Shown: positions 1-64,000 of the stretch, piece by piece
Numbering within the stretch: the first letter of the stretch is position 1
Layout of the letters: the number at the start of each line of letters is the position of its first letter
Program-made: the position numbers and the translations under genes
Assembly (NCBI GenBank): GCA_000091205.1
Contig: AP006487.2
Source of the DNA: Cyanidioschyzon merolae
Lineage: Eukaryota
Strand: one strand, 5' to 3'
Length of the DNA stretch: 64,000 bases
The notes under the pieces: model-generated
Databases searched by the model: none
What the model was told of the DNA's origin: nothing
Seen by the model: only the letters and a program-made list of their open reading frames with translations

Positions 1-79
1 GAGCACGCCATCCGAAAGCGATGCGTCTAGTGCGACAGCAGCAGTACCAGCCGCAACAGCTAGTGCGCACAGCAGTTTC

Positions 80-2884
80 GTGTCTCGTACACCGCAGATA
101 CTAGCGACGACAACGGTCGAGACGCCTCGCCAACGTACGGAACCGGAGCGCCTTATCGCAAGATCGCCCAGTGATGCCCGTCATGAAAGTTACGCGACAG
201 AGAGCAATCTTTCTCACGGGACGCAAATGACCGCTTCATATCGCTCGCGAGCTGTGAAACCTACGCTGGTGGACGAGCGGCCGCCCACAGTGCCAAGCCC
301 GTCCGCCTCTTCAGCGCAAGCAATCCACCGCCAAGCAACCAAACCGGAGCAAGACGTCAGACAAAGCACGCGGGGGCATGCAGCGGCGCGAGCACCAGCT
401 GCATCCGCAGCATCCGACGATGCTGTGAGAGGCAACCGTTCATCAGCAAGCCCCAGTGAGGCTTCGGAAATCCGCTGGCCCCAACGCCTGGAGTTTGTCT
501 CCTCTGGAGAGCGTTCACTGACGCCAGAAAAACCACGCACACGAACAGACGATGCACATGTCGCTGCAAATTCATTGGATAGCGATATGAGATCCTTTCG
601 CACGGCGCCGGATGAACGGAATCCGGATACACCAGCCGAGCGCACCCTGGATGTGGCTGCATCTGGTTGCTCGGGAATCGTCCCGGACCCCAGTGCCGGA
701 GACGAAGATATTCTCGTTCATACGCAAGCAGCAGCAGCAGCAGCAGCTGCTGCTGCCGAAGCCCGTCTCGTTATTCAGCAAGAGCTCGCTCGACGTTTCC
801 AGGAAATTCGCCAGCAGCAGCGGGAGCATGCACATCCCGCACACCCCGAGCAACAGCAGCGGGAACAACGAGACCGTGCGACTGATCAGCAGCTGGATGT
901 ACGAGATACCTCGACAGTGGCAGCAGCAGCAGCAGCAGCCCCGTCGATCCGTACGGATCCGAGCGTTTTCGAAACGACTTGCTCGTCGGAGTGGTGCTCA
1001 AACCAGTCCTCCATTTCCCGTTCGCGATACGAAGCGATGAAGACGCGTGTAGCACTCATGAAAGAGCGCCTCGGCAAGATGATGCTCGCGGGCACCTGCT
1101 CGACAACGATCGTCATGAGTGCAGCGCCTGCCGAAGATGCCACCCGTTTCCCCAGACACGAAGCACCACCCAAAACGACTGCTGCTGCAATGCAGACACG
1201 GCACACGGCGAGTTCGCCAAGTTCCCTCGGTGCCGCATCGAATGCGCTTCAGCTAAGTCATGCTATCGTGAACCTCCATGCCGGTACATTCGGGGAGTTC
1301 AAGCGCCTCGAACCGCTGCCAGCACAAGCGGCGACACGCTGGAGCATGGAAATCGACTTTCTGCTATCGCCATGTGAGCAGATCGTCGTTCGTACGCCAG
1401 TCAGACGAACACTTCCAGACGGAACCAGTGTTGAAGTGTTAGAGAGTCGTCTGCGCGCAGATATCGGAGAGCACCTTCCACGACTACGCAGTTTGGATCA
1501 TGCGATCCGAGAAATGCTGCGTTCCTTTCGAGAGCTCAGCGGTGTGCTTCATTACGAATCAACGGCTACTCGAGGACCGGACTGGTGGATTGAACGCCCA
1601 CGAGTTCCCACCGAGGGCCTATCACCAGGCATCCGAGCGTTGTTGCAGCGCTCGTTCGCCGAGGCTCAAGATATCCAGCGCGTTGCTCGCAGCATTAACG
1701 AACAGGTCTTGCGTTCGATACCTTGTCCAACCCGCGAGTATTCCTGTAGCTGTTTCGGGTATGATCTCAGCGAGCTGACCAGCGCTTGGTCGCTGACCCC
1801 ACGGCGACGTCCGCTTATTCGCGTCCGCGAGGTGCTTGGCCCAGACCTCTACGAAGCAGTGACCAAGAACGCCGCCTTCAGTGCCGTTGCCTATGCTCGA
1901 ACTGCCGTGCTCCGCTTGTCAACGGATGCTGTGCTGCCGCTGGGCGTCGACGCGGATGCACAAAACGCAAAACTAACCCAACTGGTGGAGCGTCTGGAAA
2001 GAGCCGAGTTTGTGTATCGGCTGAAGATTGACAGACTGAACCAAGCAAGTCGCTTTGGGATTCCATGGCGCCGGGAGAAGCTCGAGCGTTGCTATGCTGC
2101 ACGTCGTCGGTGTGAGCGAGGTGCACACGCTTTACGGGAGATATTCACGGGGGTAGGCCATACAACCAGAGATCAGTGTGCCATTCGTTACAATACGGAT
2201 GTGGGCACAGCGATTCTCGAGGCATACGCCCGTGTTCTGGAACATCGGGCTGCGGCGATTGGCAAGCGCATTCGACTGGTACTAGAAGCGGATCAGCGAC
2301 AGCAACAGCAACTACAACAACAACAACATCAACGGCTGCGGTCTGGACGAGCAGGTGTGTCCCTGCGAGCATCAGGGTCGCGGCTGGAGCTTTCTAGTAC
2401 GCAGCGTGCCGACGCTTGTAGCAGCAGCAGCAGCAGCAGCGGCAGCAGCAGCGGCAGCAGTAGCAGTGGCTATCCTGCGAGCGACTTGCCGCCGCCGCCG
2501 CCGCCGCCGCCGCCTGCACTTGTGGAACGTCCTCGGACGATGCCAGCGGGTCTCTTTGCTCGCCAGCATCGCAGCAGCGCCTGTCGCTCGCACCACTGCC
2601 ACGCTGAGGAGCTCACCACCGAGGCCAGCGTATCGCAAGGCATGCGTTGCGGAGCTGCTGTTTCAGCGAACAAGGCATCACGCACTGATCCTCTCGCTGC
2701 CGTGAGAGACAGCGGCGCAGAGACGCTTCCGGTGCGACGCACGACGGCCTTGGCACTGTGGACGAACGCTCACCCGCCTGCACCAGAGCAGGCTATCGAC
2801 ACCAGTCCTGCATGTGGTCGGTCGGTGGTATCGAAGCAGCGAACGTCTCCAGAGACGGCATCCGAACATGAGCGACCTGCATAG
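80..2884 (+). CDS. PRONE-domain Rop/Rho guanine-nucleotide exchange factor-like protein with low-complexity N- and C-terminal extensions; possibly 5'-truncated by the window edge
   Basis: Translation carries the PRONE signature blocks in the canonical order: LQLSHAIVNLHAGTFGEFKRLEPL, VEVLESRLRADIGEHLPRLRSLDHAIREMLRSF, WWIERPRVPTEGLSPG...INEQVL and IRYNTDVGTAILEAYARVLE. These match plant RopGEF PRONE motifs (FGE.WRLEPL, VEVM.SRPRADIY.NLPALRKLD, KWWLP.P.VP..GLSE, I.YNKDVGKA.LESYSRVLE). The track start at 80 is a GTG, and the frame is open back to nt 2. The gene has CAG/GCA/CCG homopolymer-coding runs (poly-Q, poly-A, poly-S, PPPPPPPPP at ~2490-2516). Confidence 0.6.
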   Translation: MSRTPQILATTTVETPRQRTEPERLIARSPSDARHESYATESNLSHGTQMTASYRSRAVKPTLVDERPPTVPSPSASSAQAIHRQATKPEQDVRQSTRGHAAARAPAASAASDDAVRGNRSSASPSEASEIRWPQRLEFVSSGERSLTPEKPRTRTDDAHVAANSLDSDMRSFRTAPDERNPDTPAERTLDVAASGCSGIVPDPSAGDEDILVHTQAAAAAAAAAAEARLVIQQELARRFQEIRQQQREHAHPAHPEQQQREQRDRATDQQLDVRDTSTVAAAAAAAPSIRTDPSVFETTCSSEWCSNQSSISRSRYEAMKTRVALMKERLGKMMLAGTCSTTIVMSAAPAEDATRFPRHEAPPKTTAAAMQTRHTASSPSSLGAASNALQLSHAIVNLHAGTFGEFKRLEPLPAQAATRWSMEIDFLLSPCEQIVVRTPVRRTLPDGTSVEVLESRLRADIGEHLPRLRSLDHAIREMLRSFRELSGVLHYESTATRGPDWWIERPRVPTEGLSPGIRALLQRSFAEAQDIQRVARSINEQVLRSIPCPTREYSCSCFGYDLSELTSAWSLTPRRRPLIRVREVLGPDLYEAVTKNAAFSAVAYARTAVLRLSTDAVLPLGVDADAQNAKLTQLVERLERAEFVYRLKIDRLNQASRFGIPWRREKLERCYAARRRCERGAHALREIFTGVGHTTRDQCAIRYNTDVGTAILEAYARVLEHRAAAIGKRIRLVLEADQRQQQQLQQQQHQRLRSGRAGVSLRASGSRLELSSTQRADACSSSSSSSGSSSGSSSSGYPASDLPPPPPPPPPALVERPRTMPAGLFARQHRSSACRSHHCHAEELTTEASVSQGMRCGAAVSANKASRTDPLAAVRDSGAETLPVRRTTALALWTNAHPPAPEQAIDTSPACGRSVVSKQRTSPETASEHERPA

Positions 2885-2974
2885 ATGACGGCTTTGACCC
2901 GTCTACGCGGCATCTTTTCGAATGAACATCCCTCGAACAGTATGCTCATGGAGCGCGTCCGGCTTTCGTGAAGG

Positions 2975-3340
2975 TCATCCGCTGAGAGCGATGGCGGCAT
3001 GTGTCCGACGAACGCTCGAGCTTCGTTCACCGCGTCGACTCATTCTGGATCGACGCTGACGCAGGCACGTTTCGTAGGTATCGGCATCCAGGTTCATGAG
3101 CAGGGTCTGCAACTGTCGTGTCAGCTGTTGGATGCGCGAGTCCCAGTGACGCGCGTTCACGTAAATAGCCTCGGCGAGTACCGGAAACGTATCACTTCGA
3201 TACAGCAACAGCATTTGGCGAAACCATGAACGCGGTGTTTCCAACGCGGGATGCTGCTTGCGTCCATAGGTCTGCTGGTGGACTCCATGGTGTCCAGCGG
3301 GTCTGGACTCGTCAGCGGTATGGTGCAGCAAAGCGCGTCC

Positions 3341-3379
<39 letters not shown>

Positions 3380-3595
3380 ATCATCATCGTCGTCATTGTC
3401 ATGAAGAATGCGATTGGGGGTCGCATGGCCAACTGCGTCCCAGGGGTCGCCCGCTGAGCCATACTCGCGCCCCGAGTCATTCTCCAGGAGCAGCAAAAGC
3501 GCCTCCTCGGCGACGTCCCGGTGCGCAGAAGTCATACAACGCGCCAGTCGGCGAAACACCAGAGGCACCAGCGATGCATCGCGGGAATCGGGTGC

Positions 3596-3632
<37 letters not shown>

Positions 3633-5746
3633 AGTCCACGCGCTGGTGCTGCCCGCCATTGCTGCTCCAACAACGACGCCATTTCATCGAGAAAGAGCAT
3701 CTCTTTGCGCGTATGACTCACTGGCCAGTGTCGAAGCAGGTACATCACCGTAGCGGTTGCCAGCGTGCTGTCCTTGGCAGCAAACTGAAGCGCACACTCT
3801 ATGAGCTCCGTCGCGTACACCACGTATCCATCTGGTGCGTGAAGCGGAAGCAACGCCTGACAATAAAACTCCGCATGCTCTCGCTTGAGCGGTACAGCCA
3901 ACCCCTGGATAATGAGCACCAGAATACTCAGCAGATCGGCAAGTCCACGCACCAGCTGTGCATACGCAACGCCATCGTAGCGATAGGGCAAGCAAAGATC
4001 GCAACTGATGCGACTGCGGATCAGCGTTCGCAGGTCCCGAAAACGCGCATAGATACGGTACAAACAGATCTTGACGTATTCGCGTTCGTAAGCGGGTGCC
4101 TGGAACAGTCGCAGGATGTGCGGAATGAGTCGTTCCCAGAGATCCACGCGTGTGGTCGGCGAGACGGCCACCAGACCAGCCAGTCGTTGCTGACGTACGT
4201 CGGTATCGTGGCGTTCGGGGTCCAGGAACTCGAGCACCAGCGCATACGCACACTCGACCTGGGGCCACCAGGTATCGCCTGCCGTTGGGTCAGTGTCGCC
4301 TGCCGCTGGAGCCGGGCTCCGGCTCGATACGCTGGTAGGCACCGGTTGCCCGCCAGGCAAGCTCCATGGAACGAAGACCTCGTCGTCGGCGAGCGCAAGA
4401 CGCTCGTCTTCGGACATGGGCGGTGGCTCCCTGGCTGCCAAGTGCTCATGGACGAGAATCAGTAGCGCGCTGTACACTGCGGCGTCGGGGGCAAACGCGT
4501 CTGGCTGGGTCTCGGCCCAGTCGACCAGGTCGTTGAGTGCCTCGACTCGTTGTCGCACCTGAGCTGCATGGCGAGCGTCCCAGCTGCGACTACTGTATAA
4601 CGGTTGGCTGCATGCCTGCAGCTGATACAGGAAATCGTCCTGACTGCGTACCTGGGAACGTCCGCGGGGCGATCGACTGTGACCCGCGTCCGAGGACGAC
4701 TGGGATCGACGAGAGCGCGACCTTGAGCGTCTCTCGCGGAAGCTCGGTGGTGCCGCGGCGCGTGCACCCGCAACTCCGTACAATGAGGCAGGAGCATGGA
4801 AGCTGGTGCCGAATGCGCCCATACCGCTGCCACCCGAGGACGCTGTGCCGTTCGGTGCGGCACCGGGCTGACGCTCGCTTGCAGCATCTGCCAGCGAAGC
4901 GACGCTTGGTAGCGAAGGAGTACCAGCACCAGTGGCGCCAGCGGATGACGGCGGTGGCGAGCCTACCGGGGTGCCTGTGTCCGTCGCCCAGGCGGCAGAG
5001 CGCCAGCGCCACGCGTCGCTTGGGGCGTCGGGGCGCGGGCCGCGGCGCTGGCTCCACACTGCAGCAAACGCGCTCGATGTTCCCGCAATGGGCATCGGGG
5101 GCGACTGCTCGTGACTCGCTGCTGCCGAGAGGGCAGGCTCGGGTATGGGCTCCTCGGCGGCTCCCGGGTCGCAGGGCCTCGGCCACGCTGTCCCCAGCGC
5201 CAAAGCCTGGTGCGCAGTCCGCTGCTGATCGACAGCGTCCGGCACTGTAGAGTCGCTCGAAGTGCTCTCGTCGTCGGTTTCGCTTGTGCCGGGCGAGTAT
5301 CGAGACAGCGGCTCAGGTCGCGTCATCGTATCGCTGCTGGGATAGCTGACGCTGCCCAGTGTACCAGCACTGTTCCCGTGGGCGCTGCGCGCCGACGTGG
5401 ACCGGTGCACGTCGCCGGCTCTGCGCTCGGCTGCTCTGGGAAAGCCAGACGACATCGGCTCGCTACTCGCCATTTGGCCAGATATTCGGCCAGTCTGCGC
5501 TGTCTGCAACGCCGAGGGACTCGAACGCTCAGCGCCTGTCCTGTGTTCGATGACGGTCAGTCGATCGAGTGCCTGTAGCGCTGCCACCGAACTGGGGCGC
5601 GATGCTCGACGTTCCGAGTCGCTGCGACTCGGCGACGCAACAGCCGGTGCTGGCAGCTGTGCTTTGGCCTCTGGCCCCAGCGGTACACTCGACTGGGGTG
5701 ATGACGCTGCTGCACCATGTTTCCTGTCTCGGAAGGGCCACCGCAT
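2975..5746 (-). CDS. PP2A regulatory subunit B56 (B-prime) family protein, paralog A, with a ~370 aa low-complexity N-terminal extension and poly-Q tracts
   Basis: The ATG at 5746 was verified. The core matches B56 over its whole length: WPQVECAYALVLEFLDPE..., YEREYVKICLYRIYARFRDLRTLIRSRI, LADLLSILVLIIQGLAVPLKREHAEFYCQALLPLHAPDGYVVYATELIECALQFAAKDSTLATATVMYLLRHWPVSHTRKEMLFLDEMASLLE, PLVFRRLARCMTSAHRDVAEEAL. Compare the B56 consensus [93 protein letters not shown]. Confidence 0.75.
3344..3379. repeat. (GCT)12 trinucleotide repeat inside the B56-A CDS; encodes poly-Gln on the minus strand. A second run (GCT)11 lies at ~3597-3632
   Basis: Perfect gctgctgct... runs are visible in the sequence. 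They correspond to the QQQQQQQQQQQQ and EQQQQQQQQQQQ stretches in the minus-strand translation. Confidence 0.85.
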
Positions 5747-7766
5747 CAGTTAAGCGGCCGTTGCATACGCCGTTTACGTTTCAGGAGAAATAATGATACC
5801 CGAATCGGCGCGCTGGGCGTTGCTCTCGGCCATCGACGCCGAGCGCCGCTGGGCGCGGCATATCATCGTCGGGTGCGGCTGCGCGCCTGTGCTCCCTGGT
5901 CCATCAGTGATGCAGCTGGGCTCGTGATCATCACAGCAGTGCCCGCTGGAGTACCTTCTGAAGCATGGTATTTGCATTGGTTTGTGTTGCGCATAGGTAG
6001 TCAACGCATGGCATGGATGTGCGCGCTCGGCTGCAACCAGCGGATGTGCCGAGACGTGGTGCGGTCGCTGCATGGGGCTACGAGAAGAAACGGGCATTTA
6101 TTGTACAATTCAGTCATCCTATAGGTACTCGCTGGATCTCGGATATTCTGGTCGTTTCGTACGTCCTATCGTATGTGCCTACTGCCTGCCGAAAGCGACA
6201 GCAATAGCGCCTACAGCGCCGATGCGGTCGCTGCACGGAGACAGAACGGCGTTGCCGTGCACCATACGGAGGGCGTCGGCTCGCGTGTCATCGCTGGATG
6301 CGCCTCGTTTCTCGAGTCCGTTTCCTGTGTGTGTGGTATGCGCGTCAACCGGGCCGTATTCGACGCTACCTACGCGACTAGGTCCTTGGAAATCCATAAA
6401 GGTACGATTGACAAGTCATGGAATGCAAAGTTTTCGTCCCGTTGATACGAACGTCGCTGAAGGGAAACGGATGCATGCAGGGGTACGCACGCTGGCGTGG
6501 GAGAGCTGCTCGCGCGTTCATCGATACTCGCGATCGATTTCGTGCGGGAACGCGAATACTGATTGCAACACGATCGGCTATTCGTCTCATTCGGACGGAA
6601 TGTATCCGGGGGCTACATGGTATACTCGTCTGTGGGTGCAAACTTAGTGCAAAGCGCTACTCGTAGATCGGCGACCGGCGTGCATCCCGACACCTCGAAT
6701 TCCGTCGTACGCATGCAGGATGCACGGCTTTGCACGCTTCATTCAGCGCGTTCGTAAGCGTCTGCACGGCTCTTGCAGACCAGATTCGCAAGCGTCGAGA
6801 TGATCAAGCCGGTGCTCGCCGATGATTCGTATTGTAGCGAGACAAGACGTGTGCTCTCGCCAGTTCGTTCAGCGCTTTCGAAAAGAAAACGACCGACAAG
6901 CGGCATCGTTTACTGGTGCTAGCCTCTGTCGCAAGACGTGCCGTACCGTGTCAAGGCCGTGCGCTTGCGCTTTCGATAAGAACGCCCAACGCGTGCTGGA
7001 ATCGACGCAGTCAGATTCCCGTCGATGCCCCCAGGGCGACAAGCATGCATCGGCATCTGGGGCGCGCGCTGAAACTGGTAAATATAACCATCACGTAGCG
7101 GTTTCGACGTTCGAATGGCCTCAGCATCGTGCTCCTGTTGGAGATAGGGCCTGGATCGATCCAGCGACCTCGTGACTGCCAGTTTGATCAGGGCGCTTGA
7201 TCCGTCACGCGTCGATGTATCGTTACCGCGTTCGCGATACCTCCACCGAACGAGACGCCCGTGTTTGTCCTCGCGTCATCCCAGGGCGTAGCGACCTTGA
7301 GCGGCAACACCCGAAAGCACGCGCGCATGCCACAGCCCGTCATCGCTGCATCGGGACGCGCGCAAACTGCCGAATCCTCCCCGAATGACCCAGAGGTTTT
7401 CCGTCTCGATCATCAACTCGTATCCGTGCATTTAGCGAGGCGTTCCGGGATACGCGTATGCCGTCTGGTATCAGGAAAGCAGCACACACGCTTCTGTGTT
7501 TATGTTTATGCGGGTGCATATGCCTTGGCGTTCACCACTCGACATTATTCCAGAATCCGTGCACGCGATGCTGCCTGCAGCGCGCCTATCGCCACCGCGC
7601 GGACACGTCGCGCACGCGATCTGCGCGCCAGCCAGCCGTTGATGCGTGTCCTGCAATGCGTGTATTTTCTGTTTTACGTGACGTGTTACGTTGCCGCCTT
7701 CTTCACCGGTGCGCTTTGACGAACATTGCCTTCGAGGCGGCACGTTTCGTAGTGGATTGATTTTTC

Positions 7767-8723
7767 ATGGATTTCGAGCAGGGCTGGTCACAGAGGGCAC
7801 AGCGACCGGAGACACAGCGTGCTGAGGGGTCGCGCTGGACCCCAGACCCCAAGACGCGACCTGTTGCCAGCGAACGCAACGCTCGACCCGCTGGCGACGC
7901 GTACATTCCGAGCACTTCCGTTCAAGGCTGGAAAGCTGCACCAGCGCCGGTGGAGCTTGGCAACGACACACTCGACGACACGGACTCGGTGGGCAACGTT
8001 GGTGGTGGCGGGCCCCAGACGGGTCCCACGAAGGTCGGCGCCGGTGCCGCTGAACCCGCTTTGACGTTCGGTGCGGCGAGTGTTGGACCCTTTCCACCAG
8101 AGCAAGAGCCGGTGTGCCTCTGTCGTGTGCGCTCAGTGGGTGAACTCGCGTTTCAGACCTGGTGCAGCCTGTCCAAGACCCTGCTCTATTTGTGTGAGTT
8201 TACCTGGGCAATCGTGGTTTTCGGTGTGACAGCGAATTCCCTGTACAATGGGAGTCAGTGCGCGCTGTCGAGCACGAACTCGACGGCGCTTTGCCGCTAC
8301 GCCATCGCCCTGGGAGTCATCGGCTGGGTCCTCGTCCTGATCCTGTCTGTTGTGTATTTCGCAACCAACGCACTGGCGAGGATTCTGCCGCCCGTGTACG
8401 AGATGATCGTGCAGTTGTTTCTGATGGTCTGGTGGTTCATCGGCAGTGTTGTGATTAGTGCAAGCCTTGGAAGCTCCTCTCCGAATCAGGTCAGCATCAA
8501 TACGGTAATTGCTTTTAGTTGGATGCTATTTGTCATGCATTTGGTGCACAGCGGTATTTGTCTTTGGCAGTGGCTGGAATCAGCCGGAGTGCTAGCAACG
8601 AAGACGACGACGACAACAACAACAACAACGACTATTGCGCGTGAACAGCACGCACCTGCGACGCGAAAGACAGGACCGCCATCACCGGTTCTAAGTGACC
8701 ACACGGTGCACAGCGGCGTGTAG
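7767..8723 (+). CDS. Four-transmembrane-helix membrane protein (MARVEL/CASP-like topology) with a disordered N-terminus and a C-terminal poly-Thr run
   Basis: The ATG at 7767 was verified. There are four hydrophobic helices: LLYLCEFTWAIVVFGVTA, AIALGVIGWVLVLILSVVYFA, MIVQLFLMVWWFIGSVVISASL and VIAFSWMLFVMHLVHSGICLW. A short first loop contains two Cys. I assign the family from topology only. Confidence 0.4.
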   Translation: MDFEQGWSQRAQRPETQRAEGSRWTPDPKTRPVASERNARPAGDAYIPSTSVQGWKAAPAPVELGNDTLDDTDSVGNVGGGGPQTGPTKVGAGAAEPALTFGAASVGPFPPEQEPVCLCRVRSVGELAFQTWCSLSKTLLYLCEFTWAIVVFGVTANSLYNGSQCALSSTNSTALCRYAIALGVIGWVLVLILSVVYFATNALARILPPVYEMIVQLFLMVWWFIGSVVISASLGSSSPNQVSINTVIAFSWMLFVMHLVHSGICLWQWLESAGVLATKTTTTTTTTTTIAREQHAPATRKTGPPSPVLSDHTVHSGV

Positions 8724-9675
8724 AAGTCGATGCGGTCCCAGAGCGCAGTGCGCTGCACGGACGGTGTCCAGCGTCTGGAGCCGTCAAGAGTCGTGAACGC
8801 TGGTTTGTTCACAGCGTTTCGGCTGGATTCGGCGGCATCGGGGTCATCGTGTGGTTCGCGGATGCATCATCTCGGAGACGTTCCCTGCTGAGCCGCATCT
8901 TGTTTCGGGGATTTGTGCGAACACTTGTCGCAGGAAAAGAGGGAGAACCACGCGATCGCTGGCAGCGTCGTATGCAGCGATGTCGTCACTGAGTGGTACG
9001 GCTTGAGCGCGTTCAATTTAGCGATGCTCGCTGGGAGCTATTTTGTCTCTGCGGAAAGGCAGTCGTCGAGGCTGTTCATACCAGATGCTTCATTTTATCG
9101 AGCAGCGCAGACGATTGTTGTTGAATTCGCTATTGGACGGAGGAGAACAGCGCGCTTGCGCTTGCTTTTGGAGCGAATTGCATCCGAGCGATGCCCGGAG
9201 AGCGCGCATGCACGCTCTGTCTTTTGCACGCGAGTATCATGCGCACTCAAAGACTAGAGATCTGGAGAGCAGTTTGAAAGCCCCTAGCGCGCTAGCATTT
9301 GCCTAGGTCGGAATGCGCTTCCAGCGATGGATCTGAGCCCCGAGCGCCGTGCAAGCAACAGCGAAGCACATGCCGCAGTTGCCAAGAACGCAACCACGGG
9401 TTTTTTGTCCGCAGGCGTCCCGCGTGAGCGAAACGCAACCGAGTTCAGTGCTTGCTGGCTGAACACCCGAAGATCGTGAAACGCACACTGTCCAAATCAT
9501 CGATATAGTAGGATGTCCAAATAGACAGCATGCTTTAGAGCTACTCGAGGCATGGTAAAAAGATACAAGGCACCGCATCTGCATCGTCTACGCAAATCTG
9601 CACCGCGATCCCAACGACAACGAGCCGCAGCAGCCGAGTCCGACGAGGCATGCGCACACATCGAGTATCGAACAG

Positions 9676-10117
9676 CTACCGCTTGCACAAAGCAGCACCG
9701 CCATCATGAAAGGTAAAGCACGCGATGCGTTTGAGCGTCAAAGGCAAACACCCGTGTCAGTTTCAAATGGAACGGGTTCACTAGGCTACCGCTTGCACAA
9801 AGCAGCACAGCCATCATGAAAGGTAAAGCACGCGATGCGTTTGAGCGTCAAAGGCAAACACCCGTGTCAGTTTCAAATGGAACGGGTTCACTAGGCTGAC
9901 GCTTGCACAAAGCAGCACAGCCATCATGAAAGGTAAAGCACGCGATGCGTTTGAGCGTCAAAGGCAAACACCCGTGTCAGTTTCAAATGGAACGGGTTCA
10001 CTAGGCTACCGCTTGCACAAAGCAGCACCGCCATCATGAAAGGTAAAGCACGCGATGCGTTTGAGCGTCAAAGGCAAACACCCGTGTCAGTTTCAAATGG
10101 AACGGGTTCACTAGGCT
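9676..10117. repeat. Intergenic tandem minisatellite, 110-bp unit x 4 copies
   Basis: The unit gcttgcacaaagcagcac(c/a)gccatcatgaaaggtaaagcacgcgatgcgtttgagcgtcaaaggcaaacacccgtgtcagtttcaaatggaacgggttcactaggct(a/g)(c/a)c recurs at 9681, 9791, 9901 and 10011 with two variable sites. Confidence 0.85.
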
Positions 10118-11514
10118 GATCTGGACGCACATCGCAAACCCCTGGTCTCTTCCAAATGTCATCAAGGCTAACCTCTGCGGGACTTGTCTGCGACTGCTTG
10201 CGTTTCCTATCTATTGCCTCCAGTTTTAAATGCGCCGGTCTCTCCAGTGTCAGTGGCTCCGATGCAAGCAGTTGATGGGTCCTCGTGGCAACCTTAGAAT
10301 CCCGAGAGCGCCGCTTCCGGCTATTGTGGAGACATATGACGCACAGGCGCTAGTCCCGATCCAGGCATCGCGTAGAAACTGAATGCGTTTCTCAGACAAC
10401 CTCGGTGCGTCCTGTGTAGCGGCGACACGCGCCAGTGATTATGCGTCCCCATTCGTTCACGCAACCAGCGCCACCAGCGCCTGCTCTTCCGAGCGCCGCA
10501 CGATGGCGCCCAAACGCTCGCTTGCTCGCTCCACACAGGTCATTGACGAGTACGGAACGCTTCCCTAGATATCCTCGCGCGTTTCAGCGCCAGACACCGG
10601 CCCCCGCGATCACGTACCTGTTCCGGGCGATGCCGTCGACGAGTACGCTGTCGGATGCACACACAAGCGCACACTGTTTCATTCGATCAAGGATTTGTGG
10701 AATGCGCGGTTGTCCATAATGAGAATCGTGCCGGGAGAAGGACTACCCAAACCGGAGAACAAGTCGAGAAATTTCGATCTGTCTACGCGCCATTCATGAA
10801 AGCGGAGGCGTACTCTGTACGTTTAGCGATCGCTGCAAACATCAAGGTCCGAATCCAGGACCCTTTTCCATGCAAACAGAAGCATAGGGAACCTCTGGTA
10901 GCATATTCCGAGAGAAATATCACGCAGATGTGGAAAGTTGTCCAGTCGATAACCAAAAAATGCGGAGTATTTGTCTTTGGAATGAAATTCTTTACTTGAC
11001 GGTGCACGCTCAGTGACCGTTCGACGTGCGCTCGGGAACAACTCGTCAACAAACGACGTCGAGTATCCTCGCTCGTCGATTCAGCGACGCGGTTAACGGT
11101 ACCCATGAGTTGCCTCGAAAGAGAACGGTCGAAAACTTGAAAATTGCCCGATTGATGCACGTTCCACGCATCGAAACGAGATGCGTGAACGCATTGACGT
11201 GCGAATCAAAGAACCACGTCGGTTACTTGACAAACCCGTGGTTGCATGCATCACGAGTCACACAGAGTCCTCTGAGGTACCATATTCCAGCACCGAAGCG
11301 TCAAACAAGTCACTCCAAAGAAACAACCAAGCATTCTAGAACAAGGTTCGAATCCGTTATCTCCTCTGCCTGCACGGCCTATGTCGATGTTGCCCATCTA
11401 AACGTGTCCGACGGTAATCGCTTGGCAAGAGCAGACCATTGCTCCACCCAAGTGAAACACAGAGATACGTACAGAGAGCCACTTTTGTGTGGCATGCATG
11501 CAGCCTATCGACAC

Positions 11515-11549
<35 letters not shown>

Positions 11550-11550
11550 G
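11515..11550. repeat. (CAG)12 trinucleotide repeat in the intergenic/5' region ~450 bp upstream of B56-B; a (CA)8 dinucleotide run follows at ~11861-11876
   Basis: A perfect cagcagcag... run and the run caaacacacacacacacg are visible. Confidence 0.8.
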
Positions 11551-11999
11551 GCAGCCTTGCGCGCGCTGCACGCACGCGCGGTACCAGGCATCGAATCATC
11601 GCGAGATCGCGCTGCACGCGCACGCACCTACGTGTCCAGCAGTCGAGCGTAGAGCGCCTCGATCACGCGCATCGCGGAGGCCTCTGGATGTAGCCGCTGA
11701 TCGAGATTGCGCCGCGCGCGCGGGCGGCGTCGACAACCTCATACCGGCACGCCATCGTAGAAAAGCCCCAAAAGCCACCATCGTCGTCGTCGCCGTCGTC
11801 GGTGGTATCGAGGCTGCGCGTGGGTGTATCTGGGGTCTATCCTCGTTGTTTGGGTCTATACAAACACACACACACACGGGCAAGTCGTTTGCCGTTTAAC
11901 AGTTGCGGGCTCTACAGTCTGTGAAGGGAAAACGCTTGTATAACTTTTGGGTTGTGCATATGGGCGCTTTGTGTTGAATTCAACAAAGTGCTCACGTCA

Positions 12000-14900
12000 A
12001 TGAACGAGCTTGCAGAGCAGGAAGGCGTTCAACGTTCTCGCACTGCTGCGCGGCCTATTCGACCGTTGAGTCGGGCGTGGAGTGCCGGTTCTATGGGGTT
12101 TGGCGAGCACCACCAGGCTTCATGGGTCACTCCAGAGTATGAGTCGACGACGATCGGGGTTTCTGCGCGGAAGCCGCAGCTGGAGCGCCCTATCGCGTGT
12201 GGCGGTTCCAGTAAGGTCGCCTCGGGTTCCGTGGCTGGCGAACGCGGCGCGAGCAACGCGTCGCCGCTGCCACCGCCACATGAAACCCCGGAGCCTCACT
12301 TTCCGGAACAAACGGAGCGGGTTTCGCTGGAACTGGAACCATCACCGGACAGCTTTCTGCAGGATGAGCCCGAGCTACGGAAAACAACGGGCGCAGATCG
12401 CAACGGTGCGGCACTGCGCTCGCAAAGTCTCCAACGTGCACTGGATGCGCTGGTGCAGCCATACGCGCCACCCCAGAGGGAACAGAGGCGCACGCGTGTG
12501 ACGGAGACACAGCGTGCGCAGCCGGCCTCTCCGTCCATCGAAGCATGCGGGAGTACACGAATCACAAGTGAACAGAGAATAGTTGCTCAGACGGAGCGTC
12601 CATTGTGGAACGACAACACTGGAGCGCTGCGCCGTCCTGTGCAGCAGCTGCATCCACGACATGAGCTTTTTGTGCAGATGATGCGGGATCTCGGTGCCTT
12701 CGAAGGCACATCGTCCCGTGGGAATGGGGATACCTCGGGTGAGGCGGCTGCGTTAACGCTCTCGGAGATTCTGAACTTACCTCCGATTCGCACGATTGTT
12801 GACGATGAGGCACGAGCGCGGGCAATAGCGCTCAAACTTGAGTTCTGCACCGTTGTGCCGTCATTACCGGAATGGATTGCGGAAACCGAGTATAACCAGC
12901 GTGTTGAGCGGTGGCTCCATTATCGACACGCCCAGGCTCTGCAATCTCTCCGTACAATGGTAGCCATTTCAGATCAGCTTGAACCGGAATCCTCGGAAAG
13001 CGTTCAAGAGGAAAGTAAGCGCCAACCGATTGGCGGCGAGCACGGCAACTTGGGCGGAATGTACGTTGGTCTGCTGGCACACAAGAGCTCTCGAGCCGGC
13101 TCTATTGAACGGACATCGCCTCCGCGTATGCGAGCGAGCCGCTCAGCGCCGGCCCTTGGACAACTCGCCTGCGAAGATACGATGCTGGAGGGTCGCGCTG
13201 CGCTCCGCAACGTGGTTGAGCGCTTTACGCGATTAGCCACGAACAAAAATGCTTGCCGGGCAGCCGCAGAACAGCAAGGCGTAGCACCCGGCGATACGCA
13301 GCAGGGGACGGTTGCTGGACTTGAGGTGCCGCGCACGACGCAGCACAGCGGCACGGGAGTAGTCTGTTCGGCTGGTGCGTCAGCAGCACCTGCTGCAAGT
13401 AGTATTGGTGCTCTGTCTGGCTCCACGGCGCCCGATCGTAGCGTATTGCCCGAAGAATCGTCGTCACCGACGCTGTCAGCAATGCCCGCAACGACCACGA
13501 CAGATGAACCAGGCGATTACAAGCAGGAACCTCTGATCAGAACGCCAGCAGACCTTATGGACCTGAAACGCGCTGTACTGGCGGACCTCTTGGACGCCGC
13601 AGAGCAAGCGCGACAGCATGGAGAATCAGCGTTCACGGGTATATGGAAGGAGCAGGAGCGGGAGCAGGCATCCGCTCCTCCAAGTCCGCGAATGCCATTC
13701 ATCTTTCAGATTACGAGCAGCGGCAACGCCTTGGAACGCCCAGTACGTGATGCCGGTATGAGCGCCGCCAGCTGGAGTTGTCGCTCACAAACGAGTTCCT
13801 CCTTCTTTTGTTATCCTCTCTTGTCCAAGTGGGTGCGGTTTTTTGCAGCCAATCTCTTCAGACCGTTGCCGCTGCGAAAGCGTCTCGCTGAACCCGAGTA
13901 CTTGAGTGAACGGGAAACGCCGACTCTGCACTACGTCTCGGAGCGCAGCAGCAGCAGCAGAGCGTCAGCCGCGCGACCAGGCAGCCCTGCACCCGTCGAG
14001 GGAGCAGCTGCCCGTGGATGTGTCGCCGATATCGACCACGTTGTATTCGTCGATGATGAGTTGACCAATCCGTGGAACCTACTCGACCCGGTCTGGCCGC
14101 ACTTGGAACTCGTGTACTCGCTTTTCATCGAATTTTCGCTCTGCCGCATCGGCCAAGTACCCGAAGGCGTGCAACTGGGCGAAGAACTTGCCGCGAAACA
14201 TTTCAACGAACGCTTCTTGCATGCACTTTTGAGCCTCTTTGTTTCGGAGGATCCGCGGGAGCGAGATGCGCTCCGGACGGTCGTGCACCGTCTCTACGCT
14301 CGGTATGCAGCACTCCGTCCGTCCATTCGCAAGGTGATGGCTGAGGTGGTCTTTGCGCGGCCTATTGCGGAAGATGATGTTTTCCGGCAAATCTCCTGGT
14401 TTCCACACTGTGCCCACATGCGTACGTCGAGTGCGTTAGCGCGCACAACTTGCCCAGCAGAGACGAGGTCACGTAGTGAGCGTTATCCCCAGCGAGCACG
14501 CTGCACGAACCTCCCCGAGAGTGCAGCACTCGCTGCCGATTGTGGTCTCCGCGTCCAGAACACTGAGGTTTTCCTCGCTGGCTCACATCCGGCTGCGATC
14601 TGGGGAGGACTCTGCTACAACGGCGTCAGTGAAGCACTCGATATTCTCGCCGCGATCGTTGCTGGGTTTTCGACCCCGCTGCGCGAAGAACATCGGTACT
14701 ACTTTCGTCGAGTACTTCTGCCGATGCACAAAGCGCGTGGACTAGCGCGCTATCATCGGGAACTCACCATGTGCATTGTGTTTTACGTTTCCAAGGACGT
14801 TTCACTGGGTGTGGAAGCGATTCGGACTCTGCTGCGCCACTGGCCTCAGACGAGTGCGCGGAAGCAGCTTCTTTTCCTCACGGAGATGAACGACATTCTC

Positions 14901-15467
14901 ACAGCTTGCGGCATTGCGTTGAGCCGCTCAGCGGATACCGCTCGACAGCGCACCGCGCATCCAGGGACGATCCAGTCAAGTCGTCGTCGAGTCGCCTTTC
15001 ATGGACGGTACGCGATGATTGCGGAGCGTTCACGCCAGCAACAGCAACAGCAACAGCAACAGAGTGCGCACATCAACCTGGTTTCTCTGGTGAATCAGTT
15101 TGCAGTGCTGGTGCCTGCGATATTTTCGCGGCTTGCGGAATGTATATGCAGCTCGCAGATGGATGTGAGTGAACGTGCGATTTACATGGTTAGCAACCAG
15201 GAGTTAATCGGAGAACTAGTTGAAAAGTATCGCGCCCAGGTCTATCCGATACTGGTACCCGCGGTGTACCGAACGAGCTCCGAGCACTGGTCTCAAGAGG
15301 TGCGGCACATGGCAACCGTGCTTGCGGGGCTTCTCGAGCAGCTCGATGTGGATCGTTTTCGACAATGGGCACGAGCCGGGCACATGGAGAGCCCTTCGCA
15401 AACTTCACCTTGTCATGCGGAGCGTGAATCACAAGACTTGCACAGAATGCTCAGCTATGCCTCGTAA
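12000..15467 (+). CDS. PP2A regulatory subunit B56 (B-prime) family protein, paralog B, with a ~700 aa low-complexity N-terminal extension and a ~75 aa insertion in the core
   Basis: The track ORF starts at a TTG at 11952; the first in-frame ATG is at 12000 (MNELAEQEG...). Core matches: FAANLFRPLPL...EPTL, DPVWPHLELVYSLFIEFS, SEDPRERDALRTVVHRLYARYAALRPSIRK, ALDILAAIVAGFSTPLREEHRYYFRRVLLPMHKARGLARYHRELTMCIVFYVSKDVSLGVEAIRTLLRHWPQTSARKQLLFLTEMNDIL, PAIFSRLAECICSSQMDVSERAIYMVSNQELIGEL, YPILVPAVYRTSSEHWSQEV. It ends with poly-Q. Confidence 0.75.
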   Translation: MNELAEQEGVQRSRTAARPIRPLSRAWSAGSMGFGEHHQASWVTPEYESTTIGVSARKPQLERPIACGGSSKVASGSVAGERGASNASPLPPPHETPEPHFPEQTERVSLELEPSPDSFLQDEPELRKTTGADRNGAALRSQSLQRALDALVQPYAPPQREQRRTRVTETQRAQPASPSIEACGSTRITSEQRIVAQTERPLWNDNTGALRRPVQQLHPRHELFVQMMRDLGAFEGTSSRGNGDTSGEAAALTLSEILNLPPIRTIVDDEARARAIALKLEFCTVVPSLPEWIAETEYNQRVERWLHYRHAQALQSLRTMVAISDQLEPESSESVQEESKRQPIGGEHGNLGGMYVGLLAHKSSRAGSIERTSPPRMRASRSAPALGQLACEDTMLEGRAALRNVVERFTRLATNKNACRAAAEQQGVAPGDTQQGTVAGLEVPRTTQHSGTGVVCSAGASAAPAASSIGALSGSTAPDRSVLPEESSSPTLSAMPATTTTDEPGDYKQEPLIRTPADLMDLKRAVLADLLDAAEQARQHGESAFTGIWKEQEREQASAPPSPRMPFIFQITSSGNALERPVRDAGMSAASWSCRSQTSSSFFCYPLLSKWVRFFAANLFRPLPLRKRLAEPEYLSERETPTLHYVSERSSSSRASAARPGSPAPVEGAAARGCVADIDHVVFVDDELTNPWNLLDPVWPHLELVYSLFIEFSLCRIGQVPEGVQLGEELAAKHFNERFLHALLSLFVSEDPRERDALRTVVHRLYARYAALRPSIRKVMAEVVFARPIAEDDVFRQISWFPHCAHMRTSSALARTTCPAETRSRSERYPQRARCTNLPESAALAADCGLRVQNTEVFLAGSHPAAIWGGLCYNGVSEALDILAAIVAGFSTPLREEHRYYFRRVLLPMHKARGLARYHRELTMCIVFYVSKDVSLGVEAIRTLLRHWPQTSARKQLLFLTEMNDILTACGIALSRSADTARQRTAHPGTIQSSRRRVAFHGRYAMIAERSRQQQQQQQQQSAHINLVSLVNQFAVLVPAIFSRLAECICSSQMDVSERAIYMVSNQELIGELVEKYRAQVYPILVPAVYRTSSEHWSQEVRHMATVLAGLLEQLDVDRFRQWARAGHMESPSQTSPCHAERESQDLHRMLSYAS

Positions 15468-16703
15468 TGGAATTTACAAGCGCTTGAGTATGAAGGCATG
15501 GACTCGCTCGCGTGTGCATGCAAGTGCTTGTTGGGGAGCATACCCCCCGACCCGAGGACCTGAGCGTTAACAGAGCTCCGTACCTCGTTCACGATAGATC
15601 GCGATCGTCTAGCGGTGCAACTGCCCGACACCTGACCCGAGCGCATGTATACCGGGCCGAATAGAGGCGCTCCATGGGTGTCCATGCGCAGCAGCGTGGC
15701 ACGGAACGCTGCAGCGCGCCGACGAGCCACGTGAATACCCGTCGTCGAGATGTAGCAGCAGTGAAACGTCACTTTCTAGCGCTCGTGCTTACCGGGGGAT
15801 TTATTCCATGTTTGGAAACAAGGTTTCTCCAGTGCAACGTGACTGGTACGACGTGCTACCAGCAGCGTTGCTGGTAAAGCTATTCAAATACACGAGCGCA
15901 GCATGCAGCCATGCGAGCTGCTGCTGCTGATGCTGCTGCTGCTGACGACTGCGACGACGACGCGAAATGAATGTTTGCGGAGATTGTCCGCTCGTGCCAA
16001 TCCAGCTAGATGTTCATAAGATGTATGTTGTAGAGCAGATGAAAAGCAATGACAATGCGCGGTGGTCATGACTTGAATTGTTGAGCGCGCTGTATCTATG
16101 ATGTCGGAAGCGATGCTATTGGGCACCAGCGCTCAGACAACCAGAGTCATGGCTGGTGGAAAGGGGATGAAAACGGGACCAGCCCCATCGCGCCAAAGCT
16201 TCCCATTCTGACTTAAACTTAATCGAGCCGGAGGGAGAAATCGAAGCGACGCATTCACGTCCGTCCTTGTACCCGTCAGCATGCGCATGCTGCTGTTGGT
16301 GCTGCTGCATTCGCAGCGACACCCGCTTTGCGACCTGCGTTGGTGGCGAGCGCACCAGTCCGCTCCCGCGCGGCCACCGCTGCGGGCTAAAGCTGTCGTC
16401 TGACATGTGCCGGTGTCTCGCGAGCTGGTCTCGTTGCGGACACTGGTTACGAGTATCAAGTCACCAGTCCGCAGAAAAGCTGCGCATGTGCTCCGGTTCG
16501 CGACCTAGCCACGCGCTCCAGCACGTACCACGGGTGCGTTTCCCGTTCGTTCAGTGAGCGCGCTGCTGCCGACCAGTGCCGCGATGCGCAAAAGCCGCAT
16601 TTTTCACACCAACGGCATGCAGGCGTCCACATTGACGACTGTGCTCGACCAGGCCGCCTGCACGCACTACATCTGTCGGCGCTTGAAGCGCGCGTCGCAA
16701 CCC

Positions 16704-18014
16704 TCAAGTGAAAATTCTATAGACCTGTACCAATAACCACCAGAGCGCAAGCTGGATCACAGTGATTTTCATCATGACTGTGAAAAGCTTTCCCCAAGTA
16801 GCCGGTTGATATCGCGCGACGCGGTCACTGAGAAAGCGCTTTTCCGCAAAGGCCTGCTCAAGAAGGCGTTCTTTTTCGGCGAAATTCCTGAAAAGCCAAC
16901 GGGCAATCGACTGATCGTCGACAGGTATCTCTTCAATGGGCGTTCTACGGACATGAACGTGGACGCGAAACCGTCGCTTCTGCGCAAAACGCGTCGCTCT
17001 CAGAAACAGATCCGCAGCGGTTGGCTTCGGGTGCCACAGTGCGGGTCGACCGGCGCCGCCTGGCGCAAGGTTTTCGTAGAAAATGGTGCAATCGTACACT
17101 GCACCGAGCGCGGGGCGTAAGCCTTGCACCGCCTGACGAAAGCCCTTGACGCGTGGCACCAAGCAGAAGCGGGGCTCGACCACGGGTCCGTCTGGCGACG
17201 GCGCGTCGACGTTGTTAGCACTCGCACTAGCATCGACGTTTCCAGCGTGATCAGCGCAAAGTCGATGGTAGAAATCCTGTGCTTGTTTCAGCTTCTCTTC
17301 CGCGTTGAGACGCGTCCCCTCGGGAAAGATTGTGAACCAGAACGGAGCTCGCCGCTGCGTCAGTTGTCGATACGTGCGCCGCATCTTGGCCTCGTCGCGA
17401 GCGTAGTTCCGACTAATGAAGAGGACGCCGCCTGTCAGCTTTGCCGCCAGTCCAATAATCGGCAGATACGCCAGCGACCGTTTGCCCAGGAAGCGAAAGT
17501 CGCCCGCACGCCCGGCGTTCATGGCGAGGCAGAAGATAATGAGCGAATCGACCCAGGACCTATGATTCGCCAGCACAATACAAGACTCATCAGATCGCAT
17601 GTCGTCTCCGGTTACGACGAGCTCAAGGCCGCCAACGGTTTCAGCCCAAGAGACCAGAGCTTCCACCCAGAGCCGTAGTCCGTGAGCACGGATCGCGGAA
17701 CGCACCTGCCGCACAGCCTGTGCCAGCGGAAGCGACTCTATTCGGCGGGCAAGTTTCCATATCAGACCAAGAAGAGATAGTAAAAGGGGATTGTAGATGA
17801 CTAGCGGCAAGAAGACGTCGTAGGCAATGAGAATGTAGCTATGCAGCCATACCAGGAACAGGAGGGAAAGCAGCCGCAGGTACCAGAGCGCGATGATGTG
17901 ACGACCCCTGTCCGTGCCGAGGGCAAACTGCATTAAAATCAACAGCGCAGTAACCAGCGGTGACCCAGCAACTTGTTTAACCAGTCGCACTAGTTTTTCC
18001 CATGTTTGCGACAT
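16704..18014 (-). CDS. Lysophospholipid/1-acylglycerol-3-phosphate acyltransferase (LPLAT, AGPAT3/4/LCLAT-like) with a C-terminal membrane segment
   Basis: It has the HX4D motif NHRSWVDSLI and the FPEGTR motif plus the acyltransferase C-terminal region. The track ORF extends to 18263 with a non-homologous Arg/Cys-rich leader. I place the start at the in-frame ATG at 18014 (MSQTWEKLVRLV...), which I verified on the sequence. Confidence 0.7.
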   Translation of the reverse strand: MSQTWEKLVRLVKQVAGSPLVTALLILMQFALGTDRGRHIIALWYLRLLSLLFLVWLHSYILIAYDVFLPLVIYNPLLLSLLGLIWKLARRIESLPLAQAVRQVRSAIRAHGLRLWVEALVSWAETVGGLELVVTGDDMRSDESCIVLANHRSWVDSLIIFCLAMNAGRAGDFRFLGKRSLAYLPIIGLAAKLTGGVLFISRNYARDEAKMRRTYRQLTQRRAPFWFTIFPEGTRLNAEEKLKQAQDFYHRLCADHAGNVDASASANNVDAPSPDGPVVEPRFCLVPRVKGFRQAVQGLRPALGAVYDCTIFYENLAPGGAGRPALWHPKPTAADLFLRATRFAQKRRFRVHVHVRRTPIEEIPVDDQSIARWLFRNFAEKERLLEQAFAEKRFLSDRVARYQPATWGKLFTVMMKITVIQLALWWLLVQVYRIFT

Positions 18015-18091
18015 AGACACAGCGGACACGAACGCGTCGATACAAGTTCGTGTGTCGAAGCGCGAAAGAGCGCTGTGCGCGTACCAGAAAT

Positions 18092-18174
18092 GGCGTGCGC
18101 ACGCATCGCATCGGATGTGACATTGCGTGCGCGTTCGTGACACAGCACGCATCGCCCAGTGGATACGATGCGTG
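18092..18174. promoter_or_regulatory. Palindrome/hairpin cluster upstream of the acyltransferase start: a perfect 12-bp palindrome GCGTGCGCACGC (18092-18103) and a 10-bp-stem inverted repeat GCACGCATCG/CGATGCGTGC (18144-18153 / 18165-18174) with an 11-nt loop
   Basis: Read directly from the sequence. The GCGTGCGC core also recurs at ~18124 and ~18168. The cluster lies 80-160 bp 5' of the minus-strand ATG at 18014. Confidence 0.35.
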
Positions 18175-21100
18175 CGCCCGCATCGATAGCGCGCGTTTAG
18201 CGCATGCCGTCGCAAGCCCTGGTTGGCCTGACGGGTACCAGCGATCGGTGAAACGTATACCACGCATCACATTATATCCAGGTTGTCTCTCCAAAACTCG
18301 CATTCCGAGATACGAATGAAAGCGAACGTTCCATGGTGTGCTGATGCTGCTGCTTCTGAGTTCGTTGGTAGGACGCATTGGATCATGTATGTGACACAGG
18401 TACGCTCGTGAGGGAATGCAGTGGGATTCCATCCGTTTTGCGCTGTAACCATTGGATCGCGGGATTCACGCAAGCGTTGTGCTTCGTACGGCCCGGTGTT
18501 GCCGTCTAGATCGGCTCGTACGGTGCACAGAAGCGCTGGAGAGCGTAGCGGCGAGCAAGCATGCCACAGAGGTGATCTTCTCAAGTGCGTCGGTGGATTC
18601 GATGGTTAGGCAATGGTGCAGCGCGGGTAGCATTCGGGCCACTCTGCACTGCCGCGTACAATATTTCGCGCATCCGTCTGCGGGGCCACTCCAGAAGGCG
18701 CCCGAAGATGCAGTGATCGGGGTCGCGCAAGGTCCCCGAGTCCGTGCCGTCCCGGTGCCGGCGCTCGCTAGACTCGATTTCCGAGTCCTCGGTGGATCAG
18801 CCGAGCCTCTGATGCATGAGAACGTACTGCTCCGGAGCGAATGGCACGCAGATGCTTGTGCAGAGAAACAAGGGTTTCTTTACTGGGAACCCGGTGATGT
18901 GGTCGCGTTCGGCACCGTCTGGTCAGTTTCCATGAGTCATGCACCATCTGGGAGGCCGTCGGCGTCGCTGCTTGGCAGCTACCATCATCAAACTGAAGGC
19001 GCTGACACATGTTGCCGGTCATGAGGAAAGCGTCTGCGATAAAGCGGGATCTACCAGGGGCTCGGCACACACCGGTACAACCGTTTCCGCGACGTTCTGG
19101 ACTCGAGCAGCAATGGTGCCTCGTAGACGTCAATGCACCAGACTAGCGATGCTACCCAGTCAAGGCAGATGTCTGTGAGGCACGCCCGTCGCTGGCCCAC
19201 CAGAGACTGCGTGCAGCCGTTGCCGACGCCGCGCGTCGCCACTCCAAGTATAAACGTTCCAGAATAAGGGAGCAGAGATGCATGTACCTAGCATGGGTGG
19301 ATGCAGTAAACGTTGCGCCTCTTCCCATTGCCATGAATATCAGTCCTTGGGCAGGTTCCTGCGACTGCTTCCTTTTCGCTCTATCCTCTCCCCGGCATGC
19401 GATACACCGAACGCTCGCTTCCCTGCCTGTACAGTGTAAGCAGTTGAAGGATGTTGATGGCAGCGTTCAGGCTCTGATTCCGCTGCTTTCGACCATGGTC
19501 GACATATCCCATGCACATGCAGAAGTTGCGATCTACAGTTCCCCTTCCATTTTCATACACGTCGTGTCCAGCCTCGGTGTGTCAGTCGCAGGGGTGATGC
19601 TTGCCTGTGGTCGGGTGTTTCTATTTGTCCAGTAGGCATCTTCCCCGAAGCACTGCGCTGGGGCGCGTGACAGCTGGTTTCATGGAGCGCTATACGTCCT
19701 TGACGGGTACAGAAGGCTCGTCTGGACGCCCTGCTCTGTTTCCATGCTCGCTGGCTGCTGCACACAACGATCACGGACTTGTTCTGGGCGATCGCCTCAG
19801 TGCGTATTTTGTCGTCTGTACAGGGGAACGCGCGCTATCTCGTTCGATAGACACTTTAAGGACCATGATGTTGTCCATGATGAAAAAGTTACCCAAAAGG
19901 AAACTCCAAGCCGGAGAGCAAAGCAAAAAACTCCGAATCATCCAGGTTCACGTCGAGCAACGCGGTGATACATGCCCCACTGGAAGCGATCGCTGCGATG
20001 ACTCACGGGTTCGAGTCCGAAACGCTTTTCCATCCCGAAAGACGCAACGCAAGCCTGTGGGATCATATGCAGTGAGAGGCGCAATGTGCCTGTTCAATAT
20101 CGTTCACCCGGCAGCCGTGAAGAGAGGAGAATTTTTTTTGGAACCAAGCCGATTCTTGGACGTGACAAGATCACAGACCTATGAGCATGAGCTGGAGAGC
20201 AACTCGTCGCCGGACGAGGTCAGATGTTTCGCCTTGTCAATCCAGAGGCGCGAACGGTTGCCTCCACGAAAGTTGCCCGGATACAGAAACACCGGTACCC
20301 AGAAGCGTGTTCCATTCGCGTGCGATACATCTAGGGAGACGAGAGGAATAGAGGCTAGTACGTATACATCGAAAAATACTTATATCGGTTGGTTTACGAT
20401 GCCTCGTTCGAGTGCGTTGCGAATCATCCTGAATCCTCTGGTGTAACGTACTCCACAGACGAAGCGCCTAGTCCGCCGCTTTATTCCTCCGATAGAGGCT
20501 CGTAGAAAACTATGTGTGAATCCTCGCAGGCATATAGCTGTACTGCGACTTGCAAGAATTTTCCATTAAACATCTTCGGAAAATAGTCAAAAAGTAGGAA
20601 CAGAGCGTGCAGTTCACTGTCCGATGTCATGCTGCTACAGAAACGGAGAGCATGCGCTTCAGGCGAACGCGTACAGTTGGCGAGAATGCCGCGCCAGCCA
20701 GTCAGCCGCAGTGCAACGTGCAACGGACTTGCTGCACTGAGCATACTGACGTCCGCGCAGGCACGGCTGCGTCGGAGCGCCGATGTAGGGCCCTGGTCTT
20801 CATGAAGCCCCTTGTTTTCCTTGTTTCGGCTGACGAGCGCTCTGGCCCGACGCGCGGCAACGGCAGCGTGGGCCAGCGGGTCGCAGCCTGGCATACAAGC
20901 GGTGTGCACAGCAGCCAGCGCCTGCTGCAAACGCGTGTTCGAAGGGTTTGCGCCCAGCGACTGGCGCCGGCACCGAACTTCGGCAAAGCTTCCCACTCTT
21001 TTTCCGGACTGAAGCAGCAAACGCAACTTTGTTTGAATCAAGAGCGCAACGCGAGCCAGCGTCCGTCGCAAGCAACAACCTGGGAGCGTGCTCTGAGGGA

Positions 21101-24100
21101 GCAACGGCGACGACGACGACGACGTCGACCGCCCAACGCGCTGCCCTTATCGCGAGCACTCGTCGGAACAGTATCCGACCGCGTATGGACGTGGATTGTA
21201 ACGGTTTTGGACTTGTCCCGGTACTCGTTTCAACAGCTGGTGCGAGCGATGATCCGTTTCACCAAGCGCATGATCCGACGCAATATGGATCTCCATAGCG
21301 GCAGTGAGCTCGAGATCGTCGTTGAAATTCTCGGCATACAGGAGGAGCCATACATAGATCCTCTGGATGATTGGAAACTGACAAAAAGAGTCTGGTATCA
21401 GTTACCAGGTGGTCAGCGAGCGTACTTACCGAGCCTTCATGCATCCACAGCGGATGCCGAGGACGGATACCAGTATCATGAGGCGGAGCAGGTCCCCGGT
21501 GACGCCCAAGACGCGAGTACGCAGGGCCCGGATCCATCGGCGCTGGAGGATGCGCAGGTGCCGCGGCCTGCCTGCGAGTGACGCTGCCGAACAGGGTTCT
21601 ACAGCGCTCTTGATTGACAGGGTACTTGTACTGAGGCAGGACGAGCGCTGCTTGTCGTTGACACGAGCTTGGGCCGCACGCAAGACCACGGGCATGATGG
21701 TACAGCATGGGTAGTCGCGTGTCTAGTTTGGAAGATGCCTATTTTATGAATTCGACGAGGATGTGCATCGCGTCGTTCGACGCATACGGCGTGGCGTTCG
21801 AGCACCACGCATCCTCGGGGCGCGCATGTGTGCCTACCCGAGTCGACCGCTCAGCGCAGCGTACGCTTACCTGGCATCGAATCCGGAGTATTGGCCGGGG
21901 CGGCTTCGAGGAGTATGCGGAGGATCCTGCTTGCTGCCTGTTAGATGGATACACGCTCTTCCTTCTCAATGCGGAACTGCGGGAAAATTCAATGTTGCTG
22001 ATCCGAAACACCGACGATCTGGAGCGAATGCCTCGTCAAGGCATCTCCATCTTCTGGGCACAACGTGGGCCAGCATCGCGCCACCCGAAACCCCACATCA
22101 AGTTTCGGTTGCCTGCAGCCATACCGCTCGATGTGAATGTCGTCTAGCAGCGGATTCGGGGCCAGCGCAGGCCGCTGCTACGGCGTCCGGGCGTCTCTTT
22201 TCTGCAAGCTGTGTTACACTGCAAGTTGGCGACCCAGAAAGCCACTTTCGATTCATTTACAAAGGACGGTATGCGTGGTTTTGTATTGAACAAAAAGGTC
22301 CGAGTCCCGGTGACTTGACGCGAAACGAGGCGTATGTGTTCATGCAGATGCATCGTCCACACAGAGAGCGTCGCTCATGGATTTCGGAGACGCATCTGGC
22401 TACTGGGACAAAGCGCGATGTGGTATTGGGTGTGTGCTTCCACTGCCATGAGCTGATGCCTCGTAAGGGGCGTTCGAGCGGCGGTCTATTTTATTGGTGG
22501 ACGTCAACGAAGACGAGACTGATCCACGGGTCCGGTATCGCAAACGTCTCAAGCTGCTGACGCCCTCGAATCGCTCACTGACGCCACTGAGGTTTGTCTA
22601 TCGCTCCTGGAGCGCTCTTTTTAGAGATGCGCTGTAGCGAGGGTATGTCGATGGCGCTCAGGCAAAGGTCGTTTGCTGCTGCACGGGCGACGGGCATTGC
22701 GCTCTGCAGCAGCAACAGCAACAGCGACTTTCGCGGTCGCCGGTTGAGCAGACCTTGAGTTCGCTTGACGGGCGATCTTGGACAGTATCACTGGGTGCTG
22801 GGCAAACCTGCGTTTGTGCAACCATTCATATGCGTCAAGTGCATTGGACGAGCACCTATGAAAGATCTTGTCGCATGCAGGCATACCCCAGCGAGTCACT
22901 TTGAGCATACGTGATCATGTGCACTGCACTGGAATACCTGCGACGTACTCGGTTCCACACTTGTTCTTATCTGTCCAGGTGGAGCGTTCATCCGTTGGAA
23001 TCGCCGACTTGTTTCTGTAATGGTTCTGCTGGCAGTGTCGCGTTCGAGCGACAGGTTGGACGCTCCACCGAGACCCCTGAATGGCGGAGAGCTTGCTGTG
23101 GCGTATTCGTTGCGTCCTGCGTGCAGCAGGCACGATGGAGGCCAGCCCGATGCCTTCACGGTACTGAGCGTCTCGTTTCCATGTGTGGATTGTATCGCAG
23201 CTGCCCTGCACTCGAGTTTAGCGTGCCTAGTTGCCACGGCTTGCTTGCGTGCTCGCTCGCGCTGCTCCAGCGATAAACAACCGACAGACTGTTTACCCTG
23301 ACCCCAGAGCCTGCAATCGGTGATCAATATCGGCAGCCGTGGCATAGTATGAATCGTTCCGTGCCATATCTCCAAGTTCCGCTAGCGGTACTGCCCTTCG
23401 GGTATTCTGGTCATTTCGAATATTCCAGACCTGAAAGTTCCACTGGCCTGAGGCTATACCTGCCGTCGAAGATACTGGTTATTTCGTACCTTCTTTCGCC
23501 CTTCTGTGCATCGAGGTTGCCGTTAGCATCCGCACTAGCGCCGCTACATCGCTGCGGACACCGCACGGAGACGGAAAGGTTCGGCTATATCACTGATATG
23601 GTCGGCTCGAGCCGAGCTCGAGTTATATCGTGACGCGGGGATCCAGCAGTCGATGTATGCAGGCCTACCTTCGCGTGACGACGCGCTCAAGGAACTTGAT
23701 CGTTAGAACGAAACCTGGGCACCGGTTCTTGCTTGCGCTAACGCCACTTGAATGCTTCACTGTATCGCCACGCGGACTTTTGCACGGCACCCGTCCAGTG
23801 GGCAGCTGCATGAACCGCTGTACCCGTGTGCTCATCCATTTCCCGAGACCTTTTGCCAGGATGGCAGACACGCCGTCCCTGCATCGGGAAGCACGCCTCA
23901 TGTCCTCGGTGTGCGTCGACAGCACCTGTGTCCAGTACCCGAACATATCGCCTATTGCGCTAGCGAAGCAGCTCCATACTGCCTCTGCTTCGGCACTATC
24001 GGGCTATTCCGAATGCAAAGCTCAGTATCGGCGCATTATGGAACATACGATATGACCAGCGTCTTCAACGGGAAGTATGAGCATTGGAACGCGGAGAAAC

Positions 24101-25475
24101 GATGAAGCATCAAGGGCGCTTTCCCGATCGCGTCTATCAGGCGCATTACAGTCTTTCAGCTCAACATCGGTTCAAAGTCGCTGCAGTGGACAGCAGGAGA
24201 TCGAAATCAGGATGCCATGTACTGAATAGGCTGTTGAGGAATTACCTGTAGAATATATATTCTTAACTGAACAGCACAAGGAGGACTGCATTCGTCTTTC
24301 AGGTCAGACGCATCACAATACGTAGATGGTCGAGGAACACTGAAAGAAACACGTAGATGCGCTCCGCTCCAAAATCCGGTATTCTCGAAGAGTACCTGCT
24401 GTCAATCGCAGAGAGCCGGTCAGTTGAATACCTTACGGAAAGCAACAGCGACGATCGTAGCGACTACGTGGGTCAAATTTTCTCGCCAGCTTGTTCGTGT
24501 AATCCTGAAAACACTGGGATACGAGCGCAAAAGAGTCCTAGATGAGACACGGCCTTCCTCGACCGAAATCGCAACTACAACAAAAAACCCTGGAACGATG
24601 CGATGTGTACGAAGTATAGGATCGTCGGTTTGTTATTTTTGCAGTCGATGAGACTTGCTTCGGATGAAAGCGTCGGAGCGTATATGGGTACTCGCGGAGC
24701 AGGGCGCCCGTTGCGAATGGACGATTGAACTTGAGGAGACAGAGGACATTGTCTGTTCTAGCTTTAGTGGATTTATTTGGCGGCCCCAGTTAAGCTTATA
24801 GAGAACGCTCATATAACAGCACGGACACTGTTGTCGAATCATCGAAGAGTTTCCCCGAACCTCGGGCGACGTTCCCCTGCAGGACAGAGTGGCATTTCAC
24901 GATGCGCTGTGCGTTCGCGCTTCTCCGGATTCTATCGGGATCGCGCCGCTTTCCATTCCTCGGTACGCTCCATAATTCAGCCTCATCGAAGGAGTATTTT
25001 CTATTGTAAAAAAAGTAATGATTGCTTTTCTGGACGAATCGCTGAAGCGTTCAGCACACAGTGACACGCAGGAACACATGTCGTTGTCCTTCTGCACGTC
25101 CTTCTTCCTCCGGGAGGGCCCTGACTCACGGTCATGCAGCTGTGCGTCCTCTGAAGAAATGAAAAATCCAAGGGATAGGTATCGTCATGAAAGTCGAGGA
25201 TCCCAGAGGCCCCGTGTCGAAGAGTTTCACTGAAAAACGGAAGAAAACCGCTTCGCGCGTCTCTTCAATCTTCTCTCTGCTCGATTATCAGCGAGGTGGA
25301 TGTTTTCGGGGGGTTTTCGGGGGGTTTTCCCGGCACTCGGCGACACTGGACCCACTAGAATCCCCTACATCCACGTCCATATCTATCCCTCGGATTTTGT
25401 CTTCCACCAAATGGTTGCACCTCGAACAGTCTGTTAAAAAAAGCGAAACAAGCATTTGATGACACGCATCTGGAC

Positions 25476-26435
25476 GTGGAACACAATTCAGGTGAAAGAC
25501 CAGAAACGTCGACAAGTGCGCGACGCAGCAGCAGCGGCAGCCGCATTCTTGTTGAGGTTGTCGTTCTACCGCTGCGACTGCGCTCGCGTGCTGTACAACA
25601 ACTCGCTGCTGCTCATTTCGGCTTGTGTCCAGGACCAAGCATGGCATCTGGAGCGAGTGCGGAACATCTGTGTGGTTTTCTGGGGCTACCCGGGGTTGCG
25701 TTTCTCCGCAGAGGAACAGTCGTGCGTGCGGCAGAGCGGAGGCAGTTGGCGTCTCCGGGAGTCCGGCGAAGAGCACCCGCGTCGCGCAGACGAGAACGCA
25801 GCACACGGACGCTGGTTCAGGAGTTTTCGCGACGTGGTCAGGATGCCATTGACTCGCGTGTACCGGAGCTTGTGGAGGAAGTCGACCCTGGCATCGTGCC
25901 AGGCGTCAGTCTGCGCATCGTTCGTTACCCGCACCGCGTCCTCCGGGCACCGAACGAACCGGTTACCGTTTTCGACGACGCTTTGCTGAAACTCGTACGT
26001 GACATGTTCAAGGTTATGTATGCAAGCAGGGGCGTTGGACTTGCAGCTCCGCAAGTTGGTATCAACAAACGGGTGATGGTCTTTAACCCAAAAGGTGACC
26101 CCCGGGCGTGGCTGAGCGAGGTTGCGCTCGTGAACCCGCGAATCATTGAGCGAAGCGAGGCCACGGAGGAGGGTATGGAAGGCTGTCTCAGTTTCCCAGG
26201 GGTATCGGGCGATATCGAGCGCTCGCTCATGATCAAGGTGGAGGCGATGAAACCGAACGGGAAACGCTTTCAGGTCAAGTATCAGGGTTGGACGGCCCGA
26301 ATTTTCCAGCACGAATACGACCATCTGGATGGCGTGCTCTTCATTGATCGGATGAAACCGGCGGTGCGGGAGCAGAACCGCGGGGCGCTCGAGAACCTCA
26401 TGCGGCAAGTGCCCGAGTCGGAGCGTGCCCTCTGA
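25476..26435 (+). CDS. PDF: Peptide deformylase (organelle-type) with a ~130-180 aa N-terminal extension that looks like a presequence
   Basis: All three PDF motifs are present: GVGLAAPQVG (motif I), EGCLSFPG (motif II) and QHEYDHLDG (motif III). The core starts around IVRYPHRVLRAPNEPV. The track start is a GTG; the in-frame ATG MASGASAEHL lies at ~25641. The N-terminal region is Arg/Ser/Ala-rich, consistent with a transit peptide. Confidence 0.8.
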   Translation: MEHNSGERPETSTSARRSSSGSRILVEVVVLPLRLRSRAVQQLAAAHFGLCPGPSMASGASAEHLCGFLGLPGVAFLRRGTVVRAAERRQLASPGVRRRAPASRRRERSTRTLVQEFSRRGQDAIDSRVPELVEEVDPGIVPGVSLRIVRYPHRVLRAPNEPVTVFDDALLKLVRDMFKVMYASRGVGLAAPQVGINKRVMVFNPKGDPRAWLSEVALVNPRIIERSEATEEGMEGCLSFPGVSGDIERSLMIKVEAMKPNGKRFQVKYQGWTARIFQHEYDHLDGVLFIDRMKPAVREQNRGALENLMRQVPESERAL

Positions 26436-26918
26436 ACAACACACAGGCGACCAGGCACAACCCGGGGGATGCAAAGCGCATGCTCCACAACCGGTATCAC
26501 TTGGAGGTAGCGGGAACCAGCGCTGCAGCACATGCTCTAGCGGCATCAAGTGGACGTCGAGCTACGCGCGTGGAATCGGTCTTGAAGCGGTGTCTTCCTG
26601 TCCATGGAAGATCCCGTGCGAGGCTTTGAGTGTATGCGCTGACGACGTTGCAGGGTTGCGCTGCTGGGGCCCTGGCACCCGCTTTCGACACCCCGGATGC
26701 CAACAGTGACGTTTTGCATCGTCGCGCTTGATCAACAAGCTCCAGAAGACAAAAGCATCACCGGACCTTCAAGGCTGCTTGCAGTCGAGCGGTGGCTGAG
26801 TGCCTGCGTGTCTGCAATGTCCCAGTCGCGTGGTGCTCGTCGGATTCCCAGAACCCAGGAACGACTCATGCTGATGAGGTAATCGACGTCACCGAGCGCA
26901 CCCGTTCGCTCCGAAGCC

Positions 26919-28625
26919 TCAAATGCTGTGCAGTGATGACCCTGGCGTCGACTGCTCGAGTTGAACCTTCACGAGCTCCTCAAGAAGCACGGCTAGACAA
27001 ATCGTCACCATGGGTGAGGATGCAGGCGCATTCGCCCTTTGTAGTGCCGCTTTTGCCAGTTTTAAAAAGCATCCCGATGGAAGGCTTGGCGCAGAGGTCT
27101 GAATCGGATTCCACGCACTGATTTGCTCAGCGGGTAACGGTGCGTTCGGCAACGAACAGCCGTGTAAAGTGAGCACGTCTGACCCTGGCAGGCCGACTGC
27201 ACGGGACCATCGCGCAGCTCGTTGTATAAAGGCGGCGAGGCTGGTGCCCATGCGGACCTGTCGCTGAAACCCCAGCGGGGCCCCGTAAATCCAGGAGCCG
27301 CGAATGGACCCGTAGATACCGCAACAAGCCAGGATACAGTCTCCGTGCGACGGCAGCACGCCTAGCTTGACGAGTGTGCTTACCGATGCCCCATAGAGCG
27401 TGCGTTTGCGCGGCACCTGGGTTACAGGCCGGCACATCGGATTCGCCCGTATTGGCCTGGAGTGCAGCAGGGGCCACATGGACGCCGGCACACCCAGTCC
27501 GTCCAGCCTCAGTGCTGCGGCCACGAACGGCACTAGTTCGTCTCGGGGTACGGGCGTTCGGGCGCTTTGGTTGCAGCTGAACCAGCGAACGAGTCCATGA
27601 GCCAGAAACGCCTGCAGCGAAGGCCACGGGTATTGCGGTACTGGCGAGCATTCCGCAGCATCGCCGGCAGGCAGCGGGACGACGATGCCGCCCTCTCGAA
27701 CGATACCTACCACGTCCGGGGACGTTCCATGAGCCAAGTCGCCCGAGGCGGTTTCTGGTCCGAAGCAGATCCACGTCCCTGGTCCAAGGTAACCTAGTTC
27801 CCAGAGGTATGCTGGAAACCATTCCAGCTGACGCCATGCTTCGACGCTTTGATCGATTCGTGCCCCGCCTTGTGCGCTTAGCTGATACAGGTATTCGCGG
27901 TCGCTTGCCTTGGCGGCGTCCATACCCACACCGTAAAAGTAGAATGCACCAAGAAGCGTTACCAGTGATATACCGTAGGGATCCAAGGTTTCGAGTGGAG
28001 GCTCTGGTTCGCAGGTCGCGGAGTCTGGCGGTGCAGCGCTCGTCCATAACTGTGCTTCACAAAGCGCTCGCCATTCCGCTGCAGTACAGCGGGTACAGAA
28101 GAAAGTCTTCGACACAGCGGGTCCAGGAGATGCGCTTGTGTTAGCTGCTGTCGCTGTTACCCCCTCAACGACGCACGAGGCGTCATCCCGCAGCGTCGGA
28201 TAACGAGGCAGGTGTACGCGGAGACGATCACGTACCTGTCGCAGGGAGCGCGTTCCAACGTACGCTGCAACTCGCTGAACATCAACAAGGCCATCAGCTC
28301 TCCGAAACAACTCGCACGCCTCTGCCAAGCGAGTAAGTTCAACTGAACTCCAGTGTCGCCGCCGTTGTCGTCGTCGCGTGCTCCCCAAGTAGTTCGTGGT
28401 GGACGCGTCTCGCTCTGCCGGTGTCGGTGCTGGTGCGGAACGTTGCTCACGCAACCAACGAAGGTATACCTGTCGTTTGGTCCGCGTACCAACATGGGCA
28501 ACGACCTCTGCCCAGTTGATGCGCTCACTGGACTCTTGTTTCGCGAGCGCTTCTCGAAACCGAGCGAGTTCCGCAACGCTCCAGCGACTCGACGCTGCTC
28601 CGAAACGAGGCGCTGCGTCTGGCAT
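26919..28625 (-). CDS. Myb/SANT-domain protein (two N-terminal SANT-like repeats) with a large uncharacterised C-terminal domain
   Basis: The ATG at 28625 was verified. The SANT-like repeats are WSVAELARFREALAK...INWAEVVAHVGTRTKRQVYLRW and WSSVELTRLAEACELF...VQRVAAYVGTRSLRQVRDRL. I do not recognise the remaining ~400 aa. Confidence 0.5.
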   Translation of the reverse strand: MPDAAPRFGAASSRWSVAELARFREALAKQESSERINWAEVVAHVGTRTKRQVYLRWLREQRSAPAPTPAERDASTTNYLGSTRRRQRRRHWSSVELTRLAEACELFRRADGLVDVQRVAAYVGTRSLRQVRDRLRVHLPRYPTLRDDASCVVEGVTATAANTSASPGPAVSKTFFCTRCTAAEWRALCEAQLWTSAAPPDSATCEPEPPLETLDPYGISLVTLLGAFYFYGVGMDAAKASDREYLYQLSAQGGARIDQSVEAWRQLEWFPAYLWELGYLGPGTWICFGPETASGDLAHGTSPDVVGIVREGGIVVPLPAGDAAECSPVPQYPWPSLQAFLAHGLVRWFSCNQSARTPVPRDELVPFVAAALRLDGLGVPASMWPLLHSRPIRANPMCRPVTQVPRKRTLYGASVSTLVKLGVLPSHGDCILACCGIYGSIRGSWIYGAPLGFQRQVRMGTSLAAFIQRAARWSRAVGLPGSDVLTLHGCSLPNAPLPAEQISAWNPIQTSAPSLPSGCFLKLAKAALQRANAPASSPMVTICLAVLLEELVKVQLEQSTPGSSLHSI

Positions 28626-30885
28626 GAAGACTACGGTTGAGACTCGGTGCTCGATGTCCGATAGCCGCGTGATGAGATATCGTTCGCAACTGCAGCTTCG
28701 AAGGCGGTTTCTTGATCATACTGGCAAGCGAACGAGCGCCTGTATCGACGGCAACTCCAACCTTGCCATCAAGGCGGATGCAGCGCTCAGCGCAGCGGCT
28801 CGAGGCTCTGCTGCAGCCGCTCCGCTCCCGCTGGTATGCAGCCACCCGAAACAACGCTTACTGTTTCCGGAAAAGTTATTTGTTTTCGGATATTGAGAAA
28901 CCAGTGGCAGTATTCAAGGGTTGCAGGTCCAGATGAACGCTGGTTCACAGGCACGCGACTGGACGTTCCGAGTTTGCACAGGAGGCTCGAGGCGGAACCA
29001 GCGAAGCGCCAGTGCTGTTTACAGGCCTCGTGAGCGTTCTGCTGGCGAATGCGTAGAATAAGCGAGCCAAATTCGTCTAATCGGCCTCAGGGTGTTTGGT
29101 TCGTTGAAAGGTATTCTGAAACTAGAGTCAAGTTTGCATGTTGAAAAGACGCCGCGCCCTATGCGGCGTCAAACGTGCGCATGCACCTTGCAGTGCAGGA
29201 GATTCGAAAGAATGCATAGCCCAGGCATGTGTTTATAATGTTGTGCATATGTTTTTGTATCTGAACGTATATGTGCGGCTTTGTGTCGACCGGTCTCGTG
29301 ACCGGCTAGTCTAACAAGCGAGCTCAGGCAAGGACCGGTCGTTTTGGAAAACGGCAGCATTTGGAACGCGACACACATCCGTGGTAGACCAGAACGGAGC
29401 AGTGCGCTCTGTACCTGCTTTGTTGATGTTCGCATCTGAACTTGTTTTTGAGATGTACAGACCCGATACTAGAAGAGCAACCATAAGGGCATGCGGATTC
29501 ATACGTCGATTCAGGATTCTCGGTCGTTATTGTTTTTCGATGTAGCGCCTTGGAAGCATTGTCGCTGCAAGGCGTGACACCACCGGAATGAAGAGGACTC
29601 GCGACGCAGTCGAACATGGGAACGCAAGAAAGCATCGATATCCGTATGCAATGCAGACGTGCAAGCATCCACGATTCTTCTTTGCTTGTGTATAGCAGGT
29701 TCAAATCACATATTCTTCACGTTCTCGATCTTTATGTTTAAAGGCAACCATCGTACGCAGCGATTCGCGCTGCTGAACTGACGAGGAGAAAAACTCGACG
29801 TTGACCGTTGGCGAATTTTTCGCAAGCTCATGCGAAAAGATCACTGAACATACCATGTCCAGTAATAATTTCGGTTTGATAGATGATTGCTCCTCCCGTC
29901 GTGGCCATCGACGAATCTGGATTCGAAACCTGCATGATACCTCTTTGGGGATCTGTGCTCAGTGGCTGACGTCGCTTCTGTTTGCACGGGACAGGCGCTT
30001 GGACTCCGGTCTGAGTTTTTTTTGTATCTCTCGCTCGCAATGGTGCAAGCGTAGCCGGGTCGGAATGCCTCGACGTGTTGTCCAGTCTGAATTCTCCTTC
30101 TGGTTCGTGTTTCATCAAGGACAAGATCGCTTTCCACAAAATATCTTATTGGATGCAACAGTACGTTCTTGCGTGTCCAGCAGACAGAACAGTCGCAGAA
30201 CGAATCGCCCAGAGGAAGGCCGCGACCACAGTGTACGGCACCAGGCGTCGAAACGGAGGGGGGCATCGAGTGGAGCGCCCCTGTGTCCTTCAAGGGCGTA
30301 CACCTTGCGATGAAGCAAGTTTGACGCGACACGAGGCAGCGTCTGGAGGAGGCTGGATGGTGGTGCGCCTATGGAAGCACCCGACGGCACCCAAGTGTCG
30401 CCGCTGGAGATGGTGCACTGCTGCTGCTGCTGCTGCATACAAAGAAGATCAAAATGGCGAGCGAAATGTAGATGACGACTTCGGCCTCTGCATGAACGGC
30501 ATAGATAGATAAGTGCCCGAAACTTCACGTCCGAACTCGAACGCAGCTGTTGACAGCCTTCGACTATCAGGAGGGAAACTGGATGAAAGGACGGAGCAGC
30601 GTATTTACCACCGGATATAAGAAAGAGACGAGAAGGAAGCAGTCAAACAAAAATCCCGCAAAGGCCGGTACGAATGACACTGGCAGGGGACGCAAACTTT
30701 TGCATCCAAGCGCTAGCTACCAATGCCTGCCGGTTCCGCTTCATGCTAACATGAATTTCATCAGCGGTCGCGTATACTGGGCCCGATCTATCCGGGTCCG
30801 CGTTCAGGAGCCTTGCAGTGCAGGGCGCTTCTCGCGATACCGCACCAGGTGCTTCAGCGTTTCGCAGTGCGCCACCTTAAAACCG

Positions 30886-32238
30886 CTACGTCGTTCGAAA
30901 CCCGAAACTACTCACTGCGCGCTGTTGCTGGTGTCGTTCGAGATGCTCCCTAATTCGGTACAGGGGACGTCGGCCAGCTGGCGCCGCCTCTTGCGCGTAC
31001 CACGCTCGCACGGCTATCTCGGCGACAATACCAAGACCAAGAAAAATGAGTGCAGTCAGGGTCACGGAGGCAGAGAGCACAAGCAATGCTGTACGGCTAA
31101 CGAGTCGACCCAAGGGGTTTCTGCTCAAGTTGGACACGCCGGCAATCATTCCCAGCAGCGGCATGATCAGGGCGTTGGGTAGGAGGGCCAGCACCACAGC
31201 GATTGCTCCCAGCACGAGGGCAATCGTCCCGAACCAGTGCATAGGCCGTGTCGCCTGCCGAGTAAGGTAATGGAGCAGCACCAGATCGCAAATGACGCGA
31301 AACGTGCGACCAAGGCCGTACTTGCTGGCACCGTAACGTCGCGGTCGATGACGAACCTCCATCTGACCGAGGCGAGCACCTTCGATTTTGGCTAAAACTG
31401 GTATAAATCGATGCATTTGGCCGAATAGTTGGATATCGCTCAGAATGTCGGCGCGGTAGGCCTTGAGTGAGCATCCTAGATCGTTCACTTCGTGGACTCC
31501 GGTTGCCGTGCGAATGAGCGCATTCGCCACCTGGCTGAGCCACGTGCGTATCGGGTCGTCGCGTCGCTGCCGACGCCATCCGCTCACGACATCGAGCGAT
31601 GCTTGCTTCAGCTTTTCCAGAAGAGGAAAGATATCTTGCGGCTCCTGCTGCAAGTCACCGTCCATGGTGACAACAACTTCGCCCTGGGCTGCATCAAATC
31701 CAGCTGCCAGCGCTGCTGTCTGTCCATAGTTTCGACGGAAAAAGACCCCCACGAGGTGCGAGGGCAGCAACAACCTCTCGCCAGCTGGGGCGTTGTACTC
31801 GTCACGCAGTATGTTACGTAGCAGTGCCGTCGTGCCGTCGGTAGAGCCATCGTCGACAAGCACAACCTCAACCTGCCCACGGTACTGCTCTGGTGCGCTC
31901 TCCGTCTCCAGTGCCTCGTAGAGCGCACGCAGCAAAGCAACCAGAGCCTCAGACTCGTTGTAGAGCGGGATCACAACAGAAACGGGGTATTTGTACATAC
32001 GCTGGTCTCGAAGAGGACGAAACGGTACCCGAGGAACAGACGCGGAGCCTTTGTCTTGGGATCGGAGCCAAGGTTTGCCCAGTTGTTCGCGAGCGCTAGG
32101 TGCTTCCTCGTGTCGCGCTCGTACAGACAACGATCGACTCGAAAAGCCAAGCTCCCTAGGAGAACACCGATACCTGCACGCCTGCAACCTACGCTGATCG
32201 CATGGCAGCTTGTAATAGACAATGAAACCCGGACGCAT
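30886..32238 (-). CDS. GT2-family polyprenyl-phosphate glycosyltransferase (DPM1/GtrB/ArnC-like) with two C-terminal TM helices and an N-terminal extension
   Basis: GT2 motifs: VSVVIPLYNESE, VVLVDDGSTDGT and TMDGDLQQEPQDI, followed by the hydrophobic helices WFGTIALVLGAIAVVLALL and ALLVLSASVTLTALIFLGLGIVAEIAV. The track start at 32262 is a TTG; the first ATG is at 32238 (MRPGFIV...), verified. Confidence 0.7.
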   Translation of the reverse strand: MRPGFIVYYKLPCDQRRLQACRYRCSPRELGFSSRSLSVRARHEEAPSAREQLGKPWLRSQDKGSASVPRVPFRPLRDQRMYKYPVSVVIPLYNESEALVALLRALYEALETESAPEQYRGQVEVVLVDDGSTDGTTALLRNILRDEYNAPAGERLLLPSHLVGVFFRRNYGQTAALAAGFDAAQGEVVVTMDGDLQQEPQDIFPLLEKLKQASLDVVSGWRRQRRDDPIRTWLSQVANALIRTATGVHEVNDLGCSLKAYRADILSDIQLFGQMHRFIPVLAKIEGARLGQMEVRHRPRRYGASKYGLGRTFRVICDLVLLHYLTRQATRPMHWFGTIALVLGAIAVVLALLPNALIMPLLGMIAGVSNLSRNPLGRLVSRTALLVLSASVTLTALIFLGLGIVAEIAVRAWYAQEAAPAGRRPLYRIREHLERHQQQRAVSSFGFRTT

Positions 32239-33384
32239 GCCTACAGGTGCAGCAGTGCTCAAGTCGCTGCCTCGAAGGACGCGTCCCTGCTACCCGGTGA
32301 GGCGCCCGACGGGCGGGCAGCGTTGGCGGCGCGCGCGAGACTCGACGATTGCCGCATTTGAGGCGTGGTGTACGTGCGTGCTGCGACGCTCGCTCGCCAC
32401 GTTGACGGGTACATCCGGCAACGTCGCGAGCTTCTCCAGGAGGCTCGGTACCCAAAGGTTGGTAGCGTCAGAACCTTGTCCTAGATGGGCAGCCTGGTCT
32501 GCAGTTGGCGGACCACAGACGTATTTTGAGGGGAGCAGTGGTACCTCTCCTGGTTGCTAACAGCAAGCGAAGTTGCACGGGGTCCCGGGTGCTCTCTTTC
32601 CCCTCTTACACCACACAAACCGCATCCAGTGAGAAAGGTACGAGATGCCAATGTACTATACGTAGAGGCAAGTGCAGCAAGATGGCGGCCTGTTCGCTGG
32701 TTGTCGGCAGCAGGCATGCATTTGGAAGATTCTCGCAAGGTTCATCGGCGCTGGACGTAAACAATATGCGCACAGCGGAGCATTCGTGCATAAAGCTCAG
32801 GTGCATCCCGACGCATGCGCACAGTACACATAAACGCGTGATGGAGCTTAACCGAGACCGTGGCTCGTCTCCGGAAAGCACCTTTGCTCTCGTCCAGCGC
32901 GGATGCGAAGGTACCGATCTCTGTCTCCAAAACGCAAACCTCGCGCTCCATTGGATGTTGTTCTTTTCGGGTTGCCGACCCGTTCTGGCTGACTTGCCTC
33001 TCTTCAGTCGAAGCGGGTACGTTGCTCGTTTGCATTCAACGCTCGATGTGCACTGATGTAATGCGTGGCGGTTGCGTTGAGGTTCAGGCAACGCTGCACA
33101 TCGCCGGAATCTGCCGTGACAAACGTGCATGCGAATAGACAGCATATTTCTGATTTCGAGTAGACGCTGATCGGGGTTTACGTGCGCTGCTTGCTAGGCC
33201 CGCATTTCTCCGCTTTTCGGCACTAGGGTTTTACAGAGTAAAACTGCTACGCTAGCGCGTGCAGGAGCACGCACCACACACCTCAGGTTGCGAGCTCGTC
33301 AATTGTCGAGCTCCAGCGCCCTGCATGGGCGTCCCTGTGCCGTGTGCATCGGCAAGCAATGGACCTGCGTAGCGCCCCGCGCAA

Positions 33385-34431
33385 CTAAGCCCCGTGTTCG
33401 TCCATAGACACGTGTGCATCGATATGGAACAGCCAGCGCGTTTCCGTCGGCTGCATGCATGGCGATCGATGGATGGCGGCGGCGGCGGCACTGGCATCGC
33501 CATCTGCACGGATCCATCCAGTGCCTTTCAAAAGCACAGCATGCCACGGTACAAGTCGCTCAACAGGGGCGTCTGGGAGCGAATCCCGCAGCAACCAACG
33601 ACCAGATGACGGGTCCCAGATGTACTGGGGCACACTGATCGCCAGCGGCGTCGACACCTGCCGCCTAAAAACAACGTGCTGTGCGTGCTCCTCAGCTGTG
33701 CACGCCGACAGTGTCTGTGTTTGCCACCAGGACTTTCGGATGCGATAGGCACCGCCTACGCTTCGTGCTGCTTCGAAACGCTCCCGCCACACGAACGTCT
33801 CCCTTGCAATTTCCGTTCCAGGGCCTTGTAGCGTACAGAGCAGGCGCAGGGGCACAGAATCAACATGAAATCTCGGGCAAGGAGTGGAGTCCAAGAAACT
33901 CAAACGCAGGTCCACCGCACGTAGCGGGGATCTCGCATGTTGCCCAATTCGGTTCACGTTCTGTTCGAAGGCGAGGCAGAAGAGCTCGATCATTTCCAGA
34001 AGCGGTTCATAAAAAGTTTCCATGCCGTTCACCGAAAGCCCCATTTCCAGGAATAGGTGCCGCAACGCTGCTCGTTGCTGGTCGATGTCTGCAACCGGTA
34101 CGTGCTGTGCTGTTAGGACGCCGTTCGCTGGTCTGCGTCGAGTTCTCGCCGCCGCCGCCGCCGCCGTCCAGGCTTCTCGTAGGCGAGCGGCGTCAGAGCC
34201 CGGCTTCCACACGCACGCGAGACAGTTTGGTTGCTGAAGGCTTGAGGAAACCTGTGTTTTCACAGTCGTGTGTGCGATTCCGTGCAAAAGTGAGGGCAGC
34301 TCAGCTACCGACTCGTTACTAGTTGCAGCTGAGCAGTTGAACGGTGACCTATTTCTGGCCCGTTTGCGAACTATACCGTATGCTCGCCCGTGTCTTTGGT
34401 TCAAACAGCTCTGCGTTGCTAGAACAAACAT
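33385..34431 (-). CDS. Hypothetical protein with a DUF1826-like (bacterial-type) domain
   Basis: The ATG at 34431 was verified. The motif PCPRFHVDSVPLRLLCTLQGPGTE resembles the RFHxD...RLL.TY.GpGT core I recall for DUF1826. The assignment is from memory and needs an HMM search. Confidence 0.35.
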   Translation of the reverse strand: MFVLATQSCLNQRHGRAYGIVRKRARNRSPFNCSAATSNESVAELPSLLHGIAHTTVKTQVSSSLQQPNCLACVWKPGSDAARLREAWTAAAAAARTRRRPANGVLTAQHVPVADIDQQRAALRHLFLEMGLSVNGMETFYEPLLEMIELFCLAFEQNVNRIGQHARSPLRAVDLRLSFLDSTPCPRFHVDSVPLRLLCTLQGPGTEIARETFVWRERFEAARSVGGAYRIRKSWWQTQTLSACTAEEHAQHVVFRRQVSTPLAISVPQYIWDPSSGRWLLRDSLPDAPVERLVPWHAVLLKGTGWIRADGDASAAAAAIHRSPCMQPTETRWLFHIDAHVSMDEHGA

Positions 34432-36676
34432 AAGTCAACCTTTAACTTGCAACTGGAGTGGTTCCACAACACTGATTCAGCGCCGCTCGAGTTAACAGCT
34501 CGCGACAGTCGCTTGTCGTTGCGGCAACGTGCACTACGAACACGAGTGCTCGTCCTCACAGAGCGTCGTGAAATGGAATCGTTGCGATCCGCGCGGTACA
34601 GGCGTTGATCGCGCAGGATCGATGCGTCGAATCGAGCGGTACCTCCCGTGTCCGATACACATGGAATGCGGAACAGCTGGCTCTCTGTCGTGCGAATTCT
34701 CCCGGACTTCTTTTTTAGCTATAAAGCGTGGACACTCGGATTGCATTTATATTGGGTTACAGATTCATATTTGGTTTTGGGGCTCTTGGTCGGAGTGGGA
34801 GAGTGGTGTCTCTGCCGCCGGTGATCGTTGTGACACAGGAATCTGGATCATACGGGACACATCCTAACAAGGACTAGTGCAATAACCGATATCATTGGTC
34901 AAAGCACAGCTACATACTTACACTCATCTCTTTAAGAGCACGTGTAGTGTCATGGAATCAGGCATGCATCAATTCGCGATCTTTCTGTTTCAAGGAAACT
35001 CGTGAATCTCGCACACCGCGCCACTCGATGGAACAGGGAAACAGCTCGGGTTCGTCGCTTGACGACTTGTTCACGAGCTCATGCTGAAAGACCACTGAGA
35101 CCATCACATAACAAAACCGATTTCGTTCGAAAGCCGAATCCTGTTCTCTTTATTGCCATCGATGGCACTGCATTCGAGTGCAGCATGAAACCTGTAATGG
35201 GATATGCTCCCAGAGGTTCACGTCGCGCATCTGCCATGGAAAATGTTCTTGGATTCGGACTTGAGGCAGGGCAGGAATCCATTCCGGTGGAGAGTGTGTC
35301 ACTGCTTTGCATGAAGGGCGTGTATACGAATCGATATTTTCTCGACTAGTTCTGTAGCTTTGGCTCTCGTCTATATACCTGTTTCATCACGAACATCATC
35401 GCGTTCCACGAATCGTCATGTGCTCCCAAACCAGTAAAGAGCAGGGTGCTGATAGTCCTGCGCGCCCCAACATATTCCCCATGGTTGAACCCGAATCAGT
35501 ACGTGTTCGAGGCCGTGAAGAGCGACTTCACAGAGGCGAACACACATTTCGGTTACTCGGATCGTCCTCGACAAGAACTACTGCACGTCGCTTTTGGTGC
35601 TGCGACTGAGGCCGACGGCATTGGCAGCATTTGTCGACCGAGAATCGTTGAGGTTTGCGGATCTCGACTTGCCGAACATGCATAGAGAAAAGGGTGGCAT
35701 ATAGCATAAAGCATGCATACGTGCGGCTTGTTTATCACCGGGCGTACACAGCGAATGCAAACGAGCTGTGCCAGGGAAATTACAGAATAAGAGGAACAAC
35801 ATTATCTCCGAGCGTTCCGAAAAGAGGTGCGTGTCGCACTTGGAGAACGTCGCCCTACTCGGACGAAACGCCTGTTCGCACGACGCTAATCGATTGAGCA
35901 TCAGGTCGGAGACGAAGTATATTCTCGGACAACACGGAGTTTACGACGACCAGGGACGCTCACCGCTCCGCCGATTGCACGATGAATATCGGCATCGGAG
36001 AAGGCGGCCATCATTCCAGGTTCCGCCGATCACGTGCTGTATTTACCCGTCGGAGACACTGACCAATACGCATGTTCCGCTGTGCACCGAGCAATCGGTG
36101 AACGTCCTCCGTTGGGTCTCTAGCACCGGTTCGTAAGCACCACGAATATCGCACAGCTTCGTAACATACCTGGGCGTGGGCGCCATGTCAGGAGAACGAA
36201 AAACGCTTCAGGACTATCGAGTGCATCTATGCGCACACGCACACGCACCCACAGAGGCCTCCCCGGCTGTTTTTTGACCGACTGGCTGCTATCGTTCCAG
36301 TTTATCCAGGCACGCCTCAAGTATGAGAGGCTGCCCCATAAAAAATATCCCGTCAGCTGGTCGATTGTTGTTTTCAGCAGCGCACACCGTCTGATCTGGA
36401 TGGCGGCGTTGAACTCTCGGTTCGGGAACTCCTTGCATGCAGTGATGCTGGTGAAACTCATCAATGTAAGGATTCCTCGAACTCGTACACTCAGCGTCAT
36501 GAAAGTCTCGTCATCATCATCCTCTTCATCTTCTTCTTCATAGCACTTGCTCGTCTTCGCTCGATAATCGGAGAGAGGAGAATTTTCCGTTTTTCCCCGA
36601 CATCCGGCTGTGACTACGCTTCGAGTTCCCCGAATTCCATGTCCACACCTTTCCCCTGAATGTTTTATCTCTTCAA

Positions 36677-37855
36677 ATGAACGTACTTCAAACACATCTG
36701 CTACAAACCGTGAAAGCACATTTGATAACACGCTCACGTAAGTGGAACACTATTGAGGTAAACGAGGACGACACCGACTCCGGGTGGCGGCAACTTGATG
36801 CGTCGTGCAACCGGACGCACGCCCGGCATGGCGCCAAAACCTACAAACGCCACTGCCTATCTGGTGCGGCGCCTAGGCTTGTTGCCATGGTGGAGTCAGC
36901 GCCCCTGGGGCTGCTTGAGTCTACCGAGGAACTTGAAAACCGTCTGCTACAATCATATGTGTCCCTGATCAAAAATCTCACGCAGCAAAACGCTTCCTCC
37001 AATCCGGAGGACGCTCACGGCGGCAGTGAGAACCCCGCAGGGGCAGCTGCGGCACCAGGTGCGACAGCCGCCGCAGAAGCAGCGGTTGCCCGGCACGAAC
37101 ACCCTGGCGGCAACGAAACTGCAAAGGCAGATGCGCTAACAGATTCTGTCTTTTCGGACCTATGCTACGTACCAGAGGACTTTATGGTGCCGCCACACTG
37201 CATACCCGTGCGAGCTGACGTCCGGTTTGCTGACTGGGACCAGATCGCAGCAGCAGCAAACGGAAACTACGACGTTATTCTGATGGACCCTCCGTGGCAG
37301 CTCGCCACCGCAAACCCAACTAGAGGTGTGGCGCTCGGCTATAACCAACTGAGCGACGAGTCGATCCTGGCTATTCCCTTGGAAAAACTGCAGCGTTGCG
37401 GACTCCTCTTGATATGGGTAATCAACGCCAAGTACCGAGTGGCTTTACAGATGTTCGAACGCTGGGGCTATCGGCTCGTCGACGAAATCGTATGGGTGAA
37501 GCTGACGGTGAATCGGCGCTTGGCGAAAAATCACGGCTTTTATCTACAGCACGCGAAAGAGACGTGCCTGGTCGGTGTGAAAGGGAACGACCTTTCCGCA
37601 TTGAGCACTGCACCGGGCATGCCCCGACCAGATGTGATTCTCAGCGAACGTCGCGGACAGAGCCAGAAACCAGATGAGCTCTATGAATGGATCGAGGCGC
37701 TCGTGCCGAACGGCAAGTACATCGAGATATTCGCCCGGAAGAATAACCTGCGCAACTTTTGGGTCAGCATTGGGAATGAGGTCACTGGCGAGAGTTTCGA
37801 ACAGGCGCTACCGCCTGAACTTTGCAAGCAGCTGCGAGAAGAACTCTCGACGTAA
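36677..37855 (+). CDS. MT-A70 family N6-adenine methyltransferase (DPPW catalytic motif), 392 aa, no CCCH zinc-finger region
   Basis: The ATG at 36677 was verified. Matches: YDVILMDPPWQL, LLIWVINAKYRVALQMFERWGYRLVDEIVWVKLT, LQHAKETCLVGVKG and QSQKPDELYEWIEALVPNGKYIEIFARKNNLRNFWVSIGNEV. These align to the METTL3 methyltransferase domain (DPPW, WGYRRCEDICWIK, KEHCLMGIKG, EKP..IF..IE.F...RRLHLFGRD...GWLTVG). Confidence 0.75.
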   Translation: MNVLQTHLLQTVKAHLITRSRKWNTIEVNEDDTDSGWRQLDASCNRTHARHGAKTYKRHCLSGAAPRLVAMVESAPLGLLESTEELENRLLQSYVSLIKNLTQQNASSNPEDAHGGSENPAGAAAAPGATAAAEAAVARHEHPGGNETAKADALTDSVFSDLCYVPEDFMVPPHCIPVRADVRFADWDQIAAAANGNYDVILMDPPWQLATANPTRGVALGYNQLSDESILAIPLEKLQRCGLLLIWVINAKYRVALQMFERWGYRLVDEIVWVKLTVNRRLAKNHGFYLQHAKETCLVGVKGNDLSALSTAPGMPRPDVILSERRGQSQKPDELYEWIEALVPNGKYIEIFARKNNLRNFWVSIGNEVTGESFEQALPPELCKQLREELST

Positions 37856-38137
37856 AGTCGGTACGCACTCCAGCTTGGAGCCATTCACGGGCTCGCAGCG
37901 GTGATTGCTGGCTTTAAGCGTCGGTCGACGCTGTTCCCCGGTGAACAGGTCGTCGCGCGCACTCGCGCGGCCATATGCATTGCGTTCAGGGTAGGCTGCG
38001 TAACCACAGCACCGATGCAGCGATCCAGGCAGAATCCGGAGATCGACAACAGCGCCTTCAGCAATGCATTGCGCCAGGGCGCGTTGCGCATCGATCCAAT
38101 AGACGCCGTGGGCATGCGCGTCCGTGCATGCATACAC

Positions 38138-38336
38138 GTACTGTACTGTACTGTGCTATACTGTACTGTACTGTACTGTGCTATACTGTACTGTACTGTA
38201 CTGTGCTATACTGTACTGTACTGTACTGTGCTATACTGTACTGTACTGTACTGTGCTATACTGTACTGTACTGTGCTATACTGTACTGTGCTATACTGTA
38301 CTGTGCTATACTGTACTGTACTGTACTGTACTGTAC
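38138..38336. repeat. Pentanucleotide microsatellite (TACTG)n interrupted by TGCTATACTG units, ~200 bp
   Basis: The run gtactgtactgtactgtgctatactgtactg... is visible. It lies in the convergent 3' intergenic region between the MT-A70 and ABCD genes. Confidence 0.85.
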
Positions 38337-38834
38337 ATCCCAGACTCATGCCCCCGAAGCTCAAACCTTACTATATCCGATCGGGCACCTGCCTGGTCTG
38401 CGCAAAAGCGGTACGCATCAGGTGCGGCTCCTGCAACCTCTTTTTTCGTTGGACACGGCCTGCCGCACGCTGCTGCTGCTGCTGCTGCCGCCTGACGTCC
38501 TGAGTGATCCGCGGCAGCGCGCCGGCTCACGACGTCGACGCACTGACCATTCCGATCCCAACTGATCCCAAAGGAAAGTATCTCGGGACGCTGTACGGCA
38601 TATGATCGCCATATCAAGGACCGGATGGGTGCATCGCTTGATAACAGTACCCATCTGTCGTCGTTGCGGATAGAATCGGCATCTGGGGCTGCTTTGTAAG
38701 CGGAACCGCGACACGGATCACGGTACGCGCGCTGTGCGCGAACATTCTCTGCTAGAGCATTCGCGTGATTTCCTCCCAGATCAGGCAGCGAGAAGCGGTA
38801 GCTCCCTGCTGAAGCCGCAAGTCCACTTTCTTGT

Positions 38835-41189
38835 CTATTCGAAGAGCGCGGGCTCTGTCCAGGTCATCGATTTCGCGCTTGTGCTCTCGATGTCAAGCAA
38901 TTCCCAGTCACATACGGGTTCAGGATCTGGCGAGGGATGATGGCGGTCATGTCGTGAGCGCGGGCGCAGGCGCAGCATTCTGGTGTGATACTGGAGCAAT
39001 GAGGGTCGGTGCCCCACCGAGACGACAGCTGCACCGAGTTGTCGGATTGCTGCGTACACCCGCGCCTCGGAGGCGATATCAAGCGCCGATGTGAACTCGT
39101 CACCAATCACTAAATCCGCACCATTAAGCAAGAGTCTGGCGACGCCCAAGCGTTGCTGCTCCCCCAACGAGAGAACCTCTGACCAGTTTCGCACGGCGCG
39201 AAGACCCTCGGGAAAGCGCTGCGCCAGTTCACTGAGACCCACGGCTTCGAGCACCTGCCAGAGGCGCTCTGCGAGCGGGCTCGTTCGGGAGTCACGTGCG
39301 AGTTCCGTTCCAGCGCTGGAACGTCCATTGAACGTAACCGTTTTCAGCGCGATAGAACGCAGCTCGTCTTGTTGCGCGACGGGCGGTGTCTGTGGATAAT
39401 ACAGGTTCTCGAGTAGTGAACCTAGCGTGCAGTACGGCTTCTGCGGCAGGAAGAAGGTCGATTCGCGGGCCGAGCGTCGCACTTGGCCTTGGCCTCGTCG
39501 CCAGAGACCGGCGATAGCGCGAAGCAGAGACGACTTGCCAACCCCCGATGGTCCCGTCACCAGGAGGCGCTCCCCGCGGCGAAGCTGAAACGACAGGTCG
39601 GCAAACAGGACCCGTTCGGTGAACAGCGACGTGCCCTCTTTGGCTGTATCGACGGCGCTGCGGTCGCGCGGTACACACAGGGTCAGTTTGTCGACCTGCA
39701 ACGGATACGGATCCGTCGCGCTCACAAAGTTCATCCGAATCCAGCGTTCAGCATTCTCTGGCTTATTCAAAGAGACGGCAGCGTCCAGCATTTCCGCAAA
39801 CTCACCGAGTCGATCGACACCGGCACTGAAAGCAGTCAGTGCCTCAAAGCGGGTTACAAATAGGGATAAGTCGCTCAAAATATGATTGAAAGCAGAGTAG
39901 GACTGGTTAATGACTCCAAGTTCGATCCTGCCGGCAAAATAAAGAGGTGCAACCACAAAACCCGGCAGGACCTGGATCAAATATCGGTAGCCTGTCGTGA
40001 AAAGCTCCAGATTTCTCTGCCAGACGATCAGTTTTGCCTGATTATCTACCGCTCGTTTGAGAAGCTCTTCACTCTCGTTGCGCTCTCGCTCCTCTCCACG
40101 ATAAAAGGCAATAGACTCGGCATTCTCCCGCACCCGAACGAGTGCATAACGAAAGTCAGCCTCGCGCTGAAGTTGCTGAAAGTTCAACTGCACAAGACGG
40201 CGCCCGATCGCAGCCGTTGCAAAAGTACCAAAGCCACTGTACACTATGAGCACTCCGAACAACTGCGGGTAAATGCTGAATAGTATGCTACTGAACGAAG
40301 CCAAATCCAGAATAGAGGTCAGCACTGTAAGGCCAAACGACAATGACGTGGCCGTAAAGGCATTCACATCTTCAGCGAGTCGCTGGTCCGGGTTATCGAC
40401 TTCAACCTGGGGCCTCTCCGGTGCTGCCGCGTGTCCATCCATTTCCTGGTTCTCCAGAAGCAGGCTCTGTTGGGCTTGAATCAGGTAATATGCACTGTTG
40501 GAAAAGTATCGTTCCAGGAGGAAGCGCGTCAGCCAGGCCCGCCAGCGCAGCGCCAGACGGTCGCGGGCGTAGCTGTACCACACAACGACCGGCACGCCGA
40601 CGAGCATCGCACCCAGGAAGAGCAGCATTTCTTGGGTGAACTGCTCGGGGTTACGATTGCTGAGCGCCGTCCAAAAATCACGACCAATAAAGGAAAACGC
40701 CACGGATACACCGGACTGGAGTAGCGTCAGCGCAAACACGGCCGCTAAGTCTGTTTTCGCCGTACGAGACTCGCGCCAGTATGGAGTAGCAAGCTTTCGA
40801 AACAGACCCCAGATTCGTCTCAGTTGTGTACGGCGCTTTGCTGCCGTGTCGTTCTCGCGTCCGTCGCCGTCATCCGCGCCTTGCGGCAAGCTCCTACCGC
40901 CGGCAGACTGCCCAGTGAGCTCCTCTTCAAAGGTGCCGAACCCAGAGAAAAGATTTCGCTGGAGAAAGCGTCTCAACTCTTGCTCAAGCGTACTCGAAGT
41001 TTGTCGCTCAGCGGGCCGTTCATCAGGCGGCGGTGGTTGAGCGTTACGTGCACCCGTGTCCCTGCAGAATACTCTCAGCGCTCGGGTGATGTTGCGTTTT
41101 GAAACTCGGTGGTTCATGGGTGCTCGGTGTCGGTACCCGTTCGACGCTACGCCCGGCACGAAAGCAAAGGGAACCTGTCGCCTATTCAT
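38835..41189 (-). CDS. ABC transporter subfamily D (peroxisomal/plastid-type) half transporter
   Basis: Walker A: [25 protein letters not shown] signature: [15 protein letters not shown]. Walker B: [13 protein letters not shown]. The ABCD-type TMD includes [34 protein letters not shown]. The track start is a GTG at 41213; the first ATG is at 41189, verified. Confidence 0.8.
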
Positions 41190-41673
41190 TACCGATATTT
41201 TCCAACAAACCACAACGCGTGACTCTTAAGTTCAGTCGGAGGCGCGCCCTGTGGGTTTCTCCAACGCCCTGCTCCGCCGGACACCGAGGAACGCGTCCGT
41301 CGCCTGCAAAGTCCACGCAGCGTTTCACCTGACTCGGGGTGTCGCTTTTGAGGCGACGCGGTTACGAGCGCTACGTGTTCCTGGAGTGCACTGCGTCCCA
41401 GTCCAGTTCAGGTTTAATACTGAACGTGCTTCGGTTTGCCGGCAAGGTTATTCGCGCGTCAACAGCAGTTTGCGCGGTTGTTGCTGGGTGAAGGCGCACG
41501 ACGATACGGCTCGTGCGCTTGGCTCGACATGCTTCGCGCCGGTGTCCGCTTCTGTGCAATGAGGGTACCTGCCCCCCATTCCCCCATTTGCCTCCCGCAA
41601 ACATCACCGCTCTCTCCAGGTCTCGTTGAGCGGGCGACAGCTTGTGTCGACACTGCCGGAGAACGCTCACGAA

Positions 41674-42360
41674 ATGAGCACATCGTCACTGAAGAAGAGT
41701 GCTGTACGTGGTTTTAAAGGCGTTCTTGGGCAGGGGTGTCATTTGGCACTTCGCGGCTGTCCGGGCGTGCGCCTGCAGCGAAGGTGCGCGTTCTCGTACC
41801 CGTCACCACGAGAACTCAACCAAGTTGTGCACTTGGCCAAGTTCGTGCGAGAGACGCCTGCTAACTGTGTCAGTTTATGGAGTTTGCACCACAGTACGAA
41901 ACCTACGATGCTCGGTTGCGCCTTATCTGCGACTGAATACGTAGCATTCGCACAGCGAGCAAGCAAGTATCCGTGGTTCGTATTCCCACTGCTTCGCGCT
42001 GCTGACGGCAACTCGTACGTATCCATGCTTTGCCAGGTTCAGGACTCGCGATATGTGCTCTTCACCTACCTGCAGGAGTATCGAGAGCATGCTGCAACAG
42101 CACAGCCACGGGTTGTATTCACCGTTTATCCAGAACTTGTAGCCGAGAAACAGTTGGCACTTGTGCGCCTTGAAAACCTCCATGAAGGCCAGCTAGAAAA
42201 AGCGGATCTCTGGCGACTCTGGTGCCAGTGGCGGCATTTGTATGCGGCGGCGGACACTGCTGGTCTGCAGCTCCTGGCGGACTTCAATGAGCGACCACGA
42301 GTGTTCCGCTTCGAAAAGGCTCTGGAAGTGGCTTGTAAGTTGTACGCCGAGCGCGAGTGA
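41674..42360 (+). CDS. ATP11: Mitochondrial F1-ATPase assembly factor ATP11 (ATPAF1)-like protein
   Basis: ASKYPWFVFPLL...SYVSMLCQVQDSRYVLFTYLQEYREHAATAQPRVVFTVYPELVAEKQLALVRLENL parallels the ATP11 blocks (RAKQYPMFILPLPR...QHVLFTSLAEYKLHGE..RPHLTLTHYTELAEEKGIVLMRGE). The track start at 41626 is a TTG; the first ATG is at 41674 and begins a presequence-like N-terminus. Confidence 0.55.
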   Translation: MSTSSLKKSAVRGFKGVLGQGCHLALRGCPGVRLQRRCAFSYPSPRELNQVVHLAKFVRETPANCVSLWSLHHSTKPTMLGCALSATEYVAFAQRASKYPWFVFPLLRAADGNSYVSMLCQVQDSRYVLFTYLQEYREHAATAQPRVVFTVYPELVAEKQLALVRLENLHEGQLEKADLWRLWCQWRHLYAAADTAGLQLLADFNERPRVFRFEKALEVACKLYAERE

Positions 42361-42575
42361 GGTTTCATGCCAAACACGTCTCGAAGCGATCAGAAATAAG
42401 CCCGAAGCAGCGTCTGCAACACATGCACAGGCCGCCGACTTGAACGGCGTACAGTCCAGAAACGATGACACGCGCTGGACAGCGGCGGCAGTTAGATGCT
42501 CGAAGGACACGTGTCCTTGCGCGACAACGCCAATCATGCGGCCTGCCACTATCGCAACGATCCCCAACGATTCGA

Positions 42576-43559
42576 TCAGAGAGTGACGGAGCTTTGTGGT
42601 AACCACATCTGCGGTGGTACTGCTCCGTAGACCCGGTCCATATTTTCAAAATACGGATGCATCAGCGCCTGACGGGCTGTGATGCGCTTGCTAGGATCAT
42701 AAACCAGGAGACGGCTCAGCAGATCGAGCGCATCCTCGGTCCAGGCGCCGCCAAGTGCCAGTACGCTTTCCCGGATCAGACGAACAGGCCATCGGGGGAA
42801 CGCACTCATGTAGTCCGGCAACTGGCTGACTCCGGGCCAAACTTCCTCACTAGGGGTCCCCAGTGCACGAAAGATTTTGAAAAGCTGGTCTATTTCGGAG
42901 TCCCCCGGGAAAAGCGCCTTCCTGCACATCATCTCCGCAAAGATGCAACCAACCGACCACATGTCTACCGGGGCAGCGTAATTGCGACATCCCAGCAATA
43001 TCTCCGGTGCGCGATACCATAGCGTGATCACTTCCGAGGTCATGTGACGCACTGGAATACCAAACGCTCGGGCGAGGCCAAAGTCCGCAAGCTTCAGGCG
43101 ACCTGCCGCATCGATGAGTAGATTCTGCGGCTTCAGGTCGCGATGGAGAATACGCCGGGCGTGCAAGTACGCAACACCGTTGATCAGCTGGTACAGGAAT
43201 GACTTGGCCTGCTCGGGCCTCATTAGGGTATTCGGCGGTAGTGTATCCATGTAACGTTTCAGATCTTGATCCAGGTGTTCAAAGACGAGGTACAGCTTTG
43301 CGTCACCATGTACAACGTCAAGTAGGCGCACCACGTTCGGTTGGTTGAGTTCCCTCAGGATGGCAATCTCACGTAAAGCCGTACTCGGAACACCCTCTTC
43401 CTCCTGCTCTAGACGAATTTTCTTCAAGGCAACGAGCTGCCCCGTTTGTCGGTCGCGTGCGCGGTATACGACACCATAGGTGCCTTCACCGATGCGCTCC
43501 AGGCGCTGATACCGCAGCGCGATGGCTGCCATGTCCTCGTCATCAGGCATATGACGCAT
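42576..43559 (-). CDS. Cyclin-dependent kinase (cdc2/CDKA-like; PSTALRE variant of PSTAIRE)
   Basis: [96 protein letters not shown]. The track start at 43601 is a GTG; the first in-frame ATG is at 43559, verified. Confidence 0.85.
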
Positions 43560-44093
43560 GGTTCCCTGAAAATCCGCAGATTCGCTATCGTGCCCTGGCA
43601 CGTGTCTCGGGCCGTGGCTCCAGCTGTTCCCTCCCTGGACGCAGCTAGCTCCGCAGGTGCGCAGCTCGAGCAGCTGCTGCGCGTAACGCTCACAGACTCT
43701 TCCCCGAGGATGAGTTCAGCCTGTTGGTCCCAGTCCGTTCCTCGGTCCAAGATGTTCGCTCTTGATAATCTGCCAACAGCTTGTCGACGAGTTCCGTGAA
43801 TGCTCACCCTAAAGCACTGTGCTCGTTTTGCTTCGTGCACCCAGCGGAAGAGCCCGCGACCTCGAATCGTATAGAGCGCGCGGAAGTATTTGTCTTCACA
43901 GAATCCGCGCAGATCGCCAGCATCGCTGCTGGGGCTATCCTGGTGTTTCTCTCATGGTGAAGGATCAATGCATCGGACTGGGTGCGCCCTTGCGAGCGGG
44001 GACCAGGCGAAACATCACTAGTCCACTGAGGTTGCCGCGAGGTCCCAGTGATCCCAGACCACGATACGCATCAGTTGCAGGGGTCTGGTGCGA

Positions 44094-44120
44094 CGTATCC
44101 ACACACACACATACACACAC
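44094..44120. repeat. (CA)n dinucleotide microsatellite
   Basis: acacacacatacacacacacc is seen in the sequence. Confidence 0.6.
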
Positions 44121-45531
44121 ACCGGGTGCTGAGCGCCGGGTATCATCGCTTCATGCGAAGCTGGATGCAAGTTTCGGATGGCACTCGGCGACATCGCGAC
44201 ATCTCGGTACCCGTGCGGGGCTCTGCTCGAGCATGCAGGCGATGCGGGCCGAGCGTTGCAATGAGGCTCGGCAGTGAAACCTAAATCTGGAGCATTCGGG
44301 AATCGATGCCCTGTCTAGAGCTCTTCTTCAAGGAGAATGTGGTTTGATGCGTGTCGCTATGCCTGTATCGAGCCCGGAAACAGGAGTGTGCCTCCCCGCG
44401 TTTTTGTGTCCCGTCGCTGGCAACTTGAGCGGTGCGCTTCGTGCGAGAGGCATCTGCAGCGAATCCGTTCGTAGACTGGGCGGTCGGCGATAGCGAGCCG
44501 CACCTCCGTGGCGCTCGACTAGCGTCGCCCGACAGCGTGTGCCCCGTCTGGCGGTCATGCGTCGGCATTCGGAACGTGGATCTGTAGTGATCCAGGAACA
44601 CAACGGGGTGCACCAGCTGATCCTCGCACCAATACGCTAACGAGCGGAGCTGTCAAGAATGTTGTCGCGTGTCATCTCGGGCGCCCGGACTAGTGTACCT
44701 GAATGAGCGCTGGCATCCTGCAAGCTCGTTCGCGCAGGACTGCTTTGGAAGCTTTGGTCGGTCGAGTGTTTCGCAAGCATATGTCTTGTTTTCTCTGCAA
44801 CCTGCACCGCGGATGATGCGCAGCATTTCATCCACTGAAGTACTTGGATCACAAATTCATATATGCCCGCACGTTTACCTCATACAAAACGGGGTCTGAA
44901 CCCCTGCCAAACAGAATGTGATGTGCTGCAGTTGCGACTCTGAATTTCACCGAACGCAGCATGCGTTCGAAAAACGCTCAGCTGCCAAGGGCGCACCATT
45001 CCTGCCGACAAATCCCCGATGGCTTCCTAAGCATCGGGAGTCATATGCCAACCGCTGGCGGAACGCATACCACCACGGACAACATTTTCAGCCAATGCAT
45101 ACTGTCGTTATAGCGTATCTCTGCCGTCGACGACAGTCTTGCGGAGGCGACTTGAACGTACCGCATCTTTGCTGAGATGCGACATACGGCTGATGAAACT
45201 CGCCTGAACGCGCATCAGTCTTGAAATGCGATGCGACCCGAACTGCAGCTTGCGACTCGCAAGTATATCAAGCGCGTCGCTTCCAACACTAGAACCTGTT
45301 CTGCAACCCCAGAGCCTCATGCAGTATGCACTCGATCGCAACATCTTACCGTTCAGGGTCAGGCGAGCGGCTCCACGCATGACCCTTCGGTTGGAATACC
45401 CCCTCTGCGCTGTATCGGCAGGCGAGAGCCCGGGAACGCTCATTCTCAGTGTTCGTTTTCCATGCGCTAAATCCCTTCTAATACAGAGCCGTCGGCACCA
45501 TCCAATCCTCCAGCAGACACCGGTTACGTCT

Positions 45532-46224
45532 CTAGATTTTGTTGAAAGCGGCAATATCGACCGACTGAACAAGTTCCTCGAGGCCTTCGATTTCCTCTGT
45601 AATAATATCCGTTGACGGCACGAGATCGTCAATAATGGTCGCCATGATCTGCAGTTTTCGAACGCCGTAGCCAATCGGTACCAGTTTCGCAGCGCCCCAC
45701 GTTACGCCGTCAATCTGCAGTTGTCGTATCTTCGTCTCTAGCTCCTGCAGATCCGTTTCAGCCTCCCAGGGTTTCACGTCAAATACAACACTCGACTTGG
45801 CAACGGTCGCCTTGCCTTGCGCGGCCTTCGCAGCGTCTCGCTTCTCTTTCTCGCGCAGGGCAGCCTCGGCGCGCTCCTGTTGGCGTCGGTACGCCTCCGC
45901 GTCTGTCTCCTCGTCGTCAGAGGCGAACAGATCGTCCGCGTCAAACGCCGCTTCCTTAGATTCTGGCTCTTCTTCCACTATGCCGTCGGTATCTCCGGTC
46001 CAACGATCACGATCAGCCGCACTGAAAGAGGAGATGTGGCGGTACCAGCGCGACAGGTGCGGTAGTCCTGCGAGCGCGGTTGCCGGGCGTCGCGACAGAA
46101 TCGCAAACGCAGCTGCGTCTGCTTTTGAGGGCTGCACCCCGTTGATGTACGAGTGATCTGCAAGGTACTCGTTAAGAACCGCAAGACCAGCTGGGCTGTT
46201 AAGCTGTTTAAAGGAAGGTGCCAT
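45532..46224 (-). CDS. EF1B: Translation elongation factor 1-beta (EF1B guanine-nucleotide exchange subunit)
   Basis: The C-terminal GEF domain [80 protein letters not shown] matches EF1B. There is an N-terminal GST-like segment and an acidic central linker. The track start at 46278 is a TTG; the ATG is at 46224 ([10 protein letters not shown]), verified. Confidence 0.85.
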
Positions 46225-46693
46225 TTCACTTTCAGTGAGAGCGATTGGCGTGTTTCTTGCCCACCGCACTACGTCCAACGCAAAGCCTCTGAGGGATGGC
46301 GGCGGGGCGGGCGCAGCCGCCGGCGTCGCCGCGGAGCCGCCGCTGCTGCAGCGCGCGGGCGTCAGCTGGCAGAAAGAACGGCGGCAGCGCTGACTGCAGG
46401 ATGCGACTGAGCAGTGCTATCTGGTGGGTTACGTCTGCGATACCGGGTATCGAACGGGAGCGAATGCCACAGGACCTGTTCGAGCGACGAGGCAACGACA
46501 TAGTTTGCGGTGTCGAATGCGCGTTTATGGGCTCGATACACACTTCGACAGTCGGATGTGATCGGACTAGTACCGCAGGAGTGAGGCGTGCGGCCTCGAC
46601 GCCGCCCGAGCAGCATCTGTAACGTTCATTCGTGTCAATGCTACTGCGAATGCAAGTCCCTGGGATGCGAAAACGACCGCTTATCTATTCTAC
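46225..46693. promoter_or_regulatory. Putative bidirectional promoter region between the divergent EF1B (-) and aminotransferase (+) genes. A comparable divergent spacer lies at 41190-41673 between ABCD (-) and ATP11 (+)
   Basis: I infer this from gene orientation only: start codons face away from each other and are separated by ~0.47 kb. I identified no specific motif. Confidence 0.3.
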
Positions 46694-48328
46694 ATGAAGC
46701 GATGCGTTCACGCCCCAGATATCAGGGTCAGCGAAGCCGTGGAACGCGGATACGCCCAGAGTTGTTCCTGCGGCGGCACCCTTGGCGATGCTGGTGCTCG
46801 TGCGATAGGCGCAAGCAGCGGCGCGCTGGGTGTAGCAGCGGTACTGATGCGGGCTTCGCCACGTGTGCATCGCACGCCCCGGTACGTCCGAGAACATTCA
46901 GGCCGGGAAGCGGCTTGCCACCGTAGCTGGCAATCGTCTCTCGCGGAACTGCAAACTCGTGGTTCGATGGGGCCGACGGTCGCCACCATACCCCGCAAAC
47001 TGGTGGCGCTGGGTGCGAAACCTTCTGTGTGGCTTGAATTCACACCGCTCGCTGCTGCGCTACGCGCTGTGAACCTAGGTCAGGGCTTCCCCGACTGGGA
47101 GCCCCCAGCGTGGGTCGCTGGGGCTGCGAAAAACGCCGTTGCGGACCTGGCCCCAGAGACGCAGCAGTACGCGAGGTCACGGGGTCATCCGAGACTGTTG
47201 GAAACGATTGCGGACGTGTACGGACGCTTGCGCTTCCACGGCAGAAGGTTGGACCCGAATAGAAACGTGCTCGTCACGAACGGTGCATCTGGCGCCATTT
47301 ACCTAGCGATCTCTTGTTTGGTTGACGATGGCGACGAAGTGGTCGTATTCGAGCCCACTTTCGATATATATATGGGTGCCATTCGGTTGGCGGGCGGCAT
47401 TCCGCGCTGCGTGCCGCTGGTATGGCGAGCTCCTCCTCGTGCAAAGGTGGCGAACGAGGACGCGACCGAGCCCGCATCTTGTGCTGCGGACTGGTGCATC
47501 GACTGGGAGGCGCTGCGCGAGGCCATCGGACCAAGAACTCGTGTTCTGATGCTCAACACGCCGCACAATCCGCTTGGAAAAGTCCTGACTCGGAAGGAGC
47601 TTGAACAGCTGGCGGAGTTGGTCCATGCGCACCCGCAGGTCACGGTCGTGAGTGATGAAGTCTATGAGAATATTGTTTTCGAGGGGCGAGAGCATATTAG
47701 CTTCGGAACCTTGCCGCACATGTTTGATCGTTGCGTATCGATTTTCTCTGCAGGGAAAAACTTCAGCGTTACCGGATGGAAAATAGGATGGATGATTGGG
47801 CCAGAGGAACTCATTCAGCGTTTCCACGCGGCGCAGCAGTTTGTCGTATTTTCGGTATGTACGCCGATGCAGGTGGCCGTCGCCGAATGTCTAGCGGAGG
47901 CGGAACGTCGGCATTATTTCCGCGAACTGGCTGCGCTCTACCAGGAACGTCGGGACCAGTTGGTGGCGACGCTGCGTCAGAGCGGCCTTGATCCAATCGT
48001 TCCGCAAGGAGGCTACTTTGTCGTCGCGAATTTTGGGAAACTGCCTGGGTTTACCAACCAGTTTCCTGCGGCTTTGAGTGCACTTGAAGGCGGTAGGGTG
48101 CCAGGGCTTGAGATTGATGACGCAACGCGCCATCGAGCAGATTATAATTTTGCGCGCTGGCTCAGTTTCGAGTGCGGTGTAACGCCGATCCCGCTTTCGG
48201 CTTTCTTCTGCGAGCGGCATGCTGATCGGGCGAATACACTCGTTCGATTTGCTTTTTGCAAACAGTCTCAGGTTCTGGAAGAAGTATCTCGACGTCTGCA
48301 ACGATTCAGGGACATTTCGGGACGGTAA
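46694..48328 (+). CDS. Class I pyridoxal-phosphate aminotransferase, kynurenine aminotransferase / glutamine transaminase K (KAT/CCBL)-type
   Basis: NLGQGFPDWEPP, NVLVTNGASGAIYLAISCLVDDGDEVVVFEPTFDIYMGAIRLAGG, LNTPHNPLGKVLTRKELEQLAELV and SAGKNFSVTGWKIGWMIGP align closely to KAT-I (VNLGQGFPDFPPP, LNTPNNPLGKVFSREELE, SAGKTFSATGWKVGW). The ATG at 46694 was verified. An alternative shorter start is the ATG at 46967 (MGPTVATIPRK), which would make the first 91 aa a presequence or 5'UTR. Confidence 0.8.
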   Translation: MKRCVHAPDIRVSEAVERGYAQSCSCGGTLGDAGARAIGASSGALGVAAVLMRASPRVHRTPRYVREHSGREAACHRSWQSSLAELQTRGSMGPTVATIPRKLVALGAKPSVWLEFTPLAAALRAVNLGQGFPDWEPPAWVAGAAKNAVADLAPETQQYARSRGHPRLLETIADVYGRLRFHGRRLDPNRNVLVTNGASGAIYLAISCLVDDGDEVVVFEPTFDIYMGAIRLAGGIPRCVPLVWRAPPRAKVANEDATEPASCAADWCIDWEALREAIGPRTRVLMLNTPHNPLGKVLTRKELEQLAELVHAHPQVTVVSDEVYENIVFEGREHISFGTLPHMFDRCVSIFSAGKNFSVTGWKIGWMIGPEELIQRFHAAQQFVVFSVCTPMQVAVAECLAEAERRHYFRELAALYQERRDQLVATLRQSGLDPIVPQGGYFVVANFGKLPGFTNQFPAALSALEGGRVPGLEIDDATRHRADYNFARWLSFECGVTPIPLSAFFCERHADRANTLVRFAFCKQSQVLEEVSRRLQRFRDISGR

Positions 48329-49154
48329 CATGGGAAGCACGACCGCTTATGGCGAAGGAAGAGTAGACAGTGTTGCTTGGAGGATCGTTCAAGGATCTGC
48401 GATGGCGAAACCGCGGTTGTCTGGAACGTTTGCTTCAGGCTGTTCGGCGTTGACTGTGTTCCACAGCGGCATTCTTCGTTTTCATGGTGCCTGCGCCGCC
48501 GCAGCTGCTACCGTTGCGAAGTGCGCCCAGCGATGAAAGATGCGATCGCGCACGGAGACGATCCTGTGAATCCGCGAATCGCGCCAGCCGTGTCAGCGCC
48601 CACGTCCACCTGTTGTGAGTAGGCGTGCGGACGTTGAACAGAACGCCCCAAGAGACGTGCTGTTCACTCTGAACAGATTGTCGTCCGAACAGGTGTCCAG
48701 ACCTTGGAGAGAAGATCCCCACAGGTACTCGGCTCATCCTAAACGGACGTGCGTCCTAGGCCGCGGCATGATTGAATTTCGCGCCAGGCGATACAAGCAA
48801 TAGCACATTGTGCGGACACCGCTCTAATGCCGCGTGCTTCCTGCGATTGGGCGTTGCATGACGACTCGTGCCGATTTCCGTATACCTGGACCTGCGATGC
48901 GTCGTTGCCCATCACGACCTGCTGGGATGAATCTGGAACCGCGTGAACCGAGATGCAGCTGCTCTACAGCGGCTGCACTGAAGGACGCACCTGCCAGCGC
49001 TATGCGAAGCGTCACCTGTGTGGGGTCATCGTCCCGCGCACCGCCATCTATCCAGACAGTCGCCATGCGCACGCACAGCGGCCTTTCAGCGCGCGCTGTC
49101 CCGGGCATTGAACGTCACGCAGGCATACACGTGTCCCTTCAACGACATGCATGC

Positions 49155-51398
49155 CTACGGGCACGCATGTTGAATCACGACATCCGAGTACCGACGCTGA
49201 ACGAGTTCAGCTTCGGATCTGCTCTGAACGAGTATCCAGATTGAGCGTATCTCCCGTGTATGGAGACAGAGGCGCCAGGGCGTGTGATTTGCATCCGCAT
49301 CAGATGCTTGTCGCGAATCACGGGGCCAGAGCACTGGTGTGCGTCCGATGACAACGCCACGAGCGGCATCGAGCACGGTTACCACTGCTGAGGTTCGGGC
49401 TGCGTGCAATCGTCCGCGACGATGGCGGATCAGGACTTCATCTCGCAGTTGCCAGCTGCTGCAGAGACAAAGTTCCCCCTTTGAGACATCGTCCCGCGGG
49501 ATGTCCACTCGATATGCGCACTGCGCGGGGAGCGATACGGAGCTGAAGTTGGAGCTGGAGCTGGAGCCGGAGCCGCTGTTTGGCCTATGTTCGAGCAGAT
49601 CGAGGTCGCTTCTGCGCGCTGCAGCGCGACTCGTGTGGCGTTCCTGGATCTTGGCGATCGAGCAATTCGCGCCTGCGTTCAGCGCGACGACTTCCCGGAG
49701 AAATCCCCCCGTGAGCAGTGCTCCGAGTTCAACGCAGTACTTGCAACTATTCATGCTCACGGGCAATCGCAGATAGACGCCGGCAGTGACCCCAGGGTAC
49801 ACCAGGTCCGACGGGTCTATCTCTGGGAGACGGCTTGTCTGCAGTATGCCGAAAGCTTCGCGCCAAACATAGACACCGCTCTGGTTAATGGAAATCGTCT
49901 GGTGAACGGGAGCAAGCATGATATCCGGATCCCCGGTCCCAATGATTGACGTCTCAACTGTGACGAGGACACTCGATCCACCTAGGAAGTAGTGTGGTGC
50001 CAGAAGCGAGCCCCATGGAGCGATCGAGAGTTTCGGTTTGTCCTTCTCGAGCGCGAGCACGTCGCGAAGCAGGTTCACGGACCCGAAGCCCCCGGGATCG
50101 CGCTCCAAAAACGCAATCACATTCCTGAGACCAGCGTCCGGCGTTCGTCCATGAGCGGGCCTGTATGTCGTGAACGCATCCACAAGGTCTCGCGCGAACA
50201 GAATCCCATCGACGGACTGGTCGGTTTTACGCACGTGCGACCACGTCTGGTTCAGCGAGTACATCGATATTCGTTTTGCTGACGAGATGCAAAGATTCAG
50301 ATGCGCGCCAACGTAAATGACCCGCTCAATGCCTCGTCCTTCGAGGACAGCAACGAGCTCCACGAGATCGTCGGCAACGAGAACATCATTCTCGGGATCC
50401 ACGTCCAGGAGCGGGTGCAGGGCCGACCAACCGTACTGCTCCTCGCATCGTTCTTGCGGGTCCGCCGAGCACATGCAGCCGGCAGGCCGGGGTAGGACGC
50501 GAGTGCGTCTCGCCGCCTCGTACGCCATGTCCACGATGCTGGTGGTAGCACGTAGGGCGTCCAGCTTAGCTCTTGTCGTGTAGCGTCGGGCGTTATCCCG
50601 CATGCGCCGCTCTCCGGCATTGCCTCGTTGCTCTAGAAATGCGACGATGTCTGTGGGGGCATGGATGACCAGCATGCCACGTTTCCGCGCCTCTCGGAGA
50701 GCAAGATTCAACGGTGGAATAAGCAACCGCTCTATTCTGGATGCTGCGGTCTTGCACCAGTGGGTGTCCCACAGGTCGACTACAATCAATGCCATCCGAT
50801 CGTAGCGCTCCTGTACATAATGCTCTCGTGCGATAATGTTCGGGTTCGAGGCCACACCCCAGCCATCGTCTGCGAACCATGTCGCGTCCATTGCGGTTGC
50901 CATTGGGTCGCTCGCTGGGCCCGGCATCCCAGAGGCCAGTCTTGCAGTATCCACGAACGACTGTCGCAGCGCACGGCGGCGAACAGGAAATGTGGCTATG
51001 CGCCTTGGATAGAGCAGCGGCGCCTGCTCGTCATCCAGCAGCGCTGTGTGATGAGACAAGTCTTGCGACCAGTACGCAGCGTGGACGGCTTTCATCAGCC
51101 CCGCGGTACCTGATCTCGAAGCATCAACTGCATCCGCAAAGTCGTAAACGAATTGGTTGTGAGAATGACCGTTTCGTGATTGGGCAAGCGCTAAAACAAA
51201 CGCTGATGGCGGTTGAAGCGATCCTCGGTACCAGAGCGCAAACCGACGATTCAGGGCGAGTGAGCGCGCGACCAACGCCAGTCCAAGAACAAAGCAAACG
51301 ACAGCACATAGGAAACAAGCAAGCACCCGGAACTTGTTACGCAGGCTCGTACTTCGGACTCTAAAGGGGTTCACTGGCCTCCGTGCTGGTTCTTGCAT
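49155..51398 (-). CDS. Signal-anchored (type II) membrane protein with an isochorismatase-like cysteine-hydrolase domain and an unrecognised C-terminal domain
   Basis: I infer the start at the ATG at 51398 (MQEPARRP...), followed by the TM segment FRVLACFLCAVVCFVLGLALV. Isochorismatase-like blocks: MALIVVDLWDTHWC and GIERVIYVGAHLNLCISSAKR...VDGILFARDLVDA. The track ORF extends to 51800 only because the frame stays open through the upstream 100-bp repeat. Confidence 0.5.
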   Translation of the reverse strand: MQEPARRPVNPFRVRSTSLRNKFRVLACFLCAVVCFVLGLALVARSLALNRRFALWYRGSLQPPSAFVLALAQSRNGHSHNQFVYDFADAVDASRSGTAGLMKAVHAAYWSQDLSHHTALLDDEQAPLLYPRRIATFPVRRRALRQSFVDTARLASGMPGPASDPMATAMDATWFADDGWGVASNPNIIAREHYVQERYDRMALIVVDLWDTHWCKTAASRIERLLIPPLNLALREARKRGMLVIHAPTDIVAFLEQRGNAGERRMRDNARRYTTRAKLDALRATTSIVDMAYEAARRTRVLPRPAGCMCSADPQERCEEQYGWSALHPLLDVDPENDVLVADDLVELVAVLEGRGIERVIYVGAHLNLCISSAKRISMYSLNQTWSHVRKTDQSVDGILFARDLVDAFTTYRPAHGRTPDAGLRNVIAFLERDPGGFGSVNLLRDVLALEKDKPKLSIAPWGSLLAPHYFLGGSSVLVTVETSIIGTGDPDIMLAPVHQTISINQSGVYVWREAFGILQTSRLPEIDPSDLVYPGVTAGVYLRLPVSMNSCKYCVELGALLTGGFLREVVALNAGANCSIAKIQERHTSRAAARRSDLDLLEHRPNSGSGSSSSSNFSSVSLPAQCAYRVDIPRDDVSKGELCLCSSWQLRDEVLIRHRRGRLHAARTSAVVTVLDAARGVVIGRTPVLWPRDSRQASDADANHTPWRLCLHTREIRSIWILVQSRSEAELVQRRYSDVVIQHACP

Positions 51399-51488
51399 AA
51401 GCCCAGAGGGCGTTTGCGCTTTTCGAAAGGCGAATCGAAGCCAAAATAGGCGGCGCGAGGATCGTGGCGGCGGCCGTTTCCTACCAGG

Positions 51489-51788
51489 TTCGAACCGCGC
51501 CCCTGTTTGTATACAAGGATATCGGAATACGAGGAAACGAGTACATGAAGCGAACCGGCGTGTACTTTCTGATGTTTGAGTCTCTTTCTTCGAACCGCGC
51601 CCCTGTTTGTATACAAGGATATCGAAATACGAGGAAACGAGTACATGAAGCGAACCGGGGTGTACTTTCTGATGTTTGAGTCTCTTTCTTCGAACCGCGC
51701 CCCTGTTTGTATACAAGGATATCGAAATACGAGGAAACGAGTACATGAAGCGAACCGGGGTGTACTTTCTGATGTTTGAGTCTCTTTC
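51489..51788. repeat. Tandem repeat, 100-bp unit x 3 copies, immediately 5' of the isochorismatase-like gene
   Basis: The unit ttcgaaccgcgcccctgtttgtatacaaggatatcg(g/a)aatacgaggaaacgagtacatgaagcgaaccgg(c/g)gtgtactttctgatgtttgagtctctttc starts at 51489, 51589 and 51689. Several track ORFs (51371..51646, 51464..51679, 51576..51779) are translations of this repeat. Confidence 0.85.
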
Positions 51789-53169
51789 CATTTTTATCAA
51801 CAGTAGCCTTTTCGGGATTTTTCTTTGAATGCTTGCTTTTCCGCTCCGTTGTTTTCGGATTTTGAAAGCACTCGCCGGGTGCGTCCGGTGAGCTACGTTT
51901 TCATCAGTCCAAGAGTGTTGATAGCAGCGATCATGAGACAGTTTTCGACGACTCCAGCTGCTTCAGCGTATTGCATACGCAGGTGGTGGTTGCGATGTAC
52001 GCTTCGTCTGCCATTTTCGTTTGCTCTCTTGACAGCGTCAGAGCGCTTTTCTCAGCGGTGATAATTGACTATGCACGGGTCTTCTCATATGCCCATAACG
52101 TATAGTTCTCTGGGCGCCATCTGGTGCCTCGTGATGGCTTGCTTCATCGTCTGGTATATGCCTCTGGTGGCTGCCGAAAGTCTCCCTGGATGCCCTCCAC
52201 CGTTTCTGCGCTCAGTGCCGGACACAACGATCACGGGGATCATCTGGGCAATGCCCCAGCGAGTGCACTGTCCACAGCACGGGCAAGTGCACAATCGTTC
52301 ATTCGATAGAGGATTTGCGGAACTCGATGTTTTCCATGGCGAAACAAGCACCAGACGGGAAATCCTGGCCAGAGAACAAGCCGATAGCAATCGATCAGAG
52401 AACGATCCGTACTTGCAAATCGGTGACGCATTTCGACTCGAAGCGACCGCTGCAATGGCTCGTGTCCGAGTTCGAGACCGTTTTCCATGAAAATAGAAGA
52501 GATGGAAGCGTCTGGGAGCATATCCCATGAGAGGTGCAATGCAGCTGTTGATTGCCGCTTCGTCAATCGCCTGGAAGACAGAAGAATTTATCTTTCGATC
52601 AGATTAGATTATGTAACGTGACGAGTTTAGTGAACGGCCAACAAAGGCCTCTGAACAAGTCATCGATGGATAACGTCGATGCTTTTTTCATAGTCCATTC
52701 AGGGGCGCGAGTTGCAGTCAGTGGGCGTCGCCTTGACATAGAAAGATCGAACACTTAAAGCATGTGCGAGTCGAGGACACTAAACGTAAGGAACGGGAAA
52801 GAGTGCAAGTTTATACGTATGCGCCGGACAATGATACCATTCAGTCTACGAACCCCTGTTCAAGGGTATCCTCAATCATTTTGATTCTGTTGACGTAAAC
52901 CAGGAGCAGAGCGTTGAATATCCTACTCTGTAAAGACGACCGAGCATCCCTAAGCTCGTTTACATCTGTTGACTTTTATTGCTCCGCTTCAGGTGTCGAA
53001 GCAGTACATCAAAAAAAAAATAGAGTTCGGAAGAAACATTGCAAGGCAGCAACCGAGCGCATCGTCCACTGCTGTCTTTAGATTTGACGCAGACGAGACC
53101 AGTCTTTGCGAGCTGGACGCTACGAGTGGACGTTCCGTTTCAGGGAGGTGTACAAGCGCTTTGAAAGCG

Positions 53170-54228
53170 ATGCAGGGCTGTCAGGTTTGTGTTTGTTTTG
53201 GTACCGGGCCTCGTCTGGTACGAGTTCTGAGCAGTTGTTCTACAAAGACTGGTGCGGTTTGGCTGCGAGCAAACTTGCTCGGATCCCGGTTGGCAAGCGC
53301 GTTTGCACGCGTGAATACCACAGCAGCTCGACTAGCGGGTCGTAGGAGGCCACATAGGTCTATGCAGCGTTCCTGGTTGCTGCTGAAGGACCCCGGTCAT
53401 GAGCGTACACGACCAGAGAGAAGTAGCGTTGGCGCTTGGTATAGCCGACCGTCTGCGGCGGTTGAGCGTGGAGGCGGTTTCTACGTTCCCGGTCTGGACG
53501 GGCCACAGCTGCGGTTTCTGCTCGGACTGACGTGCTTGTTCCTGTTGGCGCTCAATCATTTTGTCTCAGCTGACGGCGTAGACTGGGACGTGCTGGGACA
53601 ATGGTCTGCGCTGCGCACCAGTGAACTGCTGGCAACGGCTGCAGCTGTGAGCCTGGTGAGTGTTGCACGGCTGGAGGCCAGCGCTACCAGACAGCGCGAA
53701 TCCGCAGCCGAAACGCGCACAGAGTTACCTTTCGCCACTGATGATTTCGCCAAAGGCGACACAGCGCCAGCTCCCATCTCAGATGCGACCGGTTTGAACT
53801 TTCTCGTCCGAGCTCTCGCAAACCTGCTAGAGATACGTGTGCCAATTGTAATCGTTCTAGTGAACGGTGCGAATGGTGAAATCAGGCTTTTGCATGCTTC
53901 TCGCGACGTGGCGCTAGCGGTGCGCGCAGAGGCTGCAGTGACTGGTGCATCAACGCGAGTCCACGACTATGGCGAGATCGTCGCGCGAGTCCTTGAGGCA
54001 CAGCGTGGTATTTGCATAGCTAACTTGGAAGAATTGCCCCCTGAGGTATGTTTTCCTTTTCTGGAACCAGGGCGACCTGGTGGGGCCATAGTAGAACCGC
54101 TGAGGGGATCCAGCGGCTCGCCTGTTCAGCGACTCGGATCAGGCGATTGGCTCCTCGTGATTGCGACCCCGATCCCAGCAGCGCTGACCAATACTGATTA
54201 TCGATGGGTCCGGGCGTTGTGCCACTAG
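53170..54228 (+). CDS. Hypothetical protein with one predicted TM helix; possibly organelle-targeted. The start is uncertain
   Basis: It is a long ORF with coding-like composition. The hydrophobic helix LRFLLGLTCLFLLALNHFV precedes a ~250 aa soluble domain. I recognise no homology. The track start at 52969 is a TTG; the first ATG is at 53170. Confidence 0.3.
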   Translation: MQGCQVCVCFGTGPRLVRVLSSCSTKTGAVWLRANLLGSRLASAFARVNTTAARLAGRRRPHRSMQRSWLLLKDPGHERTRPERSSVGAWYSRPSAAVERGGGFYVPGLDGPQLRFLLGLTCLFLLALNHFVSADGVDWDVLGQWSALRTSELLATAAAVSLVSVARLEASATRQRESAAETRTELPFATDDFAKGDTAPAPISDATGLNFLVRALANLLEIRVPIVIVLVNGANGEIRLLHASRDVALAVRAEAAVTGASTRVHDYGEIVARVLEAQRGICIANLEELPPEVCFPFLEPGRPGGAIVEPLRGSSGSPVQRLGSGDWLLVIATPIPAALTNTDYRWVRALCH

Positions 54229-57200
54229 CTTACGAACGCAAAGGGATACGGGGCGTTGACGACCCCCAGTGAGTTCTGGAGTTGTCAGAGAGGATTCCGC
54301 AGACTCTTCAGAGTCCAGACTTGTTTTCGGGCCGTAAGACGCATCCCATGCGCGCATCCGGGCCTGGGTGCTCGTCGCCCGGTCTTTTGGGGTGTTCATG
54401 ACCAGCGTTGCACCAAAGAGGGCGACATTCATGACTGCAATTTGTCTGGTTTTTTCGACTCGGCGGTACGCTGGAGTAAGGACTTGTCTGTGGGATTCCA
54501 GCCGTTGACCCCGATTGCAGCTGCGCTCAAAGGCGATGTGAGCGCTCAGAGCGGAGCTCGCGTGCTCGTTAACTGCGAAAAATGCTTCCGGATGCGTGCT
54601 CGGTGCTCTACACCGGTGTCAGGTTAAACTGGAACACAAAACTGCACGATGTGTTCTCGAACAGTCGTTTTGTTTCGGAATTTTTTTTAAATGTACAGGT
54701 TCAAAATTCGACGTGGAGCGATAAGCATTCACGGATTCTTGCATGGAGCTAGGATTCTCGGTCAGTTTTTTGGAGTGGCCGTTTCGACGCTTACTGCTGG
54801 AATCGATTGCGTCACTAGAATCAAGGCGATTCGCGACGTTCTCGAACAAGGCTTCGTTAAATATCTGATATCAGTCTCCGATGCATCCGTAAAATCTCCT
54901 CTCTTCTCTCTTGCTTGTGTGTAGCATTTCCGAGTCACGCATTCTTCAAGCTTACATTCTTTCTGTATTACGGCAACTTGTGAGCGCAGCAATTCGCGCG
55001 GCTGGATGTATGAGAAACATCATTGACTGCGCCTTGGCGACTTTTTCAAACACTGATGCCGACACTTCACGGAAAGTTTCACATCAAAAAATCGAATCCA
55101 GTAGGAAGGCATATCCTCATGTCTCTGTAACCATCGACGAAACGGCATACGACAGCAGCATGAAAGCGCGCACGGATATGCCTCCAGAAGCTCCAGTCGC
55201 CTCCTTCGGTGAGAACACGTCTCGGATCCAGGCTGTAGCGACTGCAACAATCGCTTCCGGTGAAGCGTACGTCGCCGCTTTGCGACAAGGGAGCGTTGTC
55301 GAATCGGCATTTCTCGACTTGATATCCAGGTTGCATTCACTTTTCGGGACTTGTTTTATCGTGGAACGCTTGGCGTTCCACAAAACCTCTATCTAATGGA
55401 ACAGCGTGCGCCTGTGTGTGCTGCACAAGGAATATTCGTAGAGGTGTCGGCCAGAAGAAGCCTGTGATCATAGGATTCGGTATCGGGCGCTAAAACTGCG
55501 GATGCAATAGAGGCGAGCCCTCTGTATTCGCCAAGGGCATGTACCAGGGAGTTAAGCAAGCGTTCGCACACCACTGCGCGGCGCCTGGTGGTGGAGGTAT
55601 ACTAGAAATACGGGAACACGAGGTAACATCCAAGTGTCGCTGCTATTAAGAGCGTACAGAGGCGCTTGACGAACAAGTCATGTATGGCAAGCGAAGCATA
55701 GACCGAATGTATCATCTACGCGTGAGATGCGACCCCAACAGCTATTAGCTGTGAACGCAGAAATATACCCCTCCAGTCAACATCCTGCGTCTGATTCAAA
55801 CGGTACGGGATCGATAAGAGAGACTGGTGTATGTAAAGCCAAATCTACAAGGACACAAGACGAAGCTGTAGCCGAATACTCCGCAACGGCTGTTTTTCAT
55901 GATACGCGGGAGAAACCGAACCTTTAGCGGGTGCGGAAGCGTTAAGGGATCCGTCCTATTTTATTCCGGCGCGAGCGTATGGCTACGACCTGCACCGTCT
56001 CTCGTCCGCTACCAGTACCAGCGCGGGTGGCATTACTAATGGTATACAGAGCATGTAGCCGGATGCACCAAGACTGACGATTTATGGCATGCTTTGATGA
56101 ATACGCAAATGTTGTGACGAATGACACCAAAGCCCGCGGCTTGTGTCGACATGCGGCACGCTGCTACTTGCGTGGTGTGTGGAACCCCAGCTCCCAGCCT
56201 CAGCTCGAACCGCATCTGAAATGGAAGCTCCCAGAAACGCCCGAAGCTATGATGCATATGGCTCAGGAGTCGATGCCGGAATGCCGACCTACCTGGTGAA
56301 GAGATTCCACAGCCATCAGTGTGGCAGTGTTTCTCGGTAGCTGCTCGTACTGGTCGCGTGCAGGCACTGTGGCCCCCGCAAGCCCTGCATGCAAAGCGTA
56401 TAAGACCAAAGGGTTGGCTTCAACGTTACCTGTATGGATAAGAGGTGCGCTTTCTGAGTTTCCAGTACCCAGCGATCTTCCTGGATCGCGTGGCGACATG
56501 ACAGTCCCGCGTTTCGCTTGTGATGATCAGATGATCGGTTGAGTCGTGATGCACAGGACGTCGGAAAAACGCGTTGCGAAATGCTCGCCATCAGAGAAAA
56601 CTAGAATCTTCCGTGTTACAAAAGGCATGAAGCCGATCGATATGTCCTCGCTTCAAATTCCGGAAGTTTGGATACGAACGTCTGCTGTGCGTCTGCATTC
56701 GCCGGAATCGGGTGTTTAGCCTAAAGCGTTCCGGGAAATGCCATGGCAGCGAAGGACAGCTCGTCAAGAGCCTACGGAACGTTGAAGCCGCCATACAGCG
56801 AGGATGCTGCTCTTCAACCTGGTTAATAGGCAGCACTCGCGCATCCAGAAAATTTTGGTGAGCATGATAGATTTTACATCGTTAGTGACTGCCATTGGAG
56901 ACGCGTTGTCAGTCTGTTTCTCATTTTCCGCCAACGGAAATCACGTGAAACGCATCAGCAAGGATCGCAAACTGCTTCAGGGAACACAGAGCAAGTCTGC
57001 TTCTTGTTTGACGACAAGGCACGGCATGTACATCGCTTTCGCAAGTTTTTTCATACACATTTGATGACCCGGTATGTCGAAGAGATCACCAGCAAGCTGC
57101 ACATGGACAGGTACCAGCATCCTCTTTCATGGTTTGGCCGCTCTGAAAACGATACGGAGCCTAGAACATGCGAAAAACATGTACCCGTTGCAGTTTCCTA

Positions 57201-58470
57201 TCTCGTTCACGTCAATGCTCGGCGAATACAATTGCATGCAAAGGCGGCAACAACCATTTTCGGTGGCCTTGCGTGCGCCTCTTCCTGCGGATCCGCACCA
57301 GTACAGCCTTCACGTCGAGGCGAACAAGAGCACACGTATGGAGTATCGCAAAACCCTGAGACGAACGCACGTCTCTTCCCATGATGAAACCTTCACATTG
57401 CCGTGCGCCCCAGCTACGGATGTATACAGTATATGCAAGCATCATGAACACAGCCCGACACGCAAATGCTTGTCGTTTCGCACGTCCACCTTGCAGGGGC
57501 CGCAGAGCCGCGCGCAAACTCAACACCATGCCACGTACACCAAACGTGCTACGCTCTCGTGGCATCTGCTGTCTTCACATAGAACTGTATGACCAAAGCG
57601 GCTGCTGTTATCCTTCCTGTATGGACCTCGCCGTGAAATTCTCAGCACGCAAGCGCTTTGTCGGACTTGAGTGCTTCTCACGAGGCGTGAGGCTGCCAGA
57701 CTCCACGGCGACGCTCTCCGGAGGCGCACAGGCTCCTGCGTGCGTGCGTAGAAGCGGGACGATGCTTCCAGGTATGCACCTTCCACGGACCACGTCTGTC
57801 ATCTATAGTGCATATTCCAACACCCATACCGTATACTTTGGGGTAAAAGCGGTCGCGGAAAAAGTCCAGAGTCTCCAGAAGCGCCGCCCTGCGCGGAGGC
57901 GTCTCACTCGGCTGCGGAAAAACGCGCTGCAACCATGTCAGGTATGCTTGTCTTTCCACTCGATACAAGAGAAACTCACGTGCTTAGGGTAGAACAAAGT
58001 CTCACTGGAAGCATTTAAAGCCTTCAAAGAACGTTGAAGCACCAGTACGAACGTGCGTCTGGGGAAACACAAGTCTATTGTATCGCCTAAGGCGTCAGTC
58101 GCGCTACTGAAATGCGACAGCATTGCCGTTCAGCAGTAGCGGCTCGAGCAGTGACTAGCTCTCCTGTCTGCGACTGCGAAGCGCAGCCAAAGCCTCTTTC
58201 ACCTGGCGCTACCTGCGCGAATAGCTCAAGTTCCACTGCATCCAGTCTAGAACTCAGGTGTGCCTGGGAAAACTGGTTCAGAACGAGCACGGGCTTGGTA
58301 GCACGCTCACAACGGAAGCAAACGAAGCGTGCCGTGTTTCGTGTTGACGAACGGCTGGCGTCGAATTGACGCTACGGACCGGGGTGTGGCTTTATTTGCT
58401 TCCCACACTTCACTGTGCCCTATTTGATAAAGACGTGCTGTGATCGTCTTTGGAGGCGTGCGTTCTTTCG

Positions 58471-60801
58471 ATGAGCTTTTATCCACGTGCAGGAGCTGGC
58501 GGCCCTCGAGCGCTGGGATCGCGCCCCGGCGACCTGAGTGGAGGCCTTGCGGGGAACCGTCCTGCATCGCTGCAGCCAGCTCGCTCGACTTCGGGTCAGA
58601 CAAACTCGAACGAGGCTGTGAGGCTTCTCCAGCTGAGTCCCACTGAACGAGAGGCATACCTTGTCTGGTACCGGGAGGTGCGCGACCCCGCAACCGGTTA
58701 TGTGCCTGGTGACGCAGCAGCTTCGCTTCTGCGCCGCTCTAACCTATACAAAGATCTGCTACGACAAATTTGGGTTTTGGCGGATACCCGTCGACGTGGG
58801 TATCTGGATCAGGACGAGTTTTTTGTTGCCTTGCGACTTGTTGCCATATGCCAACGCGGTGGCGAGCCTTCCCTGGATAGCTTGCGGCGCTTTCGCGGGA
58901 TGCAGCTCATCCCACAAATCGATCCGGCTTCTGCTTCGCGCCCCAGTGCTCAAACAACGCCTGGGGCTGCATCCGCTGCGCAACCGCGCGCTTCTTCTAG
59001 CACCAGCGCTAACCCGGGTGAAACGCTCTCCTGGACGCCAACCTATGAGCAAATCGCAGAATACGATGCGCTCATGCGACAGTATTGTGGAGGCGGTACC
59101 CAGCCGGGTCGGCATCAGTCAGCAGCAAGGCTGGTACGCCTTGCGGACTTGCGCATGACCGGCTCTATCGCGCGGGAGGTCTTTCCGAAACTCTGTCAGC
59201 ATCGCTTAAGCAGTGCCATTCTTCGAGATATCTGGGAGCTCGCCGACCAGGATCGAGATGGGCAGCTGGATTTGCAGGAGTTTCGCTGCGCTGCGCACCT
59301 TTTGACTGTTCTGGGTCGTCAGCCTGCGGACAAGGCGGTTGTGCCGCGCCCACTTCCCCCTGCGCTACGGAAGCAAAGTCTCCGTCTGCGTTTTGGAGAT
59401 GGAGCGAATACAGCGGGCGAGTTTACGGAGGCAGCGCCCTCGGTGCCCAGTGACGCGCTATCGGTTATCTCGTCGCCGAATGCGGAAGTGCCGGCTTCGC
59501 GGAATACGGACCTGGCAGGTGCGTTTTCAGCAGCCAGCAAGTCCGTAGAGGATGCACAGCGTCGCCTGAAAGAACTTCGGGATCATCTGGATCTGCTGGA
59601 AGTGCGAGGTCGTGCACTGGCGGAAAAGAAGCGCGTCACGCTGGCAAACAGCAGTACCAGCACGCTCGAGCGCATCTATGCGGAAGAGCAGGCCTTCGTA
59701 CGAGACGCCCGCGGCGTCGTTGAGGCATGTTTGTTGGATCTGGGCGGAACTCCCGGCCAGTCGCAGAGCGAATCAGTTGCAACGGCGTCAAGACCGGGAC
59801 CCGAATTAGAATCAGAACGCACGATGACCGCCTGGGGTCCGTCATTTTCGTTGAACCTGCAACAGCTGCTTATTAAAGCGAAGAACGAGACAGCCCGGGA
59901 ACGAGCGAAGGTGAAGGTTCTCGAAGAGGAACTCCAGATCGCCCGACGTCAGATTCAAGATATGGTTGCGACCGGGGCTACCGCCCCGGACAAGTTCGGC
60001 ACGGGTCGCACTGAGGGCCATCGTCGAACCCGAAACGTGCACGGGGCGAAGCTCGAGCCCCATGAACCCGGCAAAAGCGCTACACAACGACGAGCGCCAG
60101 GTGGACAGAAGAACGTGAGTGGCTCTCTGCTGGACGACTGGTCCCAAGACGACGCTGATGTGAACGCTGATGACGACGAAGCCCGCAACCAGAGAGCTCG
60201 AAGCAAACGGATCGAGCGCGCAGCGTACCGATTTTCCGCTGAGGAGCAGGTCCCCGAGGACAAGCCAATTGTACGAGATGATCTGGTGGATGTGCCACCC
60301 GAATGGAGTGCCGCTGCGGAGCATGCGCTTTCCGCGAACGAGTCCCGGCAACAGAGCAAGCTGGCCTCCACAGGTACTGCTCGTGGAGCAGCGGATTCCC
60401 GGGCGAGAGGCGACTCGCCGTACCGGCCTCCGCGGTATCAAGGCATGACGCGAGATGCAGCTACCGCTTTTGGCGCTTATATTCAGGACGTTGACGGGGC
60501 CAGAAGCAGACGTTTCGCGGACGACGAACCACGAGATGAGCGTCCTTCGGAGCGGCGGAGAGCGTCTCGCCAAGCGGCACAGTGGCGCCAGACTAGCGTC
60601 GCCGAACCCAGCGAGGATGAGAACTGGCGCAGCGGCAGCGATTACATAGAGGTATCCGAGAGTGTCCACGAGACGACACAGGGTGGCTCACAGCGAGCCG
60701 CCCAGAACCGCTCGGGAGCGATGACCGTCGGCAGCACCGCCGAGGATGACGACGACGAGTGGTCGCGGTCAGCGTCGACTGCTATTTTCAGCTACTGGTA
60801 G
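58471..60801 (+). CDS. EH-domain protein (two Eps15-homology domains plus coiled-coil and an acidic tail; Eps15/Ede1/End3-like endocytic adaptor)
   Basis: EH-like units: REAYLVWYREVRDPATGYVPGDAAASLLRRSNLYKDLLRQIWVLADTRRRGYLDQDEFFVALRLVAI and EYDALMRQY...ARLVRLADLRMTGSIAREVFPKLCQHRLSSAILRDIWELADQDRDGQLDLQEFRCAAHLL. Coiled-coil heptads: KVKVLEEELQIARRQIQDM. The track start at 58450 is a TTG; the first ATG is at 58471. Confidence 0.6.
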   Translation: MSFYPRAGAGGPRALGSRPGDLSGGLAGNRPASLQPARSTSGQTNSNEAVRLLQLSPTEREAYLVWYREVRDPATGYVPGDAAASLLRRSNLYKDLLRQIWVLADTRRRGYLDQDEFFVALRLVAICQRGGEPSLDSLRRFRGMQLIPQIDPASASRPSAQTTPGAASAAQPRASSSTSANPGETLSWTPTYEQIAEYDALMRQYCGGGTQPGRHQSAARLVRLADLRMTGSIAREVFPKLCQHRLSSAILRDIWELADQDRDGQLDLQEFRCAAHLLTVLGRQPADKAVVPRPLPPALRKQSLRLRFGDGANTAGEFTEAAPSVPSDALSVISSPNAEVPASRNTDLAGAFSAASKSVEDAQRRLKELRDHLDLLEVRGRALAEKKRVTLANSSTSTLERIYAEEQAFVRDARGVVEACLLDLGGTPGQSQSESVATASRPGPELESERTMTAWGPSFSLNLQQLLIKAKNETARERAKVKVLEEELQIARRQIQDMVATGATAPDKFGTGRTEGHRRTRNVHGAKLEPHEPGKSATQRRAPGGQKNVSGSLLDDWSQDDADVNADDDEARNQRARSKRIERAAYRFSAEEQVPEDKPIVRDDLVDVPPEWSAAAEHALSANESRQQSKLASTGTARGAADSRARGDSPYRPPRYQGMTRDAATAFGAYIQDVDGARSRRFADDEPRDERPSERRRASRQAAQWRQTSVAEPSEDENWRSGSDYIEVSESVHETTQGGSQRAAQNRSGAMTVGSTAEDDDDEWSRSASTAIFSYW

Positions 60802-61849
60802 AGCAGGCGTGGTGCCTGCTTACTTTTCTAGCGCAGATACGATGCTTCTGGACTTGGTACGTGAGCAAAACGGGAGGAATTTTGGCCGAACAAAGTCAGC
60901 AAGTGTATAAACGCGGTTCAAGCGAGCACGTCACCTGATTCCAGGTTCAACATGTCGCTTGTCTCGAGAATAGAAGCCACGGATTCGAGTGTTGGGAAAC
61001 GCCTCTGGGTACCTGGAAGTACGCGCCGTGTCGGCTATGTTGCCGACGCCAGCGACAAAAACGAAAACAGGTCACCGATGGGGATGTATGCGCTCTCCAA
61101 CAACAGCCGTATAGACACAAAAAGGCTGCGGTCCGTCTCTTGCCTACGTTATTCTAATGTCGATGAAATATCCCCGCTCGATGCATTGCCAGAGGCATTG
61201 GACGATTTTTTGGTCCAGCGTCGAGTGTGAATAGCGTGGGCAGCGCCAGACGCATCGTCCAGGCCGAACAGCGACGAAGGAATCGGTGCAGGTCAGCCCG
61301 GAGGCGTTTTCTTTGTCATCACATTGCGAGACGCTTCATGGCTCATTTGAGGGACTTGAAAGCGCACGAAATTGGCTTGGATATAACGTCAGCGTATCAG
61401 GTTACACATGTGGATACAGGACCTGAGCCGTCGACACCAAAAGAGCATTGTTGAAGCGTGCACTTTCAGGGCGTACACAAGCAACCATGCTGACGGGTCT
61501 GGAGCGATGTATCGAAGCAGATACACTCGGATACGCGACTAGTGCAGATTTATGGGAAGCGAAGTCATTTCTCGTGGAGCGCTATTGTCTGCGACTGGAC
61601 TCTGGTCAGTTTTTACTTTGGAATAAACGCATGATCGATCTGGACACCGTCCGTATGCTGAGCGTATCCGGGGCAGTTGCAGCGTCGCTAGCGACGCTTC
61701 AGCGGTCGCTTGCACATGGACAGGATGACTCGCAGATGTATATGCAGGTGTCCACCGGAGAAACGTACGCATTCAGGTCTCTGTTCCATACGTCAGAAGC
61801 GAGAGTCCCTGGAGCGAGGTCTTGTGACTGGCTATCGACGACAACGGCT

Positions 61850-63190
61850 CATTCACGAAAACGACATTGATTCCAGTCAACGCAACGCTCTGCAGTAGTG
61901 CACCTCTGGATGTGCGACTGCTCGCGTGCGTCCCTCTTCCGTTACACTTCATGTGCATCGATTCAGTCACGAAAACGACATTGATTCCAGTCAACGCAAC
62001 GCTCTGCAGTAGTGCACCTCTGGATGTGCGACTGCTCGCGTGCGTCCCTCTTCCGTTACACTTCTGGTGCATCGATTCAGTCACGAAAACGACATTGATT
62101 CCAGTCAACGCAACGCTATGCAGTAGTGCACCTCTGGATGTACGACTGCTCGCGTGCGTCCCTCTTCCGTTACACTTCATGTGCATCGATTCAGTCACGA
62201 AAACGACATTGATTCCAGTCAACGCAACGCTATGCAGTAGTGCACCTCTGGATGTACGAGTGCTCGCGTGCGTCCCTCTTCCGTTACACTTCAGGTGCAT
62301 CGATTCAGTCACGAAAACGACATTGATTCCAGTCAACGCAACGCTATGCAGTAGTGCACCTCTGGATGTACTGCTGCTCGCGTGCGTCCCTCTTCCGTTA
62401 CACTTCATGTGCATCGATTCAGTCACGAAAACGACATTGATTCCAGTCAACGCAACGCTATGCAGTAGTGCACCTCTGGATGTACGAGTGCTCGCGTGCG
62501 TCCCTCTTCCGTTACACTTCAGGTGCATCGATTCAGTCGCGACAACGACATTGATTCCAGGCAACGCAACGCTATGCAGTAGTGCACCTCTGGATGTACG
62601 AGTGCTCGCGTGCGTCCCTCTTCCGTTACACTTCAGGTGCATCGATTCAGTCGCGACAACGACATTGATTCCAGTCAACGCAACGCTATGCAGTAGTGCA
62701 CCTCTGGATGTACTGCTGCTCGCGTGCGTCCCTCTTCCGTTACACTTCATGTGCATCGATTCAGTCACGAAAACGACATTGATTCCAGTCAACGCAACGC
62801 TATGCAGTAGTGCACCTCTGGATGTGCGACTGCTCGCGTGCGTCCCTCTTCCGTTACACTTCTGGTGCATCGATTCAGTCACGAAAACGACATTGATTCC
62901 AGTCAACGCAACGCTATGCAGTAGTGCACCTCTGGATTTACGAGTGCTCGCGTGCGTCCCTCTTCCGTTACACTTCATGTGCATCGATTCAGTCGCGACA
63001 ACGACATTGATTCCAGTCAACGCAACGCTATGCAGTAGTGCACCTCTGGATGTACGAGTGCTCGCGTGCGTCCCTCTTCCGTTACACTTCAGGTGCATCG
63101 ATTCAGTCGCGACAACGACATTGATTCCAGGCAACGCAACGCTATGCAGTAGTGCACCTCTGGATGTGCGACTGCACGCGTGCGTCTGCG
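61850..63190. repeat. Large tandem array, 114-bp unit x ~11.8 copies (1.34 kb), with point variants at four sites
   Basis: The unit gattccagtcaacgcaacgct(c/a)tgcagtagtgcacctctggatgt(gcgact/acgagt/actgct)gctcgcgtgcgtccctcttccgttacacttc(atg/tgg/agg)tgcatcgattcagtc(acgaa/gcgac)aacgacatt has a period of exactly 114 bp (for example 61869 to 61983). It generates the two repeat-derived ORFs 61773..63212 (-) and 61867..63261 (+). Confidence 0.9.
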
Positions 63191-63270
63191 CGCTCATAAC
63201 ACGCTTCAGCACTTGCAGTAACGTTCGAGTTACGTTTTCTTCTAGTCGCGTGAGACACTAGACTACCGGA

Positions 63271-64000
63271 ATGGAGAAGGTTTGCGACCTGCCTCAGAGT
63301 CCTATATGGAACTGGACTGCGAAGCTCTCACCGACCTCGAGTGGGACGTATACCTCTGTTCCGTTCCCGTCGCATGTTCGGAACGCGTTCAAGCGCTCGG
63401 GAGCCACGTTGACGGAGCGACACGACGCTACAGGCGAGCTGGTTCGTTTACTCGACGACCTCTCCACAGAGTTCCGGTGGATAGCAGCACGCACTCGGGA
63501 AATGTTTGTGAAATCGCTAGAGTCGACACCTTTTACGCCTCGGTTAGTCACACAGCAGTTGTACTTTGCACTGTGTCACGATGGATATGCGTGTCTGTTG
63601 GTTAGTAAAGACCAGAAGGAGCCGATGTCGATACCCCCGGATATGCCGTCCGGGAGTTATGTGATTGTGTTAGTGAGTCTGGATCTTGATGAGGAGCTTG
63701 CGCCCTCAGAAGGCCTCGTGGGCTCCCTCTTCTCCGTCTACAAGCGAAAGACCGCACCTGGCCGAGCCGGTCGGCGCGAGGACTTGCAAGTTTGCTTCGC
63801 TGACCAGGTAGCGGCGGGCTATGCACTTTACGGTAGTTCCACACAGCTCTGCTATTGCATGCGAGGCAATCCCGGAGTGTATCGCTTTGTTTTGCATCCA
63901 GTGGCCAAGCAGTTCTTCATGTGTCGAGGCGGCCCGATCGAGTTCGGTTCCGAGTACGATCGCGGTCGACAGCGCTTGCAGACTGTACTCGCTGTACCGA
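63271..64000 (+). CDS. Fructose-1,6-bisphosphatase/sedoheptulose-bisphosphatase-family (FBPase-fold) protein, 5' part only; the CDS continues past the window end. The metal-binding motifs are substituted
   Basis: The frame (codons starting at 63271 ATG) is open to the window end and is not in the ORF track because no stop lies inside the window. The translation ...ATGELVRLLDDLSTEFRWIAARTRE...YACLLVSKDQKEPMSIPPDMPSGSYVIVLVSLDLDEELAPSEGLVGSLFSVYKRK...DLQVCFADQVAAGYALYGSSTQLCYCMRGNPGVYRFVLHP matches FBPase blocks (GTGEMTQLLNSL..AV, CVLVSEEDKNAIIVEP, YVVCFDPLDGSSN, GTIFGIYRK, GRNLVAAGYALYGSATMLV, VNCFMLDP). SEEDK is replaced by SKDQK and FDPLDGSS by VSLDLDEE. Confidence 0.6.
   Translation, partial: MEKVCDLPQSPIWNWTAKLSPTSSGTYTSVPFPSHVRNAFKRSGATLTERHDATGELVRLLDDLSTEFRWIAARTREMFVKSLESTPFTPRLVTQQLYFALCHDGYACLLVSKDQKEPMSIPPDMPSGSYVIVLVSLDLDEELAPSEGLVGSLFSVYKRKTAPGRAGRREDLQVCFADQVAAGYALYGSSTQLCYCMRGNPGVYRFVLHPVAKQFFMCRGGPIEFGSEYDRGRQRLQTVLAVP

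Follow-up and report, generated by a model that had tools for sequence, protein, structure and literature searches.

Two linked and very divergent PP2A B56 genes with long N-terminal regions and large insertions in Cyanidioschyzon merolae

Introduction

Two genes for B56 (B-prime) regulatory subunits of PP2A lie close together on chromosome 5 of Cyanidioschyzon merolae 10D, with open reading frames well beyond the 450-600 aa that a sequence-only reading of this DNA had taken as normal for the family. That range is a tendency only, as many of the best 150 representatives have 700-1250 aa. The locus raises the question of whether the additional sequence is translated, where the B56 fold starts in each protein, and how old the pair is. 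All nucleotide positions refer to the window, the whole stretch of 64,000 nucleotides that was analysed.

Results

Gene content of the locus

The pair and its neighbours were assigned as follows:

80..2884 (+), PRONE (Rop-GEF) gene (PF03759, 7e-51; synteny)
2975..5746 (-), B56 paralog 1 (gene 1), 923 aa, uninterrupted ORF from first ATG to stop (PF01603, 4.4e-51)
7767..8723 (+), gene CME106C for a MARVEL-domain membrane protein, 318 aa, 4-TM (PF01284, 1.6e-8)
12000..15467 (+), B56 paralog 2 (gene 2), 1155 aa, uninterrupted ORF from first ATG (PF01603, 5e-72)
16704..18263 (-), acyltransferase gene (PF01553, PF16076; synteny)

The matches of both genes to the Pfam B56 family far exceed the gathering score, and their divergently oriented start codons are 6,253 bp apart, in agreement with the earlier description of two B56 genes on opposite strands at a distance of about 6 kb. 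The 4-TM gene described between them is CME106C, which matches BAM79327.1 (CYME_CME106C) exactly and is syntenic in Cyanidiococcus and Cyanidium. On exact look-up, the gene 2 ORF was identical to GenBank BAM79328.1 / XP_005535614.1, where it is annotated at full length; the 923-aa product of gene 1 and six shorter versions beginning at internal Met codons were absent from the protein collection. The PRONE gene is the flanking member of a three-gene block, PRONE/B56-1/MARVEL, that is inverted in Cyanidium, and the acyltransferase gene, downstream of gene 2, is kept as its neighbour in all three genera. Gene 1 and gene 2 are real genes encoding very divergent PP2A B56 regulatory subunits.

B56 cores, inserted loops and groove residues

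The cores detected by sequence are:

2975..4651 (-), B56 core of gene 1, including its inserted loops (B56 HMM alignment, AF2)
14076..15395 (+), core segment of gene 2 that sequence searches detect directly, aa 693-1132 (PDB sequence matches, HMM 149-441)

In gene 1, the local B56 HMM aligned with positions 35-375 to aa 337-754 and with positions 389-447 to aa 852-909. Its inserted loops comprise aa 455-490, a poly-Q loop (700-722) and an Asp/Gln-rich loop (756-836), and AF2 assigned low pLDDT to the core segments 455-490, 756-785 and 805-836. In the gene 2 core, two loops are inserted, at aa 797-872 and at aa 970-1031. All poly-Q runs are located in such core loops, at gene 1 aa 707-716 and 790-801 (DNA 3599-3630 and 3342-3379), with lengths that vary among environmental relatives, and at gene 2 aa 1013-1021 in the second loop (nt 15036-15062).

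B56 membership was returned by hhalign with a probability of 100% (E 1.9e-55). Gene 2 resembles the B56gamma core (PDB 2NPP, 2IAE, 2NYL, 5SWF): its sequence matches PDB entries of human B56 with E of about 1e-50, and a Foldseek search with its predicted structure gave only PP2A B56 chains as the top 23 matches (target-normalised TM 0.66-0.79). Of the groove residues, the His and Arg that bind LxxIxE motifs in B56 (H187/R188; PMC7108865) are retained in gene 2 as VVHRLY. The two proteins differ from canonical B56 in that they share only 30-34% identity with it over 281 core columns. The groove of C. merolae gene 1 keeps the Arg and has Tyr in place of His; judged from these residues, it is uncertain whether gene 1 would bind LxxIxE motifs in the canonical way.

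Such divergence could mean that at least one of the two proteins is a degenerate B56-like scaffold, neofunctionalised or decaying, that no longer serves as a PP2A regulatory subunit. The low identity to canonical B56 proteins, which share about 52% among themselves, the large insertions within the repeats and the groove substitution in C. merolae gene 1 would all fit. We nevertheless regard this as improbable: both cores are under strong purifying selection, with 70-85% identity to Cyanidiococcus and omega of about 0.06-0.10 (rough values, because synonymous sites are saturated between genera), the frames are intact across all genomes and metagenomes examined, and the hallmark motifs SEDPRERD, HRLY, PL[KR]xEH, LLRHWP, DVSERA and EHW are kept.

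Start of the B56 fold in gene 2

The sequence-only reading had assigned each protein 370-700 aa of low-complexity sequence ahead of the core and in the same ORF. This is only partly right. The ORFs are uninterrupted and gene 1 has a tail of about 340-365 aa; gene 2 has no low-complexity extension of 700 aa, and its upstream region divides into four parts:

12000..12644 (+), aa 1-215, N-terminal extension, variable and predicted disordered (AF2, alignments)
12645..12899 (+), aa 216-300, conserved helices, among them the probable first B56 core helix (LNLPPIRTIVDDEARARAIALKLEFCTVV) (hhalign, AF2)
12900..13535 (+), aa 301-512, lineage-specific insertion within the first HEAT-like repeat (alignments, AF2)
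13536..14075 (+), aa 513-692, with the TPADLMDLKRAVLADLLDAAE helix (second of repeat 1) and the FFCYPLLSKWVRFFAANLFRPLP helix (hhalign, AF2)

Only aa 1-215 are variable and disordered (pLDDT <50 for aa 1-217), and even there small conserved islands occur (PIRPLSRA, ASWVTPEYE, TERxSxELxPSP); over aa 1-50 the identity to Cyanidiococcus is 56% (pN 0.25 vs pS 0.58). Residues 216-700 are of ordinary complexity, the mean entropy of 20-residue windows being 3.18 bits for aa 251-700 vs 3.36 for aa 701-1155, and they are conserved, with 60-77% identity to the Cyanidiococcus orthologue in the blocks aa 216-415 and 511-700 on either side of a variable loop (aa 416-510, 21%).

Residues 216-300 are conserved as far as Cyanidium. 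In a local hhalign comparison with 100 canonical B56 proteins, aa 250-300 aligned over the LPxLKDV...LFIxKLxxC segment with a probability of 70% (pairwise E 4e-5), and AF2 placed a helix at 269-285 with pLDDT 81-91; judged from this alignment and the model confidence, aa 255-300 are probably homologous to the first helix of B56. The insertion that follows consists of a conserved part (aa 301-415) and the variable loop; pN is 0.25 over aa 216-415, no Pfam match was obtained for aa 291-520, and the helices 297-326 and 392-426 were predicted with moderate pLDDT. Further on, aa 505-650 aligned to canonical B56 with an hhalign probability of 90.6% (E 1.3e-6), a profile-profile alignment to B56 begins at aa 602, AF2 gives aa 511-540 a pLDDT of 78-90 and aa 601-620 one of 84-90, and an inserted loop follows each of the TPADLMDLKRAVLADLLDAAE and FFCYPLLSKWVRFFAANLFRPLP helices. 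The B56 fold of gene 2 thus most likely starts near aa 216-255 and not, as proposed earlier, near aa 667 (nt 14000), and its extra length consists mostly of large insertions inside and between HEAT-like repeats.

The N-terminal extension of gene 1

The gene 1 extension and the conserved elements in it or at its border with the core are:

4652..5746 (-), aa 1-365, N-terminal extension, Ser/Ala/Pro/Arg-rich, predicted disordered (AF2, composition)
5543..5590 (-), aa 53-68, conserved island (S.AALQALDRLTVIEH) that fits LxxLxxLxV (alignment of three orthologues)
4646..4732 (-), aa 339-367, conserved basic/Ser cluster (RRSRSRSRRSQSSSDAGHSRSPRGRSQVR) directly upstream of the first core helix

Its composition is 18% Ser, 17% Ala, 11% Pro and 10% Arg, pLDDT stays below 50 over almost the whole of aa 1-362, and a Pfam search of the extension returned nothing at E<=1. 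Across Cyanidioschyzon, Cyanidiococcus and Cyanidium the island keeps ALDRLTV..H unchanged, AF2 models aa 52-64 as a weak helix, and in all three orthologues this is the sole Phi-xx-Phi-xx-Phi-x-Phi match in the extension. In the basic/Ser cluster (pN 0.20 vs pS 0.67), which the B56 HMM alignment overlaps from aa 337, the columns R339-R347, S350-D353, S359 and P360 are invariant across the three genera.

Poly-Q, poly-A and poly-S had been named as features of the extensions; in neither is any one residue repeated 5 or more times in a row. A (GCA)11 repeat (11515-11548) that can be translated as poly-A, poly-Q or poly-S precedes the gene 2 ORF and is not part of it.

Translation of the N-terminal regions

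In the alternative reading offered earlier, the true starts are internal, just before the cores, and the upstream frames are untranslated and open only through GC-richness. The gene 1 extension has 68% GC and no marked third-position bias (GC1/2/3 = 0.65/0.72/0.66), and a Cyanidiococcus annotation, P0006 (597 aa), does start internally. That start is not conserved, however, since its Met aligns with a Trp in C. merolae, and in gene 1 the next in-frame Met after aa 309 is aa 444, within the core. Over the upstream parts the other five frames hold 3-7 stops, and the probability of being open by chance is 3e-4 in gene 1 (370 upstream codons) and 1e-3 in gene 2 (215 codons). At the orthologous loci, where comparison of the N-terminal regions had been advised, three genera share the MRWPFR start and several islands. 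In these islands pN is 0.14-0.25, far below pS, which is saturated at about 0.73; for the gene 1 extension overall, pN against Cyanidiococcus is 0.42 vs pS 0.73. Every orthologue and environmental variant has the frame open; three environmental relatives are without stops, every indel is a multiple of 3, and their gene 1 extensions show 7 synonymous to 7 non-synonymous differences, small counts against a rough neutral expectation, by our own estimate, of about 70% non-synonymous. Together with the B56 helices and conserved blocks within gene 2 aa 216-700 and the full-length annotation of that gene, this makes internal starts very improbable. We reject them because the extensions belong to the proteins, and the N-terminal regions of both genes appear, on these sequence comparisons, to be translated from the first ATG.

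Age and linkage of the pair

The cores had been called only moderately similar, which is borne out by identities of 28% (BLASTP), 32% (trimmed blocks) and 28.5% (281 HMM-aligned columns). Cyanidiococcus has a linked B56 pair in the same layout as C. merolae. The pair is linked in Cyanidium caldarium as well, where the genes are co-oriented because the PRONE/B56-1/MARVEL block is inverted, and a MCM_bind gene separates them. The earlier choice between an old duplication and an inversion is therefore answered by both: an old duplication, with a later inversion in one lineage.

A B56 phylogeny had been proposed for dating the duplication. In an NJ tree each family is monophyletic in 200/200 bootstraps and the two families group in 172/200, a grouping that may be due to long-branch attraction. 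HMMER scores and identity place each paralog closer to canonical B56 than to the other. Against canonical B56, gene 1 scores 120-130 bits and gene 2 150-200 bits; against each other, the scores are 99 (gene 1 against gene 2) and 75 (gene 2 against gene 1); and the 28.5% identity between the two is below their median identity to canonical B56 (30% for gene 1, 34% for gene 2). These values, and a third, canonical-type B56 (P0217) elsewhere in the Cyanidium genome, would suit a history in which the two genes represent B56 lineages of much greater age, or copies that diverged independently, and became adjacent secondarily, with no local, lineage-specific duplication. We consider this rather unlikely in view of the linkage within 6-8 kb in three genera, the NJ grouping, and the insertions that both genes have at the same two loops, one following the NLFRxLP helix and the other preceding the PLF helix. 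It is also disfavoured by the search among 1.84 billion protein representatives, in which neither architecture was found outside Cyanidiophyceae; the best match there, a protein with two B56 units, scored 295 bits, compared with 709 for Cyanidium.

The local duplication would then predate the split of Cyanidium, Cyanidiococcus and Cyanidioschyzon, the paralogs would have remained within a few kb of one another since, and the head-to-head layout of C. merolae would differ from the co-oriented layout of Cyanidium by inversion of the PRONE/B56-1/MARVEL block.

Discussion

As the joint explanation of these observations, it is highly probable that the locus holds functional, anciently duplicated, linked B56 genes that have kept their helical cores and acquired translated, lineage-specific disordered arms and insertions. 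The orthologues of gene 2 (P0020, Cyanidium caldarium CDCA12G3350, 1178 aa; P0002, Cyanidiococcus yangmingshanensis F1559_000479, 1117 aa) and of gene 1 (Cyanidium L005:2182-4827, 881 aa; Cyanidiococcus P0005/P0006) have extensions, insertions and linkage as in C. merolae, and differ from it in the position and length of poly-Q runs.

Rts1 of Saccharomyces cerevisiae is a B56 subunit with a long N-terminal region, well above 600 aa in total, and to our knowledge has no internal insertions of a size comparable to those of gene 2. The gene 1 and gene 2 extensions show no sequence relationship to that of Rts1. Thr242 of Rts1, outside the core, is phosphorylated by Cdc28 (PMC6506691). Human B56delta (PPP2R5D) has long disordered N- and C-terminal arms with phosphorylation sites and short linear motifs, which fold back onto the holoenzyme and autoinhibit it (PMC10769853). 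Both cyanidiophycean proteins likewise flank a helical B56 core with long disordered sequence, and the gene 1 basic/Ser cluster, directly N-terminal to the core, may be likened to these arms. Unlike in B56delta, the N-terminal arms are longer (about 215 and about 365 aa), and the repeat array of gene 2 is interrupted by insertions of 50-210 aa that canonical B56 proteins are without. The cyanidiophycean arms were searched for similarity to any Pfam family and for a conserved LxxIxE-like motif, with neither detected.

The pair is a lineage-specific variation on the well-known B56 family and not a new kind of system. Each protein would keep the helical B56 core, enlarged by lineage-specific disordered sequence: in gene 1 by an N-terminal arm of ~340-365 aa, in gene 2 by an arm of ~215 aa and several large insertions inside and between repeats. 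The arms would behave as typical disordered regions, freely varying linkers with a few short islands under purifying selection, and a role in substrate docking or localisation, as first suggested for the extensions, is plausible. The amphipathic LxxLxxLxV helix, an acidic Ser cluster and the basic RRSRSRSRRSxSSSD cluster adjoining the core are putative phospho-regulated or docking motifs and, by analogy with the arms of human B56delta, would tune the localisation or activity of the holoenzyme.

Locus and annotation

The window has a GC content of about 57%, few introns and genes on both strands. ORFs, Pfam assignments and repeats give the following layout around the two B56 genes:

80-2884, plus strand: PRONE Rop-GEF gene
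2975-5746, minus strand: gene 1 (B56-1), uninterrupted ORF of 923 aa
7767-8723, plus strand: CME106C, MARVEL four-helix membrane protein
9675-10117: tandem repeat of a 110-bp unit
11515-11548: (GCA)11 repeat
12000-15467, plus strand: gene 2 (B56-2), uninterrupted ORF of 1155 aa from the first ATG
16704-18263, minus strand: acyltransferase gene

The head-to-head B56 pair described in the sequence-only reading was thereby confirmed, with its orientation, its spacing and the membrane-protein gene between the two copies; the pair is flanked by the PRONE and acyltransferase genes, and the window holds no third B56 copy. The open frame of gene 2 begins at 11952, ahead of its first ATG at 12000. Exact look-up identified the gene 2 product (12000-15464, plus strand, 1155 aa) as BAM79328.1 / XP_005535614.1, titled 'similar to protein phosphatase 2A regulatory subunit B' in GenBank (C. 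merolae strain 10D), and the 318-aa product of 7767-8720 (plus strand) as BAM79327.1 (CYME_CME106C). At least gene 2 is therefore publicly annotated, with just the ORF that had been proposed. For gene 1, neither the 923-aa product nor any of six shorter versions starting at internal methionines had an exact match in the protein collection. Scans of nucleotides 1-20000 for tRNAs and Rfam families gave no match, and a literature search on C. merolae B56/PP2A and the locus tags CME104C-CME108C returned nothing relevant and no paper discussing these genes.

The PRONE ORF (934 aa) carries a plant-type Rop guanine-nucleotide exchange factor domain (7e-51) and poly-A, poly-Q, poly-S and poly-P runs of its own, and its synteny with the B56 pair extends to all three cyanidiophycean genera. 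The 110-bp unit is present in 4.0 tandem copies (98% matches) and occurs nowhere else in the window; the array occupies part of the 3.3-kb spacer, free of genes, that separates CME106C from gene 2. Two copies were found in the environmental relatives L002 and L004, and no match in the fetched Cyanidiococcus (L001) or Cyanidium (L005) loci; as the copy number differs among relatives, the repeat is a copy-number-variable minisatellite.

B56 core and substrate groove

Both products scored above the gathering cut-off of Pfam PF01603 (25 bits), gene 1 with 174.6 bits (4e-51) and gene 2 with 243.6 bits (5e-72), and gene 2 reached a profile-profile probability of 100% against B56. A local B56 HMM of 474 positions was aligned over positions 35-447 in gene 1 and 115-441 in gene 2. 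Against the PDB, gene 2 matched human B56 chains over three collinear blocks, with an E-value of about 1e-50. Structural models of both proteins were built with AlphaFold2 (AF2) from shallow alignments of 16-17 sequences; the gene 1 model is all-helical with a core pLDDT of 80-97, and for the gene 2 model the best 23 PDB matches in Foldseek were all B56 chains (E-values down to 2.5e-16, target-normalised TM scores of 0.59-0.79). The two cores are 28% identical by BLASTP, 32% over trimmed blocks and 28.5% over 281 HMM-aligned columns. Both retain the hallmark B56 motifs and evolve under strong purifying selection (omega about 0.06-0.10).

In B56gamma, the residues H187/R188 of the LHRIYGKF motif belong to the LxxIxE-binding groove, where the His-Arg pair contacts the acidic or phosphorylated position of LxxIxE motifs (PMC7108865). 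By motif comparison, gene 2 (VVHRLYARY) keeps both His and Arg in all three genera. The corresponding gene 1 motif is LYRIYARF in C. merolae, with Arg kept and His replaced by Tyr, and LHR[ML]YARF in the Cyanidiococcus and Cyanidium orthologues, with His kept, so that substrate recognition by gene 1 may have changed in C. merolae alone. The Tyr is residue 563, encoded at nt 4058-4060 (minus strand). From family knowledge, each protein is a putative binder of the PP2A A-C core that would recruit substrates via this groove.

Coding status of the N-terminal extensions

Long open frames upstream of the cores could arise merely through GC content, with the true starts being internal, and the sequence-only reading had kept this as an alternative. 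Given the local base composition, the frame would stay open by chance with a probability of 3e-4 over the 370 codons ahead of the gene 1 core, and of 1e-3 over residues 1-215 and 4e-8 over residues 216-700 of gene 2; the remaining five frames of these segments contain 3-20 stops each. Alignments with orthologues from Cyanidiococcus yangmingshanensis and relatives cover 97-98% of the length. For gene 1, the MRWPFR start is conserved in Cyanidiococcus, together with the islands AALQALDRLTV(I/V)EH, YSPxxSETDDESxSSDSTV, FAAxWSQRRGPR...WRxRSAAWATDTGT and SFxERRSRSRSRRSxSSSDAGxSRSPxGR; in the deeper-branching Cyanidium caldarium, ALDRLTV..H, the acidic Ser cluster and RRSRSxSRRSxSSSDxGxSxSP are still invariant. 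Comparison of related genomes, which had been suggested as a check, finds the start and several islands of gene 1 kept in the three genera.

Proportion-type divergence from Cyanidiococcus gave a pS of about 0.73, at which synonymous sites are saturated, and a pN of 0.14-0.25 in the islands, comparable with the cores (0.09-0.19), and near 0.55-0.6 in the linkers. Searching metagenomes with the gene 1 family recovered three contigs of about 99% identity to the window and no distant relatives. In these contigs both frames are intact, every indel is a multiple of three within a poly-Q run, and the gene 1 extension differs by seven synonymous and seven non-synonymous substitutions.

Together, the chance odds, the orthologue conservation, the excess of pS over pN and the intact environmental frames form four lines of sequence evidence that point to the upstream parts of both genes being coding; in view of these and of the internal Met codons, we rejected internal starts with frames opened by GC content. 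The internal-start model of the Cyanidiococcus gene 1 orthologue (P0006, 597 aa) begins at a Met that is a Trp in C. merolae, where the next in-frame Met after Met309 is residue 444, within the core. At the Cyanidiococcus locus (L001 4125-7029; GCA_013995675.1), the gene 1 orthologue consists of two overlapping ORFs (4125-4700 and 4510-7029), and the length of the gene as called, 2,515 nt, is not divisible by three, which points to a frameshift in the assembly or to an annotated pseudo-intron that compensates.

Extension of gene 1 and homopolymer runs

The B56 HMM alignment of gene 1 begins at residue 337 and takes in the first repeat, so the earlier estimate of an extension of about 370 aa was essentially right. 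Residues 1-362 have a pLDDT below 50 nearly throughout; the tail is rich in Ser (18%), Ala (17%), Pro (11%) and Arg (10%), with no homopolymer run of five or more residues. An island at residues 57-65 matches, as a pattern, Phi-xx-Phi-xx-Phi-x-Phi in all three orthologues, a pattern that corresponds to class 1b nuclear export signals. Many canonical B56 proteins (P0009, P0011 and P0017 among them) have a basic RRxS stretch just ahead of the core, to which the basic/Ser cluster beside the gene 1 core is similar.

Poly-Q had been described as a feature of the extensions; the runs sit in core loops of both proteins instead:

Gene 1, residues 707-716 and 790-801: poly-Q, core loops
Gene 2, residues 1013-1021: poly-Q, core loop
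Nucleotides 3342-3379, 3599-3630 and 15036-15062: CAG/CTG-encoded poly-Q DNA, loops of both B56 cores

Their lengths differ by 3-9 nt, always in frame, between the window and the environmental contigs. The (GCA)11 repeat, situated some 450 nt ahead of the gene 2 start codon and outside the ORF, reads as poly-A, poly-Q or poly-S according to frame; it may be the source of the homopolymer runs formerly ascribed to the extension.

Architecture of gene 2

For gene 2, an extension of 700 aa proved to be wrong. Residues 1-217 have a pLDDT below 50, while residues 216-700 are largely conserved, of ordinary sequence complexity, and contain probable B56 helices: identity to Cyanidiococcus is 60% over residues 216-415 and 77% over residues 511-700, and both blocks are still recognisable in Cyanidium. 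The first repeat, with its LPxLKDV...LFIxKLxxC and KExKRxTLxEL helices, was missed by HMMER. Profile-profile alignment placed the canonical helix VLTEPVYPEIVKMVSANLFRTLPP at residues 602-627. When sub-profiles of gene 2 segments were aligned with hhalign against 100 canonical B56 proteins, residues 505-650 were assigned to canonical positions 85-168 (probability 91%, E-value 1.3e-6), with DLMDLKRAVLADLLD of gene 2 opposite canonical KEIKRSTLNELID, and residues 250-300 (LNLPPIRTIVDDEARARAIALKLEFCTVV) to the canonical LPxLKDV...LFIxKLxxC segment (probability 70%, E-value 4e-5). AF2 is confident for helices 269-285, 516-544 and 605-619 (pLDDT 78-91). In the best reading of these alignments and models, the B56 fold starts near residues 216-255, and we infer that the first helix belongs to the region from residue 255. 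The helices of the first repeat would be set about 210 aa apart by the longest of five insertions:

Insertions in gene 2 (approximate lengths)
Residues 301-512: about 210 aa
Residues 545-600: 55 aa
Residues 630-690: 60 aa
Residues 797-872: 75 aa
Residues 970-1031: 60 aa

Pfam searches with all extension and insert segments detected no family even at E<=1.

Origin of the pair

Gene order around the pair in three cyanidiophycean genera
C. merolae window and Cyanidiococcus: PRONE(+), B56-1(-), MARVEL(+), B56-2(+), acyltransferase(-)
Cyanidium caldarium: MARVEL(-), B56-1(+), PRONE(-), MCM_bind(+), B56-2(+), acyltransferase(-)

Since the pair is linked in three genera, it predates the divergence of Cyanidioschyzon, Cyanidiococcus and Cyanidium. 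The three-gene block PRONE/B56-1/MARVEL is inverted in Cyanidium, so that its two B56 genes are co-oriented; judged by gene order among these three genera, an inversion separates the lineages, and it may have occurred in either direction. Synteny thus upholds the earlier suggestion of an old duplication or inversion.

When 1.84 billion representative proteins were searched exhaustively with a profile of the gene 2 family, the full architecture turned up in Cyanidiophyceae only: the Cyanidium orthologue P0020 (CDCA12G3350) scored 709 bits, the next match, a protein with two B56 units, 295 bits, and all further matches, ordinary B56 or other multi-unit proteins, at most 220 bits. Word-indexed searches with the whole proteins returned at least three homologues each for gene 1 and gene 2, and a search with the trimmed cores 13 canonical B56 proteins, with no red-algal ones among the matches listed. 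Cyanidium has a third B56 of canonical type (P0217/P0048, CDCA06G1958; 772 aa), whose core is close to the consensus and is preceded by some 240 N-terminal residues rich in Ser, Pro, Thr and Ala. With this protein included, long disordered arms seem to be a habit of cyanidiophycean B56 genes.

A B56 phylogeny had been proposed for dating the duplication. Neighbor-joining (281 core columns, 137 proteins, 200 bootstraps) recovered each family in 200/200 replicates and joined the two in 172/200. As both families form long branches, we treat this grouping cautiously: it is possibly a product of long-branch attraction, given that both are 30-34% identical to canonical B56, against 52% among canonical proteins, and that each paralog scores higher against canonical B56 than against the other. 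Both families carry insertions at the same two loops, which weakly favours common descent from one diverged ancestor.

Comparison with B56delta and significance

In B56delta, the holoenzyme is autoinhibited by disordered arms that bear phosphosites and a motif mimicking a substrate (PMC10769853). Like B56delta, genes 1 and 2 have long terminal disordered arms with conserved short motifs, the islands kept in three genera. Unlike B56delta, the arms hold no conserved substrate-mimicking LxxIxE-like motif: a scan with [LFMIV]xx[ILV]xE gave nothing in the gene 1 extension, and in residues 1-215 of gene 2 the sole match was MNELAE at residue 1, which is not conserved; a different autoinhibitory motif may still be present. 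By analogy with B56delta, the conserved arm islands are putative regulatory or docking motifs.

Part of this was already known: B56 is a well-known family, disordered arms are a known elaboration, and at least gene 2 is in public annotation. What is new is that the linked pair is conserved, with an inversion, across Cyanidiophyceae, that there is evidence for the arms as coding sequence, and that gene 2 is reinterpreted as an insertion-laden B56, not a core with a 700-aa tail. A bolder reading, which we consider rather unlikely, is that the pair is a Cyanidiophyceae-specific innovation, in which local duplication, divergence and conserved new modules would have led to lineage-specific PP2A targeting or autoinhibition. 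Both copies would then have moved far from canonical B56, which the lineage has retained as well, as seen in Cyanidium, and the modules would notably be the arm of gene 1 with its motifs and, in gene 2, a conserved insert of about 115 aa within the first repeat. If true, this would mean lineage-specific PP2A functions in an alga whose gene set is minimal for a eukaryote.

The understanding of PP2A or of B56 proteins is unchanged by this pair, which shows a B56 absorbing very large insertions and disordered arms with the core still strongly constrained. For C. merolae, a model amenable to genetics whose gene set is among the smallest of free-living eukaryotes, listing the PP2A targeting subunits, with their length as real coding sequence, helps annotation and studies of the cell cycle and organelle division.

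Follow-up and report, generated by a model that had tools for sequence, protein, structure and literature searches.

The closest described systems for the gene considered here are two bacterial GT2 glycosyltransferases. ArnC from Salmonella and Escherichia coli (PDB ID 9bhc, 8vxh, 9hwj) is an undecaprenyl-phosphate 4-deoxy-4-formamido-L-arabinose transferase, and GtrB from Synechocystis PCC 6803 (sll0501; PDB ID 5ekp, 5eke) is a UndP-glucose synthase. Mutagenesis of GtrB showed that residues D94, D96, R122, R125 and R200 are essential; the three arginines bind the lipid phosphate, R200 being the acceptor-phosphate residue (PMC4728340). Here we describe a gene from a 64,000-bp window of the Cyanidioschyzon merolae contig AP006487.2 which, judged by sequence comparison and a predicted structure, is a misannotated member of this known bacterial ArnC/GtrB-type enzyme class.

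Gene and protein architecture

The ORF scan yielded a frame at 30886..32262 on the minus strand that opens with TTG; its first ATG is at 32238, and an in-frame stop is located 19 codons upstream of this ATG. Counted from the ATG, the frame is a complete intronless CDS of 450 codons and a stop (30886..32238, minus strand, as are all features listed below). Along its entire length, the 450-aa product shows 100% identity with the C. merolae 10D protein BAM79333.1 (XP_005535619.1, UniProt M1VFM3).

The N-terminal extension (residues 1–85, 31984..32238) is followed by the GT-A (GT2) catalytic domain (residues 86–300, 31339..31983). Pfam Glycos_transf_2 (PF00535) covers residues 87–267 of the protein with E = 2.5e-25, ArnC residues 9–200 are aligned to this domain, and the AlphaFold2 (AF2) model places strands and helices at 84–294. 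Overall, the model (pLDDT 80) consists of the GT-A domain, two juxtamembrane helices (229–246 and 311–328), two transmembrane (TM) helices (332–366 and 375–418) and a C-terminal strand (429–436). The hydropathy profile contains exactly two hydrophobic segments, defined by a Kyte-Doolittle 19-aa mean of at least 1.6, with window centers at 341–360 and 388–406, and none at the N-terminus. They fall within TM helix 1 (residues ~332–366, 31141..31245; AF2 helices 332–352 and 355–366) and TM helix 2 (residues ~375–418, 30985..31116), respectively. The original prediction of a GT2 domain with DDGSTDGT and DGDLQ motifs, followed by two C-terminal TM helices, is therefore borne out by Pfam, hydropathy and AF2.

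The nucleotide-binding motif DDGSTDGT occupies residues 129–136 (31831..31854), and D129, D130, G131, S132, D134 and G135 are invariant in the alignment of 79 family members. The same holds for D193, D195, R222, R225 and R300, which are aligned with GtrB D94, D96, R122, R125 and R200. The first two belong to DGDLQ (residues 193–197, 31648..31662), the DXD metal/donor-binding motif (PMC4728340). Based on the alignment, the model and the GtrB data (PMC4728340), the motif W-R222-x-x-R225-x-D227 together with juxtamembrane helix 1 spans residues 222–246 (31501..31575), and R300-x-x-G-x-S-K-Y together with juxtamembrane helix 2 spans residues 300–328 (31255..31341). The catalytic D157 of GtrB falls opposite S257 in the HMMER alignment; the D-x-G-C loop to which S257 belongs has, as in ArnC, an invariant Asp (D253) four positions earlier. 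At the C-terminus, the RPLYRIRE strand/hairpin (residues 424–436, 30931..30969; from alignment and model) is retained from cyanobacteria to algae and coincides in position with the C-terminal β-hairpin of GtrB (PMC4728340). It is followed by a tail ending in ...SSFGFRTT (30889..30930), which according to the alignment is specific for Cyanidiophyceae; its (F/M)GF motif is common to five cyanidiophyte orthologs and missing from cyanobacteria. The alignment also reveals a cyanidiophyte-specific insertion in the loop between TM1 and TM2.

Relation to ArnC and GtrB

ArnC is the best match of the protein both in sequence and in fold. It is the top NCBIfam match (E = 3e-46), with the score against the ArnC equivalog model NF007986 (157.8 bits) well under its cut-off of 529. 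The search of PDB sequences gave 134 bits for ArnC and 52 bits for Synechocystis GtrB, and BLASTP against the E. coli proteins gave identities of 32% (ArnC) and 25% (GtrB, YfdH). The similarity to ArnC extends over 336 aa (32% identity, 134–150 bits) and includes the GT-A domain, both juxtamembrane and both TM helices, the juxtamembrane motif RxxRxD...R...S..(I/V).N.LI and the motif D-x-G-C-x-L-(K/R)-A-Y-R. Full-length ArnC also heads the Foldseek list obtained with the AF2 model (TM 0.63–0.66, about 345 aligned columns), followed by GtrB. Unlike ArnC, the algal protein has a leader of ~85 aa, two internal insertions, the TM1–TM2 loop insertion and the C-terminal FGF tail. Its bacterial relatives do not show the arn operon context, and no arn genes (ArnA/B/D/T) adjoin the C. 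merolae gene.

With Synechocystis GtrB the protein shares the PI-GT architecture, the C-terminal β-hairpin included, and all five essential residues. However, the identity is only 21–23% (52 bits), and GtrB belongs to a different cyanobacterial paralogous family. No GtrA- or GtrC-like neighbors were found in 80 bacterial loci encoding relatives of the algal protein.

Cyanobacterial relatives and distribution of orthologs

By sequence comparison, the gene is of bacterial ancestry and is closest to a core cyanobacterial GT2 family. All named matches among the best 115 non-eukaryotic ones are cyanobacteria, including Prochlorococcus and Gloeomargarita. The best-scoring relatives are members of the core family, with 42–46% identity across the whole enzyme, the C-terminus YHESQxRPIYRVRE included; among them are proteins from Gloeomargarita MAG P0337 (42% identity), Leptolyngbya P0043 and Prochlorococcus MIT 9302 (locus L043). 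Whether the query is a red or a green algal protein, they are the top matches, but they lack the leader and the tail of the algal protein. This orthologous family is separate from GtrB and apparently uncharacterized; a literature search, some queries of which were loosely aimed, found no characterized cyanobacterial or plastid ortholog.

In the 80 bacterial loci, the recurrent neighbors of the GT2 gene encode NlpC/P60 endopeptidases, beta-lactamase-like, LPG_synthase_TM-like and MFS proteins, and a second GT2. The NlpC/P60 gene is directly upstream of the cyanobacterial GT2 gene in 20 loci and at most three genes away in 31 (27 labeled as cyanobacteria and four unlabeled MAGs). A beta-lactamase-like or flippase-like gene is often linked as well, and the flippase-like LPG_synthase_TM gene adjoins GT2 in 17 bacterial loci. 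Linkage to NlpC/P60, beta-lactamase-like or flippase-like genes is not seen in the alga.

Among eukaryotes, an ortholog is present in all sampled cyanidiophytes. In the green lineage, orthologs were found in prasinophytes, streptophyte algae and mosses (Pyramimonas, Chlorokybus, Klebsormidium, Chara, Closterium, Spirogloea, Physcomitrium and Sphagnum), with no seed plant among the matches listed. A search for further eukaryotic lineages with a combined red and green profile returned almost exclusively cyanobacteria and left most of the query sequences themselves unlisted, and hence is weak evidence of absence.

N-terminal extension

In C. merolae, 85–86 residues precede the first strand of the GT2 domain, and residues 1–74 have pLDDT below 50, that is, they are predicted to be disordered. 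The extension is rich in arginine (17.6%), serine (10.6%) and proline (10.6%) and has a net charge of +12. An Arg/Ser-rich leader had been predicted, and it is present, although it is about 75–85 aa long rather than ~60 aa. N-terminal extensions of 45–156 aa occur in most complete red algal, green algal and moss orthologs, compared to 4–24 aa in cyanobacteria. Hydropathy gave no indication of a signal-peptide-like hydrophobic N-terminus.

The C. merolae protein starts with MRPGF, and other orthologs with MSTGF, MHEGF, MHTKF or ...GFVAP. A GF(I/V) motif is found near Met1 in four cyanidiophyte sequences, with GFVAP in Cyanidium. Phe-dependent plastid import has been described for glaucophytes and likely operates in red algae too (PMC2222254), and the conserved cyanidiophyte motif fits such import. 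Together with the composition and the predicted disorder, this makes residues 1–85 a putative plastid transit peptide, and the protein is probably targeted to the plastid. At the end of the leader there is a second in-frame ATG (M80); translation might start here instead, and the protein would then lack the leader. The frame upstream of M80 would be open by chance with a probability of about 0.1, so that its openness is not sufficient proof of a translated leader.

Phylogenetic placement and origin

Trees were built by the neighbor-joining (NJ) method with Kimura or Poisson-gamma distances and 100 bootstrap replicates. For the algal clades, no deep position received bootstrap support. Hence, likelihood placement and quartet mapping were implemented in our own code (Gonnet+G4 likelihood), with an NJ tree as the reference. 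The green clade was placed on the cyanobacterial stem with an LWR of 0.96 (RELL 0.61 for the stem and positions within cyanobacteria combined), and 87% of its quartets pair it with cyanobacteria. A cyanobacterial association is thus reasonably supported by these comparisons for the green-lineage orthologs only. For the Cyanidiophyceae clade, the placement preferred is the non-cyanobacterial backbone (LWR 0.98, RELL 0.90–0.97).

This bears on an alternative in which the enzyme class is the same, but the ancestor of Cyanidiophyceae acquired the gene by horizontal gene transfer (HGT), the donor being a non-cyanobacterial bacterium and the event separate from the origin of the green gene. The protein would then not have to reside in the plastid, and its lipid-linked sugar could be destined for a glycoconjugate of the cell surface or the endomembranes. 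The likelihood placement puts the red clade by a mixed group of Sedimenticola, Burkholderiales, Pelodictyon and Bacteroidota. A position within crown cyanobacteria is disfavored (ΔlnL about −25, z about 2), but neither the cyanobacterial stem (ΔlnL from −4 to −6) nor the position sister to the green clade is rejected (KH z 0.5–1.05). Moreover, attraction to the backbone is expected because the red branches are long, and the reference tree is NJ only. In four-cluster mapping, 74% of quartets have the form (red, G8 | green, cyanobacteria), grouping the green clade with cyanobacteria without the red one, and therefore a single endosymbiotic origin common to the green lineage is unsupported by these trees. 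At the same time, 53% of the red quartets pair with cyanobacteria, versus 39% in the random-bacterium control.

Non-cyanobacterial homologs reach 42% identity (E = 1e-73), nearly as close as the best cyanobacterium (43%, E = 2e-80). The red and green proteins carry 1–4 of eight cyanobacterial signature columns and 2–5 of seven signatures of other bacteria, an intermediate state that is not decisive; two cyanobacterial signatures that speak against the transfer, the equivalent of E188 and the arginine in YR(V/I)RE, occur in both. Neither non-cyanidiophyte red algae nor glaucophytes are among the matches listed, which would agree with an acquisition by Cyanidiophyceae, and Cyanidiales are known recipients of HGT. 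Rossoni et al. (2019) included 'putative undecaprenyl transferases' among their HGT candidates in Cyanidiales (HGT orthogroup OG0001087; PMC6629376), and the present gene may be one of these. On the other side, the conserved N-terminal Phe motif speaks for plastid import. On balance, we regard the independent transfer as rather unlikely, yet worth serious consideration. For the red-algal gene, the suggested endosymbiotic origin is thus a possibility rather than a result: the best matches are cyanobacterial and the green clade goes with cyanobacteria, but the red clade is placed in the non-cyanobacterial backbone, and other bacteria score almost equally. Top matches restricted to cyanobacteria do not prove an endosymbiotic origin, given that slow-evolving cyanobacterial sequences can lead the lists even when the likelihood placement is ambiguous.

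Database annotation

NCBI and UniProt name BAM79333.1 a 'probable dolichol-phosphate mannosyltransferase'. If this name were right, the protein would be the ER dolichol-phosphate mannose (or glucose) synthase serving the N-glycosylation and GPI pathways. Like DPMS, which Foldseek ranks 22–25, after ArnC and GtrB, it does belong to the PI-GT superfamily in the broad sense, and it shares with DPM1 and ALG5 the type of chemistry (a nucleotide sugar and a polyprenyl-type phosphate). The sequence similarity, however, is remote. In the search of PDB sequences, the archaeal DPM synthase from Pyrococcus, which represented the DPM type in this comparison, scored 32 bits against the 134 bits of ArnC, and the NCBIfam dolichyl-phosphate hexose transferase model matched only weakly (E = 2.7e-6). 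Eukaryotic DPM1 and ALG5, judged by their established topology, differ from this protein in their membrane arrangement: a C-terminus with two TM helices, a long leader and no N-terminal anchor fit neither of them. Further, separate C. merolae orthologs of DPM1 and ALG5 have been reported, and the published GT2 tree also contains 'algal sequences with unknown activity' (PMC3797821, PMC3958852). We therefore consider the role of an ER synthase very improbable, and the database name is most likely a similarity-based misannotation. The bit scores, the Foldseek order and the lack of an N-terminal TM helix agree with the initial assignment of the architecture to ArnC/GtrB and not to DPM1/ALG5. The label can mislead reconstructions of N-glycosylation in algae.

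Genomic setting

Contamination or an assembly artifact could be suspected, given the bacterial type of the sequence and the gene calls on hot-spring metagenome contigs, but a bacterial contaminant is ruled out, practically with certainty, by synteny and composition, the gene residing on a 528,682-bp chromosome-scale record with typical eukaryotic genes on either side. Its neighbors encode PRONE, PP2A-B56, MARVEL, MT-A70, a protein kinase, an EH-domain protein and an ABCD transporter. The gene has a native GC3 (0.599, versus 0.601 ± 0.031 in 15 neighboring genes). The block kinase–ATP11–ABCD–MT-A70–DUF1826–GT2–Myb–PDF is syntenic in three genera, C. merolae being joined by Cyanidiococcus and Cyanidium, and sequence identity decreases with evolutionary distance (71%, 55%, 45–48%). 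The assignment to a eukaryotic nuclear gene holds on all these grounds, and comparison of the genomes indicates that it is a stable one, older than the split of Cyanidium and Cyanidioschyzon. Operon-like co-transfer with the neighboring bacterial-type DUF1826 gene was also considered and rejected, as no DUF1826 gene occurs near GT2 in the 80 bacterial loci.

Possible pathway and significance

The explanation that we favor, with moderate confidence, is a functional polyisoprenyl-phosphate glycosyltransferase of the ArnC/GtrB type, of bacterial ancestry, directed to the plastid by its leader and feeding a GT-C enzyme. With a nucleotide sugar as the donor, the enzyme would attach a single sugar to polyprenyl monophosphate on the cytoplasm-equivalent face of a membrane. 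The sugar would be bound via the DDG motif and D193-x-D195 with a metal ion, and the lipid phosphate held by R222, R225 and R300, yielding a polyprenyl-P-sugar. The N-terminal extension would direct the protein to the plastid, where it may be embedded in the thylakoid membrane or the inner envelope and expose its catalytic domain to the stroma. After flipping, the lipid-linked sugar would become the substrate of a GT-C enzyme across the membrane.

Red-algal GT83/ArnT-like proteins are the obvious candidates for the latter role. A survey published in 2013 reported GT83 (the ArnT family) in Rhodophyta and, within Viridiplantae, only in the moss Physcomitrium (P. patens) (PMC3797821). This distribution resembles that of the GT2 gene and lends literature support to the predicted GT-C partner. 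No GT-C gene adjoins GT2 in the 80 bacterial loci, and none is present among its neighbors in C. merolae, Cyanidiococcus, Cyanidium or Physcomitrium.

More tentatively, we suggest that plastids of Cyanidiophyceae, prasinophytes, streptophyte algae and mosses may keep a bacterial periplasm-type glycosylation system, composed of a stromal-face polyprenyl-P-sugar synthase (the protein described here), a flippase and a GT83/ArnT-like GT-C enzyme acting in the intermembrane space or the lumen. The cyanobacterial counterpart would serve the peptidoglycan-associated envelope, as suggested by the NlpC/P60 linkage. C. merolae has been reported to have no GT51 murein polymerase, and hence the final acceptor there is probably not peptidoglycan; it could be a lipid or a protein of the plastid envelope.

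Bacterial envelopes and the ER are characterized by lipid-linked glycosylation outside the membrane. In textbook accounts, plastids have nothing of this kind apart from peptidoglycan synthesis in some lineages. The conservation of the GT2 gene in cyanidiophytes and non-seed green lineages, taken together with the similar reported distribution of GT83, would suggest that a relic envelope pathway has been overlooked. C. merolae has neither a cell wall nor murein and offers efficient gene targeting, which makes the question of such a pathway directly testable in this alga.

Gene model and genomic context

The GT2 glycosyltransferase gene is a single open frame at window positions 30886-32262 (-), with 450 codons from the first ATG at 32238 and an in-frame stop 19 codons upstream of that ATG. 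Its product is identical over the full length (100%) to BAM79333.1 / XP_005535619.1 / M1VFM3 of Cyanidioschyzon merolae 10D; BAM79333.1 (source record 528,682 bp) is labelled 'probable dolichol-phosphate mannosyltransferase'. This match identifies the window as nuclear DNA of C. merolae. With a GC3 of 0.599, the gene does not stand out from 15 neighboring genes (0.601 +/- 0.031). The other long ORFs in the window are typical eukaryotic ones: PRONE, two PP2A-B56 subunits, MARVEL, MT-A70, a protein kinase, an EH-domain protein, an ABCD transporter, an organellar peptide deformylase (PDF) and CCB2/4. The gene lies in an eight-gene collinear block, kinase-ATP11-ABCD-MT-A70-DUF1826-GT2-Myb-PDF (window 25476-43601; cyanidiophyte loci L086, L087), whose order is identical in C. 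merolae, Cyanidiococcus yangmingshanensis and Cyanidium caldarium. Hence the gene has resided in the nucleus since before the split of these three genera.

The DUF1826 (PF08856) gene at 33385-34431 (-) directly adjoins the GT2 gene on the same strand, and this adjacency is kept in Cyanidiococcus and Cyanidium; no DUF1826 gene was found near GT2 in 80 bacterial loci. The family is mainly bacterial, and the protein begins with MFVLAT..., which resembles the start of a red-algal transit peptide. Elsewhere in the window, two PP2A regulatory B56 paralogs, each with a long N-terminal extension ahead of the B56 domain, lie less than 10 kb apart at 2975-5746 (-) and 11952-15467 (+). The region 61849-63186 is a tandem array of 11.7 copies of a 114-bp unit (96% identity); it gives rise to a long repetitive ORF on each strand, at 61773-63212 (-) and at 61867-63261 (+), and these ORFs have only weak, spurious Pfam matches.

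Enzyme class and predicted structure

The motifs and topology originally noticed are present: DDGSTDGT at residues 129-136, DGDLQ at 193-197, and exactly two strongly hydrophobic segments near the C-terminus, with none at the N-terminus. Pfam reports Glycos_transf_2 only. ArnC is the top NCBIfam model (E = 3e-46), although the 158 bits obtained fall below its equivalog cut-off of 529. Sequence scores against solved structures are 134 bits for ArnC, 52 for Synechocystis GtrB (sll0501) and 32 for Pyrococcus DPM synthase; BLASTP identity is 32% to E. coli ArnC and 25% to E. coli GtrB/YfdH.

The AlphaFold2 model, built from a 79-sequence alignment (mean pLDDT 80, pTM 0.75), comprises a disordered segment (residues 1-74), a GT-A domain (84-300), helices placed like juxtamembrane helices (229-246 and 311-328), two long helices (332-366 and 375-418) and a C-terminal strand (429-436). 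Foldseek against PDB ranked full-length ArnC first (target-normalised TM 0.63-0.66, ~345 columns), then GtrB, then archaeal DPMS. Mutagenesis of GtrB showed that D94, D96, R122, R125 and R200 are essential (Ardiccioni et al., PMC4728340). In the HMMER alignment they correspond to D193, D195, R222, R225 and R300, all invariant across 79 algal and cyanobacterial homologs. Given the family scores, the predicted fold and these invariant residues, we infer that the protein is a polyisoprenyl-phosphate glycosyltransferase of ArnC/GtrB architecture under purifying selection.

Narrower identities were rejected: an ArnC ortholog, given the unmet NCBIfam cut-off and the absence of arn gene context; GtrB proper; and ER DPM1 or ALG5, given the remote DPMS similarity and different topology. 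The database name is most likely a misannotation.

Distribution of orthologs

Cyanidiophyte orthologs were found in Cyanidiococcus (71% identity), Cyanidium caldarium (55%), a Logan assembly (50%) and Galdieria phlegrea. The next 115 among the matches listed scored 257-272 bits at 42-46% identity, and every named one was cyanobacterial. In a scan with each prokaryotic species represented by a single genome, the family turned up throughout cyanobacteria (Prochlorococcus, Synechococcus, Nostocales, Thermosynechococcus, Pseudanabaenales, Chroococcidiopsidales), with non-cyanobacterial homologs barely weaker (E = 1e-73 vs 2e-80).

An exhaustive representative search with name look-ups identified green-lineage members in Chara braunii, Spirogloea and Pyramimonas, and a search with a streptophyte query added Closterium, Physcomitrium patens, Sphagnum, Klebsormidium and Chlorokybus. 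After the green sequences, the matches listed for the latter search were cyanobacteria only, including Gloeomargarita. Among the matches listed, no seed-plant, chlorophycean, other red-algal or glaucophyte ortholog scored above the cyanobacterial ones; the absence of the family from distant lineages is provisional. In Physcomitrium the gene contains introns, since its 422 codons are spread over 2.1 kb.

Several unusual gene models and neighbors were observed. The Chara model GBG78209.1 (P0144, 1284 aa) joins a DUF92 membrane domain, of the VTE6/TMEM19-like prenyl-phosphate kinase family, to the GT2 enzyme. Two neighboring genes have probably been merged in this model; even so, it is suggestive to see a polyprenyl-phosphate glycosyltransferase paired with a prenyl-phosphate kinase-like protein. 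Some bacterial members (Ca. Scalindua japonica P0121, 633 aa; P0129 and P0136, about 635 aa) are variants that either carry the entire enzyme twice in tandem within a single polypeptide or are fused to an N-terminal TPR domain of ~300 aa. Downstream of the moss ortholog in P. patens lies a gene (locus L088, 12768-14126) for a bacterial-type NAD-dependent DNA ligase with LigA-like domains and a BRCT domain.

Phylogenetic placement

Since neighbor-joining trees were uninformative at depth for the algal clades, purpose-written Gonnet+Gamma4 likelihood code was used. Branch lengths were optimised on a 160-taxon tree, and each algal clade was tried on every branch. The green clade was placed on the cyanobacterial stem with likelihood weight 0.96 (RELL 0.40 on the stem plus 0.21 inside cyanobacteria), its third-best edge being the branch of Gloeomargarita. 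The Cyanidiophyceae clade was best placed beside a mixed group of Proteobacteria, Chlorobi and Bacteroidota. Neither the cyanobacterial stem (dlnL -4.2 to -6.0, KH z 0.5-1.05) nor a sister position to the green clade (dlnL -4.6, z 0.57) was rejected for it, and a position inside crown cyanobacteria was disfavoured (z about 2). In four-cluster mapping, 74% of quartets supported (red, mixed group / green, cyanobacteria). Quartets that included two other bacteria chosen at random paired the green sequence with a cyanobacterium in 87% of cases, the red one in 53% and a random bacterial control in 39%. From these placements and shares, cyanobacterial ancestry is reasonably supported for the green-lineage gene and weakly indicated for the red-algal gene of the window.

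The red-clade placement could be an effect of long branches and of the crude reference tree. Independent horizontal transfer from bacteria into the cyanidiophyte ancestor could account for it as well. Published transfer candidates in Cyanidiales include 'putative undecaprenyl transferases', OG0001087 (all Cyanidiales) and OG0001810 (Rossoni et al., PMC6629376), one of which may correspond to this gene. Of the original prediction, the ArnC/GtrB type, as opposed to DPM1/ALG5, stands; given the ambiguous red placement, the proposed endosymbiotic origin is plausible only.

N-terminal extension and localization

The predicted Arg/Ser-rich leader exists and is longer than proposed, ~75-85 aa rather than ~60 (R 17.6%, S 10.6%, P 10.6%, net charge +12). 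M80 is a possible alternative start, and the 98-codon open frame upstream of it is not improbable by itself (chance P about 0.1). Algal and moss orthologs with seemingly complete N-termini have 45-156 residues ahead of the first GT2 strand, compared with 4-24 in cyanobacteria; four sequences are shorter or truncated, namely those of Klebsormidium, one Closterium model, one Spirogloea model and a cyanidiophyte-like sequence from Logan. These extensions show little conservation and have a basic composition with many hydroxylated residues. The sole conserved element in Cyanidiophyceae is a Phe at the very start (MRPGFIV, MSTGFVT, MHEGFIT, MHTKFIC; ...RRVGFVAP in Cyanidium). Plastid import in glaucophytes, and probably in red algae too, depends on an N-terminal Phe of the transit peptide (PMC2222254). 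No signal-peptide-like hydrophobic stretch was found in the protein. The extension and the Phe motif are good circumstantial evidence for putative plastid import, and the enzyme probably works in the plastid.

Cyanidiophyte orthologs (P0002, P0284, P0004, P0005, P0122) share a C-terminal (F/M)GF tail (window 30889-30930 (-)) and the N-terminal GF(I/V) motif (32224-32238 (-)); cyanobacterial homologs have neither.

Gene neighborhoods and possible partners

A gene for an NlpC/P60+SH3 peptidoglycan endopeptidase directly precedes the ortholog on the same strand in 20 of 50 cyanobacterial loci (for example, L002 7232-8990; cyanobacterial loci of L004-L083) and lies within three genes of it in 31 loci from at least five orders. 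This linkage is unusually well conserved for cyanobacteria, and no published explanation of it was found. In about 21 loci, a beta-lactamase-like gene occupies position -2. Ten loci, mostly cyanobacterial, have a gene for a flippase-like LPG_synthase_TM membrane protein immediately beside GT2, and 7 non-cyanobacterial loci have one nearby; this protein is a plausible candidate for the flippase of the lipid-linked sugar. No GT51 murein polymerase is reported for the red algae surveyed, whereas mosses keep murein synthesis (PMC3797821); a peptidoglycan link therefore probably does not hold for the C. merolae enzyme.

No GT-C gene adjoins GT2 in any locus examined. GT83, the ArnT family of GT-C enzymes, has been reported in Rhodophyta (two species sampled, C. 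merolae and G. sulphuraria) and, within Viridiplantae, only in P. patens, a pattern read as horizontal transfer (Ulvskov et al., PMC3797821). This distribution appears to resemble that of the ArnC-like enzyme described here, and such co-distribution is what the predicted GT-C partner requires. The initial observation of a GT2 enzyme of bacterial architecture in a eukaryotic nuclear gene is confirmed: the gene is a real, conserved member of the well-known ArnC/GtrB-type class in an unusual host.

Follow-up and report, generated by a model that had tools for sequence, protein, structure and literature searches.

A 64-kb stretch of Cyanidioschyzon merolae DNA, hereafter the window, carries on its plus strand a gene whose product is very probably the AMT1/MTA1 orthologue of this alga. 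In eukaryotes, AMT1/MTA1 is the catalytic subunit of the DNA N6-adenine methyltransferase. The product is 100% identical to the C. merolae 10D protein BAM79336.1 (XP_005535622.1, UniProt M1UPJ1), and we infer the locus to be CME116C on chromosome 5. Databases name it 'similar to (N6-adenosine)-methyltransferase', 'IME4' or 'mRNA m(6)A methyltransferase'. These mRNA m6A and IME4 names appear to be automatic; that public databases still label the protein an mRNA m6A methyltransferase is one reason why the finding has a modest but real practical value. The gene is an ordinary member of a known family and already figures as the AMT1 of C. merolae in a survey from 2025 (Nature Genetics, PMC12695648 supplement). 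With family, mechanism and distribution established and the gene itself surveyed, it represents no new kind of system. Its features are the following.

36677..37855, plus strand: open reading frame, 392 codons and a stop, ATG to stop; identical to the C. merolae 10D protein
36677..36886, plus strand: first 70 codons of the model as annotated, unconserved in comparison with relatives
36887..36889, plus strand: ATG of M71, the start codon kept among Cyanidioschyzon-like relatives
36926..37000, plus strand: predicted amphipathic helix, aa 84-108 (EELENRLLQSYVSLIKNL...), AlphaFold2 (AF2) pLDDT 61-78
37007..37171, plus strand: Ala/Gly-rich low-complexity disordered linker, aa 111-165, 29% Ala, pLDDT <50
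37178..37786, plus strand: MT-A70 methyltransferase domain of probable AMT1/MTA1 type, aa 168-370, from Pfam, phmmer, profile and Foldseek
37286..37297, plus strand: catalytic DPPW, D204-W207 (aa 204-207), corresponding to Tetrahymena D209-W212; roles from PMC12485025
37532..37534, plus strand: H286, corresponding to Tetrahymena H291 by our mapping; role from PMC12485025
37649..37672, plus strand: gate loop 2, RRGQSQKP, with S329 and K331 corresponding to Tetrahymena S332 and K334 by our mapping and PMC12485025
37787..37852, plus strand: short C-terminal tail, aa 371-392, without ZZ or further domain

The reading frame proposed in an earlier note on this DNA is real: it is intact from ATG to stop and matches a known protein. 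An in-frame stop at 36611-36613, 5' of the frame, precludes any upstream extension. At the other end of the question, codons 1-70 of the annotated model are unconserved in relatives, so that the conserved start is M71, and these codons may be 5' leader instead of coding sequence. In the relatives L006 and L004 the gene starts at the Met equivalent to M71 or 24 codons before it, and L006 has no upstream in-frame ATG. Residues 1-81 are modelled by AF2 with a pLDDT mostly below 50. The 90% sequence cluster of the product includes 322-aa gene calls. A broken upstream ATG was considered as their cause and rejected, as near-identical strains have the upstream frame intact with one synonymous change; the 322-aa models are thus choices of the gene caller. 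We also considered an E2F-like site (GCGCCAAA) 49 bp 5' of the M71 ATG as an S-phase signal. It is missing in relatives, and such motifs occur in the window at chance level (12 observed versus 15.7 expected).

The product has a simple layout. The only Pfam match at E<0.1 is MT-A70 (PF05063, E=4.6e-36, aa 198-368). The motifs reported earlier were all located, with WVK at aa 273-275, KETCLVGVKG at aa 294-303 and QKPDELYEWIE at aa 330-340 in addition to DPPW. For most of the methyltransferase core the blockwise mean AF2 pLDDT is about 90, with dips to about 50 in loops near aa 211-220 and 281-290. The Ala-rich N-terminus, previously put at about 190 aa, is shorter, with about 167 aa preceding the domain, and it is Ala-rich solely in the linker at aa 111-165, where pN between relatives is 0.46-0.50. 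The absence of a CCCH zinc finger stands: besides the Pfam result, the pattern C-x7-9-C-x4-6-C-x3-H occurs in no frame of the 64-kb window. A zinc-finger exon missed upstream was considered as well; the in-frame stop and the lack of any finger-coding frame upstream argue against it, as does the missing CCCH pattern.

Sequence, profile, fold and tree concur in placing the protein with MTA1. In a phmmer search against the PDB the best match was Tetrahymena MTA1 (6e-72, 246 bits, aa 169-369), followed by METTL3 (4e-33, 118 bits) and, with lower scores, METTL14 (44 bits), Arabidopsis METTL4 (7cv6_B, 31 bits) and MTA9 (26 bits). A family profile gave 348 bits for MTA1 versus 163 for METTL3, and identity to MTA1 reaches 56% across 199 aligned residues. 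Similarly, the top 14 Foldseek matches in the PDB are all MTA1 chains (E 2e-24 to 4e-19), with METTL3 next (1e-18, 32% identity). The earlier assignment of the catalytic domain to the METTL3/IME4 clade was therefore wrong in detail, METTL3 ranking below all MTA1 entries, and METTL4, which it had also entertained, is excluded at 31 bits. Its preference for an MTA1-type DNA 6mA writer over a METTL3-type enzyme is borne out, the function being read from orthology only.

The phylogeny that the note had proposed alongside a PF05063 search puts the protein in the AMT1 clade. Neighbour-joining trees were built from 200 profile columns with references whose labels were checked, among them Tetrahymena MTA1 and Chlamydomonas XP_001695378. 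Bootstrap support was 99.4% for an AMT1 clade of 44 sequences that includes the protein, 97.8% for AMT2/5-ZZ, 80.8% for METTL3 and 93.6% for METTL14-like sequences; these values are not fully independent, as the core set was picked from a first tree of 116 sequences. In that full tree the deep AMT1 nodes are weakly supported because divergent, transposon-borne and fragmentary sequences are included, and support becomes high after pruning. An AMT2/5 assignment was rejected, since the protein has no ZZ domain and lies outside that clade. Taken together, the protein is, as judged from its sequence, an AMT1/MTA1 orthologue and not a METTL3-clade enzyme.

The active site points the same way. All 14 residues mapped from MTA1c-DNA structures, which in MTA1 touch SAM, the flipped dA or p1 (PMC12485025), are identical or conservatively replaced. 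Identical to Tetrahymena MTA1 are D204, P205, P206, W207, L209, V218, Y222, I249, H286, S329, K331 and E368; the conservative swaps are I225 to L220 and R358 to K355. The Tetrahymena residues that hold the flipped dA or wedge the duplex are P210, W212, L214, V223, I225, Y227, I254, H291, S332 and K334 (PMC12485025), and every one of these positions is identical here bar I225 (L220). DPPW opens gate loop 1, 'QLATANPTRGVALGY'. Tetrahymena H291 wedges into the DNA duplex beside the flipped adenine (PMC12485025), and the corresponding position, H286, is invariant across 40 AMT1 sequences.

By analogy with the ciliate enzyme, C. merolae AMT1 would take up SAM, and, at an ApT site, the H286 wedge would flip the deoxyadenosine out of the double helix. 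DPPW and the two gate loops would form the pocket that receives the flipped base for methylation at N6. Hemimethylated sites would be preferred, so that 6mA could be copied following replication, and in active genes the mark would be placed on the linker DNA that closely follows the transcription start site (TSS). Double-stranded DNA as substrate, ApT specificity, maintenance and the occurrence of 6mA in C. merolae are all inferred in this way; the literature searched contained no 6mA measurement for any red alga, C. merolae included. In Trichomonas, AMT1 paralogues that lack partners show a different sequence context, and ApT/SATS specificity is therefore not to be assumed.

Upstream of the domain, the predicted helix at aa 84-108 is kept within Cyanidiophyceae in the alignment (pN 0.25-0.29) and resembles, by eye, the Tetrahymena sequence 'LLQDIEKRILHYKQLF'. 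It may be the counterpart of the N-terminal helix with which MTA1 docks p1/p2. An HMM built from other AMT1 N-termini in a leave-out test scored it at 5.0 bits, inside the range of shuffled controls; homology is statistically unsupported and the resemblance is positional and structural only. Both p1 (AMTP1) and p2 (AMTP2) are homeobox-like DNA-binding subunits. As a possible p1-like subunit we considered the SANT/Myb protein encoded at 26919-28625 on the minus strand, 8 kb upstream. It was rejected: no p1 or p2 chain was matched, and phmmer against the PDB returned generic SANT/Myb matches only, at E>0.1.

What AMT1 pairs with in C. merolae is the question on which explanations diverge. The earlier note had seen no METTL14-like (EPPL) partner, and indeed a family HMM run against the six-frame translation of the 64-kb window finds no second MT-A70 gene of any kind. 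A catalytically dead MT-A70 partner (AMT6/7, that is, MTA9) is likewise missing from the window, and the published genome screen, which used HMMER and BLASTP, gives zero. For C. merolae the survey lists one AMT1, no AMT6/7, one AMT2/5 and no METTL3, METTL14 or METTL4, with Cmer_CME116C and Cmer_CMH026C as the taxa in its tree (PMC12695648). With AMT6/7 reported absent, AMT1 must dimerise with itself, with a ZZ-finger paralogue or with an undetected divergent partner. Other species bearing AMT1 also lack AMT6/7, so the dead partner is a hallmark of the ciliate complex, not of the AMT1 clade.

That AMT1 works as a homodimer, like bacterial CcrM and EcoP15I Mod, with or without p1/p2-like DNA-binding helpers, is a real if tentative possibility. 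Bacterial relatives of the fold act as homodimers (PMC12485025), and three very compact algal genomes, those of C. merolae, Ostreococcus and Micromonas, are listed without AMT6/7 (PMC12695648), the two green ones showing normal-looking 6mA. Against this, Tetrahymena MTA1 is inactive alone and needs MTA9/AMT7, p1 and p2, and the published screen could have missed an AMT6/7 that has diverged strongly.

A second explanation pairs AMT1 with the other MT-A70 protein of the genome. This protein (P0295) was found via a metagenome scan followed by an exact look-up; a keyword protein search returned 17 AMT2/5 proteins, none from C. merolae. P0295 has intact DPPW and FAR motifs, an MT-A70 and three ZZ domains, and 35% identity to the AMT1 of the window. 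Its DPPW and ZZ fingers make it AMT2/5-type, and it presumably corresponds to locus CMH026C. In a minimal complex of this kind, one DPPW-DPPW heterodimer of AMT1 and the ZZ-finger paralogue would carry out both de novo and maintenance methylation. The survey counts (PMC12695648) fit such a pairing, as do the status of P0295 as the one remaining MT-A70 protein in the genome and its intact DPPW. Furthermore, the MT-A70 writers of known stoichiometry, METTL3-METTL14 and AMT1-AMT6/7, are heterodimers (METTL4 is described as a single protein), and AMT2/5 is frequently found alongside AMT1 in the survey. However, the pairing proposed for Tetrahymena joins AMT2 to AMT5 and neither of them to AMT1, and Micromonas and Ostreococcus, with AMT1 and without AMT6/7 and AMT2/5, have 6mA nonetheless, which means that AMT1 apparently manages without either. 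We consider the heterodimer unlikely. We are equally doubtful of the wider picture in which C. merolae would have a stripped-down 6mA system of two catalytically competent MT-A70 proteins and no dead AMT6/7 subunit, a single heterodimer both establishing and maintaining the mark. If true, such a two-protein 6mA system would be the first described in red algae.

Whatever the partner, C. merolae, with AMT1 and AMT2/5 and no AMT6/7, provides a clean setting in which to ask how little machinery eukaryotic 6mA requires. Its genome measures 16 Mb, homologous recombination is routine, genes are easily targeted and the cell cycle can be synchronised.

Two further readings concern the activity itself and fare far worse. 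A METTL3/IME4-like enzyme that writes m6A on mRNA, doing so without zinc fingers, would agree with the database names, with the fold and DPPW common to METTL3, and with the listing of C. merolae without METTL3 and METTL14 (PMC12695648), which leaves mRNA m6A, if there is any, to be written by a different enzyme. This is highly improbable: the METTL3 score is half that of MTA1, the protein groups with AMT1 at 99% bootstrap, CCCH fingers are absent from the protein and upstream of it, METTL14 is absent from the window and, in the survey, from the genome (PMC12695648), and the DNA-wedge histidine and gate-loop residues of MTA1 are conserved.

Just as improbable is a decaying or repurposed relic without methyltransferase activity, for which the missing canonical AMT6/7 partner and the loss of every MT-A70 gene from Gracilariopsis, Chondrus and Pyropia, the other red algae in the sample, could be cited: the frame is intact, all mapped catalytic residues are retained, and orthologues are kept in Cyanidioschyzon-like relatives and Galdieria. 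The methyltransferase domain is under strong purifying selection, with pN of 0.05-0.10 versus pS of 0.62-0.82 between relatives, synonymous sites being near saturation. The gene is vertically kept, which also speaks for the AMT1/MTA1 reading, and the gene order DUF1826, MT-A70, ABC transporter, ATP11 and kinase is preserved in the Cyanidioschyzon-like relatives.

The AMT1/MTA1 orthologue thus preferred here compares most directly with the catalytic subunit of the Tetrahymena thermophila MTA1c (PDB 7yi8, 7f4l, 8xyl, 9u9e). The two proteins share DPPW, the gate loops and the histidine wedge, an MT-A70 domain that is 56% identical, the lack of zinc fingers, a similar size (372 aa versus 392 or 322 aa here) and a mostly disordered N-terminal region with one helix. 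In Tetrahymena this helix lies about 10 residues before the domain, whereas in C. merolae an Ala-rich linker of about 55 aa stands between, and Tetrahymena has the AMT6/7 (MTA9) partner that C. merolae reportedly lacks.

More distant members of the family differ in architecture. Human METTL3 has the MT-A70 fold, DPPW and the SAM pocket in common with the C. merolae protein at only 32% identity, and it carries CCCH fingers, depends on METTL14 and acts on RNA, whereas the C. merolae protein has neither CCCH fingers nor a METTL14. The AMT2/5 clade also consists of DPPW MT-A70 proteins connected with DNA 6mA, in Tetrahymena with its de novo deposition, and is co-resident in the C. merolae genome. 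It forms a separate clade with C-terminal ZZ fingers (PF00569), whereas the protein of the window ends 22 residues past its domain.

Among algae, the Chlamydomonas reinhardtii orthologue (XP_001695378, P0086) belongs to the same clade with 65% domain identity, and ApT 6mA is well documented in that species. The survey (PMC12695648) lists an AMT6/7 partner for Volvox, a relative of that alga, and for most of the other chlorophytes sampled, unlike C. merolae. Micromonas pusilla and Ostreococcus tauri resemble C. merolae more closely in this respect, as they combine tiny genomes with a kept AMT1 and no AMT6/7, although they also lack the AMT2/5 that C. merolae retains (PMC12695648). Measurements in both show 6mA in the linkers that follow the TSS, and they provide the best precedent for 6mA deposition by an AMT1 without AMT6/7.

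The window is nuclear DNA from strain 10D of the red alga C. merolae. The 392-aa MT-A70 protein encoded by the ORF 36677-37855 (+) is an orthologue of AMT1 (MTA1), the catalytic subunit of the ciliate DNA 6mA methyltransferase, with intact active site and DNA-contact residues and under purifying selection. It is 100% identical to BAM79336.1 / XP_005535622.1 / UniProt M1UPJ1 (record of 528,682 bp). The third letter of C. merolae locus tags gives the chromosome and, taking this together with the records of the two family members, we infer that the gene is CME116C on chromosome 5. A published survey names the MT-A70 members of this alga CME116C and CMH026C (PMC12695648). The ORF and motifs on which the earlier note relied are real:

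Motifs of the window protein
aa 204-207, DPPW
aa 273-275, WVK
aa 294-303, KETCLVGVKG
aa 330-340, QKPDELYEWIE

MT-A70 (PF05063, E=4.6e-36) is the sole Pfam family, no CCCH pattern occurs in any frame of the whole window, and an in-frame stop lies directly 5' of the annotated ATG, all in agreement with the zinc-finger absence described before. Likewise, a family HMM search of the window revealed no second MT-A70 gene, and hence no METTL14-like partner there.

Comparison of the protein and its family profile with solved proteins separates MTA1 clearly from the other clades.

Bit scores, single-sequence and family profile
Tetrahymena MTA1, 246 (E 6e-72) and 348
Human METTL3, 118 and 163
METTL14, 44 and 65
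Arabidopsis METTL4, 31 and 29
Paramecium MTA9, 26 and 43

The MTase core of the AlphaFold2 model is predicted with confidence (blockwise mean pLDDT near 90 across most of its length), and the best 14 Foldseek PDB matches of the model are MTA1 chains only, with METTL3 next at 32% identity. Searching 1.84 billion cluster representatives brought up 8,738 relatives at E≤1e-3, of which 175 reached E≤1e-30; the same search provided the tree references, namely ZZ-finger AMT2/5 proteins (Pfam PF00569), METTL3 and two single-chain METTL3-METTL14 fusions, whose labels were checked. In a neighbour-joining tree of a core set of sequences (200 profile columns) the protein groups with Tetrahymena MTA1 and Chlamydomonas XP_001695378, inside the AMT1 clade and outside that of METTL3.

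Bootstrap support of clades
AMT1 (44 sequences), 99.4%
AMT2/5, 97.8%
METTL3, 80.8%
METTL14-like, 93.6%
Cyanidiophyceae, 96%

The 99% for AMT1 is not fully independent because the core set was chosen from a larger first tree, and deep AMT1 nodes are poorly resolved in the larger tree including divergent and fragmentary sequences; neither the bit-score gap nor the fold ranking depends on this choice. Together, scores, fold and tree bear out the main point of the earlier guess of an MTA1-type DNA 6mA writer, the function on DNA itself being probable by orthology.

In DNA-bound MTA1c, D209 forms a bond to N6 of the flipped deoxyadenosine, whose pocket is lined by P210, W212, L214, V223, I225, Y227, I254, S332 and K334; H291 acts as a wedge in the duplex, and R358 and E371 contact the accessory subunit p1 (PMC12485025). 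Mapped through the single-sequence search alignment, the equivalents D204, P205, W207, L209, V218, L220, Y222, I249, H286, S329, K331, K355 and E368 are identical bar two conservative changes (I225 to L220, R358 to K355) and mostly invariant among 40 AMT1 sequences. Between C. merolae and two Cyanidioschyzon-like relatives, pN of the MTase domain is 0.05-0.10 against near-saturated synonymous sites (pS 0.62-0.82), with dN/dS of ~0.04 in the sole pair allowing an estimate. Judged by this divergence the gene is strongly constrained, and that it is a relic is extremely unlikely. Following Tetrahymena structures and genetics, AMT1 would bind SAM, flip the adenine of ApT sites out of duplex DNA and favour hemimethylated sites, thereby maintaining symmetric 6mA in the linker DNA that immediately follows the TSS of active genes; taken jointly, we consider these steps quite probable.

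The N-terminus had been described as about 190 Ala-rich residues. An Ala-rich part exists (residues 111-165, a disordered linker with 29% Ala and pN 0.46-0.50), but the region consists of three distinct parts and is not uniformly Ala-rich. Residues 1-70 are not conserved and mostly have pLDDT <50; the relative L006 has no in-frame ATG 5' of the Met equivalent to M71, the relative L004 extends only 24 codons before it, and several 322-aa gene calls occur in the 90% cluster. The conserved start is, on this comparison, M71 (nt 36887), and since the upstream ORF is intact in near-identical environmental strains, translation from M1 may still occur in 10D. Inside this doubtful extension, 49 bp 5' of the M71 ATG, an E2F-like consensus lies on the minus strand (36831-36838, GCGCCAAA); with a motif count at chance in the window (12 versus 15.7 expected) and its absence from two relatives, it probably has no significance. 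A helix is predicted for residues 84-108 (pLDDT 61-78) and is kept within Cyanidiophyceae (pN 0.25-0.29). The N-terminal region of Tetrahymena MTA1 is similarly disordered for the most part and contains a single helix, which joins the p1 HTH and p2 in the 'N-terminal extension module' (PMC12485025). Both helices are similar by eye (EELENRLLQSYVSL in the window protein, QDIEKRILHYKQLF in Tetrahymena MTA1); as the C. merolae region scores no better than shuffled sequence against a leave-out HMM of other AMT1 N-termini, we take this as resemblance only.

Both flanking genes are housekeeping genes unrelated to the methyltransferase:

33385-34431 (-), DUF1826 protein, upstream neighbour
38835-41213 (-), ABC half-transporter with ABC_membrane_2 domain, downstream, convergent neighbour

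The wider order (peptide deformylase, SANT/Myb, GT2, DUF1826, MT-A70, ABC, ATP11, kinase) is kept in relatives, which argues for vertical inheritance. The SANT/Myb gene, 26919-28625 (-), is syntenic in L004; its 567-aa product has a single N-terminal SANT/Myb domain (aa 13-57) and no other recognisable domain, and it does not detectably match p1 or p2 of MTA1c. Two ORFs, 49155-51800 (-, 881 aa) and 21763-22560 (+, 265 aa), match no Pfam family at E≤0.001. The spacer 34432-36676, between DUF1826 and methyltransferase, measures 2.2 kb in 10D versus only 155 bp in L004 and includes a short ORF (35446-35685, 'YSPWLNPNQYVFEAVKS'). This ORF weakly matches the DDE_3 transposase family (E=0.0047, short of the Pfam cut-off), which suggests a decayed Tc1/mariner-like insertion. 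The convergent 3' spacer that separates the methyltransferase and ABC transporter genes carries a tandem array of GTACT-like units (38138-38336; TRF period 15 or 25, 8-13 copies, 86-91% matches), the source of 'TVLYC' pseudo-ORFs.

The representative search also uncovered Ty3/gypsy-type retrotransposon polyproteins, P0257, P0247 and P0242 (full length) and P0188, P0244 and P0249 (fragments), all six ending in an AMT1-like MT-A70 domain with DPPW. All three full-length ones carry RVT_1 and RNase H before this domain, and two of them also an integrase core and a chromodomain. A May 2026 preprint reports Dam-type methyltransferases in retrotransposons; its passages on MT-A70 or AMT1 call MT-A70 enzymes structurally unrelated to these and describe no MT-A70-carrying elements. 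P0235 (941 aa) and P0271 (758 aa) each join a METTL3-like to a METTL14-like domain in one polypeptide, with CCCH-like cysteines upstream of the former; the halves of P0235 match METTL3 (232 bits) and METTL14 (154 bits) in the PDB, and P0271 is assigned by the tree only.

Family, structures and wide distribution are established and a 2025 supplement (PMC12695648) already includes the gene as AMT1, so that its identity is known and ordinary. This survey, which used HMMER with PF05063 and BLASTP with Tetrahymena AMT6/7, lists one AMT1, one AMT2/5 and no AMT6/7, METTL4, METTL3 or METTL14 for C. merolae, and no MT-A70 at all in three other red algae (PMC12695648). Scanning metagenomes with an AMT2/5 profile, and then an exact look-up, led to the second protein, P0295 (presumably CMH026C; BAM79731.1, 626 aa, record of 739,753 bp), with MT-A70 and three ZZ fingers, intact DPPW and FAR motifs and 35% identity to C. 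merolae AMT1. The public names of BAM79336.1 / M1UPJ1 and BAM79731.1 / M1UQD8, '(N6-adenosine)-methyltransferase' or 'IME4', and for the window protein also 'mRNA m(6)A methyltransferase', are misleading because both fall in the DNA-linked AMT1 and AMT2/5 clades; that the window protein writes mRNA marks is highly improbable. The literature searched contained no report of 6mA in any red alga, C. merolae included. A 2026 Cyanidiophyceae paper gives Dnmt3 as the sole predicted DNA-methylation enzyme, and its PacBio reads could serve as a source for 6mA kinetics (PMC13353863).

With intact DPPW in both C. merolae proteins, both look catalytically competent and neither resembles the dead AMT6/7 subunit. 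An undetected divergent partner of AMT1 receives most of the weight left by two other arrangements: action as a homodimer, a possibility we hold tentatively, and a heterodimer with CMH026C, which is unlikely. Absence of AMT6/7 is compatible with a working AMT1 pathway, as Micromonas and Ostreococcus, with AMT1 only in the survey (PMC12695648), still have linker 6mA downstream of the TSS. Trichomonas has AMT1 paralogues and no partners, with a shifted sequence preference.

Follow-up and report, generated by a model that had tools for sequence, protein, structure and literature searches.

Eukaryotic minisatellites, or variable-number tandem repeats (VNTRs), with units of 10 to about 100+ bp, are the closest described counterpart of the array analysed here. 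Like them, it occupies a single locus, consists of head-to-tail units, is non-coding, forms a mosaic of variants that differs between populations and shows exchange between its copies; its 114-bp unit lies at the long end of their size range. Tandem repeats in the promoters of Saccharomyces cerevisiae, most of them AT-rich and short in unit, reportedly vary in length and modulate expression via nucleosome positioning. The array shares with these repeats a position directly upstream of a gene in the compact genome of a unicellular eukaryote, but its unit is 114 bp long with a GC content of 52%, and published expression values show no obvious effect. Satellite and centromeric repeats have only the tandem organization in common with it, whereas the array is one undispersed 1.34-kb locus that is not AT-rich and lies between two expressed genes. 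[quoted passage not shown] The array is not described in the C. merolae repeat literature that we consulted (PMC1955436, PMC7291098, PMC11050394).

The array lies on chromosome 5 of C. merolae 10D, in the 2.47-kb spacer between CME126C and CME127C, and was analysed within a window of 64 kb (the whole stretch of DNA under study, from whose first letter all positions are counted). Tandem Repeats Finder placed it at 61849-63186, with a period of 114, 11.7 copies, 96% matches, no indels and a score of 2431. Printed in register, the copies resolve into 11 full 114-bp units and an 84-bp partial one (11.74 copies, head to tail), each with 1-5 differences from the unit consensus, and a 25-mer from the unit that occurs 11 times in the window was found 0 times in 100 dinucleotide-preserving shuffles. 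The edges are sharp: the 114 bp on each side bear no relation to the unit, and local alignment of 200 bp from each flank against the unit, in search of its origin, gave scores no better than those of shuffles. The GC content of the array, 51-53% (about 52%), matches that of the adjacent intergenic DNA. Its 3′ edge stands 84 bp upstream of the CME127C start codon at 63271, and its 5′ edge falls 22 bp before the stop of a small open reading frame (ORF), 61448-61870. The features of the locus are as follows:

58471-60801, plus strand: CME126C (BAM79344.1), an EH-domain, Eps15-like gene and the upstream neighbour in a conserved gene order
60802-61848, no strand assigned: unique intergenic DNA 3′ of CME126C, including the unsupported ORF 61448-61870
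61849-63186, no strand assigned: minisatellite of 11 full copies and an 84-bp partial copy of a 114-bp unit with sharp boundaries and the consensus TCAGTCACGAAAACGACATTGATTCCAGTCAACGCAACGCTATGCAGTAGTGCACCTCTGGATGTACGACTGCTCGCGTGCGTCCCTCTTCCGTTACACTTCAGGTGCATCGAT
61867-63261, plus strand: incidental 464-amino-acid (aa) ORF across the array in unit frame 0, closed by the TAG at 63259-63261
61773-63212, minus strand: incidental 479-aa ORF across the array in unit frame 1, on the opposite strand
63187-63270, plus strand: unique spacer of 84 bp between the array and the CME127C start codon, with no similarity to the unit
63271-64000, plus strand: 5′ part of CME127C, 'similar to fructose 1,6-bisphosphatase' (FBPase; BAM79345.1, 390 aa)

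The initial annotation had described a 1.3-kb array of about 12 copies of an exact 114-bp unit, ending about 85 bp before the ATG of the FBPase-like gene. Its extent, copy number and distance from the gene agree with the values measured here, and the tandem 114-bp arrangement is real, but the copies are near-identical (about 96% alike) rather than exact. It had also placed the start of the array inside the small ORF, which holds as a 22-bp overlap with the end of that ORF; the ORF itself is no supported gene, because it has neither homologue nor annotation, the highest polymorphism density of the region and no third-position bias. In the syntenic loci of the relatives described below it had no tblastn match, and both it and the two repeat ORFs, whether read from ATG or from alternative starts, are absent from a collection of 15 billion proteins. 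Across seven C. merolae-type sequences, the part of the small ORF at 61487-61848 has 3.3% variable sites, the densest of the region, compared with 0.73% in the CME126C coding sequence; by codon position these sites are distributed 6:2:4 in the small ORF, and in CME126C 11 of 17 fall at the third position.

Exact protein look-ups matched four proteins of the window to C. merolae 10D and placed the two flanking genes, for which BAM79344.1 (CME126C) and BAM79345.1 (CME127C) are consecutive accessions, and the FBPase-like gene was matched by Pfam PF00316 (E = 2.4e-16). In the genome-ordered table of the 2026 reannotation, which added 219 RNA-seq-supported genes to C. merolae and interleaves the new CMX genes in that order, CME126C and CME127C occupy adjoining rows. 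No gene model lies between them in either the 2007 annotation or the 2026 RNA-seq reannotation.

The array is a single-locus element and not a genome-wide satellite, as judged across metagenome contigs, the 64-kb window and viral contigs. An exact scan of 241 million metagenome records with the unit 25-mer returned 5 contigs, all of which align to the array locus at 98.6-99.5% through the left flank, the right flank or both. A further 10 places with the identical arrangement (9 new contigs and a second copy of a known one) were reached via the CME127C protein. The window holds no second copy of the 114-bp unit, and the scan of viral contigs yielded no match to it. Between a locus-specific element and a generic satellite, an alternative that the initial annotation had left standing, the metagenome matches support the former, since every one of them falls at the array locus.

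The two long ORFs arise because 114 is divisible by three (38 codons) and the unit is stop-free in one frame per strand, as had been proposed for the 464-aa ORF on the plus strand and the 479-aa ORF on the minus strand. Plus frame 0 and minus frame 1 are the only stop-free frames among the six. Such frames are unremarkable: shuffled units of the same composition were open on both strands in 21% of cases and had at least two open frames in 28%. The plus-strand ORF is in the same frame as CME127C, from which it is parted by a single TAG (63259-63261) that lies 9 nt before the ATG and is kept in 14 of 14 sequences; the common frame is a one-in-three coincidence.

Neither strand of the array is coding, because synonymous and nonsynonymous variants occur in near-neutral proportions, a stop allele exists, codon usage is not that of genes, and there is no credible homologue and no gene model. 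Pooling 48 unit copies from the window and from 13 metagenome contigs of the same locus gave 18 distinct variants, 5 synonymous and 13 nonsynonymous in the plus frame (28% synonymous, against 26.6% expected without selection) and 4 synonymous and 14 nonsynonymous in the minus frame (22% against 25.1%); the expectation takes all single-base changes as equally likely, and the test rests on these 18 variants. In contig L011 a natural allele, C2>A, interrupts both frames with a stop. When the codon log-likelihood was calibrated on 11 supported window genes, the array scored -0.014 bits per codon in plus frame 0 and -0.127 in minus frame 1, compared with +0.06 to +0.16 for these real genes, each in its true frame. 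Ribosome-profiling data for C. merolae exist (PMC11808204; GSE273424, Mogi et al. 2025, cited in PMC12989068).

Homology searches with the array ORFs point the same way. There was no domain-level Pfam match, no match to either ORF in a PDB sequence search and none among 5.8 billion proteins searched by word index. HMMER, run in full against 1.84 billion representatives, gave 4 matches, all to unrelated repeat proteins at 26-30% identity. The best of these, P0145 (E = 2.5e-27), is an unrelated protein of 1798 aa that contains another repeat, 35 aa long, and is 30% identical; it was rejected as a homologue because its score is inflated by repeat-on-repeat alignment. The Pfam matches of the minus-strand ORF (Ycf66_N, PsaN and others) were likewise set aside, since they add up repeated matches that are each below threshold and include 0 significant stretches.

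The initial annotation had preferred a non-coding array to a repeat protein, a preference with which the substitution, stop-allele, codon-usage, homologue and annotation tests all agree. Its overall picture of a non-coding, locus-specific element therefore stands, but the reason it gave, that all variants are nonsynonymous on both strands, does not: A66G and A69G leave the encoded residue unchanged in both frames, and A42C does so in the plus frame.

Copies of the unit exchange sequence, by unequal exchange or gene conversion, and the multi-copy array is older than the split between populations. This follows from the reshuffling of variants within strain 10D and between populations. In 10D, the four-gamete test detected every possible allele combination at 12 of 36 informative site pairs, and across populations the variable unit positions 4, 11, 29, 42, 66, 68-70, 74, 103 and 104 recur in new combinations. 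The variant A74, for example, is found only in the terminal partial copy in 10D, and in contigs L008 and L018 in internal copies too. As a multi-copy array, the locus persists across populations that are about 0.7-1% diverged; the published divergence of 10D from the Yellowstone strain MS1 is 0.71%, and a PacBio assembly exists for C. merolae MS1 Ha3 (PMC13353863). Metagenome contigs that span the array hold 0.74, 1.74 or 2.74 copies compared with 11.74 in 10D, and at least 7 of the 14 distinct contigs end within it; these counts, which come from short-read assemblies, cannot be read as copy-number polymorphism because the collapse of repeats in such assemblies gives the same picture.

The array is specific to the C. 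merolae lineage. We compared the locus with an uncultured relative (L002/L003, 82% protein identity), Cyanidiococcus yangmingshanensis (L004) and Cyanidium caldarium (L005), in all three of which the order of EH-domain, FBPase-like, proteasome alpha, AMP-binding and porphobilinogen deaminase genes is conserved. DNA similarity to the relatives breaks off at the EH stop codon and returns at, or within about 20-80 bp of, the FBPase-like ATG (in the uncultured relative exactly at 63271). Nothing in the spacer between the two genes is alignable in L002/L003, L004 or L005, and all of them lack a tandem repeat at this place; the Cyanidium spacer measures no more than about 220 bp. Because the flanking order is kept in three relatives without the repeat, we infer by parsimony a gain in the C. 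merolae lineage, with the relatives' intergenic DNA too diverged for alignment.

The relatives bear intergenic arrays of their own, unrelated to the 114-bp unit: a 51-bp repeat of 3.3 copies in Cyanidiococcus (L004 14980-15145), about 220 bp upstream of the AMP-binding gene, and a 94-bp repeat of 2.1 copies in the uncultured relative (L002 4020-4212). For this reason, small locus-specific minisatellites seem to occur generally in such compact genomes as these.

Several other repeats were found in the window. CME106C, a MARVEL-domain gene with about 296 transcripts per million (TPM) in diploids and about 0 in haploids, is separated from CME108C by 3.3 kb, and in this spacer a 110-bp array of 4 copies (9675-10117, 98% identity) lies far from the start codons of both genes. 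A 100-bp array of 3 copies (51489-51788) falls within the GenBank model of CME123C (49158-51791, minus strand; BAM79342.1, 878 aa, start at 51791). Metagenome orthologues of CME123C are 745-747 aa long, which corresponds to an ATG at 51398, 90 bp downstream of the 100-bp array on the gene strand, and contig L008 has 2 copies of this array, a number that would shift the frame. The annotated N-terminal 131 residues of CME123C are therefore probably a longest-ORF artefact running through a non-coding repeat. These two arrays resemble the 114-bp array in size class, in their intergenic or upstream site and in high copy identity, but they have far fewer copies and are unrelated to it in sequence. 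The 114-bp unit showed no similarity to other large-period arrays in the window or in the relatives, and the three window arrays are thus independent births rather than one family. An m6A-methyltransferase-like gene (36677-37852, plus strand) and an ABC-D transporter gene (38838-41189, minus strand) converge on a spacer that holds an array derived from (GTACT)n at 38138-38336, with a 15/25-bp periodicity and 8 copies of 25 bp. Perfect trinucleotide runs (AGC, GCC, TGC, CTG and GCA; 9-16 copies) occur in long ORFs at 2420-3630, 11515-11548 and 15036-15062, where they presumably encode poly-Q, poly-A or poly-S.

Lying 84 bp from the start codon, the array must abut or overlap the CME127C promoter, and the intervening spacer (63187-63270) presumably contains the 5′ UTR and/or the core promoter of the gene. 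For one characterized C. merolae gene, transcription starts about 165 bp upstream of the ATG (PMC12989068); if CME127C resembles that gene, transcription would begin inside the array. Published values for CME127C are 132-154 TPM in C. merolae 10D, where the array is present, and about 149 TPM in C. merolae MS1 Ha3; the presence or absence of the array was read from the sequences of 10D, Cyanidiococcus and Cyanidium. The orthologues of two array-less genera are expressed at 114-150 TPM (Cyanidiococcus) and 79-133 TPM (Cyanidium), a comparison across species that is rough and refers to one growth condition. The similarity of these values in 10D, MS1 and the two array-less genera speaks against a large constitutive influence of the array on CME127C.

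The main rival to a minisatellite of little consequence is a regulatory VNTR, which we consider unlikely. In this alternative, which the initial annotation had raised, the array would be a copy-number-variable cis-regulatory module in which the unit tunes CME127C through a transcription-factor site or nucleosome spacing. It draws on the position of the array in the sole upstream region of the gene, with its end 84 bp from the ATG and transcription possibly starting within it, on the 0.74, 1.74 and 2.74 copies of the spanning contigs as against 11.74 in 10D, and on the second window array, the 100-bp repeat of 3 copies, which stops 90 bp upstream of the probable CME123C ATG. However, the low copy counts come from assemblies that collapse repeats, with at least 7 of 14 contigs ending in the array; CME127C mRNA is about equal in 10D, MS1 and the two array-less genera; no conserved motif or structure was found in the unit, whose variant density is about that of neutral intergenic DNA; and the third large-period array of the window is far from any start codon. 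A broader version, for which we see still less of a case, holds that minisatellites near genes, with units of about 100-114 bp and an end about 85-90 bp ahead of a start codon (that of CME127C or CME123C), mark a promoter-associated mode of duplication and form copy-number-variable modules. If it were true, natural C. merolae populations could tune the expression of single metabolic genes via array copy number. A role in chromosome or RNA biology (a source of non-coding or small RNA, an insulator between CME126C and CME127C, a replication origin or a centromere-associated repeat) is very improbable. Nothing direct speaks for it beyond the length of the array relative to the compact spacers of this genome and its retention in all sampled populations, and the array is missing from relatives with the same gene order. 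The best Rfam match (E = 0.27) reached 20 bits, short of the gathering score of 50, so that no family passed the threshold; a tRNA search of the array found none, and the DNA fold z-scores, -1.1 and -0.24, are not significant. To our knowledge, C. merolae lacks Dicer/Argonaute machinery. Its centromeres are AT-rich and are not known to contain repeats, whereas the array has the GC content of the adjacent intergenic DNA. Each chromosome has one CENH3 region (PMC3744952), which weighs against a centromeric role.

Protein-coding explanations fare worse. A repeat protein that evolves fast or arose de novo, encoded on either strand, or a repeat N-terminal extension of CME127C by read-through of the TAG, is suggested by the 464- and 479-aa ORFs with in-frame ATGs, by the frame that the plus-strand ORF shares with CME127C across one TAG, by metagenome gene callers that predict this plus-strand ORF and by the statement of Mogi et al. 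that transcribed C. merolae ORFs tend toward translation. Against it stand the near-neutral substitutions in both frames, a natural stop allele, non-genic codons, the lack of a credible homologue, the absence of the ORFs from the 2007 and 2026 annotations and of the sequence from the relatives. Two or more open frames arise by chance in 28% of units, a shared frame in one of three cases, and the TAG is kept in all 14 sequences, so that we regard coding as extremely improbable. An artefact of the reference assembly deserves practically no credence: tandem arrays longer than a Sanger read are prone to copy-number mis-assembly, but 14 independent metagenome contigs, drawn from many samples, have the unit at the array locus, in runs of up to 3.4-3.7 copies before they break off, and copy-specific variants in the reference allow one unique tiling path.

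We therefore favour, with a probability of about 0.78, a lineage-specific, single-locus, non-coding minisatellite with little or no effect on the cell beyond a longer region upstream of CME127C; that there is little or no cellular effect is the most likely case. By this account, tandem duplication of a 114-bp intergenic segment would have followed the separation of C. merolae from the nearest relatives with sequenced genomes, and strain 10D would have come to hold about 12 copies. The copies would be homogenized and reshuffled by unequal crossing-over, replication slippage and gene conversion, and the long ORFs would be side effects of a 38-codon unit that happens to be stop-free in one frame per strand. 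What the analysis shows is the array itself, its confinement to one locus and one lineage, its freedom from coding constraint and the exchange between its copies; the mode of origin and the neutrality or near-neutrality of the array are what we infer. The persistence of the array in multiple populations is compatible with some constraint, without being evidence for it.

As one more locus-specific minisatellite in the finished genome of a model red alga, the array carries little broad biological weight. Its practical meaning is more definite: long ORFs that run through such arrays should stay out of gene annotation, and those who use the CME127C upstream region as a promoter, or target the spacer by homologous recombination, should be prepared for a 1.3-kb repeat that is prone to recombine. 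If its copy number is polymorphic, the array may serve as a marker for typing C. merolae strains.

What the first reader, a model, noticed from the sequence alone, without database searches (positions are those of the whole stretch)
63271..64000. FBPase-fold gene with substituted catalytic metal-binding motifs (candidate pseudo-FBPase or neofunctionalised paralog)
This partial gene keeps the hallmark FBPase core (GSLFSVY.., ADQVAAGYALYGSST, V.RFVLHP) and the N-terminal helix pattern. In my by-eye alignment the two Glu of the VSEEDK motif and the first Asp, Gly and Ser of the FDPLDGSS metal-binding loop are replaced (VSKDQK and VSLDLDEE). The GDQVKKLDVLSND dynamic-loop segment is absent. Those residues coordinate the catalytic Mg/Mn and bind the 1-phosphate in canonical FBPase/SBPase. 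A retained fold with those losses suggests a non-catalytic (regulatory or scaffolding) or retargeted FBPase-like protein. Only the first ~240 aa are in the window.
Basis: partly seen in the sequence, partly recalled or inferred. Interest (0 to 1): 0.6.

Follow-up and report, generated by a model that had tools for sequence, protein, structure and literature searches.

The report
Red-algal FBPase look-alike lacking catalytic centre
This is the first 243 codons of a Cyanidioschyzon merolae gene for a protein that keeps the fructose-1,6-bisphosphatase fold but has lost almost all residues that bind metal and substrate; it belongs to an old, conserved and apparently undescribed family found in red algae, Rhodelphis and glaucophytes, and it probably acts as a regulator or sensor, not an enzyme.

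Summary
Window 63271-64000 (+) is an uninterrupted ORF. It equals residues 1-243 of the 390-aa C. merolae 10D protein BAM79345.1 / M1V4G6, annotated "similar to fructose 1,6-bisphosphatase".

- **Alignment.** Profile and pairwise alignments reproduce the by-eye alignment (pig numbering): E97->K, E98->D, D118->V, G122->L, S123->D, S124->E. The catalytic loop 52-72 is shortened and lacks N64, D68 and D74. D121 is kept.
- **Beyond the window.** E280 is kept. N212, Y215, R243, Y244, Y264, K274 and R276 are lost.
- **Fold.** It is intact (AF2 pTM 0.83; TM 0.85 to yeast and pig FBPase).
- **Not a decaying gene.** pN is 0.16 against a saturated pS of 0.79 versus a syntenic relative.
- **Family.** It forms a monophyletic group (NJ bootstrap 95-100%) across all red-algal classes sampled, Rhodelphis and glaucophytes. 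No sampled member has E97, E98 or D118. The sister group is a set of degenerate FBPase-like domains fused to inorganic pyrophosphatase.
- **Shift of constraint.** Within the family, conservation has moved from the catalytic pocket to the equivalents of the AMP allosteric site and helices H1-H2.

The best reading is a non-catalytic regulatory or sensor protein. That function is inferred, not shown. I found no description of the family in the literature I could search.

The parts
63271..64000 (+). 5' part (codons 1-243 of 390) of the FBPase-like gene. It matches C. merolae 10D BAM79345.1 / XP_005535631.1 / UniProt M1V4G6, 'similar to fructose 1,6-bisphosphatase'.
   Evidence: ORF translation. 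100% identity and coverage to P0001. Cluster member P0033 is the 10D protein. Other window ORFs are exact matches to CME106C, CME112C and CME114C.
63292..63342 (+). N-terminal, low-confidence segment before the fold (aa 8-24, PQSPIWNWTAKLSPTSS). It contains Ser-Pro motifs that recur in red-algal homologues. It does not look like a plastid transit peptide.
   Evidence: pLDDT below 50 for aa 1-27. SP.SP-type motifs align across members. The Cyanidium homologue starts only 12 aa before the conserved FPSHVR.
63364..63459 (+). Family hallmark: helix H1 plus the start of helix H2 (aa 32-63, FPSHVRNAF...DATGELVRLLDD). TGEL corresponds to the AMP-site residues T27-G28-E29-L30 of pig FBPase.
   Evidence: Nearly invariant in the clade. 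T27, G28, E29 and L30 are retained in 14-15 of 15 diverse members.
63502..63546 (+). Shortened remnant of the catalytic dynamic loop 52-72 and the start of H3 (aa 78-92, MFVKSLESTPFTPRL). N64, D68 and D74 are absent.
   Evidence: Alignments. D74 is 41/41 and N64 is 40/41 in canonical FBPases; both are 0/34 in the clade.
63601..63618 (+). VSKDQK, replacing the metal-binding VSEEDK motif: E97->K113, E98->D114.
   Evidence: Position 97 is K in 29/34 and R in 3/34 clade members, against E in 41/41 canonical sequences.
63673..63696 (+). VSLDLDEE, replacing the FDPLDGSS metal / 1-phosphate loop: D118->V135, D121 kept (D138), G122->L, S123->D140, S124->E.
   Evidence: D118, G122 and S123 are each 41/41 in canonical sequences and 0/34 in the clade. 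D at position 123 occurs in 33/34 clade members.
63730..63750 (+). FSVYKRK (aa 154-160), with the clade-invariant K158 (equivalent to AMP-site R140) and R159. It is followed by the conserved G167-R168..D171.
   Evidence: Region 139-148 is the segment most conserved in the clade relative to canonical FBPases.
63799..63843 (+). ADQVAAGYALYGSST core strand/turn, shared with canonical FBPases. This is a fold determinant.
63895..63918 (+). HPVAKQFF (aa 209-216), equivalent to loop 187-197 ('loop 190') of FBPase. It is strongly conserved in the clade with clade-specific residues (D187->H, E192->Q).
61849..63186 (.). 114-bp x 11.7 tandem repeat array, ending 85 bp upstream of the start codon. It is a neighbouring feature, not shown to be part of the gene.
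   Evidence: It is absent from the syntenic relative L002 and has no Rfam match.

Best explanation
The ORF is the N-terminal 62% of an expressed-type, selectively maintained C. merolae gene. Its product has the complete class-I FBPase fold but a dismantled catalytic centre.

**Shown here.**
- Three of the five metal ligands (E97, E98, D118), the catalytic loop residues (N64, D68, D74), the 1-phosphate ligands (G122, S123, S124, R276) and the 6-phosphate / sugar ligands (N212, Y215, R243, Y244, Y264, K274) are replaced or deleted.
- The same is true of every member of a monophyletic family present in Cyanidiophyceae (Cyanidioschyzon, Cyanidiococcus, Cyanidium, Galdieria), Porphyridium, florideophytes, Rhodelphis and glaucophytes.
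- Within that family, sequence constraint sits on the equivalents of the AMP allosteric pocket (V17, T27, G28, E29, L30, Y113, R140->K, V160, M177), on helices H1-H2, on segments 85-93 and 139-148, and on loop 187-197. It does not sit on the old active site.

**Inferred.**
- The protein cannot hydrolyse fructose-1,6-bisphosphate.
- It is cytosolic or nuclear, because it has no transit-peptide-like leader and it occurs in non-photosynthetic Rhodelphis.
- It works as a pseudoenzyme. It would bind a small ligand at the remodelled nucleotide pocket, or a partner protein through the AMP-domain and loop-190 surfaces. That partner could be the active cytosolic FBPase in a mixed oligomer. In this way it would regulate cytosolic sugar-phosphate or phosphate metabolism without catalysing it.
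- The conserved Lys at position 97 probably neutralises the remaining acidic residues (D121, D123, E280) in place of Mg2+.
For: **Identity and fold.**
- Searches give the gene identity.
- Pfam PF00316 and PF18913 are above threshold but weak: 58 and 40 bits, against 292 and 159 for human FBP1.
- The AF2 model has pLDDT 79 and pTM 0.83. Foldseek gives E 5e-23 and TM 0.85 to yeast, pig and human FBPase.

**Loss of the catalytic set.**
- Searches show it. Thirteen positions are 41/41 conserved in diverse canonical FBPases. Nine of them are 0/34 in the clade.
- The NCBIfam equivalog score is 106 bits against a cut-off of 368. The controls score 398 and 461.

**Maintained by selection.**
- pN is 0.156 against pS 0.786 versus a syntenic Cyanidiococcus-like orthologue.
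- Homologues are recovered from transcriptomes: Rhodelphis and Hildenbrandia (EukProt), Gloeochaete and others (MMETSP).

**Monophyly.** NJ bootstrap is 95% for red algae plus Rhodelphis, 100% when glaucophytes are added, and 98% when the PPase-fusion sister group is added.

**Constraint shift.** In a de-redundant set of 15 members (median identity 0.38, matched to the canonical set):
- AMP-site columns score 0.80 in the clade (exceeded by 0.07% of random column sets) and 0.48 in canonical sequences.
- Active-site columns score 0.57 in the clade (average) and 0.93 in canonical sequences.

**Regulatory-module hint.** The sister group consists of degenerate FBPase-like domains fused C-terminally to a family-I inorganic pyrophosphatase.

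**Canonical enzymes exist.** C. merolae is listed with a cytosolic and a plastid FBPase (PMC7195585). This gene is therefore a third, extra paralogue.
Against: - No biochemical, localisation or expression data for the C. merolae protein were found or could be generated.
- D121 and E280 are retained.
- The C. merolae pocket is still acidic (D114, D138, D140, E141, E142, D319, E323), so some metal binding cannot be excluded.
- Several pocket residues are conserved within the clade: K97, D121, D123, H276 (D in Cyanidiales), an invariant C at position 279, and C at 247. That pattern could reflect a new active site and not only structural packing.
- AMP-site residues T31 and K112, which contact the adenine N6 and the phosphate in pig FBPase (established knowledge), are replaced by V and by S/G/N. 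AMP itself may therefore not be the ligand.
- I could not inspect the AF2 coordinates, so the proposed Lys-acid salt bridges are not verified.
- The NJ tree uses simple distances, and long-branch attraction could inflate support for grouping all degenerate sequences.
Confidence: 0.55

Rival explanations
1. Neofunctionalised enzyme. The FBPase scaffold carries a rebuilt active site (K113, D138, D140, E323, C322, C298, H/D319, R269) that acts on a different substrate or uses different chemistry.
For: These pocket residues are conserved within the red-algal core: K or R at position 97 in 32/34, D121 in 32/34, D123 in 33/34, C279 in 34/34, E280 in 34/34, and C247 in 29/34. Purifying selection is also compatible with an enzyme.
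Against: - As a set, the pocket columns are only averagely conserved in the family, whereas the AMP-domain columns are exceptional.
- E280, D123 and K97 are not kept in the glaucophyte members or in some divergent members.
- All phosphate-binding side chains of the ancestral site are gone, with no obvious replacement by Arg or Lys clusters.
Confidence: 0.25
2. It is still a working fructose-1,6-bisphosphatase, as the database names imply, with compensating residues elsewhere.
For: - The source records and UniRef name the protein and its homologues 'similar to fructose 1,6-bisphosphatase', 'Fructose-bisphosphatase' or 'class 1'.
- D121 and E280 are retained.
- E98->D is conservative in C. merolae.
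Against: - E97, D118, D74, G122, S123, R276, R243, Y264 and N212 are invariant in 41/41 diverse canonical sequences, and all are replaced here.
- From established mutagenesis of pig and rat FBPase (my knowledge, not retrieved here), single changes at E97, E98, D118, D121, D74 or R276 cut kcat by orders of magnitude.
- The equivalog score is 106 bits against a cut-off of 368.
Confidence: 0.04
3. A decaying pseudogene or an annotation artefact of C. merolae.
For: Catalytic residues are lost. There is an unusual 1.3-kb tandem repeat directly upstream.
Against: - The 390-codon frame is intact.
- pN is 0.156 while pS is saturated at 0.786.
- Synteny is conserved: an EH-domain gene upstream and a proteasome alpha gene downstream.
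- Orthologues with the same signature span red algae, Rhodelphis and glaucophytes.
- The fold prediction is confident.
Confidence: 0.02

Closest known systems
Class I fructose-1,6-bisphosphatase (cytosolic / bacterial type; pig, human FBP1 and FBP2, E. coli Fbp; Pfam PF00316 + PF18913)
   Same: - Same two-domain fold (TM 0.85, about 21% identity).
- Same order of helices H1-H3 and of the core strands.
- Shared core motifs: QVAAGY, GS(S/A)T, GG, E280-x-x-P.
- AMP-pocket residues TGEL, Y113, V160 and M177 are retained.
- The family profile scores best against mammalian FBP1/FBP2 and E. coli (about 107-111 bits), lower against chloroplast FBPase (about 92 bits), and far lower against SBPase (28-37 bits).
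   Different: - It lacks E97, E98 and D118, the loop 52-72 catalytic residues, the G122-S123-S124 phosphate cradle, and N212, Y215, R243, Y244, Y264, K274 and R276.
- About 10 residues around 264-274 are deleted.
- Cyanidiales members carry an extra, low-confidence insertion of about 35-40 aa (aa ~222-262).
- It fails the equivalog cut-off.
Pseudoenzyme partners of metabolic enzymes (for example the trypanosome AdoMetDC prozyme, plant PDX1.2 and beta-amylase 9; titles and abstracts seen)
   Same: A catalytically degenerate paralogue is kept under selection alongside active paralogues. That is the logic proposed here: regulation through hetero-oligomerisation or binding.
   Different: No interaction with an active FBPase or any other partner has been shown for this protein. 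The analogy is functional only.
Chloroplast FBPase isoforms and SBPase of photosynthetic eukaryotes (cpFBPase1, cpFBPase2, SBPase; PMC7195585)
   Same: Same superfamily, and multiple paralogues per algal genome.
   Different: - Those are active enzymes with full catalytic sets.
- This protein has no redox 'loop 170' insertion in the alignments, no evident transit peptide, and very weak similarity to SBPase.
- PMC7195585 lists only a cytosolic and a cpFBPase1 for C. merolae and does not mention this third gene.
PPase-FBPase-like fusion proteins (P0254/P0137 from SRA assemblies; P0135 from Rhodelphis limneticus)
   Same: They are the sister clade in the NJ tree (98%). They are likewise degenerate at E97, E98 and D118.
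   Different: - They carry an N-terminal family-I inorganic pyrophosphatase domain.
- They keep R243 and the 264-274 segment.
- They have GSN(E/D)L in place of TGEL.

Membership tests
Class I FBPase fold family (Pfam PF00316 FBPase + PF18913 FBPase_C) | Significant match to both domain models, above gathering thresholds | tested here: met
   PF00316 scores 58.3 bits (cut-off 34.8). PF18913 scores 40.4 bits (cut-off 27). The window fragment alone gives 60.4 bits.
Class I FBPase fold family | Three-dimensional fold superposable on solved FBPases | tested here: met
   AF2 pTM is 0.83. Foldseek against the PDB gives 7ns5, 1fbh and 5fbp at E ~1e-22, with TM (target-normalised) 0.85-0.86.
Catalytically competent FBPase (EC 3.1.3.11) | Five acidic metal ligands: E97, E98, D118, D121, E280 | tested here: not met
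   The residues here are K113, D114, V135, D138 and E323. Only D121 and E280 are retained.
Catalytically competent FBPase (EC 3.1.3.11) | Dynamic loop 52-72 with N64 and D68, plus the catalytic D74 | tested here: not met
   The segment is about 11 residues shorter. N64, D68 and D74 have no equivalents.
Catalytically competent FBPase (EC 3.1.3.11) | 1-phosphate cradle: G122-S123-S124 and R276 | tested here: not met
   The residues here are L139, D140, E141 and D319.
Catalytically competent FBPase (EC 3.1.3.11) | 6-phosphate / sugar ligands: N212, Y215, R243, Y244, Y264, K274 | tested here: not met
   All are replaced or deleted: R243->V294, Y244->H295, and the Y264-K274 segment is deleted. These residues lie outside the window. 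They were read from the full-length protein P0033 and from locus L001.
Catalytically competent FBPase (EC 3.1.3.11) | Score above the curated isofunctional (equivalog) cut-off, NCBIfam NF006778 | tested here: not met
   The score is 105.8 bits against a cut-off of 368. Human FBP1 scores 398.5 and bacterial P0029 scores 461.
Catalytically competent FBPase (EC 3.1.3.11) | Measured Mg2+-dependent hydrolysis of fructose-1,6-bisphosphate | not testable with these tools
   This needs recombinant protein.
Sedoheptulose-1,7-bisphosphatase | Closer sequence relationship to SBPase than to FBPase | tested here: not met
   The family profile scores 28-37 bits against SBPase chains (5iz3, 7b2o) and about 110 bits against FBP1/FBP2.
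AMP-regulated FBPases (allosteric nucleotide site) | AMP-contact residues: V17, T27, G28, E29, L30, T31, K112, Y113, R140, V160, M177 | tested here: inconclusive
   Nine of the eleven are kept or conservatively changed (R140->K) and are highly conserved in the clade. T31->V and K112->S/G/N differ. Ligand binding was not testable.
Pseudoenzyme (operational definition) | Homologue of an enzyme that lacks the catalytic residues yet is maintained by purifying selection | tested here: met
   Residue loss is shown. pN 0.156 against pS 0.786 is.
Pseudoenzyme (operational definition) | Demonstrated absence of catalytic activity | not testable with these tools
   This needs biochemistry.

The most novel reading that the evidence does not exclude
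An ancient archaeplastid pseudo-FBPase family (red algae, Rhodelphis, glaucophytes) has turned the old AMP allosteric domain into its working part. It would act as a stand-alone sensor of a nucleotide or other metabolite, and it would control cytosolic gluconeogenesis, floridean-starch metabolism or pyrophosphate metabolism. Control could come from pairing with the active FBPase. In the sister lineage it comes from covalent fusion to inorganic pyrophosphatase.
Probability: 0.25. Interest if true: 0.7.

Novelty: new variant of a known kind. Interest (0 to 1): 0.5.

Why it matters
- **Annotation.** Databases currently label this protein and its relatives as fructose-bisphosphatases. Metabolic reconstructions of red algae may therefore count an enzyme that is not one.
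- **A new pseudoenzyme example.** If the family is a true pseudoenzyme, it is, as far as I could find, the first described for the FBPase branch of the Li+-sensitive phosphatase superfamily.
- **Age and independence from photosynthesis.** It predates the split of red algae, Rhodelphis and glaucophytes, and it survives in a non-photosynthetic predator. It is therefore not a Calvin-cycle accessory.
- **A concrete hypothesis.** The shift of constraint from the catalytic site to the allosteric site, together with a sister group fused to pyrophosphatase, gives a testable idea of how an allosteric enzyme can be recycled into a pure sensor or regulator.
- **A suitable test system.** C. merolae has routine homologous-recombination genetics (my knowledge, not retrieved here).

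Tried and rejected
- **Prokaryotic or kinetoplastid origin.** I first considered this from the GC content and the long ORFs. It was rejected by exact matches of window ORFs to C. merolae 10D proteins.
Rejected.
- **Pseudogene.** Rejected by pN/pS, synteny and deep conservation.
- **SBPase or chloroplast isoform.** Rejected by profile scores and the lack of a leader.
- **Literature searches.** Seven successful full-text searches and one malformed query found no description of this gene or family. The searches covered Cyanidioschyzon FBPase/SBPase, accession numbers, guessed locus tags CME124C-CME129C, 'FBPase-like' and pseudoenzyme terms, and red-algal FBPase phylogenies. One search was swamped by generic 'pseudoenzyme' papers. 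The library lacks most subscription papers, for example older Protist and Planta papers on C. merolae carbohydrate enzymes, so absence there is not proof.
- **Supplements of PMC7195585.** Not held.
- **Foldseek against afdb50.** Not available.
- **AF2 coordinates.** Not exposed to scripts, so pocket geometry, the proposed Lys113 salt bridges and Cys-Cys distances could not be measured.
- **Extra domains.** Long family members (P0270, P0271, P0113, P0106) carry only low-complexity inserts.
- **Upstream tandem repeat.** It has no Rfam match, and its pattern matched only within the array in this 64-kb window.
- **dS.** It could not be estimated because synonymous sites are saturated. Only pN and pS are reported.
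Full report
**What the sequence is.**
- The window is from chromosome 5 of the red alga Cyanidioschyzon merolae 10D. Five other ATG-started ORFs in it are exact matches to 10D proteins, including CYME_CME106C, CME112C and CME114C, on a 528,682-bp record.
- At 63271 an ATG follows an in-frame TAG at 63259-63261. It opens a frame that runs uninterrupted to the window end, 243 codons.
- The translation is 100% identical to the first 243 residues of a 390-aa protein (P0001). The 90%-identity cluster of P0001 contains BAM79345.1 / XP_005535631.1 / UniProt M1V4G6, [quoted passage not shown] (P0033).
- A hot-spring metagenome contig (L001) differs at 1 of 730 nt. It supplies the rest of the gene: a continuous 390-codon ORF followed by a convergent proteasome alpha-subunit gene.
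- There is no intron.

**Checking the observation.**
- Pfam PF00316 matches the fragment at E 2.4e-16.
- phmmer against all PDB chains aligns LVSKDQK with LVSEEDK and YVIVLVSLDLDEE with YVVCFDPLDGSSN. MAFFT alignments with dozens to 150 relatives keep the same columns.
- In pig-FBPase numbering: E97->K113, E98->D114, D118->V135, D121 kept (D138), G122->L139, S123->D140, S124->E141.
- The segment corresponding to the catalytic loop 52-72 is about 11 residues shorter and has no N64, D68 or D74.
- The by-eye alignment was therefore right. The only refinements are that D121 survives and that E98->D is conservative.

**What lies beyond the window.**
- The C-terminal third keeps E280 (LCEAAP against YECNP).
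- R243 and Y244 are lost (now V and H). The Y264-K274 segment is deleted. R276 is lost (now D). The N212/Y215 motif is lost.
- In a panel of 41 diverse canonical FBPases taken from an exhaustive profile search, N64 (40/41) and D74, E97, E98, D118, D121, G122, S123, N212, R243, Y264, R276 and E280 (41/41 each) are essentially invariant. The C. merolae protein keeps only D121 and E280.
- It passes the Pfam fold models only weakly: 58 and 40 bits, against 292 and 159 for human FBP1.
- It scores 106 bits on the NCBIfam class-1 FBPase equivalog, whose cut-off is 368. Human FBP1 scores 398 and a bacterial FBPase 461.

**The fold is intact.**
- AlphaFold2 with a 25-sequence family alignment gives pLDDT 79 and pTM 0.83.
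- Low confidence is confined to the first 27 residues, aa 51-53, and an insertion around aa 240-260.
- Foldseek against the PDB returns only FBPases at the top: yeast Fbp1 7ns5 at E 5e-23, then pig and human FBP1. Target-normalised TM is about 0.85 at about 21% identity.

**It is not a dying gene.**
- A Cyanidiococcus-like metagenomic orthologue shares 75% identity over the full length and 82% over the window fragment.
- It sits in the same gene order, with an EH-domain gene upstream and a proteasome alpha gene downstream. In the window the EH-domain ORF is at 58450-60801.
- Over 382 aligned codons pN is 0.156, while pS is 0.786 and saturated. This indicates strong purifying selection.

**It defines a family.**
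- *Profile search.* A profile of 25 relatives was searched against 1.84 billion representative proteins and found 47 clusters at E<1e-30. Tabulating 19 catalytic and substrate positions shows a sharp break. The top ~35 clusters lack the catalytic set. From about E 1e-37 onward the hits are canonical FBPases with all positions intact.
- *Named members.* They are Cyanidium caldarium, Cyanidiococcus yangmingshanensis, Galdieria partita, Porphyridium purpureum, Chondrus crispus, Gracilaria domingensis, Gracilariopsis chorda, Agarophyton chilense, Hildenbrandia rubra, the non-photosynthetic red-algal sister Rhodelphis limneticus, and the glaucophyte Gloeochaete wittrockiana. Several come from transcriptomes, so the homologues are expressed.
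- *Tree.* A neighbour-joining tree (80 sequences, 319 columns, 100 bootstraps) supports red algae plus Rhodelphis at 95%. Adding the glaucophytes gives 100%. A sister pair of proteins in which a similarly degenerate FBPase-like domain is fused to an inorganic pyrophosphatase domain joins at 98%. Long-branch attraction is a caveat.
- *Origin.* The family profile is closest to cytosolic or bacterial-type FBPases (about 110 bits). It is further from chloroplast FBPases (about 92 bits) and far from SBPase (28-37 bits).
- *Canonical paralogues.* C. merolae is reported to have a cytosolic and a plastid FBPase as well (PMC7195585). That survey does not list this third gene.

**Where selection acts.** I used a de-redundant set of 15 family members whose divergence matches the canonical panel (median identity 0.38 against 0.39).

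| Column set | Clade conservation | Canonical conservation |
|---|---|---|
| Former active site | 0.57 (average for the protein) | 0.93 |
| 14 AMP allosteric-site equivalents | 0.80 (exceeded by 0.07% of random column sets) | 0.48 |

- Helices H1-H2, segments 85-93 and 139-148, and loop 187-197 are also unusually conserved in the clade.
- T27-G28-E29-L30 forms the near-invariant hallmark D.TGELVRLLDD. Y113, V160, V17 and M177 are kept. R140 is K or R in all but one of the 15 members (E in Galdieria).
- T31 is V, and K112 is S, G or N.
- Inside the old pocket the red-algal core conserves K97, D121, D123, C279 and E280, plus H276 (D in the Cyanidioschyzon/Cyanidium group). The glaucophyte members do not keep E280 or K97.

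**Interpretation.**
- *Shown.* This is an FBPase-fold protein without the FBPase catalytic machinery. It is maintained by selection in a deep lineage that includes a non-photosynthetic member.
- *Inferred.* It does not hydrolyse FBP. This rests on established mutagenesis of E97, E98, D118, D121, D74 and R276 in pig and rat FBPase, recalled from knowledge and not retrieved here.
- *Inferred location.* It is not plastid-targeted. The Cyanidium protein begins 12 residues before the conserved core, and the C. merolae leader carries acidic residues.
- *Inferred mode of action.* Its working surface is the AMP domain together with loop 190. The most likely mechanism is therefore non-catalytic. It would bind a small ligand in the remodelled nucleotide pocket, a partner protein, or both. 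The partner could be the active FBPase in mixed oligomers. The PPase fusions in the sister group fit a regulatory-module role.
- *Main rival.* A rebuilt active site for other chemistry is the main alternative. The conserved K/D/D/E/C set keeps it alive.

**Novelty and limits.**
- The gene itself is already in GenBank and UniProt with an FBPase-like name.
- What seems new is the recognition that it, and a whole archaeplastid family, are catalytically degenerate with constraint relocated to the allosteric domain.
- Seven successful full-text searches found no description. The library omits much of the subscription literature, so prior mention cannot be excluded.
- No experiment, expression datum for C. 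merolae, or coordinate-level structural analysis was possible here.

Noticed in passing
window 61849-63186: A 114-bp unit is repeated 11.7 times in tandem (96% match), ending 85 bp upstream of the FBPase-like start codon. It produces spurious ORFs of 464 and 479 aa on the two strands. It is absent from the syntenic Cyanidiococcus-like contig, has no Rfam match, and its pattern matched only within the array in this window.
   Followed up: partly
P0254 / P0137 (SRA-assembly proteins, 706 and 688 aa) and P0135 (Rhodelphis limneticus, 564 aa partial): These are fusion proteins with an N-terminal family-I inorganic pyrophosphatase domain (PF00719) and a C-terminal FBPase-like domain that also lacks E97, E98 and D118. 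They are sister to the stand-alone degenerate family (98% NJ bootstrap).
   Followed up: partly
P0031 / P0032 (350-aa metagenomic proteins): This is another FBPase-like group with substitutions at key positions (SSAEME for SEEDK; GRTDLLHKANP, that is R276->D and E280->K). It may be an independent degenerate or retargeted bacterial lineage.
   Followed up: no
window 63292-63342 and the N-termini of homologues (alignment): A Ser-Pro motif recurs just upstream of the fold: C. merolae PQSPIWNW...LSPTS, Galdieria SPQSPIA, florideophytes SPASPMG. Florideophyte-like members add a conserved F.LLTPTA..L..KR.K extension. These look like proline-directed phosphorylation sites and an NLS-like linear motif, not a transit peptide.
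   Followed up: no
P0033 aa ~222-262 (beyond the window; L001 about 1140-1260): An insertion of about 35-40 residues with low pLDDT, between the QFFMC strand and the ILFAAREL segment. It is found only in the Cyanidioschyzon/Cyanidiococcus/Cyanidium members, not in Galdieria or other red algae.
   Followed up: partly
window 58450-60801 (+) and L002 / L003: The upstream neighbour is an EH-domain protein gene. The order EH-domain gene, FBPase-like gene, proteasome alpha gene is conserved between C. merolae and a Cyanidiococcus-like metagenomic genome.
   Followed up: partly
Database records of homologues: UniRef and NCBI name the Chondrus, Cyanidium, Galdieria, Porphyridium, Gracilaria and Gracilariopsis members 'Fructose-bisphosphatase' or 'Fructose-1,6-bisphosphatase class 1'. 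These are probably over-annotations, given the missing catalytic residues.
   Followed up: yes
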